DNA of 63,766 nt from an uncultured Verrucomicrobia subdivision 3 bacterium (GCA_903820285.1 CAIJGS010000008.1:1-63766), one strand, 5' to 3'; shown: positions 1 through 63,766, counted from the first letter of the stretch. Notes: a model not told the origin generated them from the letters alone. Numbers and translations are program-made.

Positions 1-1677
1 CAGATACGGCACCTCATTGCGTCCCCGCAACTGGAGCAGCGGGTCGCCTGAACCGCTTTGGCAAAAACTTTGATTAACAATCCACGCGAACGGCTCGATC
101 TGCGCCCGCCGCAAATCATCCTGCAACATGGCCGCCTCATGCACGGGCGTCGCCTCGGGTAAAGTCACAATCAGCACCCGCGTGAACCGGCCATCGCGCA
201 ACCGGGGCAGCAGGTTCAGAACTTCACCGGGAATATTGCCGGCCTTGCGCCCCACTTCCCGATGGTAAGCCTCGGTGGCATCCAGCAGCAACAGCGTGTG
301 TCCGGTAGGCGCGGTGTCCAATACCACAAAGGCGTCCTCGCCCTGGGCCACCGTGCGGGCAAAGGCGCGAAACACCGCGATTTCCTCCGTGCACGGCGAC
401 CGCAAATCCTCCGCCAGCAACGCCCGACCGCTCGCATCAAGCTCCTTCCCGGCAGTGGCCATGACGGATTCGACATACACCCGCGTCTCGGCCACCGGAT
501 CAATCCGGCTCACCTGCAACCCCACTACCTGCCCGACCGCCGCCGCAACATGCGCCGCCGGATCGGTGGTGCTCAAATGCACTCTGGCCCCGCGCCGGGC
601 CAGTTCGGTGGCAATGGCGGCGGCAATCGTGGTTTTGCCCACCCCGCCTTTACCCATGGTCATGATTACCCCATGGCCAACCGCCATCAGTTCATCCACC
701 AACGCAATGAAACTTTCCTGCGTCGGCCAAGGCCTCTCAACATCTGATGATGGTAAGGCAACTGGCACCGCCGCCTGGCTGACCAGGGCGCGCAAGGCAG
801 CTATCCCCACCAGATTATTTGGCCGCAACGGCACCTTGAAAACCGGCAGCGTCGCGAGAAATTCCCCTTTCAAAGCCATTGCCAGCCGCCCCCGCCGTTC
901 CAAGGCCAGTGCCAGCGGATCCACTCCCGCCGCGCGAAAAAGTCCATTGAGAATCAGTTTCTGATTCCGGATACCCAAATGCCCCAGCTCTCCACCGGTA
1001 CGCTCCGCTTCGTTCAGTGCGCTGATCTGGGCGCGACTCACCAGCACCAGCGTGGTGCGAAGCGCATCCGCCAGCACCGCCACCGAATTTTCATAAATGG
1101 TCCGCTGCTGGGCCAACCCCGCCAGCGGACCGAGGCAGGATGCCCCGCTGGTGCTGTTCTGGAGAAAGCCCGTCCACGCACCCGGCAATGACAGCAGCCG
1201 CAGCGTGTGCCCGGTAGGCGCGGTATCGAAAATGACATGATCAAACCCGGCGGTGGCCTCGGGCAGACCGAGCAACCGGGAGAACTCATCAAAAGCCGCA
1301 ATTTCCATGGTGCAGGCCCCGGAAAGCTGCTCTTCCATACTGCGAATCACCGAGTCTGGCAATTGGCCGCGATAAGGTCCCACCAGTTTTTCGCGATACG
1401 CCAGCGCCGCCGCCTGCGGATCCACATTCAAGGCAAACAGTCCCGGCACCCCAGGCACGACGGTGGGTGCGGGACTCAACGTCACGCCCAAAACCTCATC
1501 CAGATTGGAAGCGGGATCGGTGCTCACGAGCAGCACCCGCCGCTGGCGGTCAGCCAAGGCAATGGCCGAGGTGCAGGCGAGCGACGTTTTGCCCACGCCA
1601 CCTTTGCCGGTGAAAAACAGGAAGCGGGTGGGCGCGGCCAGAAAGGCGGCGAGTGACGGTTCAGCGGGCAGATTCAT
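1..1677 (-). CDS. arsA: Arsenite-stimulated ATPase ArsA (N-terminal 559 codons; 3' end runs off the left window edge)
   Basis: Absent from the supplied ORF track because it has no stop inside the window. Minus-strand reading from ATG at 1677 gives [64 protein letters not shown] (first P-loop). A second P-loop, TMGKGGVGKTTIAAAIATEL, is encoded at about 600-660. I walked the frame triplet by triplet from 1677 to 1 and found no in-frame stop. The start overlaps the arsD stop (ATGA). Confidence 0.9.
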   Translation of the reverse strand, partial: MNLPAEPSLAAFLAAPTRFLFFTGKGGVGKTSLACTSAIALADRQRRVLLVSTDPASNLDEVLGVTLSPAPTVVPGVPGLFALNVDPQAAALAYREKLVGPYRGQLPDSVIRSMEEQLSGACTMEIAAFDEFSRLLGLPEATAGFDHVIFDTAPTGHTLRLLSLPGAWTGFLQNSTSGASCLGPLAGLAQQRTIYENSVAVLADALRTTLVLVSRAQISALNEAERTGGELGHLGIRNQKLILNGLFRAAGVDPLALALERRGRLAMALKGEFLATLPVFKVPLRPNNLVGIAALRALVSQAAVPVALPSSDVERPWPTQESFIALVDELMAVGHGVIMTMGKGGVGKTTIAAAIATELARRGARVHLSTTDPAAHVAAAVGQVVGLQVSRIDPVAETRVYVESVMATAGKELDASGRALLAEDLRSPCTEEIAVFRAFARTVAQGEDAFVVLDTAPTGHTLLLLDATEAYHREVGRKAGNIPGEVLNLLPRLRDGRFTRVLIVTLPEATPVHEAAMLQDDLRRAQIEPFAWIVNQSFCQSGSGDPLLQLRGRNEVPYL

Positions 1678-2051
1678 CAGCTGCATGCCCCGGCACAACC
1701 GCAACCGGTTGATCCGGTCGTCGGGGTGATACCCGCTTTCAAATTCAGCCAGTCCGCCAATTCTTTGCGTTCCGGATAACGGCCCGTCGCCAGCATCCGG
1801 CCATTGAGCAGCAGGATGGGCAAGGCCCCCTCCCCTTTCTCCGCCAAGGCGATCCGCACGGCTTCCGCCGCCACAAAAGCGCCCGGATTTTGCGAAAGCC
1901 CGTGACGTTGCACGATGATTCCCTGCGTCTTTAGCCAGTCCAGATCGCTGGCAAACTGCACGAGCGCGGGGTCAACCCCCGGTCCGCAAACCCCGGTGGT
2001 ACAGCACATGGCCGGGTCGAATACCTGGAGACTTTGGGTGGGCAGATTCAT
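1677..2051 (-). CDS. arsD: Arsenic metallochaperone / trans-acting repressor ArsD
   Basis: 124 aa. N-terminal [13 protein letters not shown] (Cys12/13/18 As(III)-binding motif) and C-terminal CGCAGAC cysteine pairs. Has 4-nt overlaps with arsC upstream and arsA downstream. Confidence 0.9.
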
Positions 2052-2509
2052 ACGGCCTTGAGAGAACGTTTCGCCTCGTCACGACGACCGGCGGCATAAG
2101 CTTCAAAAACCATTTTGATTTCATCGCGCACACGGCGGAACACCGTCAGCTTTTCCTCGTCCGTGCCCGTGGCGTGGGCGGGATCATAAAAGCCCCAGTG
2201 ATACCGGTTCAACTGACCCGGAAACATCGGGCACGCCTGATCCGCATTGCCACACACCGTCACCACCGTCTCGACCTCCTGTTGCAGAAAATCGTTCATG
2301 TGCTTGGAATGATGGCTGGAAATATCCAGGCCGATTTCCTGCATGACTTGAATGGCCAGCGGATGCACATAGCCGGCAGGTTTGGAGCCGGCGCTCTGGA
2401 CGTTAAGAGTTTCCCCGGCGACGGCGCGTAAAATGCCTTCGGCCAGGTGGCTGCGGCAGGAGTTGCCGGTGCAAAGAATCAAAACGGTGGGTTTGGTATC
2501 AGGGTTCAT
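2048..2509 (-). CDS. arsC: Arsenate reductase, LMW-PTP (thioredoxin-coupled) type
   Basis: 153 aa. [16 protein letters not shown] (CX5R phosphatase loop) plus the [10 protein letters not shown] cysteine pair typical of Trx-coupled ArsC. Overlaps the channel gene stop by 4 nt. Confidence 0.9.
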
Positions 2510-3180
2510 TGGATTTTTTTGGAGGTAGAATTACAGCAGCAATCTTCACGGATGCAAATGCAGGCCAGCACCGCCGTTGCCGCCCCCAGTACCGGGGCGA
2601 GCAAATAAATCCACAGATCCGCCAGCCGCCCGGACAGAACCGCCGGTGCCAGCGAACGGAAAGGATTCATTGAGGCCCCGCAAATGGGACCGGCAAACAT
2701 CGCTTCCAGACCAATCACCGCGCCCACCGCAATGCCCGCCGTGATGCCTTTTTCCTTGGAACCCGTGGAGACGTTCAAGATGACCAGCATCAACAGAAAC
2801 GTCAGAATGTATTCCAAAATAAAACTTTGCAGCCATGGCCCGGCCGGATGCGTCCCGCCCAAATTCTGATTCGCCGGGAACAGTAATTTTAAAACCAAAC
2901 TGGCCAGCAAGGCACCGGCCAGCTGGGCCAGCAGATAACGCCAGACTTCGCCCGCCGGAAAACGCCGCGCCAGCCAGAACCCCAAGGTCACCGCCGGGTT
3001 CAAGTGTGCACCGCTGACATCCCCCAGCGTGTAAATCATCGCCAGCACAATCAGGCCAAACGTCAGGGCAATGCCCACGTGGGTGATGACACCACCCGAC
3101 GTCTCATTGATGACAATCGCGCCCGTGCCCGCAAACACCAGGGCAAACGTGCCGATAAATTCCGCCGCCAATTTGCGCAT
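2506..3180 (-). CDS. MIP/aquaporin-family channel inside the ars operon (AqpS/NIP-like candidate As(III) channel)
   Basis: 224 aa with about 6 hydrophobic spans. First box is [11 protein letters not shown]. The second box reads SMNPFRS (NPF, not NPA; checked against DNA at 2659-2667). C-terminal tail is [19 protein letters not shown]. Confidence 0.85.
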
Positions 3181-3194
3181 AAAATTAAAAATGA

Positions 3195-3307
3195 TTTAAC
3201 CGCAAAGAACGCGGAGAGCACAAAGATGAAGCCACTGTGCGACTACCGATGCCATGGCTGTTCGCAAGTAATTGCCCTATGTGATCTTTGTGTTCTTTGC
3301 GGTTAAA
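3195..3307. repeat. REP-like inverted repeat between arsR and the channel gene
   Basis: Left arm TTTAACCGCAAAGAAC[GCGGAGAG]CACAAAGAT (3195-3227). The right arm at 3284-3307 is the reverse complement, TTTAACCGCAAAGAACACAAAGAT. The spacer is about 56 nt. Confidence 0.8.
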
Positions 3308-3317
3308 TTTCCAGTCC

Positions 3318-3680
3318 TCAGCAACACTGCCGGCGGCTGATTTTTTTGGCATCCATCTTCAAAATCTTTTGCATCTGGCGGGCATCGCGGACCGCTTCCG
3401 CCGACGTTGCCAGCGACCGCTGCACCCAGGCCAGCGCCTCCCCGACGGTCACTGATGCCGGCTTTTCCGGCAGCCGGTAATAGACCCAGCGTTCCGCCTT
3501 GCGCGAGAGCACCAGCCCGGCCTGCTCCAGAATCGACAGATGTTTCGACACGGTGGACGGGGCAAAGCCCAGCAGCTCGGTAAGCTGGCAGACACAGAGT
3601 TCGCCCGGGCGCAACGCCAGCAGCACGCGCACCCGGCTTTCGTCCGCCAGGGCCTTGGTGATGCCAATGAATTCACGCAT
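3318..3680 (-). CDS. arsR: ArsR/SmtB-family metalloregulator
   Basis: ORF track gives 3318..3740. The likely start is Met21 (ATG at 3680): MREFIGITKALADESRVRVLLALRPGELCVCQLTELLGFAPSTVSKHLSILEQAGLV. This has the ELCVCxL metalloid site and a winged HTH. Confidence 0.85.
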   Translation of the reverse strand: MREFIGITKALADESRVRVLLALRPGELCVCQLTELLGFAPSTVSKHLSILEQAGLVLSRKAERWVYYRLPEKPASVTVGEALAWVQRSLATSAEAVRDARQMQKILKMDAKKISRRQCC

Positions 3681-3690
3681 ATTATTTCTT

Positions 3691-3710
3691 ATTTCGCCAA
3701 ATGACGAAAT
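3691..3710. promoter_or_regulatory. Candidate ArsR operator dyad upstream of arsR
   Basis: ATTTCG-N8-CGAAAT inverted repeat (atttcgccaaatgacgaaat), 11 nt upstream of the proposed arsR start. Position and symmetry are the only evidence. Confidence 0.3.
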
Positions 3711-3747
3711 GAAAATGGCATGTTCCCATATGGCTGTCAAGTCAATG

Positions 3748-3772
3748 AAAAAAACGGCCTCACGGGGCCGGG
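3748..3772 (-). terminator. Rho-independent terminator after the TPR-sulfotransferase gene
   Basis: Minus-sense sequence is TAATCAGC-CCGGCC-CCGTGA-GGCCG-TTTTTTT: a GC stem followed by a 7-T run directly after the stop at 3777. Confidence 0.55.
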
Positions 3773-3776
3773 CTGA

Positions 3777-5519
3777 TTAAACCGCCACCCCGGCGGCCAG
3801 CAATGCTTCCTTCAGCGGGCCAAGGTGCGCTTCATAATGCCGCCACCGGCCAAGCGAACGGCGGTAGATCGGCTGACGCACCTGCCAGTGGCTGGCGGTA
3901 TCAACTGCGCAGGGATTCGTATGCGGTGCCAGACACTTTTCATCCCAACCCAGCCCAAGAAATTCCAGCGCCCGCCGCGCCGTATGCTCCGTCCGCAACA
4001 CCATGTCTTCGTACCCAATCTCCAGCATGTTCAGACCTGGCAGGTTCCGCCAATGCGCCATGAGCCGGGCATATTCCCCGTAGAAATGGCCGATGTTCCG
4101 CAGGTCAAAAGCATAGTCCAGCCGCAGCGGAAAGCGCTGGAAATAGTTGGAGAGCCCGGTATCCAAAGGATGCCGCGTGCAATGGATGATCCGCGCCCGG
4201 GGAAACAGCATGGCAATGAGCCCCAGATTCCGGAAATTGAGCGGGTTCTTGTCAATGACATGGCGGGCATCCGGCCGGGCGTCCCGGTGCAGCCAGGCCA
4301 GATATTCACGGATGTGGCGGTCGGCCAGGATCGGCGTCACCTGTCGCGCCGCCGCCGGAAAGGGCGCGCCGCCGCCGGCAAACTCCTGCCAGTGGGTGGT
4401 GACATCTGTCAGGGCCGACAATTCGCCGGCCGTGGCAATGGCGGAATGATTCGAAAGCATGCTGGCCAAAAGGGTCGTGCCCGAACGCGGCATCCCGACA
4501 ATGAACAAAGGCGACCGGTCAGCCGACGCAAAGGTAAACGGCTGCCTCAGAAAATCCCGGCTGAACACCTCGATGATGCCATCGGTGAACCGTGTCACCT
4601 GCCCGGGATCATAGGCAACGAGACCGTTGCGAATCCGGTTGGCCTGGCGGTAACATTCAAATGCCTCTTCGTGCCGGTTCCCATCATCGCAAATTTTGCC
4701 CAGCGCAAAGAGCAAATGTTCCCGGTCATCCGGCGTTCCTCCCGGTTGATTCAGCAAAAGGCGGATGCGTGCCAAATCGGCGGCACCATCCTTTTCATAG
4801 TGCCGGATGCTCGTGAGATTAAACCAGGCGGCGGGAAAATCCGGCTTCATTTCCAGCGCCTGGCGAAACATCCCTTCCGCACCCGCCATCTCCCCCTGGC
4901 TGGCCAGCACCAACCCGCGGTTGTTAAGGGCTTCCGCGTGCCCGGGGGCGAGCTCGAGCACCCGGTCATAACTGGCCAGAGCCTCGCCATACCGCTTCAT
5001 TTCCTGCAGCAAGACACCCCGGTTGTTATGTGCTTCGACATGGCCGGGCTTGAGGGCGATGGCCAGGTCGTATTCGGCCAGAGCCTCCCCGTACCGGTTC
5101 AGTTTTTTGAGGGTCAATCCCCGGTTATAATGAGCATTGGCATAATCGGGCTTGAGGGCAACAGCCTGATCGTAGCAGGCGAGCGCCTCCTCATAGCGGT
5201 GTAGTTTCTGGAGTACCACGCCCCGGTTATTGTGGCCTTCGGCATAATCCGGGATATGGACCAGCAAGCGCCGGTAGATCTCCGCCGCCGCCGCGAAATT
5301 TCCGAGCTGATGCTCGTGCTGGGCTCGGGCGTCCGCCTCGGCAATGCGCAGCCATCGCTCCTGGCCGCGAATGGCAGGCTTGGGCCGGGCCGGCGGCTGG
5401 TTCTGACGCGAGGGCAAAAAATTCATCGTCCAAAACAATCCGCAAGGTTCAGTTTGACCAACCGGCCCCCCGGACGCAGGGCCGTACAACCGGGCCTGCC
5501 GAAACCGGAGCAAGCGCAC
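3777..5519 (-). CDS. TPR-repeat protein with C-terminal sulfotransferase domain
   Basis: About 7 TPR units (AEGHNNRGVVLQKLHRYEEALACYDQAVALKPDYANAHYNRG...), then FIVGMPRSGTTLLASMLSNHS (PAPS-binding 5'-PSB-like loop). An alternative start is Met32 (ATG at 5426). Confidence 0.75.
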   Translation of the reverse strand: MRLLRFRQARLYGPASGGPVGQTEPCGLFWTMNFLPSRQNQPPARPKPAIRGQERWLRIAEADARAQHEHQLGNFAAAAEIYRRLLVHIPDYAEGHNNRGVVLQKLHRYEEALACYDQAVALKPDYANAHYNRGLTLKKLNRYGEALAEYDLAIALKPGHVEAHNNRGVLLQEMKRYGEALASYDRVLELAPGHAEALNNRGLVLASQGEMAGAEGMFRQALEMKPDFPAAWFNLTSIRHYEKDGAADLARIRLLLNQPGGTPDDREHLLFALGKICDDGNRHEEAFECYRQANRIRNGLVAYDPGQVTRFTDGIIEVFSRDFLRQPFTFASADRSPLFIVGMPRSGTTLLASMLSNHSAIATAGELSALTDVTTHWQEFAGGGAPFPAAARQVTPILADRHIREYLAWLHRDARPDARHVIDKNPLNFRNLGLIAMLFPRARIIHCTRHPLDTGLSNYFQRFPLRLDYAFDLRNIGHFYGEYARLMAHWRNLPGLNMLEIGYEDMVLRTEHTARRALEFLGLGWDEKCLAPHTNPCAVDTASHWQVRQPIYRRSLGRWRHYEAHLGPLKEALLAAGVAV

Positions 5520-5788
5520 ATTCAGGCAGATAATCCATCGCTATCATGCTTAGCATCAGGGTTTAATTATTCCAAACTATCACGACTCGGCCTGACCGCA
5601 ACTGGATGAATAAATTTTAATGGGATGTTAATGAAGCCGCCAGGACGGCACGGAATACGGCGGAAAATGACCTGGAAAGAGGCGGGATTCACGGGGCGTC
5701 CCAGGCGAATCGCGGGACCGATTCAGCCCAGCCGGAGCGGAGTCCGGGCAGCCGTGCTGTCCCAAATTTCCGCGACGGACAGGGCCGC

Positions 5789-8776
5789 TTATTTTTTCAG
5801 CGAGCCGGCCGGGTTCAGCCGGGCAATGGGAACTTTCATCTGCACCACCGTGCCGCCAGCGGGCCCGGGTCCGATCTCAAATTCGCCATGCACATCCTGC
5901 AGCCGGCGCCGCATGTTTTTCAACCCGTTGCGGAGGGTTTTCCGCGAGACATCCCCCACCCCCCGACCGTTGTCGGCCACACTCAGAATGAAGCAGTCCG
6001 TCTCCAGCTGCAGTTTCACCCGGGCCTCGGTCGCCTGCGCATGCTTCACCACATTGTTTACCGCTTCCTTATAGGCCAGAAAAACGTTGTGTCGCACTTC
6101 CGGCAAAATCGGCACGGGCGGCAGCTGCGTCGGCAATTCGGCACGATAGCTGACTCCCGCCAGCGCAAAGTAATCCTGCGCATATTTGCAGGCATAATTG
6201 GCCAGCCCTTCCAGCGTGTCGTTGGAGGGATTCACCGCCCACACGATTTCATCAAGCGACCGCGTGGTCTCGCGGGCAGTCGCACAGATCTGCTGGGCAT
6301 GCTGCTCGATTTCGCCGGGCAGCTCCTTGTCCATTTCCGCCATCTCGCCCAGCAAGGTCACCTGGGTCAGATTCGCGCCAATCTGGTCGTGCAAATCCCT
6401 GGCAATGCGCGCCCGTTCCTTTTCTATCAATTCCTTCTGATGCAATTGCCGCAACTCGCGTTTCAGCTTGGCGGTGGAAACGAGATAAATCGTCCCCGCC
6501 AGCAGGACCAGCACCGTCAGCGTCACAAAAACAATGAACGACCGCGTCTGCCAGAACGGCGGCTGTACTGTGATCTCCAGCGTGGCCCCGGTATTGTTCC
6601 ACGCGCCATCCTCATTGCAGGCGATGACGTGAAAATGGTAGTCACCCGGGGACAGCCGGTTGAAATGCACCACGCGCTCGCCACCATCCACTTCCGTCCA
6701 GTTCTTGTCCCGCGGTTGCAGCTGCCATTTAAACCGTGCGCCGGACCGCGCATTCTTCGGCGCGGAAAAATTCAGGCTCGTGAAATGAATTTCCAGCTGC
6801 TCCGCCCCCGGTTTCAGCGTCACCGAGCCGGCCCAGCTGGAACTCAATAGATTTTTCTTTTGCGGCACCCCATCCACCGAAACCGCCTCGATGACCACGG
6901 TCGGCGGCCGCGGATTCAGGCGCAACTCCGCTGGGTCCAGCGACACTAATCCCTTAGTGGTGGGAAACCACAACCGCCCGTCGTGGGTGCGAATGGCCGC
7001 CGGCTGCGCCCCGGCGGAGCATTCACGCGTCAGAAAAATCCGGCACGAAACTTTTTTGGTCGGGTCCGCCGTCGCCTCAAAGAGCGAGCCCTCATCCACC
7101 CGCATCAGGCCCTCATACGTGCCAATCCAGAGATTCGTGGCGTCATCCTCGACCAGATAGCCGACATCATCCGCCGCCAACCCGTTGAACGAAGAGCAGC
7201 GCTGCCACCGCCCGTCCACCATCCATGCCAGCCCATGACCCGAAGACCCGGCCCACAACACCCCGTTCCGCCCCGCCAGCAGGCACGACACATCCTTGAC
7301 CGGCACGTCGGCGGGAAAGCATTTATCACCCAGCAGGGTATACAGTCCCCCACCCTCGGCCGCCACCCAGAGGTTGCCGTGATCATCCTCCGCCAGCGCA
7401 TGCGCCCCGCCGATCGGCAGGCCATTGCGCTGGTCATAGGTGGACCATTTGCCGTGATCATAACATCCCAGCCCATTCTGGGCCCCCACCCAAACCTTGC
7501 CATCCCGGCTTTGGAACAGGGCAAATATCTGCGCGCCCAATCCATTCGTGTCCGGTACCGGCAGGAAGCCGCCGTTCGCAAATTGAAACAATCCCTCCCC
7601 CGCCGTGCCCGCCCAAACCCGCTGTTCGGCATCCACCAGTACGGACCACGGCCGGGAACTGTGACCGCTTTGGCCGATGTCAAAGTGGCGGACAGAATTG
7701 GTCAGATAATATGTCAGCCCGCGCAGATTAAAACTCGTCCACAACCCGCCTTGGACATCCTCTGACACCGAAAGCGCCACGCCATCCGCCAATCCCGGCG
7801 GCGAGGTGAAAACCCTTTTCCGCAGCCGGTCAATCCCGCCCGTATCCGTTCCCACCCAGATATCCCCTTCGCGATCCGCGCACAGCGCCAGCACATAGTT
7901 GTAGGAAAGCCCTTCGTTCACCGTAATGTGATGACTCGTGCCATCCGGCGCAAACCAGTAAACCCCCGACCCCAGCGTGCCTACCACCAGATTGCCATCA
8001 TTATCTACGCAGGCCGCCGTGATATTCGCATCAAATGGCACCTGCACCGCCCCACCATCCGGCTGCCGGTAGGTGGCATATACCGGCGAATTCGTCCACG
8101 GACAGCGACCATAATCCTGGAGCACCCGGTCGCCGTGCGCCTTGACCACCCGCCCGTTCTGTAAAACCCAGGTATTGCCATCCTTCCCCGGCACCAGCAA
8201 ATGAAAGACCCGGTAATAAAGATTCACCGGAAAACTGGCCGGAGAAATGTCCAGCACCCCGTACCGGGCGCAAATGAACCGGCCCGACTCGCTGCAAAAC
8301 CAGACCGTGCCCGCTTCATCCTCCGTCGCAAAAATGACCCGACCACCCGCCAGCCCCGGATTCAGCTTCTGCACCACCCCATTTTTCACCACACACAGCC
8401 CGCCGTTGTCCGTGCCCACCCACAAATTCGTCGCACTGTCCTCAAAGAGAAACACCACCTTGTTGTTCGGCAAATCCGGAACATTGTTGACGTTGAAGCG
8501 TGTGAATGTGCTGCCATCAAACCGCACCAACCCGTTCAGCGTCCCCAGCCAGAGATAACCGTCATGCGTCTGCACCAGCGCAATGACCGAACTTTGTGAC
8601 AGCCCGTCTGCCGTACTCCAGGAATCCACGATGAACGGCGACTCCCCGGTTGACCCGTCCGCCTTCAGGGTGGACACGCCAAAACCGCTGGCGACCAGCC
8701 AGGCGCACACTACCAGGCCATGGGATATTTTATTCAGCACGCTCAAGTTCGCCGACAGCATAAACGCTGGGGGCAA
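5789..8776 (-). CDS. Sensor histidine kinase with periplasmic two-component-regulator propeller repeats and Y_Y_Y domain (HisKA_3 + HATPase_c)
   Basis: 995 aa. Repeated ...DGxLWxGTxxGL... propeller motifs, one TM after the Y_Y_Y-like region (YHFHVIACNEDGAWN), the H-box ARDLHDQIGANLT, and a C-terminal ATPase with DNGRGV. No response regulator is adjacent. Confidence 0.85.
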   Translation of the reverse strand: MPPAFMLSANLSVLNKISHGLVVCAWLVASGFGVSTLKADGSTGESPFIVDSWSTADGLSQSSVIALVQTHDGYLWLGTLNGLVRFDGSTFTRFNVNNVPDLPNNKVVFLFEDSATNLWVGTDNGGLCVVKNGVVQKLNPGLAGGRVIFATEDEAGTVWFCSESGRFICARYGVLDISPASFPVNLYYRVFHLLVPGKDGNTWVLQNGRVVKAHGDRVLQDYGRCPWTNSPVYATYRQPDGGAVQVPFDANITAACVDNDGNLVVGTLGSGVYWFAPDGTSHHITVNEGLSYNYVLALCADREGDIWVGTDTGGIDRLRKRVFTSPPGLADGVALSVSEDVQGGLWTSFNLRGLTYYLTNSVRHFDIGQSGHSSRPWSVLVDAEQRVWAGTAGEGLFQFANGGFLPVPDTNGLGAQIFALFQSRDGKVWVGAQNGLGCYDHGKWSTYDQRNGLPIGGAHALAEDDHGNLWVAAEGGGLYTLLGDKCFPADVPVKDVSCLLAGRNGVLWAGSSGHGLAWMVDGRWQRCSSFNGLAADDVGYLVEDDATNLWIGTYEGLMRVDEGSLFEATADPTKKVSCRIFLTRECSAGAQPAAIRTHDGRLWFPTTKGLVSLDPAELRLNPRPPTVVIEAVSVDGVPQKKNLLSSSWAGSVTLKPGAEQLEIHFTSLNFSAPKNARSGARFKWQLQPRDKNWTEVDGGERVVHFNRLSPGDYHFHVIACNEDGAWNNTGATLEITVQPPFWQTRSFIVFVTLTVLVLLAGTIYLVSTAKLKRELRQLHQKELIEKERARIARDLHDQIGANLTQVTLLGEMAEMDKELPGEIEQHAQQICATARETTRSLDEIVWAVNPSNDTLEGLANYACKYAQDYFALAGVSYRAELPTQLPPVPILPEVRHNVFLAYKEAVNNVVKHAQATEARVKLQLETDCFILSVADNGRGVGDVSRKTLRNGLKNMRRRLQDVHGEFEIGPGPAGGTVVQMKVPIARLNPAGSLKK

Positions 8777-8885
8777 AACAGGGAAAATAATTTTCAGAAA
8801 ACACTTGCGGCAATGGGCGGATGGGCTAGGGTTTAACTGCCCTTGAGAACGGGTGCTCTGTTTTTCCTGTTTGAAAAACGGGCTT

Positions 8886-8924
8886 CGGCGGGTCTGATTT
8901 TCTTACCGTGTGTCAGGCCCGCCG
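8886..8924 (-). terminator. Hairpin downstream of the SDR gene
   Basis: CGGCGGGTCTGA / TCAGGCCCGCCG form a 12-bp stem (one G-U) with a 15-nt loop. T-rich tracts lie on both sides. It sits 73 nt after the SDR stop. Confidence 0.4.
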
Positions 8925-8996
8925 ATTTATTTTTCCGGACCGGTCGTATTTGCAACTGGCGGAATGATTTGGGGCTGAATTCCATTACAAGATGGC

Positions 8997-9920
8997 TTAC
9001 CCAATGCACCGCAAGGACTCTTCCCACAACCTGTCCGCATTCGCCGGATCGAGCGCATAGGCTGCCACCCCGCCAAAATCCGCCGGCCGCCGGTCAACCC
9101 GCGGAGCTTCCTGGCAATCCACAAAGAAACGCCCGCCAACACCAGCCAGCACGGACGATGTTGCCAGCCAAACCGAGGTGGCCGCCCCCTGCTCACAGGT
9201 CTTCCGCGATTCTGGCGGGGTGATCATCCGGCCACCGATGTGCCGCTGCAGATTCGTCGCAATCGCTCCCGGATTCAGCGCATTGGCCGTAATGCCATCC
9301 TGCGCCCACCGCGCCGTGGCCCCAACCGCAAACAGCACATTGGCCGTCTTGGATTGCCCGTAAGCCAGCCAGGGATCATAGCGGCGAAAAGCAAAATTCA
9401 GGTCATCGAACACCACCGGCGACAGCCTGTGTGCCGCCGAACTGACCGCCACTATGCGTGCCTGCTCCGCCGCCGCCAGCGCCCCATGCAAACCTTGGGC
9501 CAGCGCGAAGTGTCCCAGATGATTGGTGGCAAACTGCAACTCCCAGCCCGCCGCCGTGCGTAATTCCGGCGTAGCCATGATGCCCGCATTATTGATCAGC
9601 ACATGCAGCGGCCCGGTCCACGATGCCACGAATTGTTTGATTGAAACTGGATCGGTGAGTTCAAGCTGGCGAATTTGAATTGTAGAATTACCCGTGGTGG
9701 CGGAAATATCCGCCGCCACCCGCGCCCCGGCGGCCAGATCACGCACCGCCAGCGTCACCTCCGCGCCAATGCCAGCCAGCGCCCGCGCCGTCTCCACCCC
9801 AATGCCCGAAGCGCCGCCGGTAATGATCACCCGCTTCCCTGAAAAATCAATTCCCCGCGCGACCTCTGCCGCCGTGGAATGAAACCCGAACATGCTTGTA
9901 ATGCCGGTCATAGCCAGCAA
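8997..9920 (-). CDS. Short-chain dehydrogenase/reductase (SDR) family oxidoreductase
   Basis: 307 aa. VIITGGASGIGVETARALA (TGxxxGxG), NNAG, and AYGQSKTAN (YxxxK). Confidence 0.85.
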   Translation of the reverse strand: MLAMTGITSMFGFHSTAAEVARGIDFSGKRVIITGGASGIGVETARALAGIGAEVTLAVRDLAAGARVAADISATTGNSTIQIRQLELTDPVSIKQFVASWTGPLHVLINNAGIMATPELRTAAGWELQFATNHLGHFALAQGLHGALAAAEQARIVAVSSAAHRLSPVVFDDLNFAFRRYDPWLAYGQSKTANVLFAVGATARWAQDGITANALNPGAIATNLQRHIGGRMITPPESRKTCEQGAATSVWLATSSVLAGVGGRFFVDCQEAPRVDRRPADFGGVAAYALDPANADRLWEESLRCIG

Positions 9921-10069
9921 GGTGTAACATCCTTTGCCCCTGACATCCAGCGCATTACCTGCCCCAAATCAAATGCTTTTGGCCCTGGCTGCACTTTATC
10001 CCTCCTCCTTGGCGTCCGCTGAAAATTCGCATCGGCCCCGCCACCGCCGTCAGACTGTGCTTCCGTCGG

Positions 10070-11389
10070 TTACTGGCTTTTCTTCTCCGCCGATTCATCG
10101 CGCACAAACTGCACCAGCACCGCCGCAATGATCATGCAGATGCCCCCGGCCACCACCGCCGCCAGCCGGTTGTTGCCGAGCACATGGTTCATCACCCAGC
10201 CGAAACCCAGCGAAGCGCCGATCTCCGGCAGCACGATGAAGAAATTGAAAATGCCCATGTATACCCCCGTGCGCGCCGGCGGCAGCGAACTCGCCAGAAT
10301 GGCGTATGGCATCGACAAAATACTCGCCCACGCAATCCCCACCCCCGTCATCGAAGCCAGCAACATCCACTTGTCATGAATCACCGATACCGACAGCAAC
10401 CCCGCCGCGCCACACAGCAGACACACCGTGTGAATTGTCTTGCGGCTGAATCGTTCCGCCAGCGACACCAGCAGGAACGAGAACACAAACGTCACCACCG
10501 AATACATCGAGAAACACAGCCCGCCCCACTCGATGCCCGAGGAATAAAGCGTGGACTTCTCATCTACCGCCCCAAAAACATTACGCGCCACCGCCACCGG
10601 GAAATAGAGCCACATGCAGAACAGCCCCAGCCAGGTAAAAATCTGCACCCACGCCAGCCGCTTCATCGTGGACGGCATCTCCTTGAGTGCCGACAGAACC
10701 TCACGCGTGCTGCCCGCCAGCCCGCTCTTCTGCGCCCTCATGCGCTTGAACTCCTCCAGATTTTCCGGCGGATATTCCTTCGTCGTAAACACCGTCCATA
10801 ACACCGCAATCAAAATGGCCGCCGCCCCCACGTAAAACGAATAGCGAATCGTAATCGGAATCGTGTGCCCCGTTCCCGAGGAACTGTCCAGGTGAAACCA
10901 GTTCGTCATCATCCACGGCAGCGCCGAAGCCACCACCGCCCCCAGCCCGATGAACAGGCTTTGCACGCCATATCCCTGCGTGTGCTGCTCATCCGGCAGC
11001 ATGTCCGCCACCAGCGCCCGCAGTGGCTGCATGGAGATATTAATGGAGGCATCCAGAATCCACAGCAAACCCGCCGCCATCCAGAGCGTTGAGGAATTCG
11101 GCATCAACACCAGTGCGAACGAAGTCAGCAATGCACCATAAAGCAAAAACGGACGCCGCCGCCCCAGCCGGCCCCACGTGTGATCGCTCACATTCCCGAT
11201 GATCGGCTGTACCAGCAATCCCGTCAGCGGTGCCGCCAGCCAAAGCATGGGAATCTGGTCCGGTTTGGCCCCGAGATATTCGTAAATGGCGCTCATGTTC
11301 GCCATCTGCAATCCGAAGCCAAACTGGATCCCCAGAAACCCAAAACTCATGTTCCAAATCTGCCAAAAATTCAGGCGCGGTTTTTGCAT
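10070..11389 (-). CDS. MFS transporter, GPH/SLC45-like sugar:cation symporter
   Basis: 439 aa with about 12 TM. N-terminus [30 protein letters not shown]...[20 protein letters not shown], as seen in SLC45/sucrose-maltose type carriers. Confidence 0.8.
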
Positions 11390-11435
11390 GAGTCAGTATG
11401 TCGGTATGTGTATGTGCGTGTCAGTTGGTTTTGGT

Positions 11436-12833
11436 TCATTTGGCCGCCGCCGTCGTCACGACCGGGCGATGAAAAATGCGCCACTCAAACCCGTTGAGAT
11501 GAATCCCCGGCAGGACGCCCCCACTGGCTTCCGGCACGCCGGAAATCTTGATCGGTTGGTAACCGGCCGTTTCCGTGAGGTCCACCTTGGCGTTCACGGG
11601 GCGGCTCGATAGATTGATCGCCACCACAAATTCATCCTGGTCATCGGCCCGCCGGAACGTCACCAACCGCGCCTCCTCCGAATTGTGCAGCCAATCCACG
11701 CGATCCGTCCGCAAGGCGGGATACTGCTTCCGCAGCTGGATCAGGTCATGATACACCTTCTGCAGTGGCAGCCGTTCCTTGGGCGCCCAGAAAATCGTCA
11801 GCTTGTCAAACAGCGCCGGATCGCCGGATTCCGTCGCATCCCCCACTTCCATGCCGTTGTACAGCAGCGGCACCCCATCCAGCGTGAACATCAGCGCCGA
11901 GGCGGCCAGCGCGCCGTTCAGGCCGTAGCGCGCCACCGCGCGGGCTTCGTCGTGATCATCCGTAATGCGCAGGTGCAGTGCGCCCTTCGGAAACCGGCTG
12001 TGATTTTCCTCCCACGTGTGGCGCAAATCTGCCGCCGGGGCATCGTGGATCAGTACCCCGTTGATCGTGGCCAGCAGCGGCCAGGAATAATCAATGTCAA
12101 ACGCCTTCACCAGCAGCTCGGGCTTGCTCGCCTCCGCCAGCATCATAATGTCCGGCTTCACCTTGGTCAGCTCATCGCGCACCTGTTCCCAGAAATCCGT
12201 CGGCACCATGTAAGCCACATCGCAGCGGAACCCGTCCACATCCGCCTGCTTGATCCAATACTTCAGCATGTCCGTCATGTACGTCCGCAGCCCCGGGCTG
12301 GCATAATTCAGCCCTGCCACATCCGTCCATTCCGGCACCGGCGGAATCACGTGTCCCGGCGCGTCCTGCTTGTAAAAATCCGGGTGCGCCATCATCACAC
12401 TGTCCCACGCCGTGTGGTTCGCCACCAGATCCATGATCACTTTCATGCCCCGCTGATGCGCCCCGGCCACCAGTTGCTTGAAATCCTCCAGCGTCCCGTA
12501 ATTGGGATCCACCGCGTAATAATCCTTGATCGAATAGGGACTGCCAAACTCACCCTTGCGAAATTTTTCACCGATCGGATGAATCGGCATGATCCATAGG
12601 ATGCCCACGCCCAGATTTCTCAAGCTGTCCAGATGTGCCGTCACCCCCCGCAGATTTCCCGCCGGGGAAAAATCGCGCGGAAAGATTTCATAGATGGTCC
12701 CGCTGCGCAGCCATTCCGGCGAAGGCCGGGCCGGCACCGCGGCCAGACTCGGGTCAGCCTGCGCCGGCAACAGTCCCAGGCAGACCGCCGCCAGCGAAGC
12801 CCACGATTTGAGGGGAGCACGAAAAAATGACAT
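11436..12833 (-). CDS. Secreted GH13 alpha-amylase-family glycoside hydrolase
   Basis: 465 aa with a signal peptide. GH13 regions: MDLVANHTA, GFRCDVAYMVP, MMLAEAS, ITDDHDE. Confidence 0.85.
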   Translation of the reverse strand: MSFFRAPLKSWASLAAVCLGLLPAQADPSLAAVPARPSPEWLRSGTIYEIFPRDFSPAGNLRGVTAHLDSLRNLGVGILWIMPIHPIGEKFRKGEFGSPYSIKDYYAVDPNYGTLEDFKQLVAGAHQRGMKVIMDLVANHTAWDSVMMAHPDFYKQDAPGHVIPPVPEWTDVAGLNYASPGLRTYMTDMLKYWIKQADVDGFRCDVAYMVPTDFWEQVRDELTKVKPDIMMLAEASKPELLVKAFDIDYSWPLLATINGVLIHDAPAADLRHTWEENHSRFPKGALHLRITDDHDEARAVARYGLNGALAASALMFTLDGVPLLYNGMEVGDATESGDPALFDKLTIFWAPKERLPLQKVYHDLIQLRKQYPALRTDRVDWLHNSEEARLVTFRRADDQDEFVVAINLSSRPVNAKVDLTETAGYQPIKISGVPEASGGVLPGIHLNGFEWRIFHRPVVTTAAAK

Positions 12834-12893
12834 GGTAGTTATATACTCGTTGGACCAAACCGGCGTAACCGCACGATGATGCGGTCCGCGCGT

Positions 12894-13739
12894 TCAATTC
12901 TGCGGAGTGCGGGCCGCCAGCCACAGCATGTCCTTGTCAGTTATGCTGCAACTGACCTGCTGAACCGTCGCGAAAGTAACGTTTTGGTGGGTGGTCATGA
13001 CCGAGTCCACCCATTTGTGAATCTCGGAATGGCCGTCGGCAAAACCCAGGCCGCAAGCCCCGCCATGCTGGCAGCCCGGCAGTTCCGTGAATTTGGTGGT
13101 GGCATAGCTCGAAGTGTACATGAGCGCATCATCCACGCTGTCCGGATGCTCATCCGAAATTACCCAGCAATCACTCGGGCCGGGGGTGTGAAAATCCGAC
13201 GATTTCTTGACCACATACCATTGCGTCCAGCCAAAAGGATTGCCGGGCTGGTTGTATTTGTCGCCATCGCCAATCGCCCCGTTCATCGCCACGCTGCGCA
13301 CCCGGTGGTCCCACCCCTGCGTCCGCTGGGCGCCACTCACATAATTCGCCGCCGGACAGGCAAACACCTTGGCTGATTTGCCCAGAAACGATCCCAGCAG
13401 CGAATACTTGTCATTCAGCACGTAGTCAATATTGGTGTTATTAAACCCCGTGCCCCAGTCCACCGTGCCGGCAATCCAGGATGGATTCGAACTGTTGGCC
13501 GGAAAAAACGTGGTGCTATTGACGTGCGGATCGCTGTTGATCGCCAGACGGTCGCCGTTATCGCCGGAATACATGACCCAGGCCAGTAACAACTGCCGCT
13601 TGTCACTCATGCAGGAGGCGGCCGCCGCGCGCGTTTTGGCTTTGGCCAGGGCGGGCAGCAGCATGGCGGCAAGAATAGCGATGATCGCAATAACCACCAG
13701 CAGTTCAATCAGGGTAAAGGCAGACCGGCGAGTTTTCAT
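12894..13739 (-). CDS. Prepilin-type N-terminal cleavage/methylation protein with H-X9-DG C-terminal motif (DUF1559-like pseudopilin)
   Basis: 281 aa. [31 protein letters not shown], then C-terminal [14 protein letters not shown] (H-X9-DG). Confidence 0.85.
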
Positions 13740-13814
13740 ATTTGTTTATCTTTGCCTTCCGCCGGGCGGCCCCACGGCCGCCCGGACGGAAGACTGTTTT
13801 AGACTTTCGTTACC

Positions 13815-15485
13815 TCAGGGCTTCACGAGGCGGAAGAACGCCTTGCTGCTGGCCGGCCAGTTAGTTTGGCTCACAAACCCGTTGGTCGAGAAGGATCCGT
13901 TCGTCCAAGAGTTACCGTCGGTGCCCGTCACATCCTGCCAGGTGCCGCCCGTCAGATCGCTCTTCACCTGCAATTTCAGACCGGGACGGCCCAGCCAGGT
14001 CACCGGGACCGTGCTGCCAGCTTTGGCCCCCACGGCCAGGCGGCCATCCGCCGTTGTGGTCGCGGTGAAGTACGGTTCCGAATACATCGTCGCAAAGGTA
14101 TCCTGCTGCAGCGGATACGGATTGAATCCCGTGGCACGCACCACCCGGTAATGATTCATGCCATAGCCGGCTTCATCATCCGCAGGTCCGCCATTGCCAT
14201 TGATGCCAATGCCATACTTGTACTGGAAGGCCGGCGAGGCACCTTTGGGAATCACGATCGTATTCGAGAATATGCCGCTGCCCACCGGCGTTTCAAACAA
14301 CTGATAACCGGCCGGCGCATTGGCCGGATTGATGCCACCGTACCAGGGATACCAGTTGGAAAACTGGCCGTTCACGAACACATTGTCCGACGTCGGATCA
14401 AACACATGCGCATCCGTTCCCACCGCGCCATTCATGTTGATCACGAAACTCACCGGCGTATCCGCCTGCAACACGTCATTGCCCAGCTGATCATTGAAAT
14501 ACACCGCCGGCAGGTTGGTGATGCCCACGGCCGCCGCCGCTGATAGCACATAGCTGCGGTTGCCGCCACCGGTGGACAGCGGGGACTCCCACGTGGAATC
14601 GTTGAAATTGAACTTGTAACCATCCGTCACCCCCGCGTGATCAATGATCGTCACGATCGGGCTGTAATAAATGTTCGTATTGGCGGCCGTCGGATTGTTG
14701 GTCAGCGGATCGGCCCCGCCAGTCCAGTTGTTGAAATCGCCCCGCACATCAATCAGCATGCCCGGGGTGAACTGGCCGTTGGCGGTGTAGACCGACATGT
14801 CCACCGCGAACACAATCTGATTGGTCACCACTGCCGGCGCCGGTGCTCCGGCAATCCAGCGGCCGTTGGGCAGATCCAATTGGAACTGCACCGGCGCGTT
14901 ATTAGTGGGAGTCGTGAAGGTGCCATTGGCCCCGCCATTGCCGAAATCCGCGCCAAAGTTGACCTCGCTCCAGGTGTTCGGGGTGCGGAATTTGAAACCA
15001 TGCGTCCCCGCCGTTGCCACCACATAGGTAACCGTATAAACCCCGCCGCCGGCACTCGTCATCTGCGCCGCCGCATCACTGCCCCAGTTCGGACTCGTAA
15101 AATCACCGGTGACTTCCCAGGCCATGTTACCCGGATCGGCATAACCCACGCGATTGACTCCCGGAGACCAGCCATCGTTAACCACCCCGGGAAAAAAATT
15201 AATGGTGCTGTTGCCGCTGGCGTCATACTTCAGCTGCATATTATTGCCCGGCCAGTAATTGTTCCAAGTACCGTCCGTGACCTTCAAGTTTTCATAGCTT
15301 CCTGCCGTGCCGCCGGTGATGGCGAAGGTGTATTGCGTTGGTCCACCGCTCATCGCCGTGGCGCTGGGGTTGGCCCAGCTGTTGTAATCGCCCACCGCAT
15401 AATACGGCTGGGCCTGGGATTTCAGAACCAGCAGCCCGGCCAGGGCCGCTAAGCTCAGAATTTGTTTCTTGGCAAGTGTCGTCAT
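13815..15485 (-). CDS. Secreted protein with four GDFNxW-type (CBM48/CBM20-like) putative glucan-binding modules
   Basis: ORF track gives 13815..15539. The likely start is MTTLAKKQILSLAALAGLLVLKSQAQ (ATG at 15485). Modules begin AVGDYNSWAN, VTGDFTSPNW, VRGDFNNWTG, VNGQFSNWYP. The C-terminus is LKLQVKSDLTGGTWQDV...AFFRLVKP. Confidence 0.7.
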   Translation of the reverse strand: MTTLAKKQILSLAALAGLLVLKSQAQPYYAVGDYNSWANPSATAMSGGPTQYTFAITGGTAGSYENLKVTDGTWNNYWPGNNMQLKYDASGNSTINFFPGVVNDGWSPGVNRVGYADPGNMAWEVTGDFTSPNWGSDAAAQMTSAGGGVYTVTYVVATAGTHGFKFRTPNTWSEVNFGADFGNGGANGTFTTPTNNAPVQFQLDLPNGRWIAGAPAPAVVTNQIVFAVDMSVYTANGQFTPGMLIDVRGDFNNWTGGADPLTNNPTAANTNIYYSPIVTIIDHAGVTDGYKFNFNDSTWESPLSTGGGNRSYVLSAAAAVGITNLPAVYFNDQLGNDVLQADTPVSFVINMNGAVGTDAHVFDPTSDNVFVNGQFSNWYPWYGGINPANAPAGYQLFETPVGSGIFSNTIVIPKGASPAFQYKYGIGINGNGGPADDEAGYGMNHYRVVRATGFNPYPLQQDTFATMYSEPYFTATTTADGRLAVGAKAGSTVPVTWLGRPGLKLQVKSDLTGGTWQDVTGTDGNSWTNGSFSTNGFVSQTNWPASSKAFFRLVKP

Positions 15486-15679
15486 ATGGTTTGAACTGGA
15501 TTGGACCCCGACTGTCAGGACATCGACAGTGCTGCACAAATTCGTATGCCAGTACGGCCAGGGATTGATACTATCCTAGTCCACTTTGACCAGACTTCCA
15601 TCGCATCTTTGTGCGGTAGGCGTTCCTCCGGGAGCCGGACGGCAAAACCCCTGTAAAATCAAGCTGAAATGCCCGCCGC

Positions 15680-16306
15680 TTATCCCCGCAGATACTTCAC
15701 CACCGCCTCCGTGCGGGAGTGAACATGCAGTTTTTCATACACCGTCCGCACATAACTGCGCACCGTATCAATGCTGATGTTCATCCGGTCGGCGATTTCC
15801 TTGTAAGCATAGCCGTTCGCCAGTTGATCCAGAAATTCCCGCTCCGCCGGCGTCAGCTTGGCCAGCGGCGAGGCCGCCCCCGTCGGCTTGGAAAAGAAAC
15901 TCACCACCCGCCGCGCCAGCTGCGGCGTCATTGGCGACCCGCCGTCAAACACATCGCGGATCGCCTCCAGCAATCGCGCCGACGCCGTCCGCTTCAACAG
16001 ATACCCGCTCGCCCCCGCCCGGAGCGAATTGAACAGCGAATCGCTGTCCTCATACACCGTCAGCATCAGAAACTGCACCGTGGGATGCGCCGCCTTGAGC
16101 TGGCGCACACATTCATATCCCTTCATCCCCGGCAAATTGATATCCATCAACACCACGTCCGGCAGCACCTTCGGAATCTCCTTCAACGCCGTCTCCGCAT
16201 TGGCATAGCCACCCACCAGCTTGTAACCCGGCGCGCGCTCAATCAGCGCCGACAGGCTCGCCAGAATGCCCTCATCATCATCTACAATGGCAACTTTGAT
16301 CTGCAT
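15680..16306 (-). CDS. NarL/FixJ-family response regulator (REC + LuxR HTH)
   Basis: ORF track gives 15680..16435. The N-terminal 43 aa translate a tandem repeat, so the start is set at MQIKVAIVDDDEG (ATG at 16306). Contains DVVLMDINLPGMKG and the C-terminal LTPAEREFLDQLANGYAYKEIADRMNISIDTVRSYV. Confidence 0.85.
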   Translation of the reverse strand: MQIKVAIVDDDEGILASLSALIERAPGYKLVGGYANAETALKEIPKVLPDVVLMDINLPGMKGYECVRQLKAAHPTVQFLMLTVYEDSDSLFNSLRAGASGYLLKRTASARLLEAIRDVFDGGSPMTPQLARRVVSFFSKPTGAASPLAKLTPAEREFLDQLANGYAYKEIADRMNISIDTVRSYVRTVYEKLHVHSRTEAVVKYLRG

Positions 16307-16365
16307 AAATATGGGAAGTAAGGTAAAAGTAGATTGGCGCTCGCATAACTTCAACGCCGGAAATG

Positions 16366-16414
16366 GATGTTCGATGTTCGATGTTGGATGTTCGATGTTG
16401 GATGTTGGATGTTT
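16366..16414. repeat. Seven tandem heptamers GATGTTS in the HK-RR intercistronic spacer
   Basis: gatgttc gatgttc gatgttg gatgttc gatgttg gatgttg gatgttt. The mRNA sense is AACATCS x7. Related to the 14-mer array at 48580-48642. Confidence 0.9.
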
Positions 16415-16431
16415 CCCCAGTTTGGACCCCA

Positions 16432-17853
16432 TCACCCCGGAAATTTCACCCGGAACTCCACCCGCGTCCCCTGGCCTGGTTCCGTCGTAAAGGTAAGCTG
16501 CCCCCCCACCGCCTCCGCCCGGCGACGCATGTTCTCCAGTCCGTTATGCCGCCCGTTCGTCGCCGCCGAAGTCAGGTCAAACCCCTGCCCGTCATCCGCA
16601 ATCACAATCGCCAGTTCCTGGTCCGCCACCTTGACCTGCACATTCACCACCGTGGCCCGCGAATGTTTCAACACATTGGTCAGCGCCTCTTTGCCAATCA
16701 GAAAAATGTTATGCCGCACATCCGGCGGCAGCGCCTGCGCCGGCAGATCCGGCGGAAAATCCAGCCGGCAGCGCGTATTCCCGGCCGAAAAAGTCTCATT
16801 CGCAAAATGCACCAGGTAATCCACCAGACTCTGCAGCGTGTCACTCCCCGGCCGCACCGCCCACACGATTTCCTCCAGCGCCAGCACCGTCTGGTCCGCC
16901 GATTGCGCGATCTTTTCCGCGTGCACCTCCACTTGCGCCGGATTATGCCGGTCCGCCTGCAACAACCCTCCCAGCAGCGAAATGCGCGTCAGCAGCGACC
17001 CCAGTTCGTCATGCAAATCCTGCGCAATGCGCGTCCGCTCCTGCTCCAGCGCATGCTGTTTTTCCATCCGCTGCAACTGGAGTTGGAACTTCCGCTTTTC
17101 CACCACCCGCACCGAAAACACCAGCATCCCCAGAAAACCCAGCGCCAGCCCCCCGTCAAACCACCACGTCTGCCAGAAATACACCACCACAAAATCGTTG
17201 AACGACGTCGCCACCGCCATGTCGCTGAAAATCCATCCGTTGCCGCCGCCATCATGCCGCAGCCGGATCTCGTCAAAACACGCATTCGCCTTGAACTTGG
17301 TCGTGATGCTTTCCAGCTGGTTTTCCGCCGTGGCCCCATGCGTAAGGTTCGGATCCAGCCACACTGTCACCATGGCATCCGCCCCGGGAATATATTGCAC
17401 CCGGAAGACAATCGTCTTGTCGTGATTATGATTCGGCAGCTCGTAGGGCTGGAATTCCCCCAGCCGGGAGGCCTCCGGATGCGCTGACCGCAGATTGAAT
17501 TCGCCCGCCAGCCGGTTGGATGGCCCGGTCTCCGAGGTATACGCCGCCGAATACCCCCATGCCTCCAGCGCATTGCCCATCCCCAGCCGGTACTGGTTGG
17601 TTTCCACCAGTTGAAACAAAGCCAGATACGGCTCGTTGGAAACATCCGAAAGCGGATCCACATGAAACTTGAAGTACAGTACATCGGCGGACTTGCCGTC
17701 CCGCTTCACCTTGCCCCCCAGAATATCCGCCCCCGCCCCCGCCACATGGACCACCCGCGAACCCGGGTCGCTCCACAAAATGGTCGCCCGCGCCGGCAGG
17801 CAAACCCAAAGCGCCAGCAGCCAGCCGGCATACAAGGCAGGATAACGGGGCAT
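16432..17853 (-). CDS. Sensor histidine kinase (HisKA_3 + HATPase_c) with about 270-aa periplasmic domain
   Basis: ORF track gives 16432..18087. The likely start is MPRYPALYAGWLLALWVCLPARA (ATG at 17853). H-box AQDLHDELGSLLT; ATPase DDGQGF. Confidence 0.8.
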   Translation of the reverse strand: MPRYPALYAGWLLALWVCLPARATILWSDPGSRVVHVAGAGADILGGKVKRDGKSADVLYFKFHVDPLSDVSNEPYLALFQLVETNQYRLGMGNALEAWGYSAAYTSETGPSNRLAGEFNLRSAHPEASRLGEFQPYELPNHNHDKTIVFRVQYIPGADAMVTVWLDPNLTHGATAENQLESITTKFKANACFDEIRLRHDGGGNGWIFSDMAVATSFNDFVVVYFWQTWWFDGGLALGFLGMLVFSVRVVEKRKFQLQLQRMEKQHALEQERTRIAQDLHDELGSLLTRISLLGGLLQADRHNPAQVEVHAEKIAQSADQTVLALEEIVWAVRPGSDTLQSLVDYLVHFANETFSAGNTRCRLDFPPDLPAQALPPDVRHNIFLIGKEALTNVLKHSRATVVNVQVKVADQELAIVIADDGQGFDLTSAATNGRHNGLENMRRRAEAVGGQLTFTTEPGQGTRVEFRVKFPG

Positions 17854-18500
17854 GGAAAAAGTATGCCGCCGCCGCCCGGCCGGCACAAGCGGCATTCCTA
17901 ACGACCCAACCCACCGCACATTTATGCGGTTGTCAACCCGCCTGATATTTGCGAAAGTAAAATTTATGAATCCCCCTGCCCTGTACTCCAGGCTGGTTTT
18001 TGTATTTCGCGGCCCGCGCCACGATGGATTCGTCCCCTGCTGCTCCCCCGTTTTTTTCAGCCCCATAACCTTGAATTTATCCCCCAACTGACCATCTGCA
18101 TGTTGCTCCGCCCATCCAATTCCAGGAAAATTCCCCCCGTTTCAAGGTTGTCAGTTCCTTTTCCCGTCGCTCCGGTGCGTACTTCCCGTTGGCCTGACGG
18201 ACCCGCTGTGTGGAGGTATGCCCGCAACTGTCAGGTGACCACCCGGTCACCTGCGCCAAAGCTGCGGAAGGAGGCGCAGGGCCTGCGGACGTATCACCCA
18301 CTGCTTCCCTGCCGGGCCGGGTCATCGGCAAATTGACCCGGCCGGCATGGTTGATCCACTCAGACTGGCCGCCTGCCCCCAGGCCTTCGGTTGACCACGA
18401 ATCGCCCCTTCGTTGCTTGCAACCGTGGCGAGCCATGCCCGGCCACTGACGGATTTCTTGACCTGAACCCCCAAAGCCGCTAGACCTTACACCGCTATTT

Positions 18501-18884
18501 ATGGCAACCAAAACCATCATCAAACCCGCCCAATCACCGGCCGCTGTCGGCCCTTACAACCATGCTGTGCGCGTTGGCGACCTGCTGTTCTCCGCCGGCC
18601 AGATCCCGCTCAATCCGGCGGACGGCACCCTCGTGGCTGGCGACATCAAAGCCCAGACCGAACGCGTGCTCCAAAACGTCAAAGCCATCCTGGATGACCA
18701 GGGCCTTACGTTCAGCAACGTCATCAAAAGCACCGTCTTCATGACCAACCTCGCTGACTTCGCCGGTATGAACGAAGTGTACGCCAAGTATTTCACCGAG
18801 AATTTCCCGGCCCGCTCCACCGTTCAGGTGGCCGCGCTGCCCAAGGGCGCGAACGTGGAAATTGAAATCATCGCCCACTTCTAA
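18501..18884 (+). CDS. ridA: RidA/YjgF-family reactive enamine-imine deaminase
   Basis: 127 aa. AVGPYNHAVRVGDLLFSAGQIPLNP...FPARSTVQVAALPKGANVEIEIIA. Confidence 0.9.
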   Translation: MATKTIIKPAQSPAAVGPYNHAVRVGDLLFSAGQIPLNPADGTLVAGDIKAQTERVLQNVKAILDDQGLTFSNVIKSTVFMTNLADFAGMNEVYAKYFTENFPARSTVQVAALPKGANVEIEIIAHF

Positions 18885-18904
18885 CCCCTGACCGCGGTTG
18901 CCCC

Positions 18905-19372
18905 GTGAAAAAATCCTGGCGCGAAAAACTGGCCAACGACAACGGGCTGCCCAAAGTCTGCGAAGTGAGCGGCGGCCAGGGCCCCCGTTCCGGCACCGGC
19001 CGCATGGTCATTGCCGCGCCCCGCGAAGTGGATGCCCTCATGAAAAAGGTGCCGCGCGGCCGCCTCACCACCATCAACGAACTCCGCGCCGCGCTGGCCC
19101 GCCAGCACGGCGCGGACTTTGCCTGCCCCCTCACCACCGGCATCTTCTCGTGGATCGCCGCCCACGCCGCCGCCGAGGCCGCCAGTGAAGGCCAGAAACG
19201 CATCACTCCCTACTGGCGCACCCTGAAAGCCGGCGGCGAAATCAACCCCAAGTATCCTGGCGGCGTGGACGATATCGCCCGCCGGCTGGCGGCCGAAGGC
19301 CATCGCATCATCGCCAAAGGCAAACGCCGGGTCGTCGCCGATTTCGATAAAAAACTATTCGCAGGCTTCTAA
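18905..19372 (+). CDS. MGMT-family DNA-binding-domain protein lacking the PCHR active-site cysteine
   Basis: 155 aa. VPRGRLTTINELRAALA...ITPYWRTLKAGGEINPKYPGG resembles the Ogt/ATL helix-turn-wing. Assigned from memory of the family, not from a search. Confidence 0.5.
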   Translation: MKKSWREKLANDNGLPKVCEVSGGQGPRSGTGRMVIAAPREVDALMKKVPRGRLTTINELRAALARQHGADFACPLTTGIFSWIAAHAAAEAASEGQKRITPYWRTLKAGGEINPKYPGGVDDIARRLAAEGHRIIAKGKRRVVADFDKKLFAGF

Positions 19373-19447
19373 AACCCCGGCCGGAAATGTATGCTGGGAA
19401 GGTTCAATGGGCCGTTGGATTAACCGGCCGGCCCATTGCCAAATCAC

Positions 19448-20830
19448 ATGCCAAACATTGTTGATGTGTTCATCCTCCTTTCCCTCGGCGCCGCCGCCGG
19501 CTTTTTCATCGGCTGGCTGCTCGGCACCCGCAAAGCGGCTGCACCCGCCGCGCCCGCCCCCAACGCCAATGCCGGCCTCGAAACCGAACTGCGCCAGCAA
19601 CTCGCCCAGCGCGAAACCGACCTCGCCCGCACCCGCGATCAGTTGACCCAAAGCCAGACCGCCCTGGCCACCGCCCAGGCCAACCAGTCCGCCGCCGAAA
19701 AAATGCTCGCCGGCCAGAAAGAACTGTATGCCCAGGCCCAGGCCGACGCCAAGGCCGCCCAGGAAAAAGCCCTTGCCGACCTCCGCGACACCTTCAAAGC
19801 CCTCAGCGCCGATGCCCTGAAACAGTCCGCCCCCGAATTCCTCCGCCTCGCCGAGCAAAGCTTCGGTAAATTCCAGGAAACCGCCAAGGGCGACCTCGCC
19901 CAGCGCCAGGAAGCCATCAAAGGCCTCGTCGAACCGCTCAAACAGCAGCTCGATAATTATCAGCGCAATTTGCAGCAGAACTCGGCCGCTCAATCCTCCA
20001 CCCTCGGCGAAGTTAAAAAACAGCTCGAACTCCTCTCCCAGCAGAGCACCACCCTGGCCCAGGAAACCCAGCAGTTCCGCCTCGTCCTCCACTCCAACCA
20101 GGCCCGGGGCCGCTGGGGTGAGGAAACCCTGCGCCGCGTCGTCGAAGCCGCCGGCATGAGCGCCCATTGCGATTTCACCGAACAGTCGCAATCTGAGGAC
20201 AAGAAGCCCGACCTCGTCGTCCGTCTGCCCGGTGACCGTTTCATCATCGTGGATGCCAAGGTCCCCGACCTTGATTTCCTCACCGCCCTCGAGAGCGCCG
20301 ACGCCGTGAAACGCGCCGACTCCCTCACCGCCCACGCCGCCAAATTAAAAGCCACCATCAAGGCCCTCGCCGACCGTGATTACCCCAGCCAGTTCCCCAA
20401 CGCCCTCGACTACGTCGTGCTCTTCGTCCCCGCCGAATCCCTCTTCAGCGCCGCCTTGGAAGGCGACCGCGACCTCATCATCTGGGCCGCCGAAAAGCGC
20501 ATCCTGCTCGCCACCCCCGCGTCCTTGATCGCCCTGCTCCGCTCCGTCGCCGTGAGCTGGCAGCAACACGCCCAGACCGAGAACGCCCAGAAAATCGCCG
20601 AAGCCGCGCAACTCCTTTTCACCCGCGTCGTCACCTTCACCGAACATCTGGAAAAAATCCGGGGCGGCCTTGAAACCGCGAACAAAGCATTTAATCAGGC
20701 CGTCGGCAGCTACGAATCCCGCGTCCGCCCCGCCGGCGAAACCCTCCAAAAACTCGGCGCCGCCACCGGCGCCAAAGAACTCACCGAACTCGCCCCCCTC
20801 GACGCCACCCTGCGCCTAACCTCTAGCTGA
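19448..20830 (+). CDS. rmuC: DNA recombination protein RmuC
   Basis: ORF track starts at TTG 19436; the first ATG is at 19448. N-terminal TM, long coiled-coil, then the nuclease-like core KPDLVVRLPGDRFIIVDAKVP...VLFVPAESLF. Confidence 0.85.
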   Translation: MPNIVDVFILLSLGAAAGFFIGWLLGTRKAAAPAAPAPNANAGLETELRQQLAQRETDLARTRDQLTQSQTALATAQANQSAAEKMLAGQKELYAQAQADAKAAQEKALADLRDTFKALSADALKQSAPEFLRLAEQSFGKFQETAKGDLAQRQEAIKGLVEPLKQQLDNYQRNLQQNSAAQSSTLGEVKKQLELLSQQSTTLAQETQQFRLVLHSNQARGRWGEETLRRVVEAAGMSAHCDFTEQSQSEDKKPDLVVRLPGDRFIIVDAKVPDLDFLTALESADAVKRADSLTAHAAKLKATIKALADRDYPSQFPNALDYVVLFVPAESLFSAALEGDRDLIIWAAEKRILLATPASLIALLRSVAVSWQQHAQTENAQKIAEAAQLLFTRVVTFTEHLEKIRGGLETANKAFNQAVGSYESRVRPAGETLQKLGAATGAKELTELAPLDATLRLTSS

Positions 20831-20876
20831 GGCGGGAGGCAAACACTGGAGTCTGGATATCGGATGCGGGATGGAT

Positions 20877-21244
20877 GGGAATCTTGATATATCTTGATAA
20901 AGCTGGATTTAAAGGGAAATTCGCGCAGTGGATTCCGATTTTGGGTCATGGGAGCAATAACGGCGGGCATCAGTTGGCTTTCGGCATCATGCGGTCAAAC
21001 TTAAAAGCGTGTTGTCCAATATCCGGGATTCTTGATATACCTTGATTTTTGCGAAAACAAAAGGGTTTGAACGTATAATTGCAGGAATACGATGGCATCG
21101 GCGATAAGGTTTGTGCTTCATTTATATGGGGTGGCACGGCAGTTCCAGCCCTACCGGTCAGAGTCCCGGCGGTTCTTTCTGGGGGTACCAATCGCATGCT
21201 GGAATTACCTTGATAAGGCTTGATTTGGCTTGAATTACGTTGAT
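20877..21244 (+). repeat. Three clusters of exactly 10-bp-phased (C/G)TTGA(T/A) direct repeats (iteron-like)
   Basis: TTGA begins at 20884 and 20894; at 21032 and 21042; and at 21210, 21220, 21230 and 21240. The first two clusters are copies of one 22-mer (GGGAATCTTGATATATCTTGAT and GGGATTCTTGATATACCTTGAT, 20/22). Confidence 0.85.
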
Positions 21245-21456
21245 TTTGTCGGATTGGTGGCTGGTGTATGGGAATGACGGAACGGTTCTGCAAAGGCAAT
21301 GCCGGGCGGTTTTCAAGGGCCAAAAGCGGCCAGGGGTGGGCGACCGTGAGCCGGTGAAGCCGACGAGCTGGCCGGTCGGATGTGACCACGCGCTGACGTT
21401 CACGGCAATGCGTGGCGCAACCTGGCAGGCGGGCTTCCGGCCCGACGGGAAAGTCC

Positions 21457-21478
21457 ACTTTGTGAACGTTCACAAAGT
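21457..21478. repeat. 22-bp perfect palindrome ACTTTGTGAACGTTCACAAAGT
   Basis: Read directly from the sequence. It is its own reverse complement. It lies in non-coding DNA about 215 bp after the last TTGAT cluster. Confidence 0.9.
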
Positions 21479-21851
21479 AAATATAGCACAGGTTTTCAAA
21501 AGTCAAACCAGCCTAACGCTGGGTCCATTTTTTGGGGGGAGAAAACGGCTCAACGCGCATTACACCTAAACGGGCGCCCCCCTCTTTGCGCCTTACCGTC
21601 TTCGCGTTAAATCCGAGAACATGCCCCAATCCGATCTCCCGCCTCGAAGATCAAACCAAATCAAACCATTTTGCAGGCCCCATATCCTCAGCGCCGACCT
21701 GGCTGCCTGACGCCCCACCCACCGCCTTCCCGGCTGCCGCCATTTTGTTTACATCCACATTGACAAAAACTGGTTTCCTTCCATCCTCAAAAAGTTACAA
21801 CCATGACCGACCGCCAAGACGCGGCCGACTCCCTGGCAGACAACTACAAAT

Positions 21852-22109
21852 ATGCAAACCATCTCTGAGCTGAGCGGATTTTTAGGCGCGACCTTTGCAC
21901 TCGGATTTTTTGTGGCCGATGTCCTGGTGGCCATCGGGGTGTATCGGGATGCGACCGCGCGACAGAAAGCCGGTAAGCAGCTCATGATCCTGACGCCCGG
22001 CTACTGGTCCTGCGTGTGTCTGGTCACCTGTCTGGCGGGGCTGGCGTTGTATTGGGTGGCTCACTATTCCACCTTCTCCAAAATCAGCGACGACGATAAA
22101 AAAGGCTAA
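21852..22109 (+). CDS. Possible small membrane protein (85 aa, 2-3 TM)
   Basis: MQTISELSGFLGATFALGFFVADVLVAIGVY...LTPGYWSCVCLVTCLAGLALYWVAHY. The hydrophobic pattern is plausible, but no family was recognised and there is no clear RBS. Confidence 0.35.
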   Translation: MQTISELSGFLGATFALGFFVADVLVAIGVYRDATARQKAGKQLMILTPGYWSCVCLVTCLAGLALYWVAHYSTFSKISDDDKKG

Positions 22110-22134
22110 CCAGCATAGTGGTGCGTGAGCGTCC

Positions 22135-22394
22135 GTTTGGAGTTCCGCCTTTAGGCGGCGGGCATGCGGGGGGACCGGCTGAAGCCCGAACCATGCAGTT
22201 GAAAACATTTCTTAACCACGGATGCACACCGATAGACACGGATGCGAAGGCACTGCTGGACTTAAAAAAGTAGCCCCAATGAGTGAACCATGGATATCGG
22301 TCATAAATCGCGTTCATCCCCGTCTTTATCTGTGTTCATCTGTGCCCATCTGTGGTTGAACTGCATTGTTACGGCTGAAGCCGGAACACCAAAC
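22135..22394. repeat. About 260-bp MITE/REP-like compound inverted repeat
   Basis: Termini are GTTTGGAGTTCCGCC (22135-22149) and, as reverse complement of 22380-22394, GTTTGGTGTTCCGGC (13/15). Inner arms are TTAACCACGGATGCACACCGATAGACACGGATG versus the reverse complement TTCAACCACAGATGGGCACAGATGAACACAGAT. There is an extra GGCTGAAGCCCGAAC copy in the left arm. No transposase is present. Confidence 0.7.
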
Positions 22395-22461
22395 CTATGA
22401 GCTGGTGGGATTGCCCGGACTTTTGCAATGACGGGAATCAAATACTTTTGCCCCAAGCCAA

Positions 22462-23709
22462 TCATTCGCATGCGTGGCGCGGCCGCAGCAAGCCATCCGA
22501 AGCCTTGGGATACGCCACCCAGAAAAAGACCAGCACCACGGCGACGGTGAGCGAAACACCGCTCCAAAAGAGCGTCCAGTTCGCGCCTTCCGGCCGGCCG
22601 CAGACGGTAAACCAGGCCCCCATGCCGAGATAACCGATCAGGTTCCCCACCCCGTTGTTCATGAGCGTCATCAAGGCCTGGGCCCGCGCGCGCCAGGCCA
22701 CTTCCACGCGCTGTTCCAAGTAGATCTGGCCGGTGATGAAGAAATAGACAAACGACACCCCGTGCAACGACACCCCCGCCAGCAGCCAGTATTTGCTGTC
22801 CACCGCGCTCAAGCCAAACCGTACCACCCCCGCGGCCAGGCCCAGGGCAAAGATCCATTTCAGCCGCCATTTCAGCAGGAACGCCCCCACGGTAAACATG
22901 CCGATAATCTCCGTGATCTGGCCCAGCGACATCCACGCGCTGGTATGAGTCAGCCCCAGCTGCTGCATATGCGCCGGGGAATAAGGATAAAACGCCGCGA
23001 TCGGAATCGCGTACAGCGCGGTGGTGATGAATACCACGCGATGCTCCGGATTGCGGAGCAAAGTGAGCGCGTCCAAGCCGAGCCGCTCATGCCAGGTGAG
23101 ATTGGCCACGGCCGGCGGCGTTTCCAGTTCCGGCAGGCAATAAGTGAATCCCGCCACGAGCAACCACAACACCGACCCGGCAAACCCGGCCAGCGCAGAA
23201 GTGTCCGCCCCCAAGGCGCTCACCAGCCAGCACCCGGCCATCCAGCCGATCGTGCCCATGGCGCGCACCGGCCCGAATTCCTTTTTGGCATCCTTCAGCC
23301 GGCTGAAGACAATGGTACTGGCGATGCTCCACGAGGGCGCGGTACAGAAGGCGTGCAGTTGAATCAGCGCCAGCACCAGCCAGGGATTCAAGTTAAAATG
23401 AATGGCCGCGCTGGCGATGGCCATGGCGATGGCCGTGGCCACGGACAATCCCCGCAACACCTTCACCGGCGAGGCATGACGGTCCGCCATCGCCCCAAAC
23501 ATCAGCGGCGAAACGAAAGCCGCCAGCGCGGCGGTGGCAAACGCCAGCGGCTTCAGATGATGCATGCCATGCGCGTCCAGCACCGTGCCCAAAGGCACAA
23601 ACCAGGCGGCCATGGCGGCCCCCTGGATGAAGAACAGCCCCATCAACTCGAAATATTCCGCCCGCTGCAACGTCTTGAACACGCGCAAGGAACTCATGAA
23701 TGGCGGCAA
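22462..23709 (-). CDS. MFS transporter (nucleoside:H+ symporter-like)
   Basis: 415 aa with about 12 TM. AEYFELMGLFFIQGAAMAAWFVPLGTVLDAHG resembles NHS-family carriers. The subfamily call is tentative. Confidence 0.75.
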   Translation of the reverse strand: MPPFMSSLRVFKTLQRAEYFELMGLFFIQGAAMAAWFVPLGTVLDAHGMHHLKPLAFATAALAAFVSPLMFGAMADRHASPVKVLRGLSVATAIAMAIASAAIHFNLNPWLVLALIQLHAFCTAPSWSIASTIVFSRLKDAKKEFGPVRAMGTIGWMAGCWLVSALGADTSALAGFAGSVLWLLVAGFTYCLPELETPPAVANLTWHERLGLDALTLLRNPEHRVVFITTALYAIPIAAFYPYSPAHMQQLGLTHTSAWMSLGQITEIIGMFTVGAFLLKWRLKWIFALGLAAGVVRFGLSAVDSKYWLLAGVSLHGVSFVYFFITGQIYLEQRVEVAWRARAQALMTLMNNGVGNLIGYLGMGAWFTVCGRPEGANWTLFWSGVSLTVAVVLVFFWVAYPKASDGLLRPRHACE

Positions 23710-23913
23710 AATTCAAGCCCAGAGCGCAAGGTTGGCAACCGGCCTTGCCTCCTCGGCAGATAAAAAATTCAGCAGCCGGGGCCGGGACGGAAAAATATTG
23801 CCCGGCGCCCCATTGACGAAAAAGGCCACCCAAAAACAACCTTGACATAAGACGCACCATTTTAAAGCATTATGACATTGTTGGGCGTTCCCAGCGGAAC
23901 GGGCAAAATCCAA

Positions 23914-24609
23914 ATGAATTATAAGGCAAAGAAAAATATGAAAACGGCACATTGCAAATTCATCCTGTCTTTTATGGCCGTGGCCGGACTGGCAGCTTCC
24001 ACGGAAGCAACCCTTACGCCGGTGACGGTCTCGTGGAATTCCGGTTACAAGCTGCTGAACACGGACGGCAATGCGAACGACACCTTTGCCCAGTTCATCT
24101 CCGGCTCCCACCCGTTTGTGGACGCGTTCAATTTCGATTCGCTCACGACCAACATCCTGAACACCCTCACCACCAGCAATATCAGCATCGTTCCAGCCAC
24201 GATTGTTCAAGGCGGCGGAGGCTTCGGCTACCCCGTCGGCAATTACACCACTGGCATCGGCGCCCTCAACACCATCATGGCCAACGGACTTCAGGGTGGC
24301 AGCGGAGTTGGCGCCATGGATTTTGAGCTTACCGGTTTGACTCCCGGAACGACCTATGAGATCGAGCTTTTCGCCACGACCTCCGCCGAGAACCTGGCCG
24401 GAACCGTTGAGGGGCCAGGCACCGCGGGCGCTGGCTGGTTTGATACTGGCACGTTTACAGCCTCGGCCGCCACCGAGGTGTTTGATATCACGGGCGGCAA
24501 CAATAACGAAGCCAACCTGGTCCTGGTCACCCAAGTGCCCGAGCCGGCTACCTTGGCCCTCGCCGGTACCGGTCTCGCCGGCTTGCTGGCCCTGCGCCGG
24601 AAAAAGTAA
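23914..24609 (+). CDS. PEP-CTERM sorting-domain secreted protein
   Basis: ORF track gives 23872..24609. The likely start is at 23914 or 23938 (MKTAHCKFILSFMAVAGLAAS). The C-terminus VPEPATLALAGTGLAGLLALRRKK is a canonical PEP-CTERM tail. Confidence 0.85.
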   Translation: MNYKAKKNMKTAHCKFILSFMAVAGLAASTEATLTPVTVSWNSGYKLLNTDGNANDTFAQFISGSHPFVDAFNFDSLTTNILNTLTTSNISIVPATIVQGGGGFGYPVGNYTTGIGALNTIMANGLQGGSGVGAMDFELTGLTPGTTYEIELFATTSAENLAGTVEGPGTAGAGWFDTGTFTASAATEVFDITGGNNNEANLVLVTQVPEPATLALAGTGLAGLLALRRKK

Positions 24610-24628
24610 TCGAATCAATATCCGCCAA

Positions 24629-24657
24629 CCCCGGTGATCACCCTCACCGGGGTTTTT
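24629..24657 (+). terminator. Rho-independent terminator after the PEP-CTERM gene
   Basis: CCCCGGTGA-tcaccc-TCACCGGGG followed by TTTTT. Confidence 0.7.
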
Positions 24658-24767
24658 CATTTATCCGGGAGGCGGTTTCAGGGCAGCGTTAATCCTCTGG
24701 TTAACCTTTCATGAATTCGCACCGGCGCATGAGCGCTGCCTTGACCTTTGGCGCAGGCAATTTATGA

Positions 24768-26069
<1,302 letters not shown>

Positions 26070-26100
26070 TCACCGGTCAAAAGATTCGTATCTTTACACC

Positions 26101-26132
26101 AAACCGCCCCGGGAAACCGGGGCGGTTTTTTT
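26101..26132 (+). terminator. Rho-independent terminator after eno
   Basis: AAACCGCCCCGG-gaaa-CCGGGGCGGTTT followed by TTTTT. Confidence 0.8.
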
Positions 26133-26393
26133 GATGCGGCCAACCGGCAAAGTCGCGGCTTTGGCAGTGGTTCTGCAGCTCCAAGCACCCGGATGCGTAT
26201 CAGGTCTTTCCCGTACAAGGGTCCGAACCAATTAGCGGAGGCACCAAGTTGCTATCACTTGATTCACAAGCAGATCAGCGCATTTTCCGACCGCCAACGA
26301 TTCACCCTCAAAAACCCGTTTTTATCCCGCCCGGACAAATACCAGTTGCGAGCCTCCGGTTCCGTGATAAATTGCCCATTAGAAATGATTTAC

Positions 26394-26924
26394 ATGAAAA
26401 CACTACTCCTACTCCCCCTCGCATTCGTCGTCACCACCGGCCTGCAGGCCGAGGAAGCCGCCTTTCAGGCCTCCCTCACGCCGGATATCGCCATTTATCC
26501 CCGCACCACGGAAATTCACGGGCTCTCCCTGAACATCTGGGGCGAGAATCCGCAGCAAAGCCTTAACCTCGGCTTCGTGAACGGTAGCACCGGCGACAGC
26601 GGTGGCCTGAGCTGGGGTCTGGCAAATTACTCCGACACCTACACCGGCGTGGCGTGGGCCTGGGTCAATTACAGCAAAGTGAAATTTACCGGGTGGCAGG
26701 ATGGCCTGCTGAACATCTCCCAGGGTAATTTCATCGGCCTGCAATCGGGCTGGATCAACGTGGCGGAAGAATTTCACGGCCTTCAGCTCGGCCTGCTGAA
26801 TTACTCGGAAAACCTCAACGGCGTGCAGGTGGGTTTTATCAATGTGGCGCGCAACAATCCGTGGTTCACGGAATTTCCGGACAAGCTGGCTACCGGCTTC
26901 CCGTTTGTGAACTGGTCGTTCTGA
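26394..26924 (+). CDS. Secreted repeat protein with eight G-x-Q/S-x-G-hydrophobic-x-N-hydrophobic units (LA_2272-like surface repeat)
   Basis: ORF track gives 26193..26924. The signal peptide MKTLLLLPLAFVVTTGLQA starts at 26394. Repeats include GLQSGWINVAE, GLQLGLLNYSE and GVQVGFINVAR. The family name is from memory only. Confidence 0.65.
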   Translation: MKTLLLLPLAFVVTTGLQAEEAAFQASLTPDIAIYPRTTEIHGLSLNIWGENPQQSLNLGFVNGSTGDSGGLSWGLANYSDTYTGVAWAWVNYSKVKFTGWQDGLLNISQGNFIGLQSGWINVAEEFHGLQLGLLNYSENLNGVQVGFINVARNNPWFTEFPDKLATGFPFVNWSF

Positions 26925-26940
26925 TCATTTCATGACCCAC

Positions 26941-26972
26941 AAAACTGGCAGCGGTTTCCGCTGCCAGTTTTT
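26941..26972. terminator. Bidirectional terminator between convergent genes
   Basis: AAAACTGGCAGCGG-tttc-CGCTGCCAGTTTTTT. The A-run and T-run flank a 10-bp GC-rich stem. Confidence 0.8.
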
Positions 26973-29900
26973 TCATTTCCAAGTGAAACCGCCGCGGACG
27001 GTGTTGACGCTTCTGTCCGTGCCGGTGACGTCCATTTCAAATAGACCACCGGCGGCATTGGTAAATTGCAGTTGCAAATAATTCTGCCCTAGGTTGGTGC
27101 CAAGCGGTGAGGCGGCATTCAGCAGCAGAACCGCGCCCGCCGGACTCCACGCAGCGGCTGAATAACTGCCCGCGATAACCACTTGCGGACTCGCACCAGG
27201 GCCTGAAAAAGACTCCGTGTAATTCGTACCAGCCAAGGCATAAACGGAAGTCACCGGACTGCCCGTCGCCGTCAGGCGAAACGTGTGGCCAGACCAGGCC
27301 GCTGGTGCCAGATTGGCGGCTGTTTGGAAAATGACATCCACTCCGTAAGGATATATCTGCGAACGGTCAAAACTCGCATTATCTGGAGAAAAAAAGTACA
27401 CCTGCATATTTTGAACATTCACGCCAGCCATCAATACCGGGGCCTCATACTGAAAACTTAACTGCGCGGTTAGGGTAGAACTATAATAAGGTACCGGCGG
27501 ATTCAAATCATAGGTATAATAGCCCACCCCGGAATTATTCATCGCATTGGTGGAAAATTGCGTAAAGGTATTGGGGCCGAAGCTGAACCATACGGTGGTG
27601 CCGTCAGGCGATAGGCCCGAAGCATTTAAACCCGCCAGGGACGAGGGCACCTGGCCTAGGGAGAACTGCATGACACCACTCGTAACGCTGCCATATGGGT
27701 TAGAAACTACCACGCGATATTGCCCAAAATTGGTGATCGCGAATGGTTCTAAGCTAATGAATGAATTGGTCTGTCCCGGCAAAGGATGGCCATTCAACAA
27801 CCATTGAAAGGTCAGTGGCCCACTGCCGCTTCTTTGGAAAAATAGGAAGCCAGCACCCCCCAAGTAAACCGGCTGATTAGTAGTATAAGAAAGAATTACC
27901 GGCGGACCGGCCACGGTCAAGGCGGCCACGGTGCTGGTCACGCAGCCGTAATTATTGGATACCACGACAAAATAACCACCATTCATCAAGCCGCTGACCC
28001 CGGGGAAACTTAAAACCGGCCCGGTGGGTGATGAGATGGCGTTGGTAAAATAACCAGGATACTGAGGCGATCCAAATTCGGTGATAAAATACCAGATATA
28101 ACTCAAGGGACCCGTCCCGGTGGCATTTACTGAGATTGTCGCCGTTCGCCCGGCGTTTACAATGGTGTTTTGCGGCTGGGTCACGATGGCGGGCGCATAC
28201 GCCAGCGAGAGCAACGCCGGACTGCTGGTAATGCTCCCATACGGGCTGCTAACGATGACTCGATAATTGCCGGCATCACCGGTGCCGACCGAGGGCAACG
28301 ACAACAGAAAGGCATTCTGCCCGGAAAGACTTTTGCCGTTGAGTTGCCATTGATAAGCCAGCGGACCGTCGCCGACGGCACCAACGCTGAATAACACACT
28401 GCCACCCATCAAGGAAAATTGGCTGGCTGGCTGGCTGGTAATGGCAGGCAGCAGGTTTTCATCCGCCACCAGCATGAGGTTCGATTGCATCGCGAAGGAT
28501 AGCGTGGTTCGATTCGTGAGCAGGTTCAGGTTTTCATCCAGCCAACCGGAAAACACCCACCCAGCGGCGGGTACGGCGGTGACACTGTAATTTTTCCCGA
28601 GCTCCAGCCAGGCATTGGAGTAGTTGGGCGAGATGGTCCCCTGCCCGTTCACCAAAACCTGGAGCCGGTTGGTCACCACATAGTCCAGGGCCAGCGTATT
28701 GGTAAGCGATGCGTTACCGGCGGAGTCCTGCGCGAAGATTTGGAGCTGATTGGTGCCGGGAATGAGATTGAGCGCCGCCGACCAGTTGGTGAAACCCAGC
28801 GCATTCGTCCACCCGGTGTTGTTCAGTTGATATTGCACGTCCGCCACCTGCCAGTTATCACTCGCCCGGCCTTTGACGGTAAATACGCTGTTGCTCCACC
28901 GCTGGCCGCTGACCAGATTCGTCACGGTCAGGACCGGTCGGGTAACGTCCACGAAGTTGGCAGTCAAAACCAGATTGGAGGCCATGGTAAACGTCAGCGC
29001 CGGTTTGCTGCCGGTTACGCTGCCAGTCCAGTTGGTGAACACAAAACCAACGCCCGGTGTGGCCGTGATCGTGTAGGATTGCCCAACCGCCAGCAGGGCA
29101 TTGCTATAATTCGGCGAAATGGTGCCAAGCCCCGTGGTCAGCAATTGCAACGGTGCCGACACCACGTAGTTGATGATGGTGGAATTGGTCAGGGATGCAT
29201 TGCCAGTGGTATCCACGGCGTAGGCCTGAAAGGTGTTATTGCCGGGAATCAGCGTCACATTCGCCGACCAATTACTGGCACCGATGGCGGTATTCCAACC
29301 TGCGCCATTGATCTGGTATTGAACCCGGGCCAACTGCCAATTGTCGCTGGCCACGCCTTTGACGGTAAATACGCTGTTACTCACACGCTGACTGCTGACC
29401 AGATTCGTCACGGTCAAGCTGGGCCGGGTGACATCCACGAAGTTCGCAGTCAAAACCAGATTGGACGCCATGGTGAAGGTCAGCGCCGGCTTGCTGCCGG
29501 TCACACTGCCGGTCCAGTTGGCAAACGTAAAGCCGGCGGCTGGCATGGCCGTGATCGTGTAGGGCTGGCCCACCGCGAGGAGGGCATTGCCGTAGTTGGG
29601 AGAAATGGCACCGAGCCCCGTGGTCAGCAATTGCAATGGTGCTGATAGCACGTAGTTGATGGTGGTGGAATTGGTGTATGAATTGTTGCCGCCGGCATCC
29701 ACCGCATAAACCTGAATGGTATTGTTACCGGGGATCAGTGTCACATTGGCCGACCAGTTGTTGGTGCCCGTGGCGGTATTCCAGCCGGTACCGTTGACCT
29801 GATACTGAACGCTGACGACCTGCCAGTTGTCGCTGGCGGTGCCATGAAGGTTAAACACGCTATTGCTCCAGTGCTGACCGTTAACGGGGGCGGTAATCAC

Positions 29901-31328
29901 CACGGTCGGGCGTTGCACATCGGTGAAATTCGCCACCAGACCGGTGGTGGCTAGGATGCTTGTCAGGCTATTGGAAAACAACCACGTGGATGCCGGCAGC
30001 GCAAAAACGCAGCTGGTTTTATTGGTCAGCACCGCGCCCGGAATCACAATGGAATTGGATAAATAGCTAGGAGCGTCATTGGAGTCATATACTGTCGTCC
30101 TTACGACCGAAATATTAAGAAACTGCCAGTTGCTGAAGACAAAACCCGGCGCGGGGGCGGCGGTCATGGTGTAGTTTCGGCCCACCTCCAGCCAGGCATT
30201 GCTGTAATTGGGGGTAATGGTGCCAAGGCCTCGCGTCTGCAGAGTGAATTGATTGGTCACCACGCAATCCAACACCAGGCTGTTGGTGAGGGAAATGTTG
30301 CCGCTGTTATCCACGGCATAGGCGCTCAGGTAATTGGTACCGGGGCTCAGGCTCAGCGGCAGATTCCAGTTCGTAGCACCATTGGCCGGCATCCAATCGC
30401 CGCCATTCAGTTGCACCCACACATTGCTGATGGCCGGATTGGCCCCGGTGTGACCAGACAGCGTGAACAGGCTGTTGGTAATCCGCTGGCCGCTCACGAG
30501 ATTGGTGATGGTCAACGTCGGCCGGAAATTGGCGGTGAACGAGGCTCCCAGACTCATGGTGGTATTTAAACCCGGATTGGTCCCAATGACGGTGCCATCA
30601 CCGGAAGTCCAATTGGCAAACGCCGCGCCGGGCAATGGCACGGCGGTCAGGGCGATGGGCCCCGCAAGCGGCACCACTGAGCCATTTAAATTGGGTGTAA
30701 CCGTCCCCGCCCCATTCGTCATGACCGTGAGATGGTCCGAGGCCGCACAGTAAAAGCTGACCGAACTGGTGGCCGAAGCATTGCCGGCGGCATCCACGGC
30801 ATATGCCATCACGGCATAGGGTCGGACACTATTGAAGTTCAAGGGAAGAGGCCCGGTCATGTTGCTTTGCAATAGTTGGCAACTTTGGGCGTTGAAAACA
30901 GTACTCCACCGGAACCAGCCATTGGTGGCCGGCGTGGCCGCCACCCAACCCGATCCATTTAACTGACACCAAACCCCGGCGACCGCCAGATTGTCCGCCG
31001 CCACGCCGGAAACGGTGACGGCGGCATCGGCAGTGGCTTGCATGCCGGGTGTCGGGGTTGATGGTGAACCAGGAGGGGGGTTATCGCTGCCCGACAAAGC
31101 AAAGTCATGCGAGGCAATGTGCCGGCCGATTGTTGGCGGTGGCGAAGGGGGTAATCCAACATTATAAATTACGGGAATGTTCAGCACGGCATTTCGCGCG
31201 GGAGATGTGATGGACACCGTTGGCGGCACCTTATCTGCCGCCCAAGCGGGCTGGCTATGAAAAACGACTAATAACAGAGCCACCAGCCATGGCAAAGGGC
31301 AGCCAGACCATAGGTATTTGATTTTCAT
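26973..31328 (-). CDS. Giant secreted protein (about 1451 aa): Ig-like plus InlB-B-repeat-like (..F.NWTG..) modules, then immunoglobulin I-set-like domains
   Basis: ORF track gives 26973..31400. The signal peptide MKIKYLWSGCPLPWLVALLLVVFHSQPAWA starts at 31328. There are four about 162-aa tandem units (residues about 293-980), then PAITSQPASQ...GDAGNYRVIVSSPYGS type Ig domains. Confidence 0.8.
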   Translation of the reverse strand: MKIKYLWSGCPLPWLVALLLVVFHSQPAWAADKVPPTVSITSPARNAVLNIPVIYNVGLPPSPPPTIGRHIASHDFALSGSDNPPPGSPSTPTPGMQATADAAVTVSGVAADNLAVAGVWCQLNGSGWVAATPATNGWFRWSTVFNAQSCQLLQSNMTGPLPLNFNSVRPYAVMAYAVDAAGNASATSSVSFYCAASDHLTVMTNGAGTVTPNLNGSVVPLAGPIALTAVPLPGAAFANWTSGDGTVIGTNPGLNTTMSLGASFTANFRPTLTITNLVSGQRITNSLFTLSGHTGANPAISNVWVQLNGGDWMPANGATNWNLPLSLSPGTNYLSAYAVDNSGNISLTNSLVLDCVVTNQFTLQTRGLGTITPNYSNAWLEVGRNYTMTAAPAPGFVFSNWQFLNISVVRTTVYDSNDAPSYLSNSIVIPGAVLTNKTSCVFALPASTWLFSNSLTSILATTGLVANFTDVQRPTVVITAPVNGQHWSNSVFNLHGTASDNWQVVSVQYQVNGTGWNTATGTNNWSANVTLIPGNNTIQVYAVDAGGNNSYTNSTTINYVLSAPLQLLTTGLGAISPNYGNALLAVGQPYTITAMPAAGFTFANWTGSVTGSKPALTFTMASNLVLTANFVDVTRPSLTVTNLVSSQRVSNSVFTVKGVASDNWQLARVQYQINGAGWNTAIGASNWSANVTLIPGNNTFQAYAVDTTGNASLTNSTIINYVVSAPLQLLTTGLGTISPNYSNALLAVGQSYTITATPGVGFVFTNWTGSVTGSKPALTFTMASNLVLTANFVDVTRPVLTVTNLVSGQRWSNSVFTVKGRASDNWQVADVQYQLNNTGWTNALGFTNWSAALNLIPGTNQLQIFAQDSAGNASLTNTLALDYVVTNRLQVLVNGQGTISPNYSNAWLELGKNYSVTAVPAAGWVFSGWLDENLNLLTNRTTLSFAMQSNLMLVADENLLPAITSQPASQFSLMGGSVLFSVGAVGDGPLAYQWQLNGKSLSGQNAFLLSLPSVGTGDAGNYRVIVSSPYGSITSSPALLSLAYAPAIVTQPQNTIVNAGRTATISVNATGTGPLSYIWYFITEFGSPQYPGYFTNAISSPTGPVLSFPGVSGLMNGGYFVVVSNNYGCVTSTVAALTVAGPPVILSYTTNQPVYLGGAGFLFFQRSGSGPLTFQWLLNGHPLPGQTNSFISLEPFAITNFGQYRVVVSNPYGSVTSGVMQFSLGQVPSSLAGLNASGLSPDGTTVWFSFGPNTFTQFSTNAMNNSGVGYYTYDLNPPVPYYSSTLTAQLSFQYEAPVLMAGVNVQNMQVYFFSPDNASFDRSQIYPYGVDVIFQTAANLAPAAWSGHTFRLTATGSPVTSVYALAGTNYTESFSGPGASPQVVIAGSYSAAAWSPAGAVLLLNAASPLGTNLGQNYLQLQFTNAAGGLFEMDVTGTDRSVNTVRGGFTWK

Positions 31329-31592
31329 ATTATTAGCCTTTACGCCGAATGCAATGGCATCATTGCACATTGGCCCAACGGCTGTCAAAAAATAAAACAT
31401 TCAGATTGAGGCATTTCCAGCGTCGCCACAGCCAACAGAAATGGGAAGCCGCGTCCTGGTTTTAAATTTATGATTGCGGGATATTGCCCATCCACCGCTG
31501 CGGCCATTCGGCGTCAAAGTCCCCGCCTAATGGGGCGATTGCCGATTTAGGCTTCGGCTTGCCACATACAGCAACTGTGTTAGATTTCTTTT

Positions 31593-31802
31593 GTGAGCCA
31601 ATTCTTCCGTCCCAATATTCAGCGCAATGGGCGTATTGCCCGGGGCGTGATCGGCTCGCTATGCCTGGTAGCCGGCATCATCATTGCGGGAGATTATTCT
31701 CTGTGGGGACTGGTATTGGTGGCTGCCGGTATTTTCGCCATCTTTGAAGCCATGCGCGGCTGGTGTTTTGCCCGCGCCTGCGGGATTAAGACGAAGATCT
31801 AA
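31593..31802 (+). CDS. Small membrane protein, YgaP-like/DUF2892
   Basis: 69 aa with a GTG start. Two TM and C-terminal EAMRGWCFARACGIK (GWCP-like motif). Confidence 0.6.
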   Translation: MSQFFRPNIQRNGRIARGVIGSLCLVAGIIIAGDYSLWGLVLVAAGIFAIFEAMRGWCFARACGIKTKI

Positions 31803-31817
31803 TCAAGAGCGGGAAAT

Positions 31818-31943
31818 AAACGCAGAGACGCCGAGAGCGCAGAGGGGAGCCGGAAAATCTTAAACCGGCCTGAACGACGCTATCAGTAAGTTTGATAAAA
31901 TTTTCTCCGCGAAACTCTGCTTTCTCAGCGTCTCTGCGTTAAA
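31818..31943. repeat. REP-like inverted repeat between convergent genes
   Basis: Left arm AAACGCAGAGACGCCGAGAGCGCAGAG (31818-31844). The reverse complement of the right arm (31915-31943) is TTTAACGCAGAGACGCTGAGAAAGCAGAG. The spacer is about 70 nt. Confidence 0.8.
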
Positions 31944-31951
31944 TTCCCCGT

Positions 31952-32698
31952 TCAGGCAAAGGCACCAAACAGGGCGCGCAGTTCTTCATCCACCATGGAT
32001 TCATCGGCGAGGGTCTGGACAATTTCATCCCGCAATAGCACGCGATAGCGTTTCCGCAGGCGGTGGACGGCCACGCGGACGGCACCTTCCTCCATATCGA
32101 GCACCTTGGCGACTTCGCTTTGGGCGGACTCGGCTTTCCCGGCCATAAGAAAGGTCTTCAACTGTTCAAACACCTTCCCTTTGCCTTCGGCTTCGCATTC
32201 TTTTTGCAACCGCTCAATCACCTTGGCGAGCAATGCCAACGCCCACTCACGGTCGAAGGCTTTGTCGGGGCTGGGTTCGTTGGTGGCGGCGACCTGGAAT
32301 TTGGTATCGGCCGTTTCCCAGTCGAGGGAAAGCGGCAGTTCGCCGCCGCCGCGTTTCTGGCGCTGGGTCTTCTTCCATTCGTTTATAAGAAAGTGTTTCA
32401 GCGAGGCGAGGAGGAAGGCGCGGAACCGGCCGCGCTCGGCATCGAGGCCGGCGAGGTAGTTTTTCTCGAGAAAACGGGCGAAGAAGGCCTGTACAAGGTC
32501 CTCGGCATCCTCTTTGCCGTAGCCGCGACGGCGGACATAGGCATAGAGCGGATACCAGTAGGTGTGGCACAGTTCCTCCAGCGCAGCGGTGGATTGCGGA
32601 CCGGCGTGTTGACCGGCGGCGAGCACAACGGTCCAGCGCGTCGTGGCGAAAATATCGCCCGGCGTACTATTCGATGGAATGGAGGTCTGGCTATTCAA
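31952..32698 (-). CDS. ECF-like sigma-70 family factor (STK-associated type), copy 1
   Basis: 248 aa with a TTG start. TTRWTVVLAAGQ...CHTYWYPLYAYVRRRGY..DAEDLVQAFFARFLE (region 2) and C-terminal VAKVLDMEEGAVRVAVHRLRKRYR (region 4 HTH). Confidence 0.85.
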   Translation of the reverse strand: MNSQTSIPSNSTPGDIFATTRWTVVLAAGQHAGPQSTAALEELCHTYWYPLYAYVRRRGYGKEDAEDLVQAFFARFLEKNYLAGLDAERGRFRAFLLASLKHFLINEWKKTQRQKRGGGELPLSLDWETADTKFQVAATNEPSPDKAFDREWALALLAKVIERLQKECEAEGKGKVFEQLKTFLMAGKAESAQSEVAKVLDMEEGAVRVAVHRLRKRYRVLLRDEIVQTLADESMVDEELRALFGAFA

Positions 32699-32753
32699 TT
32701 CAGCGCGTTCATCCTAGCCGAGGCCGGGGTAAGTTGAAACACCGAATCTTAAT

Positions 32754-32779
32754 TTTGCGCCGGAGCGCGGTTTGTCACA
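32754..32779 (-). promoter_or_regulatory. Candidate ECF-type promoter upstream of sigma copy 1
   Basis: Minus-sense sequence is TGTGACAAA-N11-CGCAAA. It has the same 9+11+6 geometry as the motifs at 35818 and 36625 and lies about 55 nt before the TTG start. Confidence 0.3.
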
Positions 32780-32892
32780 AACCGCAGCGTTCTGCCAGTC
32801 CATGCAACGAGGAATCATTCGACGCCTGCCGTGTACGCGACCCGCTGCGAGTTGGGACAACTCGCGCTCCGGCTGGGTTCCGGATTGGACGG

Positions 32893-35808
32893 TTATTGGC
32901 CTTTTACGTCGCCGGGAGGATTGGTGGCATTGTCCGGTCCCACCAGTTCCAAATAACCCTGATAGACATCGCCCGGGCTGTTGGTGATGCAAAAGAGCAG
33001 GCGCGGTTCGCCGAGCACCACGTCGAAGGGCGCGAACTGGGGCGAACCCGGGCGATGGTAATGGTATGACGGCGGGACGTTCCCCCGAATGGCCTGCAAC
33101 CGGGTGCTGAAGCTGGCAGAATGGTTGGTTCTCACACGCAAAACCATTGGCTTGGCCCCGGGCATGGGCACCGGGTGACCGTACGGACTATTCGACGAGT
33201 CAGGTGCAATCACCAGAGCAGGAGGAGGCATTGGCAATCCGGTGGCCGGATCAATCATGGCAGGCGTTGCCGGCGGAAGCGGAACGGGCGTCAAATCGGC
33301 AGTCAAACGCAGACGGTTGGATTCGATGATGAGAACCTGCTGCTCTGGTGACAAGGTACTGGACAGGGCCGGCGGTGGGACTGGGGTGGTAGCTGGCGGC
33401 AAGCCCGTGAGCGGGTCGATAGCCGGTGGCAAAGCTGATGTCCGAGCGAGCTGAGCAGCCATGGACTGGCCGACGGCGGCGGTTTCTGGCGTCACCGGCA
33501 CCTGCCAGGCAATGTTGTCCTCATAAAATACCGCCCGCCGCCCCGGCTGGTAAGGCTGATACCAGGAACTGTTGTAATCATAGGGACCGGCCGGAGTATT
33601 AATACTCCCGCTGCCGCCGCTGGCGGTGGCGCGCAAGGCGTAGCCCGGCGGCACCTTGGCCGAAAAGCCGATCATGGGCGTATTGCCACCGCCGAACACG
33701 TTTTGAATCTGGACGGTGACTTTGATTTTACCGGTGGCATCTGGCGGCTGGGGCGTGACGTGCTTAAATTGGATATAGCCGGTCAGCGCGCCGCCCGCAT
33801 GATTGCGAACGCTAAAGACTTTCACGGGCGTGGCATCCCTCAGTTTGACCGGATGGCGGGTCAGGTTCGCCTCGATTTGCGTCTGGGCATCGGCGGCTTC
33901 GGCAGCACCAAAACCATCCTCTTCTTTGAACATCCAGGTAAATACCGAGGAGGTGCCTACCCCCCGCTCCGACCACGTGGTAAACAAACTGGAACCAAGA
34001 TTCACCGTTTGGCCGTCCAGGCCTTTCACGAGGGCCGAAAGTTTTTCATCGGAAGAAACCTTCGAATCGGTCCAGACATCCACGGAACGGGTGTCGGTGG
34101 TGGTGCCAACAATCTGGTTGGTGGCGCGGCAAAGGACGATGATTTTTTGCGGTCCGCCGGCCATCGCGGACCAATAGCTTCCGCTGATCAGAAAAATCAC
34201 CGCCGCCAGCACCAACGCCAATCCGCCGAAGGTGGCAACTGTGGACCGGCCATTCCGCTGGCTGGGCGAGGTGGCAGCGTCGCCCGGGCTGCGGGCAGCG
34301 CGTGATTGCAACCATTGCAGCCACACCGGCAAACCGCCGCCCAGAATGCATACAAACACCACCAACGCAGTGCTGATTGCACTGAGGTGTGTCAACAGGC
34401 CTTTGGCCCACGAAAGGAAGAATTGCACCGCCACCGGATCCTGCCCCATGGAATCGTACACGTGCGTGCCGGAGCCTTCGCCACCGAAGGCCATATAGCC
34501 GCTGGCCCAGCCACCGAGAGCGATGGGGGCAATGGCCCCGCCGCCAACGGCCAGCAGCAAGGCGAGGGCCAGTCCGCCGAAGGAAACCAGCCCCATGGCA
34601 AAACCGCCAAATGCAAAAACACCGGTCGCCATACCGCCCATGGCAAGCACGCCGGTGGCCATGCCGCCGATGGCCAGAACGCCTTGTGCGCGGCCACCAA
34701 TGGCAATGATGCCCTTGGCCACCCGCGAACGGCCGGTATGCAAATCAATGCCGGTAGCCACGTGAATGAGCGGCAGTCCAAACAGGGTCCGCTTGGATTT
34801 ATATTCGTAGCCTTGCAGATAGGCGTACCCGGGATATGGTGGCACCCCGGAACGGCCCGAACTGGTGATGGTTTCGACGCAGGTTTTGACTTCGCTGGCC
34901 TGCTGGAAGCGCAGCTCGGGACGCTGCTCCAAGGCACGCAGGACAACTTCGTCCAGACGGACGTCAATCTGAACCTTGCGTGATGGTGCCACTATTCGGC
35001 CGCCGGGAAGTTCGCCGGTGAGCATTTCGTAGAAGACGACGCCGAGGGAATAGATGTCGGCGCGGTTGTCCACGTGCTTGGGATCGGTCTTTTGCTCGGG
35101 GGCGCTGTAACTGGGCGTGCCCACGCCACCCTGGGTAAAGTCGGCCGGACCGGCAACCGTTGCGCTGGACTCGGGCGCTGTGCCCAGCATTTTGGCGATG
35201 CCGAAATCGGCGACTTTCACGCGGCCGGATTTGTCGAGCAGCAGGTTTTCCGGCTTGATGTCGCGGTGAACGATGCCGCGGTCGTGGGCGTATTGCAGGG
35301 CATCGCACAGGGCCGGGATAATGGCGAGGGCTTCCTCGGGTTTGAATTTCCGTTCGCGCAAGAGGTGGCGGAGGTTGACGCCGTCCACGAATTCCATGAG
35401 CAGGAAATAAAAGCCGCCGGCCTGGCCGAAATCGTAAATGGTGACGATGTTCGGATGATTCAGGGCGGCTAGGGCCTGCGCTTCGCGGACGAAGCGTTCG
35501 GCGAACTTGGGGTCGCGCACGCGTTCGGGCGCGAGGAGTTTCAGGGCAGCGAAGCGGTTCAGGGTTTTCTGGCGGGCCTTGTACACCACGCCCATGCCAC
35601 CCCGGCCAAGGCACTGGATGATTTCAAGCTGGGGAAAGTGCGGAGCGATCTGCTCGGGCGGCAGCGGCGGCTGCGCGGCGGCTTCATCGTCGGTAAAGAC
35701 GGTTTCGGTCCGGAGATTCAGGCCAATCAGACACGCGGGACAGAGACCGCCGGGAGCATGCTCCGGAAGCGGCTGACCGCAGTGTGGGCAAATGATTTGG
35801 TTGCTCAT
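32893..35808 (-). CDS. Hanks-type Ser/Thr kinase with N-terminal Cys4 ribbon, Gly-decapeptide membrane region and about 460-aa extracytoplasmic domain (STK1)
   Basis: 971 aa. CPHCGQPLP...GLCPACL; LGRGGMGVVYKA, HRDIKPEN, DFGIAK, SYSAPE. Residues about 366-446 are (A/M)xGGxAxGVx repeats. Confidence 0.9.
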   Translation of the reverse strand: MSNQIICPHCGQPLPEHAPGGLCPACLIGLNLRTETVFTDDEAAAQPPLPPEQIAPHFPQLEIIQCLGRGGMGVVYKARQKTLNRFAALKLLAPERVRDPKFAERFVREAQALAALNHPNIVTIYDFGQAGGFYFLLMEFVDGVNLRHLLRERKFKPEEALAIIPALCDALQYAHDRGIVHRDIKPENLLLDKSGRVKVADFGIAKMLGTAPESSATVAGPADFTQGGVGTPSYSAPEQKTDPKHVDNRADIYSLGVVFYEMLTGELPGGRIVAPSRKVQIDVRLDEVVLRALEQRPELRFQQASEVKTCVETITSSGRSGVPPYPGYAYLQGYEYKSKRTLFGLPLIHVATGIDLHTGRSRVAKGIIAIGGRAQGVLAIGGMATGVLAMGGMATGVFAFGGFAMGLVSFGGLALALLLAVGGGAIAPIALGGWASGYMAFGGEGSGTHVYDSMGQDPVAVQFFLSWAKGLLTHLSAISTALVVFVCILGGGLPVWLQWLQSRAARSPGDAATSPSQRNGRSTVATFGGLALVLAAVIFLISGSYWSAMAGGPQKIIVLCRATNQIVGTTTDTRSVDVWTDSKVSSDEKLSALVKGLDGQTVNLGSSLFTTWSERGVGTSSVFTWMFKEEDGFGAAEAADAQTQIEANLTRHPVKLRDATPVKVFSVRNHAGGALTGYIQFKHVTPQPPDATGKIKVTVQIQNVFGGGNTPMIGFSAKVPPGYALRATASGGSGSINTPAGPYDYNSSWYQPYQPGRRAVFYEDNIAWQVPVTPETAAVGQSMAAQLARTSALPPAIDPLTGLPPATTPVPPPALSSTLSPEQQVLIIESNRLRLTADLTPVPLPPATPAMIDPATGLPMPPPALVIAPDSSNSPYGHPVPMPGAKPMVLRVRTNHSASFSTRLQAIRGNVPPSYHYHRPGSPQFAPFDVVLGEPRLLFCITNSPGDVYQGYLELVGPDNATNPPGDVKGQ

Positions 35809-35817
35809 ACCCGTTAC

Positions 35818-35843
35818 TTAACGCCGGGCCAAAAATTGTTACA
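35818..35843 (-). promoter_or_regulatory. Candidate ECF-type promoter in the 50-nt sigma2-STK1 spacer
   Basis: Minus-sense sequence is TGTAACAAT-ttttggcccgg-CGTTAA, ending 9 nt before the STK1 ATG. Confidence 0.4.
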
Positions 35844-35858
35844 GGCCAGGCTCATGTT

Positions 35859-36602
35859 TTATTTCCGGGCCAGGACAGCGGCAAGGTAACGCAATTCGCC
35901 ATCGAGGTCCATATCGCCGGCCAGGGTCTGGGAAATTTCCTCGCGGAAGATGGCGCGGAACCGTTTACGCAACCGATGAACGGCTACACGGGCGGCACCC
36001 TCCCCTGCCCCGAGTTGGCGAGCGATGGCAGTGTAGTCCATGCCGCCGTGACCAGTGAGTAGCGTTTCCTTGAGGACGGCAAAATCGGCCCCTTTGCCCA
36101 AGGCGGTAAATTCGGATTCGAGGCGGTTAAGCGTCAGATCGAGCAAGGTCATGGCCCATTGGCGGTCGAAGGTCTCATCGGCGGCGAGAGCGATGGCGGC
36201 ATCGGCCGCATAGCGGGTTTCGGCCAGCTCGGTGTCGAACGGCAGATGCACCTGGCCGCCGCCCCGGCGCTGGGTGGTGGCGCGCCGCCATTCGTTGGCC
36301 ATGAAATGTTTCAGGGCGACAATCAGAAAGGTGCGGAGTTTGCCTTTGTCAGGATTGGCGGCATCAAGCCAGCGTTTCTCAAGGAGGCGGCAAAAAAATT
36401 CCTGGGTTAGATCCTGGGCATCGTGCGGCGACTGGCCGGCACGGCGGACATAGGCGTAGAGCGGATACCAGTAGGCATGGCAGATGGCCTCCAGCGCGGC
36501 GGAAGATTCGGGCGAGGGCCGCTGGCAGGCGGCGAGCACGACGGTCCACCGCGTGGGCGGGAAGGCCTGGGGCGCTATGCCGGATGTGCCGTGATGACTC
36601 AT
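35859..36602 (-). CDS. ECF-like sigma-70 family factor (STK-associated type), copy 2
   Basis: ORF track gives 35859..36671. The likely start is MSHHGTSGIAPQAFPPTRWTVVLAA (ATG at 36602). CHAYWYPLYAYVRRAGQSPHDAQDLTQEFFCRLLE; C-terminal GAARVAVHRLRKRFR. Confidence 0.85.
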   Translation of the reverse strand: MSHHGTSGIAPQAFPPTRWTVVLAACQRPSPESSAALEAICHAYWYPLYAYVRRAGQSPHDAQDLTQEFFCRLLEKRWLDAANPDKGKLRTFLIVALKHFMANEWRRATTQRRGGGQVHLPFDTELAETRYAADAAIALAADETFDRQWAMTLLDLTLNRLESEFTALGKGADFAVLKETLLTGHGGMDYTAIARQLGAGEGAARVAVHRLRKRFRAIFREEISQTLAGDMDLDGELRYLAAVLARK

Positions 36603-36624
36603 GCTGATTCCGTTCGCAGGTAGG

Positions 36625-36650
36625 TTAACGGAATCAGCGGGATTGTTACA
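36625..36650 (-). promoter_or_regulatory. Candidate ECF-type promoter upstream of sigma copy 2
   Basis: Minus-sense sequence is TGTAACAAT-cccgctgattc-CGTTAA. The 9-mer and 6-mer are identical to those at 35818-35843, with identical spacing. It ends 22 nt before the ATG. Confidence 0.4.
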
Positions 36651-36699
36651 GCCGGATGGAGGGATTGGCAATTTTCAAATGCCCTTTGCCCTCTTTACA

Positions 36700-37407
36700 T
36701 CACCACCATTGGTTGGCCGGATCAGGAATCATGTCACTGGCAGTTGTCACCGGAATGCTAAAAGTAGAGACATGGTTGTCGCCCCACAGCATGATCGCCA
36801 GACTTTTACCTCGATGGTTGTGCCAGACACTGCGCGGATCGGTATTGCCGCGGTTGGGGGCCCAGTTCCAATCGCCCTGAATGATTTTGGTGACCGGGTG
36901 GCGATCGATGACGGATTTTTTTAGGGACGGGAAATTCATTGGGTCGGCAGTGTTGCCGAACACATATTGGACCCCGAAACCCGCCGGGACCCATAGTGGC
37001 ATATAGCTGGTTCCAAACGCATCCCAGCAATTTGTGCCCGGCGAAGTGGGGTGGGCAACATAGTTGTCACCTTTGTCGGCCGGACATTTACTAACTTTGT
37101 AAACGCCACCCAAAATGGCATTGAGAGCCCGGTTGGTCGCCGCCACAAACATATCATAACTGCCATCCTGTCCGCTCAGCCCGTTCCAGCTCGGCAACAA
37201 CGGCAAAGTGTCGGCGTTGTCCATGACATATACCTCCAGGGCAACTCCGATCTGTCGCTGGCTGGAGAGACATTGTGCCCGCAAGGCGACCGACTTCGCG
37301 CTGCTCAGCGCCGGCAGCAAGAGTGCCGCCAAAATGGCAATAATGGCGATCACCACCAGCAACTCGATCAGTGTGAACGCTGCTACTGCGTTGATATTAT
37401 CCTTCAT
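36700..37407 (-). CDS. Prepilin-type N-terminal cleavage/methylation protein (DUF1559-like, degenerate H-X9-DG)
   Basis: ORF track gives 36700..37425. [38 protein letters not shown]. The C-terminus is [20 protein letters not shown] (GD instead of DG). Confidence 0.8.
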
Positions 37408-37657
37408 ATCCGCCAGATAAAGCATCGGCTAGAAAAGACGGCGGTTGGCAGCGGCAATTTAAATGCGAACCTCATAACCATCCAGGCCGACAATCAACAA
37501 AAAACTGTGCCTAGTCCAAAGCGTTTTTTGGGGTCATCGCTCTTCATGTATTCGGTTGTAGTCCTTATTTTCCAGCGTGTCCATATGAATTTGACCCATA
37601 AGGATTGCTTGATGAATCCGGAAAACCCATCAGTCGGCGCGCGGGGTTTTGGCCGGA

Positions 37658-40588
37658 CTATTTGCCTCGGCGAATGGAGATGGCGCCGTTCACGGTATTG
37701 GCTTTGAACTGGGCACCGCCGCCATTAAGCGTGCCGTTCAACTTGTGGCCGACGGGGCCATCTTTTTTGGGTGCCAGAGCGGGGAATTCGCTGGTAATGC
37801 GACCGTTCACGCTGTTGGCGGTAACGTCGACGCTGGCATCGGCGGGGAGGGAGGTTTCGATGCGTCCGCTGACATTGTCCAGCGAAACGTTTTGCCCGTC
37901 ATCCAGAGTGGCAAAATCTGCAATAAGCCGGCCGTTGACATTGGAAAGGTTCAGGCTGCCGGCAACGCCGCTGGCCTTGATTTCGCCGTTCACATTGGAG
38001 GCATGGATGTCGCCAGCTACCCCGTCAATGGAGGTGCGACCGTTCACGTTGGAAATGCTGTCCAGCCGGGCGTGACGCGGCACCTGGATGACATAGTCGG
38101 CACTGGGAGAACCATCACCGTGAAACCGCAGCCAGCCGATGAACCCGCCATACTCTTCGGCAATATGCGGGGGATGAATGACCACCTCGTTGGTGGCGGA
38201 GCGGACATCAAAATTGTAGGAATTCACCAGGTCTGGGTCCCTGCCATGCACGGTGGCTTTCAGAACGACTTCATTTTTGTCGGTGCCGGTGATTTCGATG
38301 CGGCCGTTGACATTATCAATGCTGAAGCGGCCGTCGGGAGCGAGCGGGAGGGTCATGGTGATATCCCGCTCGGCTTCGCCCTGAGAGCTGCTGGCGAAAA
38401 CGTGCGGCACGGTAAACATGCGGACCGCCATAAAGACCAGCACCACCACCAGAATCAGCATGACAATAAATGCGATCAGAAAGCCGATCAGGATTTTGCC
38501 AGGTCCCCAACCGACGCTGTGGGGTATGGCCCCGGGGGTGGCCGGTGGGCGGGCGGTGGACGGGCTGACGGTGGGACGAGGGGCCGGGCCGGCGGCAAAC
38601 CATGATTGCACATCCGAGCGGCCCAGGATGATCAGCGCCCAGATGCCAACGCCCAAGCCCAGCAGGCTACAGGACAGGATGGACAGGATCCCCGCCGCGA
38701 TGCCCCAACTATGGCTGCGGAGCCGGAACATCTGATAACCGCCATAGAGGACCAGCAGAGCAGGCACCAAACGGAATAATACGAACCCGATGCCGGTCAC
38801 CATGCCGCCAAACATCCAGCCAAATCCCAGAATGGCAGCCAGCCAGCCGGGGACGGCCATGAACATCATGAGGGCTAAGGGAATGGATATCAGCTTGAGT
38901 CCCGCAACGATCATGAGACCGACGGCCGGGGCCATGATCATGGGCGGAGCGGCAGATCCGGCGACACCGGCAGCAACAGGCGGCGGCCGGGAAATCGGCG
39001 GCGGATTCATCCCACCGGCGGCAACCGGCCGGGCCACCACTGGCGAGGGATGCAGCCAGTGGCGAAGTTTTTTGCCCTTCCCATCAGTGAATTCCTGGCA
39101 GAGGATCAGAATCCAATCTGTCACCGTCCAGATTCCGAAACCGCCGAGGGTGAACAAATGGAGAAAACCGGTGCCAATTTTACCGACATAGAACCGGTGG
39201 GCGCCAAACAATCCGAAAAAGGTGGCCAGCAGGAACGCGGGCAGGATGATTTTTTCACTCGTAACGGTGGCGCTGGTGTCAGCCACATTGGCCGGATGAT
39301 ACCAGTTGCGCAGTTTCTTGCCCCGGACATCGGTGAATTCCTTGCACAGGATGATGATCCAGTCGATGACCGTCCAGATGCCGAAACCGCCAAATGTAAA
39401 TAATTGCAGCAGGCCCGTGGCAATTTTGCCGACGTAAAACCGGTGCACGCCAAACACCCCGAAAAAGAAGGCAAGCAGGAAGGCGGGCAGGATGATTTTT
39501 TCGCTGGTGTCCGGATGGCCGGTAGTAGCCACCACCGGCGGGACCGGGCCGGGACCGCCGGGGGTGCCGCTGATGGTCTCCACGTCATCCTTGATCTGGC
39601 TGGCCTGGGAATAGCGGCGGTTAGGATTTTTTTCGAGGGCGCGCAGGACGACCTCATCAAGGCGGACATCCACCTGGACTTTCTTGGACGGAGCTTCAAT
39701 GCGTTTGCCGGGTAGTTCGCCGGTGAGCATCTGGTAAAAGACCACGCCGAGGGCGTAGATATCCGCGCGGTGATCCACCTCGCCCGGGGCCTTGATCTGC
39801 TCGGGCGACATGTACTGCGGCGTGCCCATGATCTTTCCGGACTCGGTAAATTCAGAGGTGCCGAGACCCGCGGTGCCAGCAGCGGCGGATTCATCCTCGC
39901 CCGACACGAGCTTGGCGAGTCCGAAGTCGGCGACTTTTACGCGGCCACGGCGGTCGAGCAGGATGTTCTCAGGTTTGATGTCGCGATGCACGATGCCCTG
40001 ATCGTGGGCGTATTGGAGGGCATCGCAAATCTGCGGGACAATGGCGAGAGCTTCGCGGGTGGAAATGCGGCCGCCATTGAGCAACTGGCGCAGGTTCACG
40101 CCATCCACATATTCCATGAGAATGAAATACAGGCGGGCGTCCTCGGGAGCCGGCGGCACGGCGGCGGGCCGCTGCACCGAGCCGAATTCGAAGAGGGTCA
40201 CTATGCCAGGATGGCTGAGGCGCGCGAGCGCCTTGGCTTCGCGGGTGAAGCGACTGGAAAAGGCCGCCGTATCGCCAATGCCGGGTGGGAGAATTTTGAG
40301 GGCAACCACGCGGTCGAGCTCTTTCTGCCGGGCCTTGTAAACGGCCCCCATACCGCCCTTGCCGATGAGCTCGATGATTTCCAATTGGGGGAAAAGCGGG
40401 GCAAGTTCGGCCACAGTGGGTGGCTGGAACGGCGGGGCGGGCGGCTGGCTGACGGTGTCGGCCGCCGCGCCGGCTTGGAGCAGGCAGACGGGGCAGAGTC
40501 CGACGAGCATGCCGTCAGGCAGGGGCGTCCCACATTGCGGGCAATGGCTGGGTTCGGGCATTGGCGGAGTCATTTTTACCGTGTCCAT
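37658..40588 (-). CDS. Hanks-type Ser/Thr kinase with N-terminal Cys4 ribbon, two tandem TM2 domains, further TM segments and C-terminal DUF4097-like beta-helix (STK2)
   Basis: 976 aa. CPQCGTPLP...GLCPVCL; IGKGGMGAVYKA, HRDIKPEN, DFGLAK, YMSPE. Two copies of KIILPAFLLAxFFGxFGxHRFYVGKIxTGxLxLFTxGGFGIWTVxDWIxILC. The C-terminus has VNGRIEITG/VNGRTSIDG/VNGEIKASG/VNGRLIADF/VSGRIETSL/VNGRITSEF repeats. Confidence 0.9.
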   Translation of the reverse strand: MDTVKMTPPMPEPSHCPQCGTPLPDGMLVGLCPVCLLQAGAAADTVSQPPAPPFQPPTVAELAPLFPQLEIIELIGKGGMGAVYKARQKELDRVVALKILPPGIGDTAAFSSRFTREAKALARLSHPGIVTLFEFGSVQRPAAVPPAPEDARLYFILMEYVDGVNLRQLLNGGRISTREALAIVPQICDALQYAHDQGIVHRDIKPENILLDRRGRVKVADFGLAKLVSGEDESAAAGTAGLGTSEFTESGKIMGTPQYMSPEQIKAPGEVDHRADIYALGVVFYQMLTGELPGKRIEAPSKKVQVDVRLDEVVLRALEKNPNRRYSQASQIKDDVETISGTPGGPGPVPPVVATTGHPDTSEKIILPAFLLAFFFGVFGVHRFYVGKIATGLLQLFTFGGFGIWTVIDWIIILCKEFTDVRGKKLRNWYHPANVADTSATVTSEKIILPAFLLATFFGLFGAHRFYVGKIGTGFLHLFTLGGFGIWTVTDWILILCQEFTDGKGKKLRHWLHPSPVVARPVAAGGMNPPPISRPPPVAAGVAGSAAPPMIMAPAVGLMIVAGLKLISIPLALMMFMAVPGWLAAILGFGWMFGGMVTGIGFVLFRLVPALLVLYGGYQMFRLRSHSWGIAAGILSILSCSLLGLGVGIWALIILGRSDVQSWFAAGPAPRPTVSPSTARPPATPGAIPHSVGWGPGKILIGFLIAFIVMLILVVVLVFMAVRMFTVPHVFASSSQGEAERDITMTLPLAPDGRFSIDNVNGRIEITGTDKNEVVLKATVHGRDPDLVNSYNFDVRSATNEVVIHPPHIAEEYGGFIGWLRFHGDGSPSADYVIQVPRHARLDSISNVNGRTSIDGVAGDIHASNVNGEIKASGVAGSLNLSNVNGRLIADFATLDDGQNVSLDNVSGRIETSLPADASVDVTANSVNGRITSEFPALAPKKDGPVGHKLNGTLNGGGAQFKANTVNGAISIRRGK

Positions 40589-40969
40589 GGCTACACCAGA
40601 AGCAAAACCGGCAAAATGTTACAAAAAAGTGTTCAGCGGGAACAATATGGTCAACGAACGAATCGCACGAACCAACATAAAACCTCGCTGGCACGACTTG
40701 CGGCAGGGAGACAATTGCAATCTCACGGAAATTAGCAGCAAACCAGATTCGGCAAATATATTTGCCGTTCTTTTGGTTACAAAAGAACAATGTTGCAAAA
40801 AGCACGGATTGCTCTTGGCAAAGTCTAGGGATTAAAGGAAGTTCGGAGGGTGGCAGGAGTGCAAAGATATGTGACCTTTGGTTTTAGACGGGAACGTTTT
40901 TTTAATACTGTTGGAAATCCGCTTCAGCCAGAAGACAATTTAAGTGAATCAAAAAATATAGACACGCCA

Positions 40970-41695
40970 ATGAAAATACCTGCCTTCATTCTTGCCTGTG
41001 CTGTGCTGGTTGCAGTCTCAATGCCGGGGCTTTCGCAAGGTTTCTATAATTTGGATTTTGAATCAGCCAAGATCTTTTCTCTCGTTGGCAACCCATATTA
41101 TCCTTACGGCATAACAACCTCAAATGCTTTACCCGGGTGGAACGTTACCGGTTATGGCTATACTGATCTAGTAACCTCCATTACTTATAACGCCCCTGCC
41201 TTGGGCTCCAGTTGGGTAAATCTTTGGGCAACCAATGGCCAGCAGATCAGTGGGAAATATAGCGTCCTATTGCAGGGTGGAATTGGCACCGGAGCTTCCA
41301 TCAGTCAAATTGCGACGCTGCCACTCTCTGCATATTCGATTCTGTTTGAGGCGCAGCCAGGATACGGGCTGTTGGAACTTTCTTTGGGAGGTCAAATCCT
41401 TCCTTTTTCACCCGTTGGGAATGGCTCCAATTACACCTTGTATGGAGCAAACATTCCATCGGCCATGTATGGCCAAACTGAACAGTTGATGTTCTCGGCC
41501 ATTGGCTATAATGGCGGCGGTGGAGTCAATAACTGGAACATAGACAATATTCAGTTTTCCTCTTCAACCGTCCCGGAGCCGGGCGTTTGGGGACTGGCCG
41601 GCTTGGGGGCTCTGGCGATTGGCTTGCGCCGGCGGCAATGGGATGGCACTCAAAAGATGAGAACACACCGCCTCAGAGCGATGTCAACCCATTGA
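40970..41695 (+). CDS. PEP-CTERM sorting-domain secreted protein
   Basis: ORF track gives 40850..41695. The signal peptide MKIPAFILACAVLVAVSMPGLSQG starts at 40970. VPEPGVWGLAGLGALAIGLRRRQ lies near the C-terminus, followed by an 18-aa extension. Confidence 0.8.
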   Translation: MKIPAFILACAVLVAVSMPGLSQGFYNLDFESAKIFSLVGNPYYPYGITTSNALPGWNVTGYGYTDLVTSITYNAPALGSSWVNLWATNGQQISGKYSVLLQGGIGTGASISQIATLPLSAYSILFEAQPGYGLLELSLGGQILPFSPVGNGSNYTLYGANIPSAMYGQTEQLMFSAIGYNGGGGVNNWNIDNIQFSSSTVPEPGVWGLAGLGALAIGLRRRQWDGTQKMRTHRLRAMSTH

Positions 41696-41781
41696 ACGGT
41701 GTGCGGTCGATATATTGAGGTAACTGGCGGCGGGGGCGCCGCTTTCACCCTGACTGCGACGGGGGCGTCGCAGCCACCTTA

Positions 41782-43044
41782 TCAGGCCGCCATGGCGTGG
41801 CCGGCCACATGGCCGGTGGTCCAAGCGGCTTGAAAATTAAAGCCGCCGGTGACGCCGTCAATGTCCAGTAATTCGCCGGCGAAATGGAGGCCGGGGCACA
41901 GTTTGCTTTCCATGGTTTTAAAATTCACTTCGTCGAGCTTTACGCCGCCACAGGTGACGAATTCATCCTTGTTCAGGCTTTTGCCGGTGACGCGAAATTC
42001 GGTGCGGAGCAGTTGTTGCGCGAGGGCCTGGGCCTGGGGTCGGGAGAGCGCGGACCACCGGGTATCACGCGGGACACCAGACGCGGCAACGAGTTGTTCC
42101 CATAGGCGGGTGGTGAGCGGGAAAAGGGGGACATTGAGCAACAGCTTGGCGCCGCAAGTGACGCGGCGGGCTTGGAATTCCTGCTGGATGGCTTCGGCAC
42201 TGGATTCAGGCAGCCAGTTGATGTGCAAAGCAAATTGATAATTCAAATCGTGCAAGGCGCGGGCACCCCACGCGGAGAGGCGCAGGATAGCCGGGCCGCT
42301 GAGGCCCCAATGAGTGATCAGCACGGGGCCGCGTTCGCGGAGTTTGGTGCCAGGCACGGAGACTTCGGCAGTGACGGCCACGCCGGCGAGGGATGCCAGC
42401 CAGGGGGAGGCGATTTGCAGAGTGAACAGGGAAGACACCGGTGCTTCGATGGTGTGGCCGAGGGAGGCGGCGAGCTGCCCGGCGGCAGCGGCACGGCAAC
42501 CGCCGGTGGCGAGGAGCAGGCGGTCGCAGATGAGCTTCTCATCGCCCACGGTGAGTTCGAATTGGCCGGCGGCATTTTTCACCACGCACTGGACGGAGCT
42601 GTTGAGGCGTACGGTCACGCCGGCAGCTTGGGCGGCGCTCACGAGGCAGTCCACGATGGTTTGGGAGGAATCGGTGATGGGAAACATCCTGCCGTCGGCT
42701 TCGGCTTTGAGTTTCACCCCACGGGCCTCGAACCAGGCGACGGTGTCGCGCGCGGAAAATTTTTGGAATGGGGAGAGCAGCGCCTTGCCGCCGCGCGGAT
42801 AGCGCGTGACAAATTCGCGAGGCTCGAAGCAGGCGTGGGTGACGTTGCAACGGCCGCCGCCGGAGATGCGGACTTTGTCCAATACGCGCGCGGTTTTTTC
42901 AAGCAGGATCACCCGACTCCCCTGCTCTGCCGCCGCGATGGCGGCAAAGAATCCCGCCGCGCCGCCGCCGACCACAATGATTTGCCTCGAATTCACCGGG
43001 ATAAAATCGCATAATCCGGGCCGTGCCCGAAGACAATTTGCCAA
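41782..43044 (-). CDS. HI0933/BaiN-family FAD-dependent flavoprotein
   Basis: 420 aa. IIVVGGGAAGFFAAIAAAEQG...RISGGGRCNVTH. The start is uncertain (an in-frame GTG at 42996 would remove the overlap with rsmH). Confidence 0.8.
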   Translation of the reverse strand: MANCLRARPGLCDFIPVNSRQIIVVGGGAAGFFAAIAAAEQGSRVILLEKTARVLDKVRISGGGRCNVTHACFEPREFVTRYPRGGKALLSPFQKFSARDTVAWFEARGVKLKAEADGRMFPITDSSQTIVDCLVSAAQAAGVTVRLNSSVQCVVKNAAGQFELTVGDEKLICDRLLLATGGCRAAAAGQLAASLGHTIEAPVSSLFTLQIASPWLASLAGVAVTAEVSVPGTKLRERGPVLITHWGLSGPAILRLSAWGARALHDLNYQFALHINWLPESSAEAIQQEFQARRVTCGAKLLLNVPLFPLTTRLWEQLVAASGVPRDTRWSALSRPQAQALAQQLLRTEFRVTGKSLNKDEFVTCGGVKLDEVNFKTMESKLCPGLHFAGELLDIDGVTGGFNFQAAWTTGHVAGHAMAA

Positions 43045-44078
43045 CTCCGTCCGCCACCGATGCCACCCCGCATGTTCGCCGCAAGCGTTACAGCGGGAAA
43101 AACCCCCGTCGGTTTGAGGAAAAGTATAAGGAACACGGAAGTGATGCGGCGACTTTGGCCAAGGTGATTGCCTCCGGCAAGACGCCCGCCGGGACGCACC
43201 GGCCGATCATGGTGCCGGAAATTCTGGCGGTGCTCGCCCCGCAACCGGGCGAAATTGCGGCCGACTGCACGCTCGGCTACGGCGGCCACACGCAGGAACT
43301 GCTGGCGCGGCTGGCACCGGGCGGACGCTTGGTCGGGCTGGACACGGATCCGATTGAGCTGCCCAAGACGGTGGAGCGCCTGCGGGCGCTGGGATTTGGC
43401 GAAGCTGTTTTTACGGCTCACCGCACCAATTATGCGGGGCTGCCGCAGGTGTTGTCAGGTTTGGGGATTGAGGGCGCAGACATGATTCTGGCGGACCTCG
43501 GCATTTCCTCGATGCAGATCGATGACCCGACGCGCGGTTTCTCGGTGAAGATGGATGGCCCGCTGGATATGCGGATGAATCCGCAGCGCGGCGTCCCTGC
43601 TTCGGTGCTGCTGCAAAAGACCAAGACGGATGCCTTGGCGACGATGCTGGAGCTGAACGCCGATGAGCCTAATGCCGTCAAATTGTCCCTGACCCTGGCG
43701 GAACAACATTATGCCACCACGCGGCAACTGGCCGAAGCCATCCGCGCCACCCTGCCCTATCTGGGCAAGGAAGACGCGGATCTGACGGTGCGCCGGGTGT
43801 TCCAGGCATTGCGGATTGCGGTGAATGATGAGTTCTCCGCACTGGACATGTTTTTGCGGAACCTGCCGTTCTGCCTCAAGCCCGGCGGCCGCGTGGCAAT
43901 TCTGACCTTTCATTCGGGCGAAGATCGCCGGGTGAAGAAGGCATTTGATGCCGGATATTACGACGGCACTTACAGCGACATCGCCAAGTCGGTGGGCCGT
44001 CCGACGCCGGAAGAGCAGCACTCCAATCCGCGTTCGGCCCCGGCGAAATTGCGCTGGGCGGTGCGGGCGAAGGCATAA
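43023..44078 (+). CDS. rsmH: 16S rRNA (cytosine1402-N4)-methyltransferase RsmH with about 60-aa basic N-terminal extension
   Basis: 351 aa with a GTG start. HRPIMVPEILAVL, TLGYGGHTQELL, GLDTDP, ADLGISSMQIDDPTRGFS, FHSGEDRRVK. Confidence 0.85.
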   Translation: MPEDNLPTPSATDATPHVRRKRYSGKNPRRFEEKYKEHGSDAATLAKVIASGKTPAGTHRPIMVPEILAVLAPQPGEIAADCTLGYGGHTQELLARLAPGGRLVGLDTDPIELPKTVERLRALGFGEAVFTAHRTNYAGLPQVLSGLGIEGADMILADLGISSMQIDDPTRGFSVKMDGPLDMRMNPQRGVPASVLLQKTKTDALATMLELNADEPNAVKLSLTLAEQHYATTRQLAEAIRATLPYLGKEDADLTVRRVFQALRIAVNDEFSALDMFLRNLPFCLKPGGRVAILTFHSGEDRRVKKAFDAGYYDGTYSDIAKSVGRPTPEEQHSNPRSAPAKLRWAVRAKA

Positions 44079-44328
44079 TCCGCCCCTCCCCGGAAACCGG
44101 CAGTCCAGCTGTCCCGCCACGAAATAATTTCACGCACTGCGCGTGAAGTTCACGCCCATTCCCGTCGCGAGCATGGGGTTACTTGCTCAAATTCCGCACA
44201 AACCGGCCAACTTATGCTTGGCAAGGTTAATGCTTTTCCCAACTCCTGTACGTTTACGTTTGAGCAACTGTAACAACAACAACCGTAACTCACTTATAAA
44301 AGGGTGAATTGCCTTAACGGATATTCCT

Positions 44329-47082
44329 ATGAAAAAAACTGTTCAAAGCTTCGCGAATTACGTTCTCACCGGAGCAATGATGCTCTGCCTGCTTACCCTC
44401 ATGCCAGCGGCCCGCGCCGGCTGGGTAACCAATAATATCATGAGCACCGCGCGCAGCGGTCACGCAGCCATTCTGCTGCAAAATGGCAAGGTACTGGTGG
44501 CGGGCGGACTGACCATGAATGGCTGGACCAATAGTGCGGAACTGTTCGATCCGGCCACGGTCGCCTGGAGCAGTGCCAGCAACATGAATGCCGCCCGGCA
44601 ATATTTCACGGCCACGCTGATGACCAATGGAAAGGTGCTGGTTTCCGGCGGACAGAACTACGAAACCGTGCTGGCCTCGACCGAATCTTTTGACCCGGTC
44701 AGTGGAAGATGGAGCAATGGCAGCTCATTGAACACCGCTCGCTTTCATCATACCGCGACGTTATTACCCAATGGGCAGATCCTGGTGACCGGCGGCACCA
44801 ATATGGGGGGAACACTGGCGAGCACAGAGTTATTTGATCCGGCCAGCGGAACCTGGCGGCTGACCGGGGCAATGAATCAGGCCCGCCAGCAACATACGGC
44901 CACGCTGCTGGGCAATGGCGTAGTATTGGTTGCCGGCGGTTATGGAACGAACGGCACCTATCTGGCCAGCGCAGAAATATACAATCCCGCCACGGGTTTG
45001 TGGCTGCTCACCAATTCACTGAATGTGGCGCGATTTTCCCATACGGCTACGCTGCTGCCCGGCGGAAAGGTGCTGGTGACAGGCGGGGCGATCAGCAACT
45101 CGCCTTACCAGACGGCCAGCACGGAAGTTTTCGATCCGGTCAGCGGCACGTGGAGCCTGTCCGGGTCGCTCACCTACGCCCGGCAAAGACATACCGCGAC
45201 CCTGTTGCCCTGCGGGTTGATAATGGCCTGCGGCGGTTACGGCTTGCTGACATCCACCAATACACTCAATGTGCCTACGCCGGAAGTTTACAACCCGGCC
45301 ACGGGTACCTGGTCGACCACCAATGCCAATATTTCGGCGCGGAATGAACATACCGCGACCTTGCTGCCCAATGGCAGTCTGCTGCTCACCGGCGGCAATA
45401 CGGTGATATCCAACTTCATTGCTTCCACGGTGGAAACCTATTCGTATGTAAAAGGTACGAATCTGCTGCTGCTACCCGGCTCCGCCGGGCCGGCCTGGTA
45501 TGATCCGACGGCAACGCTGCTGCCCAACGGGCAGCTGCTGGTAGCAGGGGGAGTTGCCGGGAATGGGCCGATCAATCTGGCGGAAACGTTTGATTCTGCC
45601 AGTGAAACCTGGAGTCCGACCGGCACCATGAACACAGCCCGCACCAAGCATACCGCGACCATGCTCCCGGGTGGCCAGGTGCTGGTCACCGGCGGTTATA
45701 CACTCGTTGGCGACACAAAGAATTGTCTGAATACGGCCGAATTGTTTGACCCGACCAAGTCGCTTTGGATGGTGACTAATGCGCTGAATGTCAGCCGGGA
45801 AAATCATACGGCAACGCTGCTGCCGAATGGCAAGGTGCTGGTGGCAGGCGGCGACAATACCACCAACGGCCGGCTGGCGAGTGCGGAGCTCTACGATCCG
45901 CTCGTCGGAGCGTGGACACTGACCGGCAGCATGAATGCGGGTCGGACCAATCACACCGCCACCCTGCTTCCCGGGGGCAAGGTATTGGTGACGGGCGGCT
46001 CCGCCTTGGCTTCCACCAATATCGCCGCCGAACTTTACGATCCGGTAACCGGAGCCTGGTCCATCACCGGGCCCATGAGTGTGAATCGCGCGAATCATAC
46101 GGCAACTCTTCTGCCAAACGGGAATGTGCTGGTGACCGGCGGATACAATTTGAACACCGCCGCCACCGGGTCGGTGGCCAGCGCGGAAATATACCTTGCC
46201 GCCAGCGGCAAATGGACGAATGCCGGCGTCATGAGCGTGAACCGGGCGCAACATACCGCGACCTTGCTGCCAAACGGAAAGGTCCTCATCACCGGTGGCT
46301 ACAGCTACTACACCCTTGGTCTAAACACCAATGCTTCGGTGGTTACAAATGTGGATTTGTTTGATCCGCTGACTTCGACCTGGACGACCCTGCCCAAACT
46401 CAATACGGCGCGCTATGGCCATGTGGCCGCCTTGTTGAACGATCGCAACGTGTTGATTGCCAGCGGGGCCAATAACAACGGCGGGGTGGGCACGGTGGAG
46501 CTCTGGAACCTTGGACTGGGCTACACCAACACATCCCAGCCGCAGATAACCGGCATCATTCCCCCGCTGGGCTTAAACAGCAGCCTGGTGGTGACCGGCA
46601 CGCAATTTCGCGGCGTGGCGGAAGGCTCCGGCGGCAGCACGCAGGATTCAGCCACGGATTATCCGCTGGTGGAATTACACAGTCTCGTGAATGATCAAAC
46701 GACTTTTCTGCCGATCACCAACTGGACGGCAACTTCGCTCAGCTCGGCACCGGTCACCAACTTTCCGCCCGGCTGGGCATTGGCGACGATCATTGCCAAT
46801 GGCATTCCGGGCACCAGCAGTGTCGTCAACATCAGTGTGCCGGTGGCGGTAACCACGACCATAATCAGTGGCAAAATGAACGTCAGCCGGGCGTTTCAGT
46901 TGAGCTTCACCAATACGCCGGGGGCGTTGCTCGGTGTGTTGGCGACCACCAATGTGGCGGCACCGTTAAGCAACTGGACAAAGCTGAGTGGCGTGACGGA
47001 ATCGCCCGCAGGGCAGTTCCAGTTTGTTGATTATCAGGCGACGAACACTGCGCAGCGGTACTACCGGGTCTTTGCGCCCTGA
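44329..47082 (+). CDS. Secreted Kelch-repeat (galactose-oxidase-like beta-propeller) protein, about 17 blades
   Basis: 917 aa with a signal peptide. The unit R..HTATLLPNGKVLVTGG...ASAELYDP..G.W is iterated throughout. The C-terminal module ends QRYYRVFAP. Confidence 0.85.
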   Translation: MKKTVQSFANYVLTGAMMLCLLTLMPAARAGWVTNNIMSTARSGHAAILLQNGKVLVAGGLTMNGWTNSAELFDPATVAWSSASNMNAARQYFTATLMTNGKVLVSGGQNYETVLASTESFDPVSGRWSNGSSLNTARFHHTATLLPNGQILVTGGTNMGGTLASTELFDPASGTWRLTGAMNQARQQHTATLLGNGVVLVAGGYGTNGTYLASAEIYNPATGLWLLTNSLNVARFSHTATLLPGGKVLVTGGAISNSPYQTASTEVFDPVSGTWSLSGSLTYARQRHTATLLPCGLIMACGGYGLLTSTNTLNVPTPEVYNPATGTWSTTNANISARNEHTATLLPNGSLLLTGGNTVISNFIASTVETYSYVKGTNLLLLPGSAGPAWYDPTATLLPNGQLLVAGGVAGNGPINLAETFDSASETWSPTGTMNTARTKHTATMLPGGQVLVTGGYTLVGDTKNCLNTAELFDPTKSLWMVTNALNVSRENHTATLLPNGKVLVAGGDNTTNGRLASAELYDPLVGAWTLTGSMNAGRTNHTATLLPGGKVLVTGGSALASTNIAAELYDPVTGAWSITGPMSVNRANHTATLLPNGNVLVTGGYNLNTAATGSVASAEIYLAASGKWTNAGVMSVNRAQHTATLLPNGKVLITGGYSYYTLGLNTNASVVTNVDLFDPLTSTWTTLPKLNTARYGHVAALLNDRNVLIASGANNNGGVGTVELWNLGLGYTNTSQPQITGIIPPLGLNSSLVVTGTQFRGVAEGSGGSTQDSATDYPLVELHSLVNDQTTFLPITNWTATSLSSAPVTNFPPGWALATIIANGIPGTSSVVNISVPVAVTTTIISGKMNVSRAFQLSFTNTPGALLGVLATTNVAAPLSNWTKLSGVTESPAGQFQFVDYQATNTAQRYYRVFAP

Positions 47083-47094
47083 GGCGGCGAATAT

Positions 47095-47958
47095 TTACGG
47101 ACGATCCACCGTAATCCCCAACACATCCGCCACGGCTCGTTCACGGCCGTCGGTGGGTTCGTTGAGGATTTTCATTTTGCCGGTGGCGGGGTCGCGCACG
47201 GCCATGGCGGAGCTGCCACCGCCATCGAGGTTCAGGGCCACGTTACAGCCGAGGCGCTGCATTTCCGCACCCAATTCATCATAGCTCATGCCGTTGGCGA
47301 TGCCGGGCTTGCGGCCATCCACCAACAGGATGATAAGTTTTGTGCCGGTGGCATCGAGGCCGACGGCGGTGCGCGGATGGTGAATGATGTTTTTATGAGG
47401 TATGACCTGCCCTTTCAGCACCAGGACGGTATTGCCGCCGATCACCTGCCAGTCGTTGGGAGGGGGCAGCGAAACGGCTTCGATGGCCACCGATCCGTTG
47501 GTGTGCACGACCAGACAGGGCCGGGCGTTGGTGCTGGTGGACCAGACGTGTCCGTCGGTGACGGCGGGGCCTTCGGTGAGGGCCCATTGAGCGGCGCGAA
47601 AGGCTGACTTGGCACCTTCGGCATCGTTGACACCCTGGGCGATGAAGAAATCACCGTTGATGACGAAGTCGAATTTCTCCCGGTCGGCGATGCGAGTGGG
47701 CTCCATGAGGGTGGTCTCCCATTTGCCGGGGCCGTCGGGGTCGGGGCCACCGGGAGCCACGCGCAGGTGCAGGTGGGGGGTGGTGAGGTCCACTTCAGCG
47801 ACGAAGAAGCGCGTGGGTGGGTTGGTGCGGGTTTCCTCGTGAAAGGTAATGCCGGGGATCGGCTGATTGGTCAGGAGCTCGGTGACTTCGGCGCGTGAGG
47901 CTGGAGCCGGGGCGATGAGCGCAAAGCCAAGCCAGACAGATTTAAAAAAAATTCTCAT
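47095..47958 (-). CDS. Phosphodiester glycosidase (NAGPA/DUF2233) family protein
   Basis: ORF track gives 47095..48003. The signal peptide MRIFFKSVWLGFALIAPAPASRA starts at 47958. ALNLDGGGSSAMAV is the signature. Confidence 0.75.
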   Translation of the reverse strand: MRIFFKSVWLGFALIAPAPASRAEVTELLTNQPIPGITFHEETRTNPPTRFFVAEVDLTTPHLHLRVAPGGPDPDGPGKWETTLMEPTRIADREKFDFVINGDFFIAQGVNDAEGAKSAFRAAQWALTEGPAVTDGHVWSTSTNARPCLVVHTNGSVAIEAVSLPPPNDWQVIGGNTVLVLKGQVIPHKNIIHHPRTAVGLDATGTKLIILLVDGRKPGIANGMSYDELGAEMQRLGCNVALNLDGGGSSAMAVRDPATGKMKILNEPTDGRERAVADVLGITVDRP

Positions 47959-48177
47959 TGTTTTACCGTCAACCATCAGCGGGTGATGATCGGCAGGTGA
48001 CACACTAACGTTGCCCAGGGTATCAATTCAAGCGGCAAAGGGTGACGATTTTGCGACAGGAACAAAAGGCTGGGTGGCCAGGCAATTTTTCCGATGCATT
48101 CGGGCGGCGTTTGAATTAATCTGCGCAGAGGAAAAAGGATCAAACCAATAAAGTAATATTGCGCAGTCGATAACCAT

Positions 48178-48576
48178 ATGAAAAAAACGTTCATTTTGAT
48201 TTCATTGCTCGTCCCGCTCATTAGTTGGGCAGCGGATTCCACCAACAGTCCGGCACCCGCCAAGATAGGGACCAAGGCAGCCATTGACCATTACGACCAG
48301 TTGCTGACGGTGACCGGCACGGTGGCGCAGGTAACGATCCGGCCGGCGATTGTGTTCATCAATCTGGACCAGCCGTACCCGGATTCCCCGTTTGCGGCGG
48401 TCATCCATCCGGACGCGACCAACCAGTTTGGGGATCTGAAGGCGCTGAAGGGCAAGTCAGTGGAGATCACGGGCAAGATCAAGAATTACCATGACCATCC
48501 GGAAATCATCATGGACCATACGAACCAATTGGTGGTGGTGACGGGGACGCTGACGACCAACGCACCGGCCAAATAA
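48178..48576 (+). CDS. Small secreted protein, OB-fold-like, unknown function
   Basis: 132 aa. Signal peptide MKKTFILISLLVPLISWA. TVTGTVAQVTIRPAIVFINLDQPYP...KSVEITGKIKNYHDHPEII. No family was confidently recognised. Confidence 0.6.
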   Translation: MKKTFILISLLVPLISWAADSTNSPAPAKIGTKAAIDHYDQLLTVTGTVAQVTIRPAIVFINLDQPYPDSPFAAVIHPDATNQFGDLKALKGKSVEITGKIKNYHDHPEIIMDHTNQLVVVTGTLTTNAPAK

Positions 48577-48579
48577 AAT

Positions 48580-48642
48580 AACATCGAACACCCAACATCG
48601 AACACCCAACATCGAACGCCCAACATCGAACGCCCAACATCC
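48580..48642. repeat. 4.5 tandem copies of a 14-mer AACATCGAACRCCC
   Basis: aacatcgaacaccc x2, aacatcgaacgccc x2, then aacatcc. Located between convergent genes. Shares the AACATCS core with 16366-16414. Confidence 0.9.
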
Positions 48643-48656
48643 AAAGATACGACGGC

Positions 48657-50003
48657 CTACTGGGTCATGGCCCGATAGAAGCGATGGGAGTTGGTGGCTA
48701 CGTCCGTGAACTGGTTGGTGCCGGTGGTGAACACGAGATTGGTTAATACAAACCAGGCCGGCGGCAGATTGGTGGAGAATTGAATCTGGACAGTGGGGGC
48801 CGCCGTGCCGGTAACGGTGGCTTGGAAAATGTGATTGGAGACGGACAGGTTCCGTAACATTAGCGCAGCGGGCAGCGTCAGTTTGAAGACGGTGCCATCG
48901 TCAAAAGTTCCGCCGTAGTAGGTGGTGCCGTAAAGATTTCCATCATTCCCCATGACCACCCCGGCTTTCGGATAGGCTCCATTGGTGGTAGAAAAACTGG
49001 CCAGCAAGGTAATCACCCCGCTAGTCGTAACTTTAAAGACAGTGCCGGAACCATCGTTGGTGCCCCCCAAAAAAGTGCTGCCATAGAAAGCACCGTCACC
49101 GCTGGGAATCAAGGCGCCAACCGGATACTCACCATTATTGCCGTTGAAACTGGCCAGCGTGGTCAATACGCCGTTGGTGGTGGTCTTAAAAACCATGCCC
49201 AGGTTGTTGCTGCCGCCAAACTCGGTGGTCCCATAAAAAAAACCGTCACTGCCCAACGCAAGTCCGGCATTGGGATAATTCCCATTGGTACCGCCAAAAT
49301 AAAATAACGGCGTCAGCACACCATTGGTGGTCACCTTGAAGATGGTGCCATACCCGTTACCGCTATTCAGATTGGTGCGCCCACCATACGGAGTAACACC
49401 GTAAAACGCGCCGTCGTTGCCGCGGGCCAGCAAGGCATTGGGAAAGGCGCCGTTGCCATTGGTAAAACTGGTGAGGGTGAATAAGGCACCCCCGGTGGTC
49501 AATTTACAGACCGTACCGTAGCCATTACCAGCGATTCCGCGTGAAGTGGTGGAATACAGGCTGCCATCGTTGCCGAACTGCCAATCCGCCTGCGGGGAAG
49601 TGCCGTTGGTGCCGCCGAAGCTGGCCAGCAAGGTCAGGGTGCCATTGGTGGTCACCTGAAAAGCCGTGCCGTACCCATTGGCGCCCCCCGAATTGGCGGT
49701 ACCATACAAAATACCATTGGTCCCCTGGGCCAGGCCGGCGTCCGGACTAATGCCGGTCGCGCCATTCAATGCCGCTAGAGTCGTCACACTGCCACTGGGG
49801 GAAACTTTGAACACGATGCCGTCGCCATTGGTTCCGCCGTTTACGGTCGTGCCATACAGCGAACCATCCTTGCCCAGCACCAGCCGACCGAGGGGATTGG
49901 CGCCGTTGGTATTGTTGAAATGACAGAGGGTCGTAAGCACGGGCTGAGCCGTGGCGGTGAGGGCCAGCAGGGTGGCGCCAAAGATCGTTGCCAGCAATTT
50001 CAT
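48657..50003 (-). CDS. Secreted Gloeo_Verruco (GloVer) repeat protein
   Basis: ORF track gives 48657..50063. The signal peptide MKLLATIFGATLLALTATAQ starts at 50003. About 9 units of G.LYGTT..GG..G.GTVFK(V/L)T..G. The C-terminus is VQIQFSTNLPPAWFVL...HRFYRAMTQ. Confidence 0.8.
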   Translation of the reverse strand: MKLLATIFGATLLALTATAQPVLTTLCHFNNTNGANPLGRLVLGKDGSLYGTTVNGGTNGDGIVFKVSPSGSVTTLAALNGATGISPDAGLAQGTNGILYGTANSGGANGYGTAFQVTTNGTLTLLASFGGTNGTSPQADWQFGNDGSLYSTTSRGIAGNGYGTVCKLTTGGALFTLTSFTNGNGAFPNALLARGNDGAFYGVTPYGGRTNLNSGNGYGTIFKVTTNGVLTPLFYFGGTNGNYPNAGLALGSDGFFYGTTEFGGSNNLGMVFKTTTNGVLTTLASFNGNNGEYPVGALIPSGDGAFYGSTFLGGTNDGSGTVFKVTTSGVITLLASFSTTNGAYPKAGVVMGNDGNLYGTTYYGGTFDDGTVFKLTLPAALMLRNLSVSNHIFQATVTGTAAPTVQIQFSTNLPPAWFVLTNLVFTTGTNQFTDVATNSHRFYRAMTQ

Positions 50004-50096
50004 GTTGTTACGAATTACCCGAAATAAAGTGATGTTACCGGAGATGGAATCGCATAATTTCACATCAAGTCAAGGTTCAATCGGCACCGGGCAAAA

Positions 50097-50951
50097 TCAG
50101 TTGGCGGGGGCGAAGGGATTCTTCGTGGGCGGGGGCGCGCCGCGCCGGAGAAACAGCGGGGCCACAAAAAGATAAATCCAGCCCAGGATAAGGTGCAGGC
50201 CAAAAATGTAGAGCAACTGCACCAGATCGCAGACGCCGAGTTCGTAGAGGACCAAGGTGGTGGAAAGGAGCAGCGCGCCGGGCATGAGGGCGGCTCCGGC
50301 CAGCCGCCAGGCACCGAAGAGACTGACATCGCGATCGCAAAAATAACAGATGATCCAAACGGGCAGGCAATAAACCGTGGCAAGCACGGACCAAGTTAGC
50401 AGGAGGGTCAGAAATGTGCCGATGGTGGCCAGCACCAGGATATCCGGACGCCACGCTTCCCAGAGCGGCTTGAGGTCGGTCTTGTTGGCGGGAATGTAGG
50501 TGCCGGGGGCGTAATCAGGCGGGTAAAAAAGTTCGGCCGGGCTGAACAGGGAAAGGATGACCACTGAATTGGTGCCAAACTCAAACTGAAAATCGGCGGG
50601 GGAACGGATGTCGCCCACGTGTTCCAGATCCACAATGAAGGCGAGGATGCCGCCCTCGGCCAACAACTCGGGGGATTCATCATGCCATTCCAGGCGTCCA
50701 TGAAGGATGCGGCCCTGAGCGGGGAGCGCGTCCACCGCGTCATCCACGGTAGGGAAAATGCCCTCGTCCAAAAAACAGAAGACCGTGGCGGCGGCGAAGA
50801 CAGCGACGAGGGCCTGTACGAAAAACAGCCGGCCAAACGAGGTGCGAGCGAACGCCGCCACGCCGCGAGGCGTGATGGGCTCCCAGGCACAGGCTGGCTC
50901 GGTAAAGGCACTCACAGGCCGGATTCTAGCGAGAATGGCGGCCGGCTTCAA
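50097..50951 (-). CDS. Integral membrane protein, unknown function
   Basis: 284 aa. One N-terminal TM, about 110-aa loop, then about 4 C-terminal TM. No family recognised. Confidence 0.55.
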   Translation of the reverse strand: MKPAAILARIRPVSAFTEPACAWEPITPRGVAAFARTSFGRLFFVQALVAVFAAATVFCFLDEGIFPTVDDAVDALPAQGRILHGRLEWHDESPELLAEGGILAFIVDLEHVGDIRSPADFQFEFGTNSVVILSLFSPAELFYPPDYAPGTYIPANKTDLKPLWEAWRPDILVLATIGTFLTLLLTWSVLATVYCLPVWIICYFCDRDVSLFGAWRLAGAALMPGALLLSTTLVLYELGVCDLVQLLYIFGLHLILGWIYLFVAPLFLRRGAPPPTKNPFAPAN

Positions 50952-51051
50952 TCATTGGTGACAGGCAGCGGCCTGGGCAATGGGAGTTCAACGCAGAGCC
51001 GCACAGAGAGCGGAGTTACGAAGAGAGGCCAGTGACATCAATCATCGCGCG

Positions 51052-51091
51052 GCCCAAAAACAAAACCCCTCGCCAGGATGCCAGCGAGGGG
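51052..51091 (-). terminator. Rho-independent terminator after the 51111..51542 gene
   Basis: Minus-sense sequence is CCCCTCGC-tggcatcctg-GCGAGGGG followed by TTTTGTTTTT. Confidence 0.7.
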
Positions 51092-51110
51092 TGAAGAATC
51101 AACGGACCGT

Positions 51111-51542
51111 TCAGGCCTTCGGAGCGTTCGGCGCGCCGGGGGCGGGCTGCGGCGTGTGCACCACGGGCAGCGGATAGCGCAATTTCATGACATCGTCCAC
51201 GAGCACTTCGATGTAGTAGGTGCCGGCGGTTTCGAATTTTACATTGGCGAAAAACAGGACGTTGGTGGCGCTGAGGACGGGGTCGCGCAGTTCAAATTTC
51301 ATTTCGCCCTTGCTGATCACAGTGGTCTGATCGGGTCCGATCAGGCGGATGCTTTCCGTGAACTGGCCGAGACCGGCGGTCCAGCGGTTGAATACACAAA
51401 TACGGCCGGCGACGATGGGGATCTGCGGCACGCGGAGCAGATTGACGACACCGATGAGGAAGAGGTTGCCGTTGGCTTCCTGGCGGACTTCCTCACAGAG
51501 GAGTGAGCATTGGAGATCGGGGAGAATACGGGTGGCTTGCAT
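51111..51542 (-). CDS. Conserved hypothetical cytoplasmic protein (143 aa)
   Basis: Clean ORF, protein-like composition, own terminator. LLCEEVRQEANGNLFLIGVVNLL...YYIEVLVDDVMKLRYPLPV. The family is not confidently recalled. Confidence 0.6.
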   Translation of the reverse strand: MQATRILPDLQCSLLCEEVRQEANGNLFLIGVVNLLRVPQIPIVAGRICVFNRWTAGLGQFTESIRLIGPDQTTVISKGEMKFELRDPVLSATNVLFFANVKFETAGTYYIEVLVDDVMKLRYPLPVVHTPQPAPGAPNAPKA

Positions 51543-51570
51543 GATGTAACGATGCGACGGTTGGTTGTTT

Positions 51571-52455
51571 TTAGAGTTTGGCCTCAGCGGCCCGGACAGT
51601 GTTTTGCAGCAGCATGGCGATGGTCATGGGACCGACGCCGCCGGGATTGGGGGTGATCCGGCCGGCGATGGGCTGCACTTCGGCAAAGGCGACGTCGCCA
51701 ACCAGTTTGGTACCGGATTTGGCGGTGGCATCAGGCACGCGGTTCACACCCACGTCCATGATGATGGCACCGGGCTTGACCATGTCGGCCTTCACAAATT
51801 CAGCCACGCCGATGGCGGCGACGATGATGTCCGCACGCCGGCAATGGGCTTTGATATCCTGGGTAGCCGAATGGCAGATCGTGACTGTGCTGTTCGCACG
51901 GCCGCCTTTCTGGCAGAGCATGGCGGCCATGGGTTTGCCGACGATATTACCGCGACCAAGAATGACCACTTCCGCACCGGAGGTTTTCACACCGGAACGA
52001 ACGAGCAATTCCACGACACCAGCAGGTGTACAGGGCTTGAAGCCGGTTTCATCACCCAGCATGAGCTTGCCGACGTTGACGGGATGGAAGCCATCCACAT
52101 CTTTTTCCGGCAGCACGCTGGAATAAATCACGGACTCGCGAATCTGCTTGGGGAGCGGCGCCTGCACCAGAATGCCGTGCAAATGACTGGCGGCATTCAG
52201 ACGGGCCAGCAACGTGAGCAAATCGGCCTCGCTGGTGGCTTCGGGCAGGACATGCGTTTCGGAAACGATGCCCAGTTCGGCGCAGACTTTTTCCTTGCGG
52301 CCGACATAGACCTTGGAGGCGGGGTCTTCCCCTACCCGCACAAAGGCCAGCCCGGGAACGATTCCCTTCGTTTTTAATTCCGCAACCCGGGCAGTCAGCT
52401 CACGCTGAATCTGCGCAGCGATGGCGCGGCCATCAATGAGATTGTCGAGAGCCAT
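51571..52455 (-). CDS. folD: Bifunctional methylenetetrahydrofolate dehydrogenase/cyclohydrolase
   Basis: 294 aa. GLAFVRVGEDPASKVYVGRK...VILGRGNIVGKPMAAML...ITPNPGGVGPMTIAMLL. Confidence 0.95.
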   Translation of the reverse strand: MALDNLIDGRAIAAQIQRELTARVAELKTKGIVPGLAFVRVGEDPASKVYVGRKEKVCAELGIVSETHVLPEATSEADLLTLLARLNAASHLHGILVQAPLPKQIRESVIYSSVLPEKDVDGFHPVNVGKLMLGDETGFKPCTPAGVVELLVRSGVKTSGAEVVILGRGNIVGKPMAAMLCQKGGRANSTVTICHSATQDIKAHCRRADIIVAAIGVAEFVKADMVKPGAIIMDVGVNRVPDATAKSGTKLVGDVAFAEVQPIAGRITPNPGGVGPMTIAMLLQNTVRAAEAKL

Positions 52456-53681
52456 TACTCAACCACTTGGATGCGTTGAATGGTCAGCAGCGGCGTGTCT
52501 TTCCAACGCGCGGCGAGGCTTTCCTCACCGGTCACGATCACGTGCAGGCCCTTGTAATGGGAGAGATCCAGATTCGTGGTGGTGGTGTAGAGATAGTTGA
52601 TTTCGCGGCCGCTCACCTGGTCATCCAGCTGATAATAGGTAGGGGCGATGATGCTGCGGACATTATGCACGATGCCTTCGTGGGTGACGATGCGGGGCGG
52701 CTGGTTGGTTTCCTCATCAGATGCAACAACCGGAATGGCATTGGTCGGAGGAGTCACGGCGGCAACAGCGTTGGAGTCGGCCACCGGGGTTACCGGAGGC
52801 GTGACGGCAGCGGTGTTGGTGTCCGTAACGGTCGCAACGGGCGTCGTCACGATCGGCGGGGCATCAGCCACGGTGTTAGTCGTGGTCGGCACGGCCGGGA
52901 TGGCGGGAGCCACCGGCGTGGTGTTCTCCACCGTCGGGGTCGGCGTCGGTGTCACGATCGTGGCCACGGGTTCGGTCGGCGTGGCGGACGGCTTGAGCAG
53001 GGAAGCGGCTACAAAGGCGTAGGCATTGGTCGGGGCATCAATCTGCAACCATTCGCCCTTGGCAGACACCTGATTGATGGGAGCGCCCTGTTCGAGCACC
53101 CCGAGGACACTGAAATTTTCACCGGCACCGCCGCGGACATTCAATTTCTTGGCGGAAACGACCTTGTTGGTGGCATCCACAAACTTGGCATTGACCCAGA
53201 CTTTGACATCGGCGGGCAAGGCGATCTTGGCCCATTGGGCGGGCTCATCGGCCGGATGCTTGTCGAGCGTGATTTCGGCGATCACGGTAACCTTGTCACC
53301 TTTTTTGAGGTGGGCAATGACTTCGCCTTTGACGCCGGCCTGACCGCGGACATTGACGTGGTCGGTGGCGACTTCGGCGTCACCGGGCAGCAGGGTAACC
53401 GGGAGTTCGGGGGTGGCGGCAACTTCCGACTTGGCCACGGCGGTCTTTTTGGCCTTGGTGGCGGCTTTGGCGACCTTCTTCTTGGCGGCGGTTTTCTTGT
53501 GCTTCACCGCGGCTTTCTTGGCCGGGGCATTGGTGGTGACGGGGGCCACGATGGTCGTGGCCGGCGGCACGGGCACCGTAACAGCCGGCGTGGGCACGAC
53601 CGGCGCTGAATTCGTATTCACCTGGGCCACGGCACTCGTGGCGATCATCACTCCCAGAACCAACCAACAGTTCGTTTTCAT
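52455..53681 (-). CDS. Secreted SH3b-domain protein with Lys/Ala-rich and Pro/Thr/Val-rich low-complexity regions
   Basis: ORF track gives 52455..53729. The signal peptide MKTNCWLVLGVMIATSAVAQ starts at 53681. Two VNVRGQAG../LNVRGGAG.. SH3b-like units. The stop overlaps the folD start by 1 nt (TAATG). Confidence 0.7.
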   Translation of the reverse strand: MKTNCWLVLGVMIATSAVAQVNTNSAPVVPTPAVTVPVPPATTIVAPVTTNAPAKKAAVKHKKTAAKKKVAKAATKAKKTAVAKSEVAATPELPVTLLPGDAEVATDHVNVRGQAGVKGEVIAHLKKGDKVTVIAEITLDKHPADEPAQWAKIALPADVKVWVNAKFVDATNKVVSAKKLNVRGGAGENFSVLGVLEQGAPINQVSAKGEWLQIDAPTNAYAFVAASLLKPSATPTEPVATIVTPTPTPTVENTTPVAPAIPAVPTTTNTVADAPPIVTTPVATVTDTNTAAVTPPVTPVADSNAVAAVTPPTNAIPVVASDEETNQPPRIVTHEGIVHNVRSIIAPTYYQLDDQVSGREINYLYTTTTNLDLSHYKGLHVIVTGEESLAARWKDTPLLTIQRIQVVE

Positions 53682-54388
53682 AAATCTCCAATCAATGTTT
53701 TTACTTCCACCGGGTTCAACGTCCGCCATTTGCCGGGTTTCAATTCGGCCAGGCGGATTTTTCCGATTTGAATCCGCTGCAATTTTTTCACCGTGAGCGC
53801 CTGGGATTCAAACAGCCGGCGGACTTCACGATTTTTGCCTTCACCAAGTTCCAACTCCACCACGCTTTTGGCGCGGGTGCTCGAGACGATCCGACCGGCG
53901 AGTGCGGTCAGCTTTTCACCTTCGTGATAGATGCCGCTCTTGAACAGCTCGATCGTCGCATGCTTGACCTCCCCTTCCACGGTTACCAGATACTTTTTCC
54001 GGATGCCGTAGCGGGGATGCGTCAGGCGCAAGGCGAATTGTCCATCATTGGTGAGAAAAATCAATCCTTCGCTGTTAAAGTCCAGCCGGCCGACCGTCTG
54101 GACGGTGGACCATTCGCGGGGAAGCAGTTCGTAGATGGCCGGACGGTTGAGCTCATCCTTGCGGGAACAGACGCACCCGACGGGCTTGTTCATGGCCACA
54201 TAGACCAGTTTTTTGGCGGCCACGAGCTGGCCATCCACGGTCACCTTGTCCCGTTCGGCATCCACCTTGGTGCCGAGCAGACGGATGACCTGGCCGTTGA
54301 CGCAGACGCGTCCGGCCAAAATGAATTGCTCGCCGGCGCGGCGTGAGGCCACCCCGGCATCGGCGAGATATTTTTGTAAGCGAACCAT
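53678..54388 (-). CDS. Pseudouridine synthase, RsuA/RluB family (S4 + PseudoU_synth_2)
   Basis: 236 aa. MVRLQKYLADAGVASRRAGEQFILAGRVCVNGQ...VGRLDFNSEGLIFLTNDG. Confidence 0.9.
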   Translation of the reverse strand: MVRLQKYLADAGVASRRAGEQFILAGRVCVNGQVIRLLGTKVDAERDKVTVDGQLVAAKKLVYVAMNKPVGCVCSRKDELNRPAIYELLPREWSTVQTVGRLDFNSEGLIFLTNDGQFALRLTHPRYGIRKKYLVTVEGEVKHATIELFKSGIYHEGEKLTALAGRIVSSTRAKSVVELELGEGKNREVRRLFESQALTVKKLQRIQIGKIRLAELKPGKWRTLNPVEVKTLIGDL

Positions 54389-54471
54389 GAGAAGTCAGAA
54401 GTTTGAAGTGGGAAGATGAAGTTGAACGCAAGCGACATCTTCGTCCTTCTCACCTCACCCTTCGTCCTTCC

Positions 54472-54627
54472 TCAGGCTTCGGGCTTGGTCTTGCGGAGAC
54501 CGGTAATACGGTCGCCGTCTTTCCACTGGCCGCGCTTCTTGAGCAGGGCGGTGCGTTCGAAACGCTTGAGGACATTGCGCTTGCCACCCAAGGTGGAAGC
54601 CGCGCGGAGGCTGGGATGCAGTGACAT
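54472..54627 (-). CDS. 51-aa highly basic protein (PVC-type small basic protein)
   Basis: Internal ATG at 54627 of ORF 54472..54756: MSLHPSLRAASTLGGKRNVLKRFERTALLKKRGQWKDGDRITGLRKTKPEA. It resembles the small basic protein family I recall from Chlamydiae, Planctomycetes and Verrucomicrobia. Not verified. Confidence 0.5.
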   Translation of the reverse strand: MSLHPSLRAASTLGGKRNVLKRFERTALLKKRGQWKDGDRITGLRKTKPEA

Positions 54628-54734
54628 AAAGTTATGTTTTAAAAATGAGGTCTGATAATAGCAAAAAAACACGGCACGGCAATGACTAAATTTGACAATG
54701 TGGCGGTTTTCGCCGGCGGGCAAGATATCCTCCA

Positions 54735-55964
54735 TCAGGCCCACAGCGCCAGCCAAGCCAGCAGGCCGGCGAGGGCAACGACGGTAACGGGGATGCCGAG
54801 GCGGGCGAAATCCCAGAAGGAGATGCGGATGCCAAGGTTTCGGGCCTGCTGGACGACGATCATGTTGGAGACGCTCCCGATGACAATGAGGCTGCCGCCA
54901 AAGCTGTTGGCCAAGGCCAGGACGTAGGGCGTGCAGGGATGCGACAGATTGACGACTTTCAGCAGGAGCATGACGGTGGCCGAATTGCCGATCATATTCG
55001 ACATGACGGTGGTGGCTAGGGTGAGGTTGGCCGGGGAATTGAGGTTGAATCCGGCGAGGGCGAGCCAGTGGACGGCGCTTTCACCTAGGCCCGTGGATTG
55101 GAAGGCGCCGGCAACCACAAACAGGCCCATAAACAGCACAAGGATCGGCCATTCGACGAGGCCGAGAAGGTCGTCGGTCCGGTATTTGGTGCTGGCGAGG
55201 TGAATGGCGGCGGCGGTGAGGGCGATGACTTCCTTCGGTAACGAGGTGAAAAACAGGCCGATGGTGATGGCCAGGATGACGATGCCTTTTAAAGTGTGAA
55301 TCCGGTTCAGCGGATAGGATGGGCGGGCCGGAACCGTCTGACTGGAAGGCGCGGCCGCGAGATTCTTGCACGACAGCCACCAGATGATGCCGTATGCGGT
55401 CGCCAGACCGAAGATGACCGGCACGAGGCTCCACAGCAGGTATCGGCCAAACCCCAGATGCGCGATCTGGCCGATCATCATGTTCTGAGGATTGCCGATG
55501 AGGGTGGCCCCGGCACCGATGTTGCTGGAAATGGTGAGGGCGATTAGGAACGGGACGGGATTGAGCTGTTTGCGCAGGAGCGCGCCACCAACCACGGGGG
55601 CAAAGACAAAGCAGACGATGTCGTGGTTCAAAAACGTGGAGAGCCCGGCGCTTGCGGCCATGAGGATGAAGAGGAAGCGGGCGGGATGATCCAAGCGGGC
55701 AGCGATGGCACCGGCCACGAGGTCGTAAAAGCCAGAGAGACAGAGCTGCGCGGAGATGACGAAGAAGCCGAAGAGCAGAAAGATGGTCGGCCAGTTGACA
55801 TAGGACACGGCGTCCGGGGTGGTGACACCGCCGAAAATCATCAGGGCAATGGCGCCCAGCAGGGCGATGCCGGCCCGGTTGGTCTTGAGCCCGGGAATGT
55901 GGCCGATGGCGATGCTCAGATAAGTGATCGCAAAAATTGCCAGAATGGCATGGGCCGGTTGCAT
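54735..55964 (-). CDS. ArsB/NhaD-superfamily anion permease
   Basis: ORF track gives 54735..56057. The likely start is MQPAHAILAIFAITYLSIAIGHIPG (ATG at 55964). About 11-12 TM. The substrate cannot be assigned. Confidence 0.75.
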   Translation of the reverse strand: MQPAHAILAIFAITYLSIAIGHIPGLKTNRAGIALLGAIALMIFGGVTTPDAVSYVNWPTIFLLFGFFVISAQLCLSGFYDLVAGAIAARLDHPARFLFILMAASAGLSTFLNHDIVCFVFAPVVGGALLRKQLNPVPFLIALTISSNIGAGATLIGNPQNMMIGQIAHLGFGRYLLWSLVPVIFGLATAYGIIWWLSCKNLAAAPSSQTVPARPSYPLNRIHTLKGIVILAITIGLFFTSLPKEVIALTAAAIHLASTKYRTDDLLGLVEWPILVLFMGLFVVAGAFQSTGLGESAVHWLALAGFNLNSPANLTLATTVMSNMIGNSATVMLLLKVVNLSHPCTPYVLALANSFGGSLIVIGSVSNMIVVQQARNLGIRISFWDFARLGIPVTVVALAGLLAWLALWA

Positions 55965-56282
55965 GTGATGGCGGCGAAGGGTTGCCTCCGCGCTGCCGGG
56001 GATGTTGGCGAAAAATCTGGAGGTGCGCAATGAGAACGACGAGGCAACGAGCGGCATTCCCCTGCCCCGGCGGTAGGAGGCTGGAACGGCGAACTGCGCC
56101 CAAACATAAGCAGGTGTATACTTTATAAAAGCGATGACAGCTTAAGCACGGCGGGCACAGACCGCCGCACAATGGCTGAAAGCGGTATCCTAGCGGCAGG
56201 GCTTGACAATGTGGGCCAAAAGCGCAGATTTGAGATAGAGTTCCCATTATATTACCCATTCAGACTAGTGAATTATAGTTTT

Positions 56283-58982
56283 ATGAAAACCACCCTTGGA
56301 ATCCGGTGGCTGTCCGGTTGTTTCGGGCTATTGCTCCTATTGGGCATGGGTACCGGTATTGCCCGCAGTCAGGCCATCCCTTTTGCCGTCAGTTTCTGGT
56401 ATCCGACCAACGGGCAGGGTTTTGTCGCGCCAGCCACGGTGGGGGTCCATGCCTTGGTGACTGATTCAAATGTCGTCCGGATCATGCAGTACTTCTCGGG
56501 CACCTCCGTGATTGGCACGGTCACGAATGCGGGCAGCGTGCTGCTGACCAATTCAGCGCAGGGCAGTCCGTTTTTCATGTCGTGGAGCAATGTCCAAGTG
56601 GGCGGTTACACCTTGCGAGCGGTGGCCTTGGATAGCATGGGACGTTATGCCACTTCCGCACCGGTTAACGTATCGGTTACGAGCGCGCCGCCGGTGGTGA
56701 TCCGGCCTTCGGTTTACATTTACTCGCCTACGAATAGATCATCGTTCGGTTATCCCACCAACGTGATGCTCTATGCGCGCGCGGCAGAGAGCACGGGCAC
56801 GGTGGCGACGGTACAGTTCTTCGCCAACAGTGTCAGTCTGGGCACCGTCTCGAATAGCAGTCAGACCGTATTCACCAACATCAGTACGGAACCACTCTTT
56901 CCACTTACTTGGTCGAATGCACCGGTGGGCAGCTTCGCATTGACCGCGCTGGCCACGGATGCAAAGGGCATGACCGCAACTTCCTCGGTGGTCAATATTA
57001 CGGTGGTTACCAATACGCCGCCACCGGTGATCCGGCCTTCGGTTTATATCTATTCGCCCACGAATGGAACCAGCTTTGTGGCCCCGGCGGCGGTGGGGAT
57101 TTATGTTCATGCCTTGGAGAGCACTGGCACTATCGCCACCGTGCAGTTTTTCGCCAACAGCACCAGTCTGGGCGTGGTCTCCAACAACAGCCAGATGGTG
57201 TTTACCAATATCAGTTCCGTGCCGCTTTTCCCGCTGGTCTGGTCGAATGCTCCGGCCGGCAGCTATGCGCTAACTGCACTGGCCACGGATGCGAAGGGTA
57301 TGACGGCGACGTCTTCGGTGGTCAACATATCAGTGGTTACCAATACGCCGCCGCCGGTGGTTCATCCGTCCGTGGGGATTTATTCGCCGACCAATGGAAC
57401 GTCGTTTGTGTCCCCGGCCGCGGTGGGGATTTATGCCCGGGCCGTGGAAAGCACGGGCACGGTGGCCTCGGTGCAGTTTTATGCGAATAGCATTTACCTG
57501 GGCTCCGTCTCCAACAGCAGCCAGGCGGTCTTTACGAACATCAGTTCGGTGCTGCTCTTTCCGATCACCTGGTCAAATGCGCCGGTGGGCAGTTACGCAC
57601 TGAAAGCCATTGCCACGGATGCCAATGGCCAGACAGCGACATCGGCGTTGGTCAACATTACGGTGATGACCAATGCGCCAACGCCGCCGGTCATTCCATT
57701 CTACGTCAGCTTCTGGTATCCGACCAATGGCCAGAAGTTTGCCGCCCCGGCAACGATTGGGGTGCATGCGCTGGTGACGGATTCCAATGTGGTGCGGGCA
57801 ATGCAATATTTTGCGAACGGAACCAGCATCGGGGTGGTTACCAATGGCGGTACGGTACCGCTGACAAATTCCACACAGAGCAATCCGTTCTTTATGTCGT
57901 GGAGCAATGTGCCGGCGGGCAGTTATACCCTAACGGCGCTGGCCATGGATAGCGCCGGCAATCTGGCCACCTCCGCGCCGGTTACGGTAACGGTGACCAA
58001 TGTTCCGGCACCGGTCGTGCCTTTCGCGGTCAGTTTCTGGTATCCGACGAATGGCCAGATGTTCCTGGTCCCGGCGACGATTGGCGTGCATGCGAAGGTG
58101 ACGGATTCCAACGTGGTGCAAACCGTCCAATATTTTGCCAGCGGTACGAGCATCGGTTTGGTGACCAATTCGGCAGCGACGCTGCTGACAAATTCAACCC
58201 AGGGCAATCCGTTCTTCCTCGCGTGGAGCAATGTGCCGGCGGGCAATTATGTTTTGACGGCTTTGGCGACGGACAGTGCGGGTCATTCTGCGACCTCGGG
58301 CCCAGTGTCCATTTTTGTACTGACCAATCTGCCACCGGTGGTTAGCATTTATGCGCCGGATCCAGTGGCCATTGAAGGAACGAATTATGGAAACTGGTAT
58401 TCGCCCACCAATGCCACGACGAACTATATCAGCGGGGCGAATACCGCGACCTTCCTGGTGCGGCGGGATACCGCGACAAATACGGCGCTTACAGTTTATT
58501 ACACGATTGGCGGGACGGCCATCAACGGGGTGGATTATGTGACACTGCCCACTTCGGTCACGATTCCGGCCGGCCAGCGGTATGCGCTGATCACGATTGA
58601 TCCGCTGGATGACATGGATTCGAGCTACCGGCCTTATGATACGGTGATCCTTTCGCTGCTATTGCCGCCCACGGCTTATACTTCCCCGCTGACGTATAGC
58701 GTTGGCACACCGGCCAGCGCGGGGGCGATCATTCTGGAAGAAAACTTCCTGCCGATGCCCAATCCGGTAATTCGCAATCTCCCGGACAGTTCACTGCATG
58801 TGTCGCTGCCGGCAACGAACGGCATGAATTTCTGCCTGCAAATCTCGACGGATCTGCTGAATTGGATACCGGTCTGCACCAACACGGTGCTGAAAGGTTC
58901 CGCGCAGTATGTGGATCCGGGCAGCGGCAACGCAGGTCTGTATTACCGGATTGTGCCGGTGAACGTGCCGGGCAGTTACTGA
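56283..58982 (+). CDS. Secreted protein with six bacterial Ig-like units (A-B-B-B-A-A), a Calx-beta domain and a C-terminal STDLxxW...YYR module
   Basis: ORF track gives 56172..58982. The signal peptide MKTTLGIRWLSGCFGLLLLLGMGTGIARSQA starts at 56283. There are 110-aa units of two flavours. Calx-beta: TVYYTIGGTAINGVDYVTLPTSVTIPAGQRYALITIDPLDD. Confidence 0.8.
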   Translation: MKTTLGIRWLSGCFGLLLLLGMGTGIARSQAIPFAVSFWYPTNGQGFVAPATVGVHALVTDSNVVRIMQYFSGTSVIGTVTNAGSVLLTNSAQGSPFFMSWSNVQVGGYTLRAVALDSMGRYATSAPVNVSVTSAPPVVIRPSVYIYSPTNRSSFGYPTNVMLYARAAESTGTVATVQFFANSVSLGTVSNSSQTVFTNISTEPLFPLTWSNAPVGSFALTALATDAKGMTATSSVVNITVVTNTPPPVIRPSVYIYSPTNGTSFVAPAAVGIYVHALESTGTIATVQFFANSTSLGVVSNNSQMVFTNISSVPLFPLVWSNAPAGSYALTALATDAKGMTATSSVVNISVVTNTPPPVVHPSVGIYSPTNGTSFVSPAAVGIYARAVESTGTVASVQFYANSIYLGSVSNSSQAVFTNISSVLLFPITWSNAPVGSYALKAIATDANGQTATSALVNITVMTNAPTPPVIPFYVSFWYPTNGQKFAAPATIGVHALVTDSNVVRAMQYFANGTSIGVVTNGGTVPLTNSTQSNPFFMSWSNVPAGSYTLTALAMDSAGNLATSAPVTVTVTNVPAPVVPFAVSFWYPTNGQMFLVPATIGVHAKVTDSNVVQTVQYFASGTSIGLVTNSAATLLTNSTQGNPFFLAWSNVPAGNYVLTALATDSAGHSATSGPVSIFVLTNLPPVVSIYAPDPVAIEGTNYGNWYSPTNATTNYISGANTATFLVRRDTATNTALTVYYTIGGTAINGVDYVTLPTSVTIPAGQRYALITIDPLDDMDSSYRPYDTVILSLLLPPTAYTSPLTYSVGTPASAGAIILEENFLPMPNPVIRNLPDSSLHVSLPATNGMNFCLQISTDLLNWIPVCTNTVLKGSAQYVDPGSGNAGLYYRIVPVNVPGSY

Positions 58983-59097
58983 CCGCAGGCGAAGACTTGG
59001 TTCACGCCAGCGCCAGCAGCATTCCCCTGCCCAAGCATGCTGACATCATGCCAACCGGCGTTTGCCTGCGACGCGCTGCGGTTTGAGAATATTGGAA

Positions 59098-59323
59098 GGG
59101 CCAAAGGCCCGGTTCATACCAGCCTGGGGCATCGCCCCAGGAATGGCACCCAACCATTCTCCTCAAGCGCCAACGGCGCGTACCATGCTTCCAAGTTGGT
59201 ACTGGCGTTGGCGGCAAATTGGTGAGAGGGGGTGAAGGTGGGACGGGCTTTCAGCCCTTTGATGTTTGCGACTTGATTCCTCGGGCGTTGCCCCAGGCTG
59301 GTATGGTGTCGCGCCGTTGGCGC
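59098..59323. repeat. Two BIME-like mosaic repeat copies (three GC hairpins each) between convergent genes
   Basis: Copy A at 59098-59179: GGGCCAAAGGCCC ... ATACCAGCCTGGGGCATCGCCCCAGGAAT ... GCGCCAACGGCGC. Copy B at 59245-59323: GGGCTTTCAGCCC ... the core inverted (27/29 identical) ... GCGCCGTTGGCGC. Confidence 0.85.
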
Positions 59324-59366
59324 TGACGGAGCGATACAATTGAACCGCGAACCCACCATGCAAGTA

Positions 59367-60392
59367 TCACGCCAGCGCCCAGCCCGGCTTGATTTCTTCA
59401 TCAAGCGGGGGCAGCGGCGTATTCGCGAGGAGCTTTCTTTCCGCCAGAATGCCGATCATGGCGGCGTTGTCGGTGCAGAGGGTTTTGTCGGCCAGGCGCA
59501 GGGTAAGCCCGTGGCGCTGGCAGGCGCGTTCCAGTTCACGGCGCAGAGCGCGGTTGCAGGTCACCCCCCCCGAAGCGGTCACGCAGCGGACGCCTTCGCG
59601 CTTGGCGGCGCGGATGGTTTTCTTCACGAGCACATCCACGATGGCGGCCTGCACGCTGGCGCAGAGGTCACGGATTTTCTGGGCGTCCAGCAGGAGGTCC
59701 GGATGGTCACGGATAAAATAGCGGACGGAGGTCTTCAATCCACTGAAACTGAAATCATCGTTGGAATCGTGCAGCAGCGGGCGTGGGAAGGTGAAAGCCG
59801 TGGGATTCCCCTGCTCGGCCAGACGGTCGATTTCCGGACCGGCGGGATATGGGAGGCCCATGAGCTTGCCGGTTTTGTCGAAACATTCGCCGGCGGCGTC
59901 GTCGATGGTGCCGCCGAGCACGCGGTGTTTCAGCTCGGATTCCACGAGCACGAGCATGGTGTGACCGCCGCTGACGATGAGAGAGAGATTGGGGCGGAAG
60001 GCGGCGAAATCTGCCACGGGCGGGGTACCGGCAATCCACGGGGAATAGAGATGCGCCTCGTGATGGTTAATGCCGATGAAGGGCTTTTGCAGGGCGAAGG
60101 CCATGGCTTGCGCGGCCTTGTAGCCAACGAGCAGCGCGGTGGGCAGGCCGGGGCCTTGCGTGGCGGCGATGGCGTCCAATTGCGCGGCGGTGATGCCGGC
60201 CTCGCGCAGGGCGGACTGGGCAACGGGCAGAAAGTTTTTCAGATGTTCGCGTGCGGCGAGTTCGGGCACCACGCCGCCGTATTCGGCGTGGAGCTTGATC
60301 TGGGAGGAGACGACGTTGGCCAGGATTTTGCCATCGCGGCACACGGCAGCGCTGGTTTCATCGCAGGAAGTTTCGAGGGCCAATAGGGTCAT
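59367..60392 (-). CDS. tsaD: tRNA N6-adenosine threonylcarbamoyltransferase
   Basis: 341 aa. MTLLALETSCDETSAAV...HHEAHLYS...SGGHT...ASGGVTCN. Confidence 0.95.
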   Translation of the reverse strand: MTLLALETSCDETSAAVCRDGKILANVVSSQIKLHAEYGGVVPELAAREHLKNFLPVAQSALREAGITAAQLDAIAATQGPGLPTALLVGYKAAQAMAFALQKPFIGINHHEAHLYSPWIAGTPPVADFAAFRPNLSLIVSGGHTMLVLVESELKHRVLGGTIDDAAGECFDKTGKLMGLPYPAGPEIDRLAEQGNPTAFTFPRPLLHDSNDDFSFSGLKTSVRYFIRDHPDLLLDAQKIRDLCASVQAAIVDVLVKKTIRAAKREGVRCVTASGGVTCNRALRRELERACQRHGLTLRLADKTLCTDNAAMIGILAERKLLANTPLPPLDEEIKPGWALA

Positions 60393-60433
60393 GGACGGAG
60401 GCCACCCGATACGGGCGGCCGATGCGACTGATT

Positions 60434-61747
60434 TTATTTTACGGCGACTTTCTGCGGTTTCGGGGCGCTGGTAATGTGCTGATACAGGATCAGGCCTTTG
60501 AGCACTTCCTGGGCGCGGTCGAGTTGCTGGTCGGGCATGGCGGCGACACGGGCGCGGTCGGCATCGGGCAAGGCTTCGATGCCGCCGGGGGCGCGCTTGA
60601 TGATGAGCGCAGCCTCCTCTGTATCGCTCACGGGCACATAAATGTCGGGCGTGATGCCGTGCTGATGGATGACCTTGTGGCTGGGGGTGTAATATTTGGC
60701 GACGGTTAGCTTAAGCGCAGAACCGTCATCGAGGGGGAAGATGGTCTGGACAGAGCCTTTGCCGAAGGTCTTCTCGCCGAGCACGACGGCGCGGTGGCGA
60801 TCCTGAAGGCAACCGGTGACAATTTCGGCGGCGCTGGCGCTGCCCAGATTGACGAGGAGCACGATGGGCACGCCGGGAAGTTCATCGCCGCCGCCTTCGG
60901 CAAAATATTTTTCCACCACGTGACGGCCTTCGGTGGAGACGATCAATTCGCCCGCCGGCAGAAATTTCTGGCAAACGGCCTTGGCCTGGTCGAGCAGACC
61001 ACCGGGATTCCAGCGGAGGTCAATGATGAGGCCTTTGAGGTGCTGTTGCCGGAGTTTGTCGAGGGCGGCTTCCAGTTCTTCGCCGGTCTTGTCGCCGAAC
61101 TGGGTGATTTGGAGATAACCAATTTGGTTCTCCAGCAGCGGGAATTCCTTTTTGCCGTTGAGGTCTTTAACCATGGCCATCTGGATGATGGCACGGGTGA
61201 GGGTGTAATCTTTGGTCACGCCGGTGGAGGGACGTTGCACCGTAAGGGTGACGCTGGAACCGGGATCGCCGCGCAGATTTTTCACAACGTCGGTAAGTTC
61301 TTTACCTTGGACCAGTTTGCCCTCGACCTTGATGATGCGATCGCCGGCGAGAATGCCGGCACGGAAGCCGGGGGTGTCGTCCATGGGGGAAACCACGGTG
61401 ACGTAGCCGTTCTTGGCGGCCACGACGAGGCCAAGGCCACCGAACTGGCCTTCGGTATCGTCCTGCAATTCCTGAAAGGATTCGGCGTCAAGAAATTCGC
61501 TGTGGGGATCAAGCTTGCTGACGGTGCCGCGGAGGGCGGCGTAAACGAGCTGCTGGTAGGTGAGGTCCTTGCCATCCACGTATTCACTGCGGATCTTCTG
61601 GATGACGTCATTGAACAGCTCCATGTTCGCCTGGACGCTGTCATCGTCCGCGACCGGCTTGGCGGCATTTAGATAGACCTTGGCGCCCATGGCCAGATTG
61701 ACCACGAGGGCGAGCAGTACCAGGCCGAAAACAAGACGGCGTTTCAT
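60434..61747 (-). CDS. S41-family C-terminal processing peptidase with PDZ domain
   Basis: 437 aa. N-terminal TM, PDZ (PGFRAGILAGDRIIKVEG), GLIIDLRWNPGGLL, and GSASAAEI (catalytic Ser). Confidence 0.9.
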   Translation of the reverse strand: MKRRLVFGLVLLALVVNLAMGAKVYLNAAKPVADDDSVQANMELFNDVIQKIRSEYVDGKDLTYQQLVYAALRGTVSKLDPHSEFLDAESFQELQDDTEGQFGGLGLVVAAKNGYVTVVSPMDDTPGFRAGILAGDRIIKVEGKLVQGKELTDVVKNLRGDPGSSVTLTVQRPSTGVTKDYTLTRAIIQMAMVKDLNGKKEFPLLENQIGYLQITQFGDKTGEELEAALDKLRQQHLKGLIIDLRWNPGGLLDQAKAVCQKFLPAGELIVSTEGRHVVEKYFAEGGGDELPGVPIVLLVNLGSASAAEIVTGCLQDRHRAVVLGEKTFGKGSVQTIFPLDDGSALKLTVAKYYTPSHKVIHQHGITPDIYVPVSDTEEAALIIKRAPGGIEALPDADRARVAAMPDQQLDRAQEVLKGLILYQHITSAPKPQKVAVK

Positions 61748-61765
61748 GGCGTCATTCTGACTGAA

Positions 61766-62449
61766 TCAGCCACCGGACTGCAACAGGGATTCCACAAAAG
61801 GTAGATCGGCGGGGACGGTGACCTTGGGATTGGGGGCGGAACCTTTGACGAGACGCACGGGCTGGCCGATGACTTCGCAGGCGGCGGTGTCATCGGTTAG
61901 GTTCAGCCCCTGGGTCTTGGCGGTGCTGATGGCTTGGCGGATGGTGGTCACGCGAAAAGTCTGGGGGGTTTGCACGGACCAGAGCTTGGAGCGGTCCACG
62001 GTACGGAAAATCACCTGTCCATCGGCGGTTTCCTTGATGGTATCGGTAACGGGCTGGGCGGCCACGGCGGCACCGGTTTCCCAGGCGGCGGCAATGGTGG
62101 CATCGATCAGCTCGGCAGTGGTACAGGGACGGGCGGCGTCCTGGATGGCGACGATTTCAGCGTCGGGCGCGAGGGCGGACAGGCCGTTCCAAACGGAGTC
62201 CTGCCGTTCAGCCCCGCCAACGACAAGCCGGTAGGGTTTTTGAAAGTGGTATTTTTCCGCGAGTTCCGTGAAGTGGGGCTGCATGCCGTCGCGGACGACG
62301 AGAATGATTTCGTGGATGCCGGGGGCATCGTTGAAGCGCTGCCAGGTGTGGGCTACGACCGGGCGGCCGGCGACTTCGAGCCAGAGCTTGTCCACATTGG
62401 CGCCCATGCGCGTGCCCCGACCGGCGGCAACAATGATGGCGGAAACCAT
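61766..62449 (-). CDS. ispD: 2-C-methyl-D-erythritol 4-phosphate cytidylyltransferase
   Basis: 227 aa. MVSAIIVAAGRGTRMG...VVRDG...IQDAARP...TDD. Confidence 0.92.
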   Translation of the reverse strand: MVSAIIVAAGRGTRMGANVDKLWLEVAGRPVVAHTWQRFNDAPGIHEIILVVRDGMQPHFTELAEKYHFQKPYRLVVGGAERQDSVWNGLSALAPDAEIVAIQDAARPCTTAELIDATIAAAWETGAAVAAQPVTDTIKETADGQVIFRTVDRSKLWSVQTPQTFRVTTIRQAISTAKTQGLNLTDDTAACEVIGQPVRLVKGSAPNPKVTVPADLPFVESLLQSGG

Positions 62450-62542
62450 GGTGAAAGCGGAAGGAGTTGCAGTTATAAAATCAGAATATCAAAGTGACCG
62501 GTCCATTTGCTGCAACGCCAAATGCGGCCAAAAAACGAAGGC

Positions 62543-62755
62543 TTAACCAATACGCCAGACGATGCGGGCTTTGTTCAGATCGTAGGGAGACATCTCCATT
62601 TTGACCCGATCGCCCACGGTGAGACGCACGAATTTTTTGCGCATCTTGCCGGAGATGGTGGCGAGCACCTGGTGCTTGTTATCCAACTCCACGCGAAACA
62701 TTGTACCGGCGAGCACGGAAGAGATCCGCCCCTCAACTTCTATATGTTCTTCCAT
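62543..62755 (-). CDS. infA: Translation initiation factor IF-1
   Basis: 70 aa. [64 protein letters not shown]. Confidence 0.95.
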
Positions 62756-62802
62756 GAAACAACAATTTACTATTTAACCCAAAACCGACTGAACAACTTG
62801 CC

Positions 62803-62839
62803 TAAAACAGCACGAGGCGACGCCGATGAAGGCGCCGCC
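62803..62839 (-). terminator. Possible terminator after the RRM gene
   Basis: Minus-sense sequence is GGCGGCGCC-ttcatc-GGCGTCGCC (9-bp stem, one mismatch), followed after 6 nt by TGTTTTA. The U-tract is weak. Confidence 0.3.
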
Positions 62840-62858
62840 CCGGCTGGTGAAAACCTAA

Positions 62859-63221
62859 TTAATAGCGTTCGCGACGACCACCGCCGCCGCCGTAACCGCC
62901 GCCGCTGCCGCCGCCGCCGCCGTATTCACGACGAGGACCGCGATCACGACCGCCGCCGCCGGCGGGACGTTCTTCCTTCGGACGGGCGACATTGACGGTC
63001 AAAGCGCGACCATCCAATTGGGCACCATTCAAAGCGGCAATAGCCTTCTGGGCCTCTTCGGGCGTGGAGAAGGTGACAAACGCAAAACCACGTGAACGAC
63101 CGGTCATACGGTCCATCATTAGGTTAGCTTCAACGACAGTGCCATGGGCGGCAAAAGCCTCATGCAGGTCGTTCTCAGTGGTGTTGAAGGAAAGATTTCC
63201 CACAAACAGTTTCGTACTCAT
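62859..63221 (-). CDS. RRM (RNP-1/RNP-2) RNA-binding protein with Gly/Arg-rich tail
   Basis: 120 aa. KLFVGNLSF (RNP-2), RGFAFVTF (RNP-1), and the C-terminal GGGGRDRGPRREYGGGGGSGGGYGGGGGRRERY. Confidence 0.92.
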   Translation of the reverse strand: MSTKLFVGNLSFNTTENDLHEAFAAHGTVVEANLMMDRMTGRSRGFAFVTFSTPEEAQKAIAALNGAQLDGRALTVNVARPKEERPAGGGGRDRGPRREYGGGGGSGGGYGGGGGRRERY

Positions 63222-63222
63222 T

Positions 63223-63289
63223 TGATGATTTGCCTTTTACTCTAACTAACCGATTTCGCTGTTCCCGACTGCCGGGTTTCAAATCATCA
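63223..63289 (-). promoter_or_regulatory. 5'-leader stem that pairs the 10 nt just upstream of the RRM gene start codon
   Basis: TGATGATTTG (63223-63232) and CAAATCATCA (63280-63289) are perfect reverse complements 47 nt apart. The proximal arm ends 1 nt from the ATG (63219-63221). Confidence 0.35.
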
Positions 63290-63766
63290 CTGAACGAAGT
63301 TCACTTGAGGATTCACCATGGTCGAAAGGTCAATTTATCTAACAGGCGAATTGGATATTAACCCAATCTTGCATATTGGCAAGTCAAATCTATGCCCGGC
63401 ACCGAGCGGGGGGAGGTTTTGGCGGGCTGGGGCTGGTAGCTGGAGACCTGGGCGGGCGAGCATGATGGCACCAGAATGGGTGGTTTCGACCTGCCTTGAA
63501 TTAGCTTGATTTTCATGGATTTGCAGGGGTTTTGAGGCAAAATCGATGGCCCGTGCGGGCAGCTCTCCCGCCGTGTGAAGGCCCCGCCAGCGGCAGCCCC
63601 AACAGGGTAATTGACGGGCCATTCCCCCACCCCAAAAAAGGGTTGAATTTTGTTTAATCCGGTTGAATTTTTGGAAAAATAAAGGGGGTTTTGAGCGATT
63701 TTTGGGGGCGAAAACCGCAGAATGAACGCGGAGGCTACGAGGCGGCTGGGTAGCGTGGAGAAAACG

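Follow-up and report, generated by a model that had tools for sequence, protein, structure and literature searches.

To our knowledge, kinase-controlled ECF sigma factors have been little studied, and just two pairs have been characterized, both of them belonging to ECF43. In these pairs, EcfP/PknT of Vibrio parahaemolyticus and EcfK/PknS of Xanthomonas citri, the neighboring kinase phosphorylates the sigma factor directly (PMC8999054, PMC13147305). ECF43 is defined by a region 2.2 without the DAED motif (EcfP has STTA there), the missing charge being provided by phosphorylation (PMC8999054). Other kinase-associated groups, mainly planctomycetal, are ECF59, ECF61, ECF62, and ECF217 (PMC7826278, Casas-Pastor et al. 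2021); ECF267 and ECF283 are also counted as kinase associated; several kinase-associated groups retain a DAED-like motif (PMC8999054), and kinase-regulated ECFs that carry N-terminal extensions are described as a single clade (PMC7671368).

The island described here lies in a 63,766-nt stretch of DNA (the window) from an uncultured soil Verrucomicrobium and contains two sigma factor genes, two kinase genes, and a pilin-like gene. We favor, with a probability of roughly 0.7, the reading that it consists of two distinct ancient Ser/Thr-kinase/ECF-type sigma modules of Verrucomicrobiota, module A (STK2 and sigma1) and module B (sigma2 and STK1), which are now interleaved, with each kinase activating its own sigma factor. 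Like the ECF43 systems, the island places ECF sigma factors beside transmembrane Hanks kinases with variable extracytoplasmic sensors, and an anti-sigma gene is absent; by analogy, its pairs probably work like ECF43 in the kinase-dependent activation of sigma. They differ from ECF43 in that module A has the kinase first in gene order and in that both sigma factors keep the acidic region 2.2, with DAED in sigma1 and DAQD in sigma2 in place of uncharged, Ser/Thr-containing residues. Membership in ECF43 is thereby ruled out, and the comparison with that group made in the preliminary description does not hold (PMC8999054). With ECF59, ECF61, ECF62, and ECF217 the island shares the PVC superphylum, a kinase in the conserved neighborhood, and the lack of an anti-sigma factor. 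As had been claimed, sigma factors of the ECF type that lie beside Hanks kinases and lack an anti-sigma gene do form a recognized class, and the island is an ordinary member of it. In the accessible literature, we found no account of the Verrucomicrobiota-wide kinase-sigma1 operon and near-invariant promoter motif, or of the doubled promoter in sigma2-kinase units and the kinase Cys4 ribbon, that are described below.

Gene content of the island

The five genes and the insertion that contains one of them are as follows.

37658-40588, minus strand: STK2 (ORF and Pfam matches), with 2x TM2, more membrane helices, and a C-terminal DUF4097; ortholog of the sigma1-partner kinases
36700-37425 (alternative ATG at 37407), minus strand: prepilin-type gene (ORF and N-methylation motif), encoding a 241-aa protein
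36684..37657, minus strand: strain-specific insertion, comprising the prepilin-type gene and its upstream spacer, recognized from a homology break and absence in relatives
35859-36602, minus strand: sigma2, ECF-type, ATG start, 247 aa (the mechanical ORF begins at TTG 36671)
32893-35808, minus strand: STK1, with a Cys4 ribbon, Hanks kinase, Gly decapeptide membrane array, and extracytoplasmic domain; ortholog of the sigma2-partner kinases
31952-32698, minus strand: sigma1, ECF-type, TTG start, 248 aa, 4.9 kb from its ancestral partner STK2

The ORFs and their domains agree with the preliminary description, as do the 50-nt gap between sigma2 and STK1 and the lack of any anti-sigma gene: neither an anti-sigma domain (Pfam) nor a further ORF was found within the island. 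The STK2 start at ATG 40588 was accepted because STK2 orthologs share the conserved MDTVK N terminus. The spacer between STK1 and sigma1 is 194 nt, and no convincing intrinsic terminator was found between the five co-oriented genes. With promoter-like motifs (P) included, the present layout is P-STK2 / pilin / P-sigma2-P-STK1 / sigma1.

Both sigma factors contain only sigma-70 domains 2 and 4 and match the family models, which places them in the ECF class (group 4). Sigma70_r2 is matched at 30 to 34 bits (cutoff, 24; sigma2, 33.7 bits), TIGR02937 is matched by sigma1 at 47.6 bits (cutoff, 42.9) and by sigma2 below the cutoff at 37.5 bits, and region 4 aligns with that of M. tuberculosis SigE. 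The two are 49% identical across 232 aa and, as noticed earlier, have RWTVVLAA...YWYPLYAYVRR in common. Homologs of sigma1 number more than 8,000, and identity is about 80% in many Verrucomicrobiota. Of 91 sigma family members, at least 99% keep D64, A65, and D67 of region 2.2, and 91% keep E66. The family's conserved Ser/Thr positions, which are candidate phospho-acceptor residues, comprise T229 and those of an N-terminal F-x-T-T-x-W-T motif.

The kinases match Pkinase (Pfam) at 165 and 172 bits and are Hanks type, with the catalytic motifs ALK, HRDIKPEN, DFG, and SPE/APE intact in both. They are 49% identical, but only over the N-terminal ~340 aa that hold the kinase domain and the Cys4 ribbon (CPxCG-x12-CPxCL, kept in 59 of 65 kinase family members); beyond this point the two proteins do not align, so that the earlier picture of a common front and unrelated remainders is confirmed. 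The remainder of STK2 carries the 2x TM2, further membrane helices, and the C-terminal DUF4097 (Pfam). The Gly decapeptide array reported for STK1 is real, with five consecutive A-x-G-x4-G-G-x units at residues 364 to 413 and degenerate units up to residue 444, and is followed by two more hydrophobic segments and then a 426-aa extracytoplasmic all-beta domain. An AF2 model of this C-terminal domain has a pLDDT of ~90 over its first 215 aa; no fold match to it was found in the PDB. The predicted sensor of STK1 is a tandem beta-sandwich domain.

Pairing of kinases and sigma factors

Judged from orthology, the pairing is nested and not tandem: STK2 belongs with sigma1, and sigma2 belongs with STK1. 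Among the 57 sigma1-ortholog loci with over 3.5 kb of DNA on the upstream side, which represent several orders, a co-oriented kinase lies upstream of the sigma1 ortholog in 55, and the stop and start codons often abut. The N-terminal regions of these kinases are 59 to 78% identical to STK2 and 50 to 64% identical to STK1, and in a neighbor-joining tree STK2 nests inside the clade that they form. Orthologs of sigma2 (68 to 74% identity) have an STK1-type kinase 49 to 51 nt downstream, and such a kinase is present at every sigma2-ortholog locus with DNA there (L085 to L093), with N-terminal regions 76 to 83% identical to STK1 and 54 to 57% identical to STK2. Orthologs of both sigma factors thus have a Hanks kinase and no anti-sigma factor in their conserved neighborhoods. 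In other genomes, the kinase and sigma1 are separated by different genes.

Since both sigma factors and both kinases fall in separate ortholog groups, each widespread in Verrucomicrobiota, the island is not a recent duplication. The "duplicated island" of the preliminary description, with STK2 paired to sigma2 and STK1 paired to sigma1, is not borne out by orthology together with the promoter motifs; each of the real pairs is old and separately conserved.

Promoter-like motifs and the proposed circuit

Target promoters of ECF sigma factors are usually autoregulatory. Two types of promoter-like motif were recognized in the window.

40598..40622, minus strand: sigma1-type motif GTAACATTTTGCCGGTTTTGCTTCT, separated by 9 nt from the STK2 ATG (PWM score, 43.2)
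36625..36649, minus strand: sigma2-type motif copy 1 GTAACAATCCCGCTGATTCCGTTAA, separated by 22 nt from the sigma2 ATG (0.02 to 0.08 expected by chance)
35818..35842, minus strand: sigma2-type motif copy 2 GTAACAATTTTTGGCCCGGCGTTAA, located in the 50-nt gap between sigma2 and STK1, with 9 nt separating it from the STK1 ATG
50015..50038, minus strand: third sigma2-type motif, GTAACA-N13-GGGTAA, outside the island and ending 12 nt before ATG 50002

The sigma1-type motif, GTAAC(A/G)-N13-GCTTCT, is near-invariant among sigma1-linked kinase loci, and in about 52 of the 58 loci in which a kinase precedes a sigma1 ortholog, it is located 7 to 37 nt ahead of the kinase start; the PWM found no second site within the window and none in shuffled sequences. 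The sigma2-type motif (consensus, GTAACAA-N12-SGKTAA) stands upstream of both sigma2 and STK1 in the conserved form GTAACA-N13-CGTTAA, which bears out the earlier remark that a promoter-like motif is shared within the island. Copy 1 is conserved upstream of sigma2 orthologs at L085, L087, L089, L090, and L093, and copy 2 is found at the same place at L085, L087/L088, L089, and L093. The 50-nt gap, previously regarded as unexplained, is accounted for because the conserved 49- to 51-nt spacer holds this second motif, and other sigma-then-kinase paralog pairs carry the same doubled -35-like element. The third motif has a spacing 1 base shorter than that in both island copies, and the secreted repeat protein that begins behind it at ATG 50002 is a candidate regulon member. 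The hallmark of ECF promoters is AAC at -35 and CGT at -10 (PMC8103513). The -35 AAC of both motif types fits this hallmark, whereas the -10 CGT fits for the sigma2 type only, the sigma1-type -10 element being GCTTCT; the 13 nt from GTAACA to the -10 hexamer are shorter than in classic ECF promoters. That spacing and the missing CGT of the sigma1 type weigh against the reading set out next.

Under the favored reading of two interleaved modules, the ancestral operon of module A would have consisted of a promoter, a membrane kinase, and sigma1, represented here by P(GTAACA-N13-GCTTCT)-STK2 ... sigma1, and module B would be P-sigma2-P-STK1, with one promoter-like motif type ahead of both genes. 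In this lineage, module B would have come to lie between STK2 and sigma1, and in this species the prepilin-type gene would further have landed at the STK2/sigma2 junction. Each kinase would sense an extracytoplasmic or envelope signal via a lineage-variable sensor domain (TM2 plus DUF4097 in STK2, the putative tandem beta-sandwich domain in STK1) and would activate its cognate sigma factor by phosphorylation; the active sigma factor would then act at its own promoter to transcribe the module to which it belongs, giving positive feedback and, as a consequence, near-leaderless kinase mRNAs. Because the acidic region 2.2 is kept, the phospho-switch should differ from that of EcfP/ECF43, and the activation mechanism thus probably departs from the EcfP paradigm. 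The same intact region counts against the proposal to some extent, since the sigma factors might bind core polymerase without phosphorylation.

Among the alternatives, the one that survives best, although we consider it unlikely, is a rewired circuit in which STK1 controls both sigma factors, sigma1 is transcribed by read-through that starts at the sigma2-type promoters, with STK2 reduced to a leftover or retained as an extra input. Three close relatives retain the sigma2-STK1-sigma1 triple; one of them, L093, has neither an STK2-type kinase nor a sigma1-type motif nearby, so that STK1 may have taken over sigma1 in this clade. A kinase flanked by a sigma factor on both sides recurs at L048, and no conserved promoter was seen upstream of sigma1 in the island. 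However, both STK2 and the promoter motif ahead of it are intact in the island, and the motif scores as functional-looking sites typically do; since the L093 contig spans 12 kb, STK2 may sit elsewhere in that genome.

It is also conceivable, but a decidedly speculative suggestion, that nesting has fused both modules into a cross-activating circuit and, separately, that the DAED-retaining sigma factors are switched by phosphorylation of F-x-T-T-x-W-T. In such a circuit, transcription from the sigma1-type promoter would cover STK2 and read through into sigma2, STK1, and sigma1, the last three of which would also be transcribed from the sigma2-type promoters. If true, phosphorylation of the N-terminal F-x-T-T-x-W-T extension would be an undescribed mode of sigma control.

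We regard as improbable a membrane tether, in which the Cys4 ribbon of the kinase would sequester the sigma factor until a signal freed it and phosphorylation would not be the switch. The conservation of the ribbon across the kinase family, the absence of a separate anti-sigma gene, and the intact acidic region 2.2, with which sigma should be competent for core polymerase binding, are consistent with tethering. The ribbon, however, is of the form CxxC...CxxC; neither the HxxxCxxC zinc anti-sigma (ZAS) motif nor a Pfam anti-sigma domain was found in the kinase N terminus, and the intact catalytic motifs of both kinases argue that kinase activity matters. It is very improbable that phosphorylation by the kinases is directed at other substrates and that shared operons are all that links them to the sigma factors: their interaction is deduced from sequence, but sensor domains have been swapped freely between lineages while kinase-sigma1 adjacency has stayed at 55/57 over several orders, a pattern typical of cognate signaling partners.

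The pilin-like gene

Prepilin-type proteins (type IV pilin-like, DUF1559/H-X9-DG) are massively expanded in PVC bacteria. The protein encoded in the island resembles them in its N-terminal cleavage/methylation motif and its size of ~240 aa and differs in that it does not match the H-X9-DG model. Its N-methylation motif matches PF07963 at 25.8 bits (cutoff, 21.2) and TIGR02532 at 24 bits (cutoff, 16.3), and with a single hydrophobic segment (residues 9 to 48) it belongs among the type IV pilin-like proteins. The initial call of a prepilin-type gene is thus retained, whereas the likeness to H-X9-DG is not: no NCBIfam match to that domain was obtained at an E value of ≤0.01, and the sequence reads H-x10-GDNH instead.

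Homology between the window and L090, with a 96%-identical sigma2, begins at 36683, 17 nt past the pilin stop, and the order in the relative with this sigma2 is STK2, a 440-nt spacer, sigma2, STK1, and sigma1, with the pilin gene absent. The gene is also not found on contig 9YJeErdc or at L093, where the order is RecJ, sigma2, STK1, and sigma1. None of 80 pilin-homolog loci (33 of them at least 6 kb long) contains a sigma factor or kinase gene, and the gene has no conserved context. Synteny of all five genes, the refuting check set by the preliminary description itself, was examined in relatives and fails beyond the species level. On this genomic evidence, the pilin-like gene is an unrelated passenger that landed by chance and is not part of the signaling modules, as a component or as an output, contrary to what had been proposed; the local five-gene arrangement is a lineage-specific accident, and the pilin gene should not be taken to form a functional unit with its neighbors.

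A tandemly duplicated island (STK2/sigma2 and STK1/sigma1) acting as a two-input envelope sensor with the pseudopilin among its outputs is largely refuted by synteny and hardly credible, for although the lack of a convincing terminator among the five like-oriented genes would allow the promoter upstream of STK2 to serve the pilin gene as well, orthology and motifs give the other pairing, the pilin gene is missing from the two closest relatives and unlinked in its homolog loci, and neither a sigma1- nor a sigma2-type motif precedes it in the window.

What emerges from the two interleaved modules is a very widespread kinase-sigma operon of Verrucomicrobiota, defined with its cognate pairs and candidate promoters; together with the candidate phospho-acceptors, these offer concrete constructs for experimenters. 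A cultured carrier is Luteolibacter pohnpeiensis KCTC 22041 (locus L078).

Pairing of the kinases and sigma factors

All five minus-strand ORFs that the preliminary description assigned to this island are present at the coordinates claimed for them, and a Pfam domain search of their products, as suggested there, upheld the kinase, sigma, and prepilin identities of the two Hanks kinases (STK1 and STK2), the two ECF-type sigma factors (sigma1 and sigma2), and the pilin-like gene between STK2 and sigma2 (matches from Pfam and NCBIfam):

37658-40588, minus strand: STK2, 976 aa; Pkinase, two TM2 domains, and a C-terminal DUF4097
36700-37425, minus strand: pilin-like gene, 241 aa; prepilin N-methylation motif only
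35859-36602, minus strand: sigma2; Sigma70_r2, with weak region-4 and Sigma70_ECF matches
32893-35808, minus strand: STK1, 971 aa; Pkinase only
31952-32698, minus strand: sigma1; Sigma70_r2, with weak region-4 and Sigma70_ECF matches

The two kinases are 49% identical and can be aligned over their first ~340 residues only, corresponding to the N-terminal Cys4 ribbon (CPxCG...CPxCL) and the kinase domain, which bears out the view that they share these parts and are otherwise unrelated. The Gly-decapeptide array reported for one kinase was also found, residues 364 to 413 of STK1 being five perfect A-x-G-x4-G-G-x units. The sigma factors are 49% identical across 232 residues.

Sigma1 has more than 8,000 database homologs, many of them ~80% identical. 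Scanning the sigma alignment against one genome per species yielded 80 loci, which belong to Limisphaerales, Pedosphaera, Chthoniobacteraceae, Luteolibacter, Akkermansiaceae, and other Verrucomicrobiota. At 57 loci the sequence extends more than 3.5 kb upstream of the sigma1 ortholog, and 55 of these have a co-oriented, ribbon-bearing kinase there, often with a stop codon that abuts the sigma1-ortholog start. These kinases are consistently nearer to STK2 (59 to 78% identity) than to STK1 (50 to 64%). Sigma2 orthologs form a separate group (68 to 74% identity); at the retrieved loci, a kinase begins 49 to 51 nt past the sigma2 stop and is 76 to 83% identical to STK1 and 54 to 57% identical to STK2. 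A neighbor-joining tree built from 65 kinase N-terminal regions, 59 of which keep the four ribbon cysteines, places STK2 within the clade of kinases upstream of sigma1 and groups STK1 with the kinases that follow sigma2.

Based on orthology, identities, and the kinase tree, we infer two ancestral units, namely, kinase A (STK2 type) followed by sigma1 (module A) and sigma2 followed by kinase B (STK1 type; module B). The island had been described as a duplication yielding STK2/sigma2 and STK1/sigma1 pairs; orthology and the tree instead pair STK2 with sigma1 and sigma2 with STK1. In the window, module B is nested inside module A. Adjacency of the two modules has so far been seen only within the clade of the window (the window itself, locus L093, and the relative's contig 9YJeErdc; nested) and at locus L066, where they are in tandem (kinase A, sigma1, a sigma2-like gene, kinase B). 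The other sigma2-module loci whose flanks span 10 kb or more (L085 to L087 and L089) show no module A. The typically verrucomicrobial kinase-sigma1 operon also occurs at L015, L025, L036, L056, and L064, whose species-representative records are titled "uncultured Bifidobacteriaceae/Bifidobacterium"; these labels are probably wrong.

Promoter-like motifs

The sigma2-type motif, TGTAACAA-N12-CGTTAA, has exactly two copies in the 64-kb window (0.08 expected), and a sigma1-type motif, GTAAC(A/G)-N13-GCTTCT with a conserved spacer end, CCGG(A/T)TTT, precedes STK2:

sigma2-type copy 1: ends 22 nt 5' of the sigma2 ATG
sigma2-type copy 2: within the 50-nt sigma2/STK1 gap, ends 9 nt 5' of the STK1 ATG
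40622-40598, minus strand: sigma1-type motif, 9 nt before the STK2 ATG

The sigma2-type motif is kept at both positions in L085, L087/88, L089, and L093 (consensus GTAACAA-N12-SGKTAA), and the copy upstream of sigma2 is retained in L090. The sigma2-STK1 gap, once listed as unexplained, is a conserved 49- to 51-nt spacer containing the second motif. In more distant sigma-then-kinase pairs (L080, L048, L078, and L066), one −35-like element is repeated before the sigma gene and in the ~50-nt gap. About 52 of 58 module-A loci have the sigma1-type motif 7 to 37 nt 5' of the point where the kinase begins, and in the window a weight matrix made from 54 such sites found the one before STK2 alone (score, 43.2), with none in shuffled sequences. 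The two motif types have the −35 element in common, consistent with the near identity of region 4.2 between sigma1 and sigma2, and differ at −10. Following the rule that autoregulated ECF promoters carry AAC/CGT (PMC8103513, PMC7826278), the motifs may be autoregulated promoters that would yield near-leaderless kinase mRNAs.

Two other candidates were rejected. The sequence TGTGACAA-N12-CGCAAA upstream of sigma1 (~32779) resembles the other motifs but is not conserved in L093 and scores below threshold, and TGTAACA, which occurs upstream of a Kelch gene (44269) and at 9923, is not accompanied by a fitting −10 element and was taken as chance. A third sigma2-type motif, GTAACA-N13-GGGTAA (50015-50038, minus strand), ends 12 nt 5' of the ATG at 50002 of a gene (48657-50002, minus strand) for a secreted protein of G-x-LYGTT...GTVFK repeats resembling Gloeo_Verruco repeats; this gene is a possible sigma2 regulon member. 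Three loci carry a sigma1-type motif upstream of sigma1 itself, at distances of 152 nt (L009, position 9849), 111 nt (L010, position 243), and ~540 nt (L018, position 1167). L009 has it as a second copy, besides the one preceding the kinase, which is 1.9 kb away from sigma1; the contigs of L010 and L018 do not extend far enough to reveal any kinase. Where the kinase does not abut sigma1, TCCATCCGTG(G/A)TTAAA recurs ~20 to 40 nt 5' of sigma1 (L006, L012, L024, L027, L030, and L041); it might be a further promoter or else a repeat element.

Sensor domains and a working model

The sensors of module-A kinases differ by species and include DUF4019, a transglutaminase core, TPR plus Big_5, Wzz/GNVR, an SecDF P1 head, and Golvesin_C, with TM2 plus DUF4097 in STK2. 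The STK1 sensor region has no Pfam match at an E value of ≤1, and its 426-aa C-terminal domain has just 13 detectable homologs. This domain was modeled as tandem beta-sandwiches (pLDDT ~90 in the first 215 residues); since its matches among PDB folds were only generic, Fab-like beta-sandwiches (best E value, 4e-3; TM, 0.12 to 0.20), it carries no fold assignment.

ECF sigma factors with an adjacent kinase and no anti-sigma gene are, as the preliminary description held, a recognized class, comprising ECF43, ECF59 to ECF62, ECF217, ECF267, and ECF283 (PMC7826278), and phosphorylation of the sigma factor directly by the kinase has been established in the EcfP/PknT and EcfK/PknS pairs (PMC8999054, PMC13147305). 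By analogy, this locus would work like members of that class. The more specific likeness to ECF43 fails on that group's defining feature: every ECF43 member lacks the DAED motif, the charge that it would provide being restored by phosphorylation (PMC8999054), whereas here an acidic DAED motif is retained in region 2.2, as aligned by profile with Mycobacterium tuberculosis SigE (when PDB sequences were searched with the sigma profile, SigE matched only weakly, E value of 2e-3, and the match served solely for this alignment). Of the 91 aligned family members, at least 99% keep D64, A65, and D67, and 91% keep E66; the motif of sigma2 itself is DAQD. Ser/Thr is conserved at ≥90% only at positions 19, 20, and 23, within an N-terminal F-x-T-T-x-W-T-V-V extension, and at T229, making these residues candidate phospho-acceptors. 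An AlphaFold2 model of sigma1 from a 12-sequence alignment (pLDDT, 54) was too poor to read the extension or the linker.

The most likely working model is one of two parallel envelope sensors, in which each kinase would activate its cognate sigma factor and the activated sigma factor would feed back positively on its own module. Because no terminators are evident between the genes, transcriptional read-through could couple modules A and B; a scan for intrinsic terminators gave 16 sites versus 11.5 ± 3.4 in shuffled sequence, i.e., no excess. New at the descriptive level are the kinase-sigma1 operon across Verrucomicrobiota with its near-invariant promoter-like motif, the doubled motif in sigma2-kinase units, and the nested arrangement in the window's lineage.

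The pilin-like gene and the junctions

The five-gene order, proposed for a synteny check across relatives, was seen only in contigs of the window's own species (L001, L002, and, from its gene table only, JlkbtaZg). Contig 9YJeErdc (sigma2, 96% identical) reads HI0933, a 273-aa gene, STK2 (TM2, DUF4097), a 440-nt spacer, sigma2, STK1, sigma1, and YgaP, with the pilin gene absent from its gene table, the only record used. L093 (sigma1, 95%; sigma2, 92%) reads SecDF, TerC, RecJ, sigma2, STK1, sigma1, and YgaP, without STK2 or pilin. In L090 (sigma2, 96%), homology to the window starts at 36683, 17 nt past the pilin stop, and sequence further upstream is unrelated. A metagenome scan for pilin-like relatives returned 80 loci (35 to 89% identity), none with a sigma factor or kinase in its flanks (33 loci being at least 6 kb), and the neighbors of copies 83 to 86% identical are unrelated (a DsbH-type thioredoxin, DUF3592, MoxR/DUF58, and MetA-pathway genes). 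No sigma1- or sigma2-type motif was found before the gene in the window, and the pilin body has no Pfam match at an E value of ≤1. Its absence from 9YJeErdc and L093, the 80 homolog loci, and the missing motif all speak against the pseudopilin as a part or output of the module; the best reading is that the gene is a passenger, drawn from a mobile and highly expanded family.

Elsewhere, the kinase/sigma1 junction holds other inserts, such as an HTH gene or secreted proteins of 137 to 978 aa. A secreted protein of 137 to 148 aa (MK...IDNFAPVVVKTVPEAGSKDV...) lies there in L011, L034, and L036 and, by shared coding sequence, in L019, L025, L028, L042, L043, L045, and L067, and could be a third module-A component that recurs; the window lacks it. 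Just 5' of sigma1 in the same spacer, L005, L008, L010, L013, and L037 which represent several species, carry a ~70-nt palindrome (TGTAGGAGACGAGGTGACGAGTCTC...GAGACTCCTCACGTCGTCTCCTACA) resembling a MITE or REP element.

Beside the island, a PEP-CTERM protein gene (40850-41695, plus strand) separates STK2 from the HI0933 flavoprotein gene; it is missing in the same-species L001 and L002, where the STK2-HI0933 distance is ~130 nt, and gene content right beside the island is strain variable. Downstream of sigma1, a giant Ig/InlB-B-repeat surface protein (26973-31400, minus strand) varies by strain (1,356, 1,475, and 1,606 aa) and is absent from the relative with a 96%-identical sigma2, in which the genes after sigma1 are YgaP, one of 179 aa, and enolase. 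A gene for a 69-aa YgaP-like (DUF2892-type) membrane protein (31593-31802, plus strand), convergent with sigma1, is retained in all close relatives (L001, L003, L004, L093, and 9YJeErdc).
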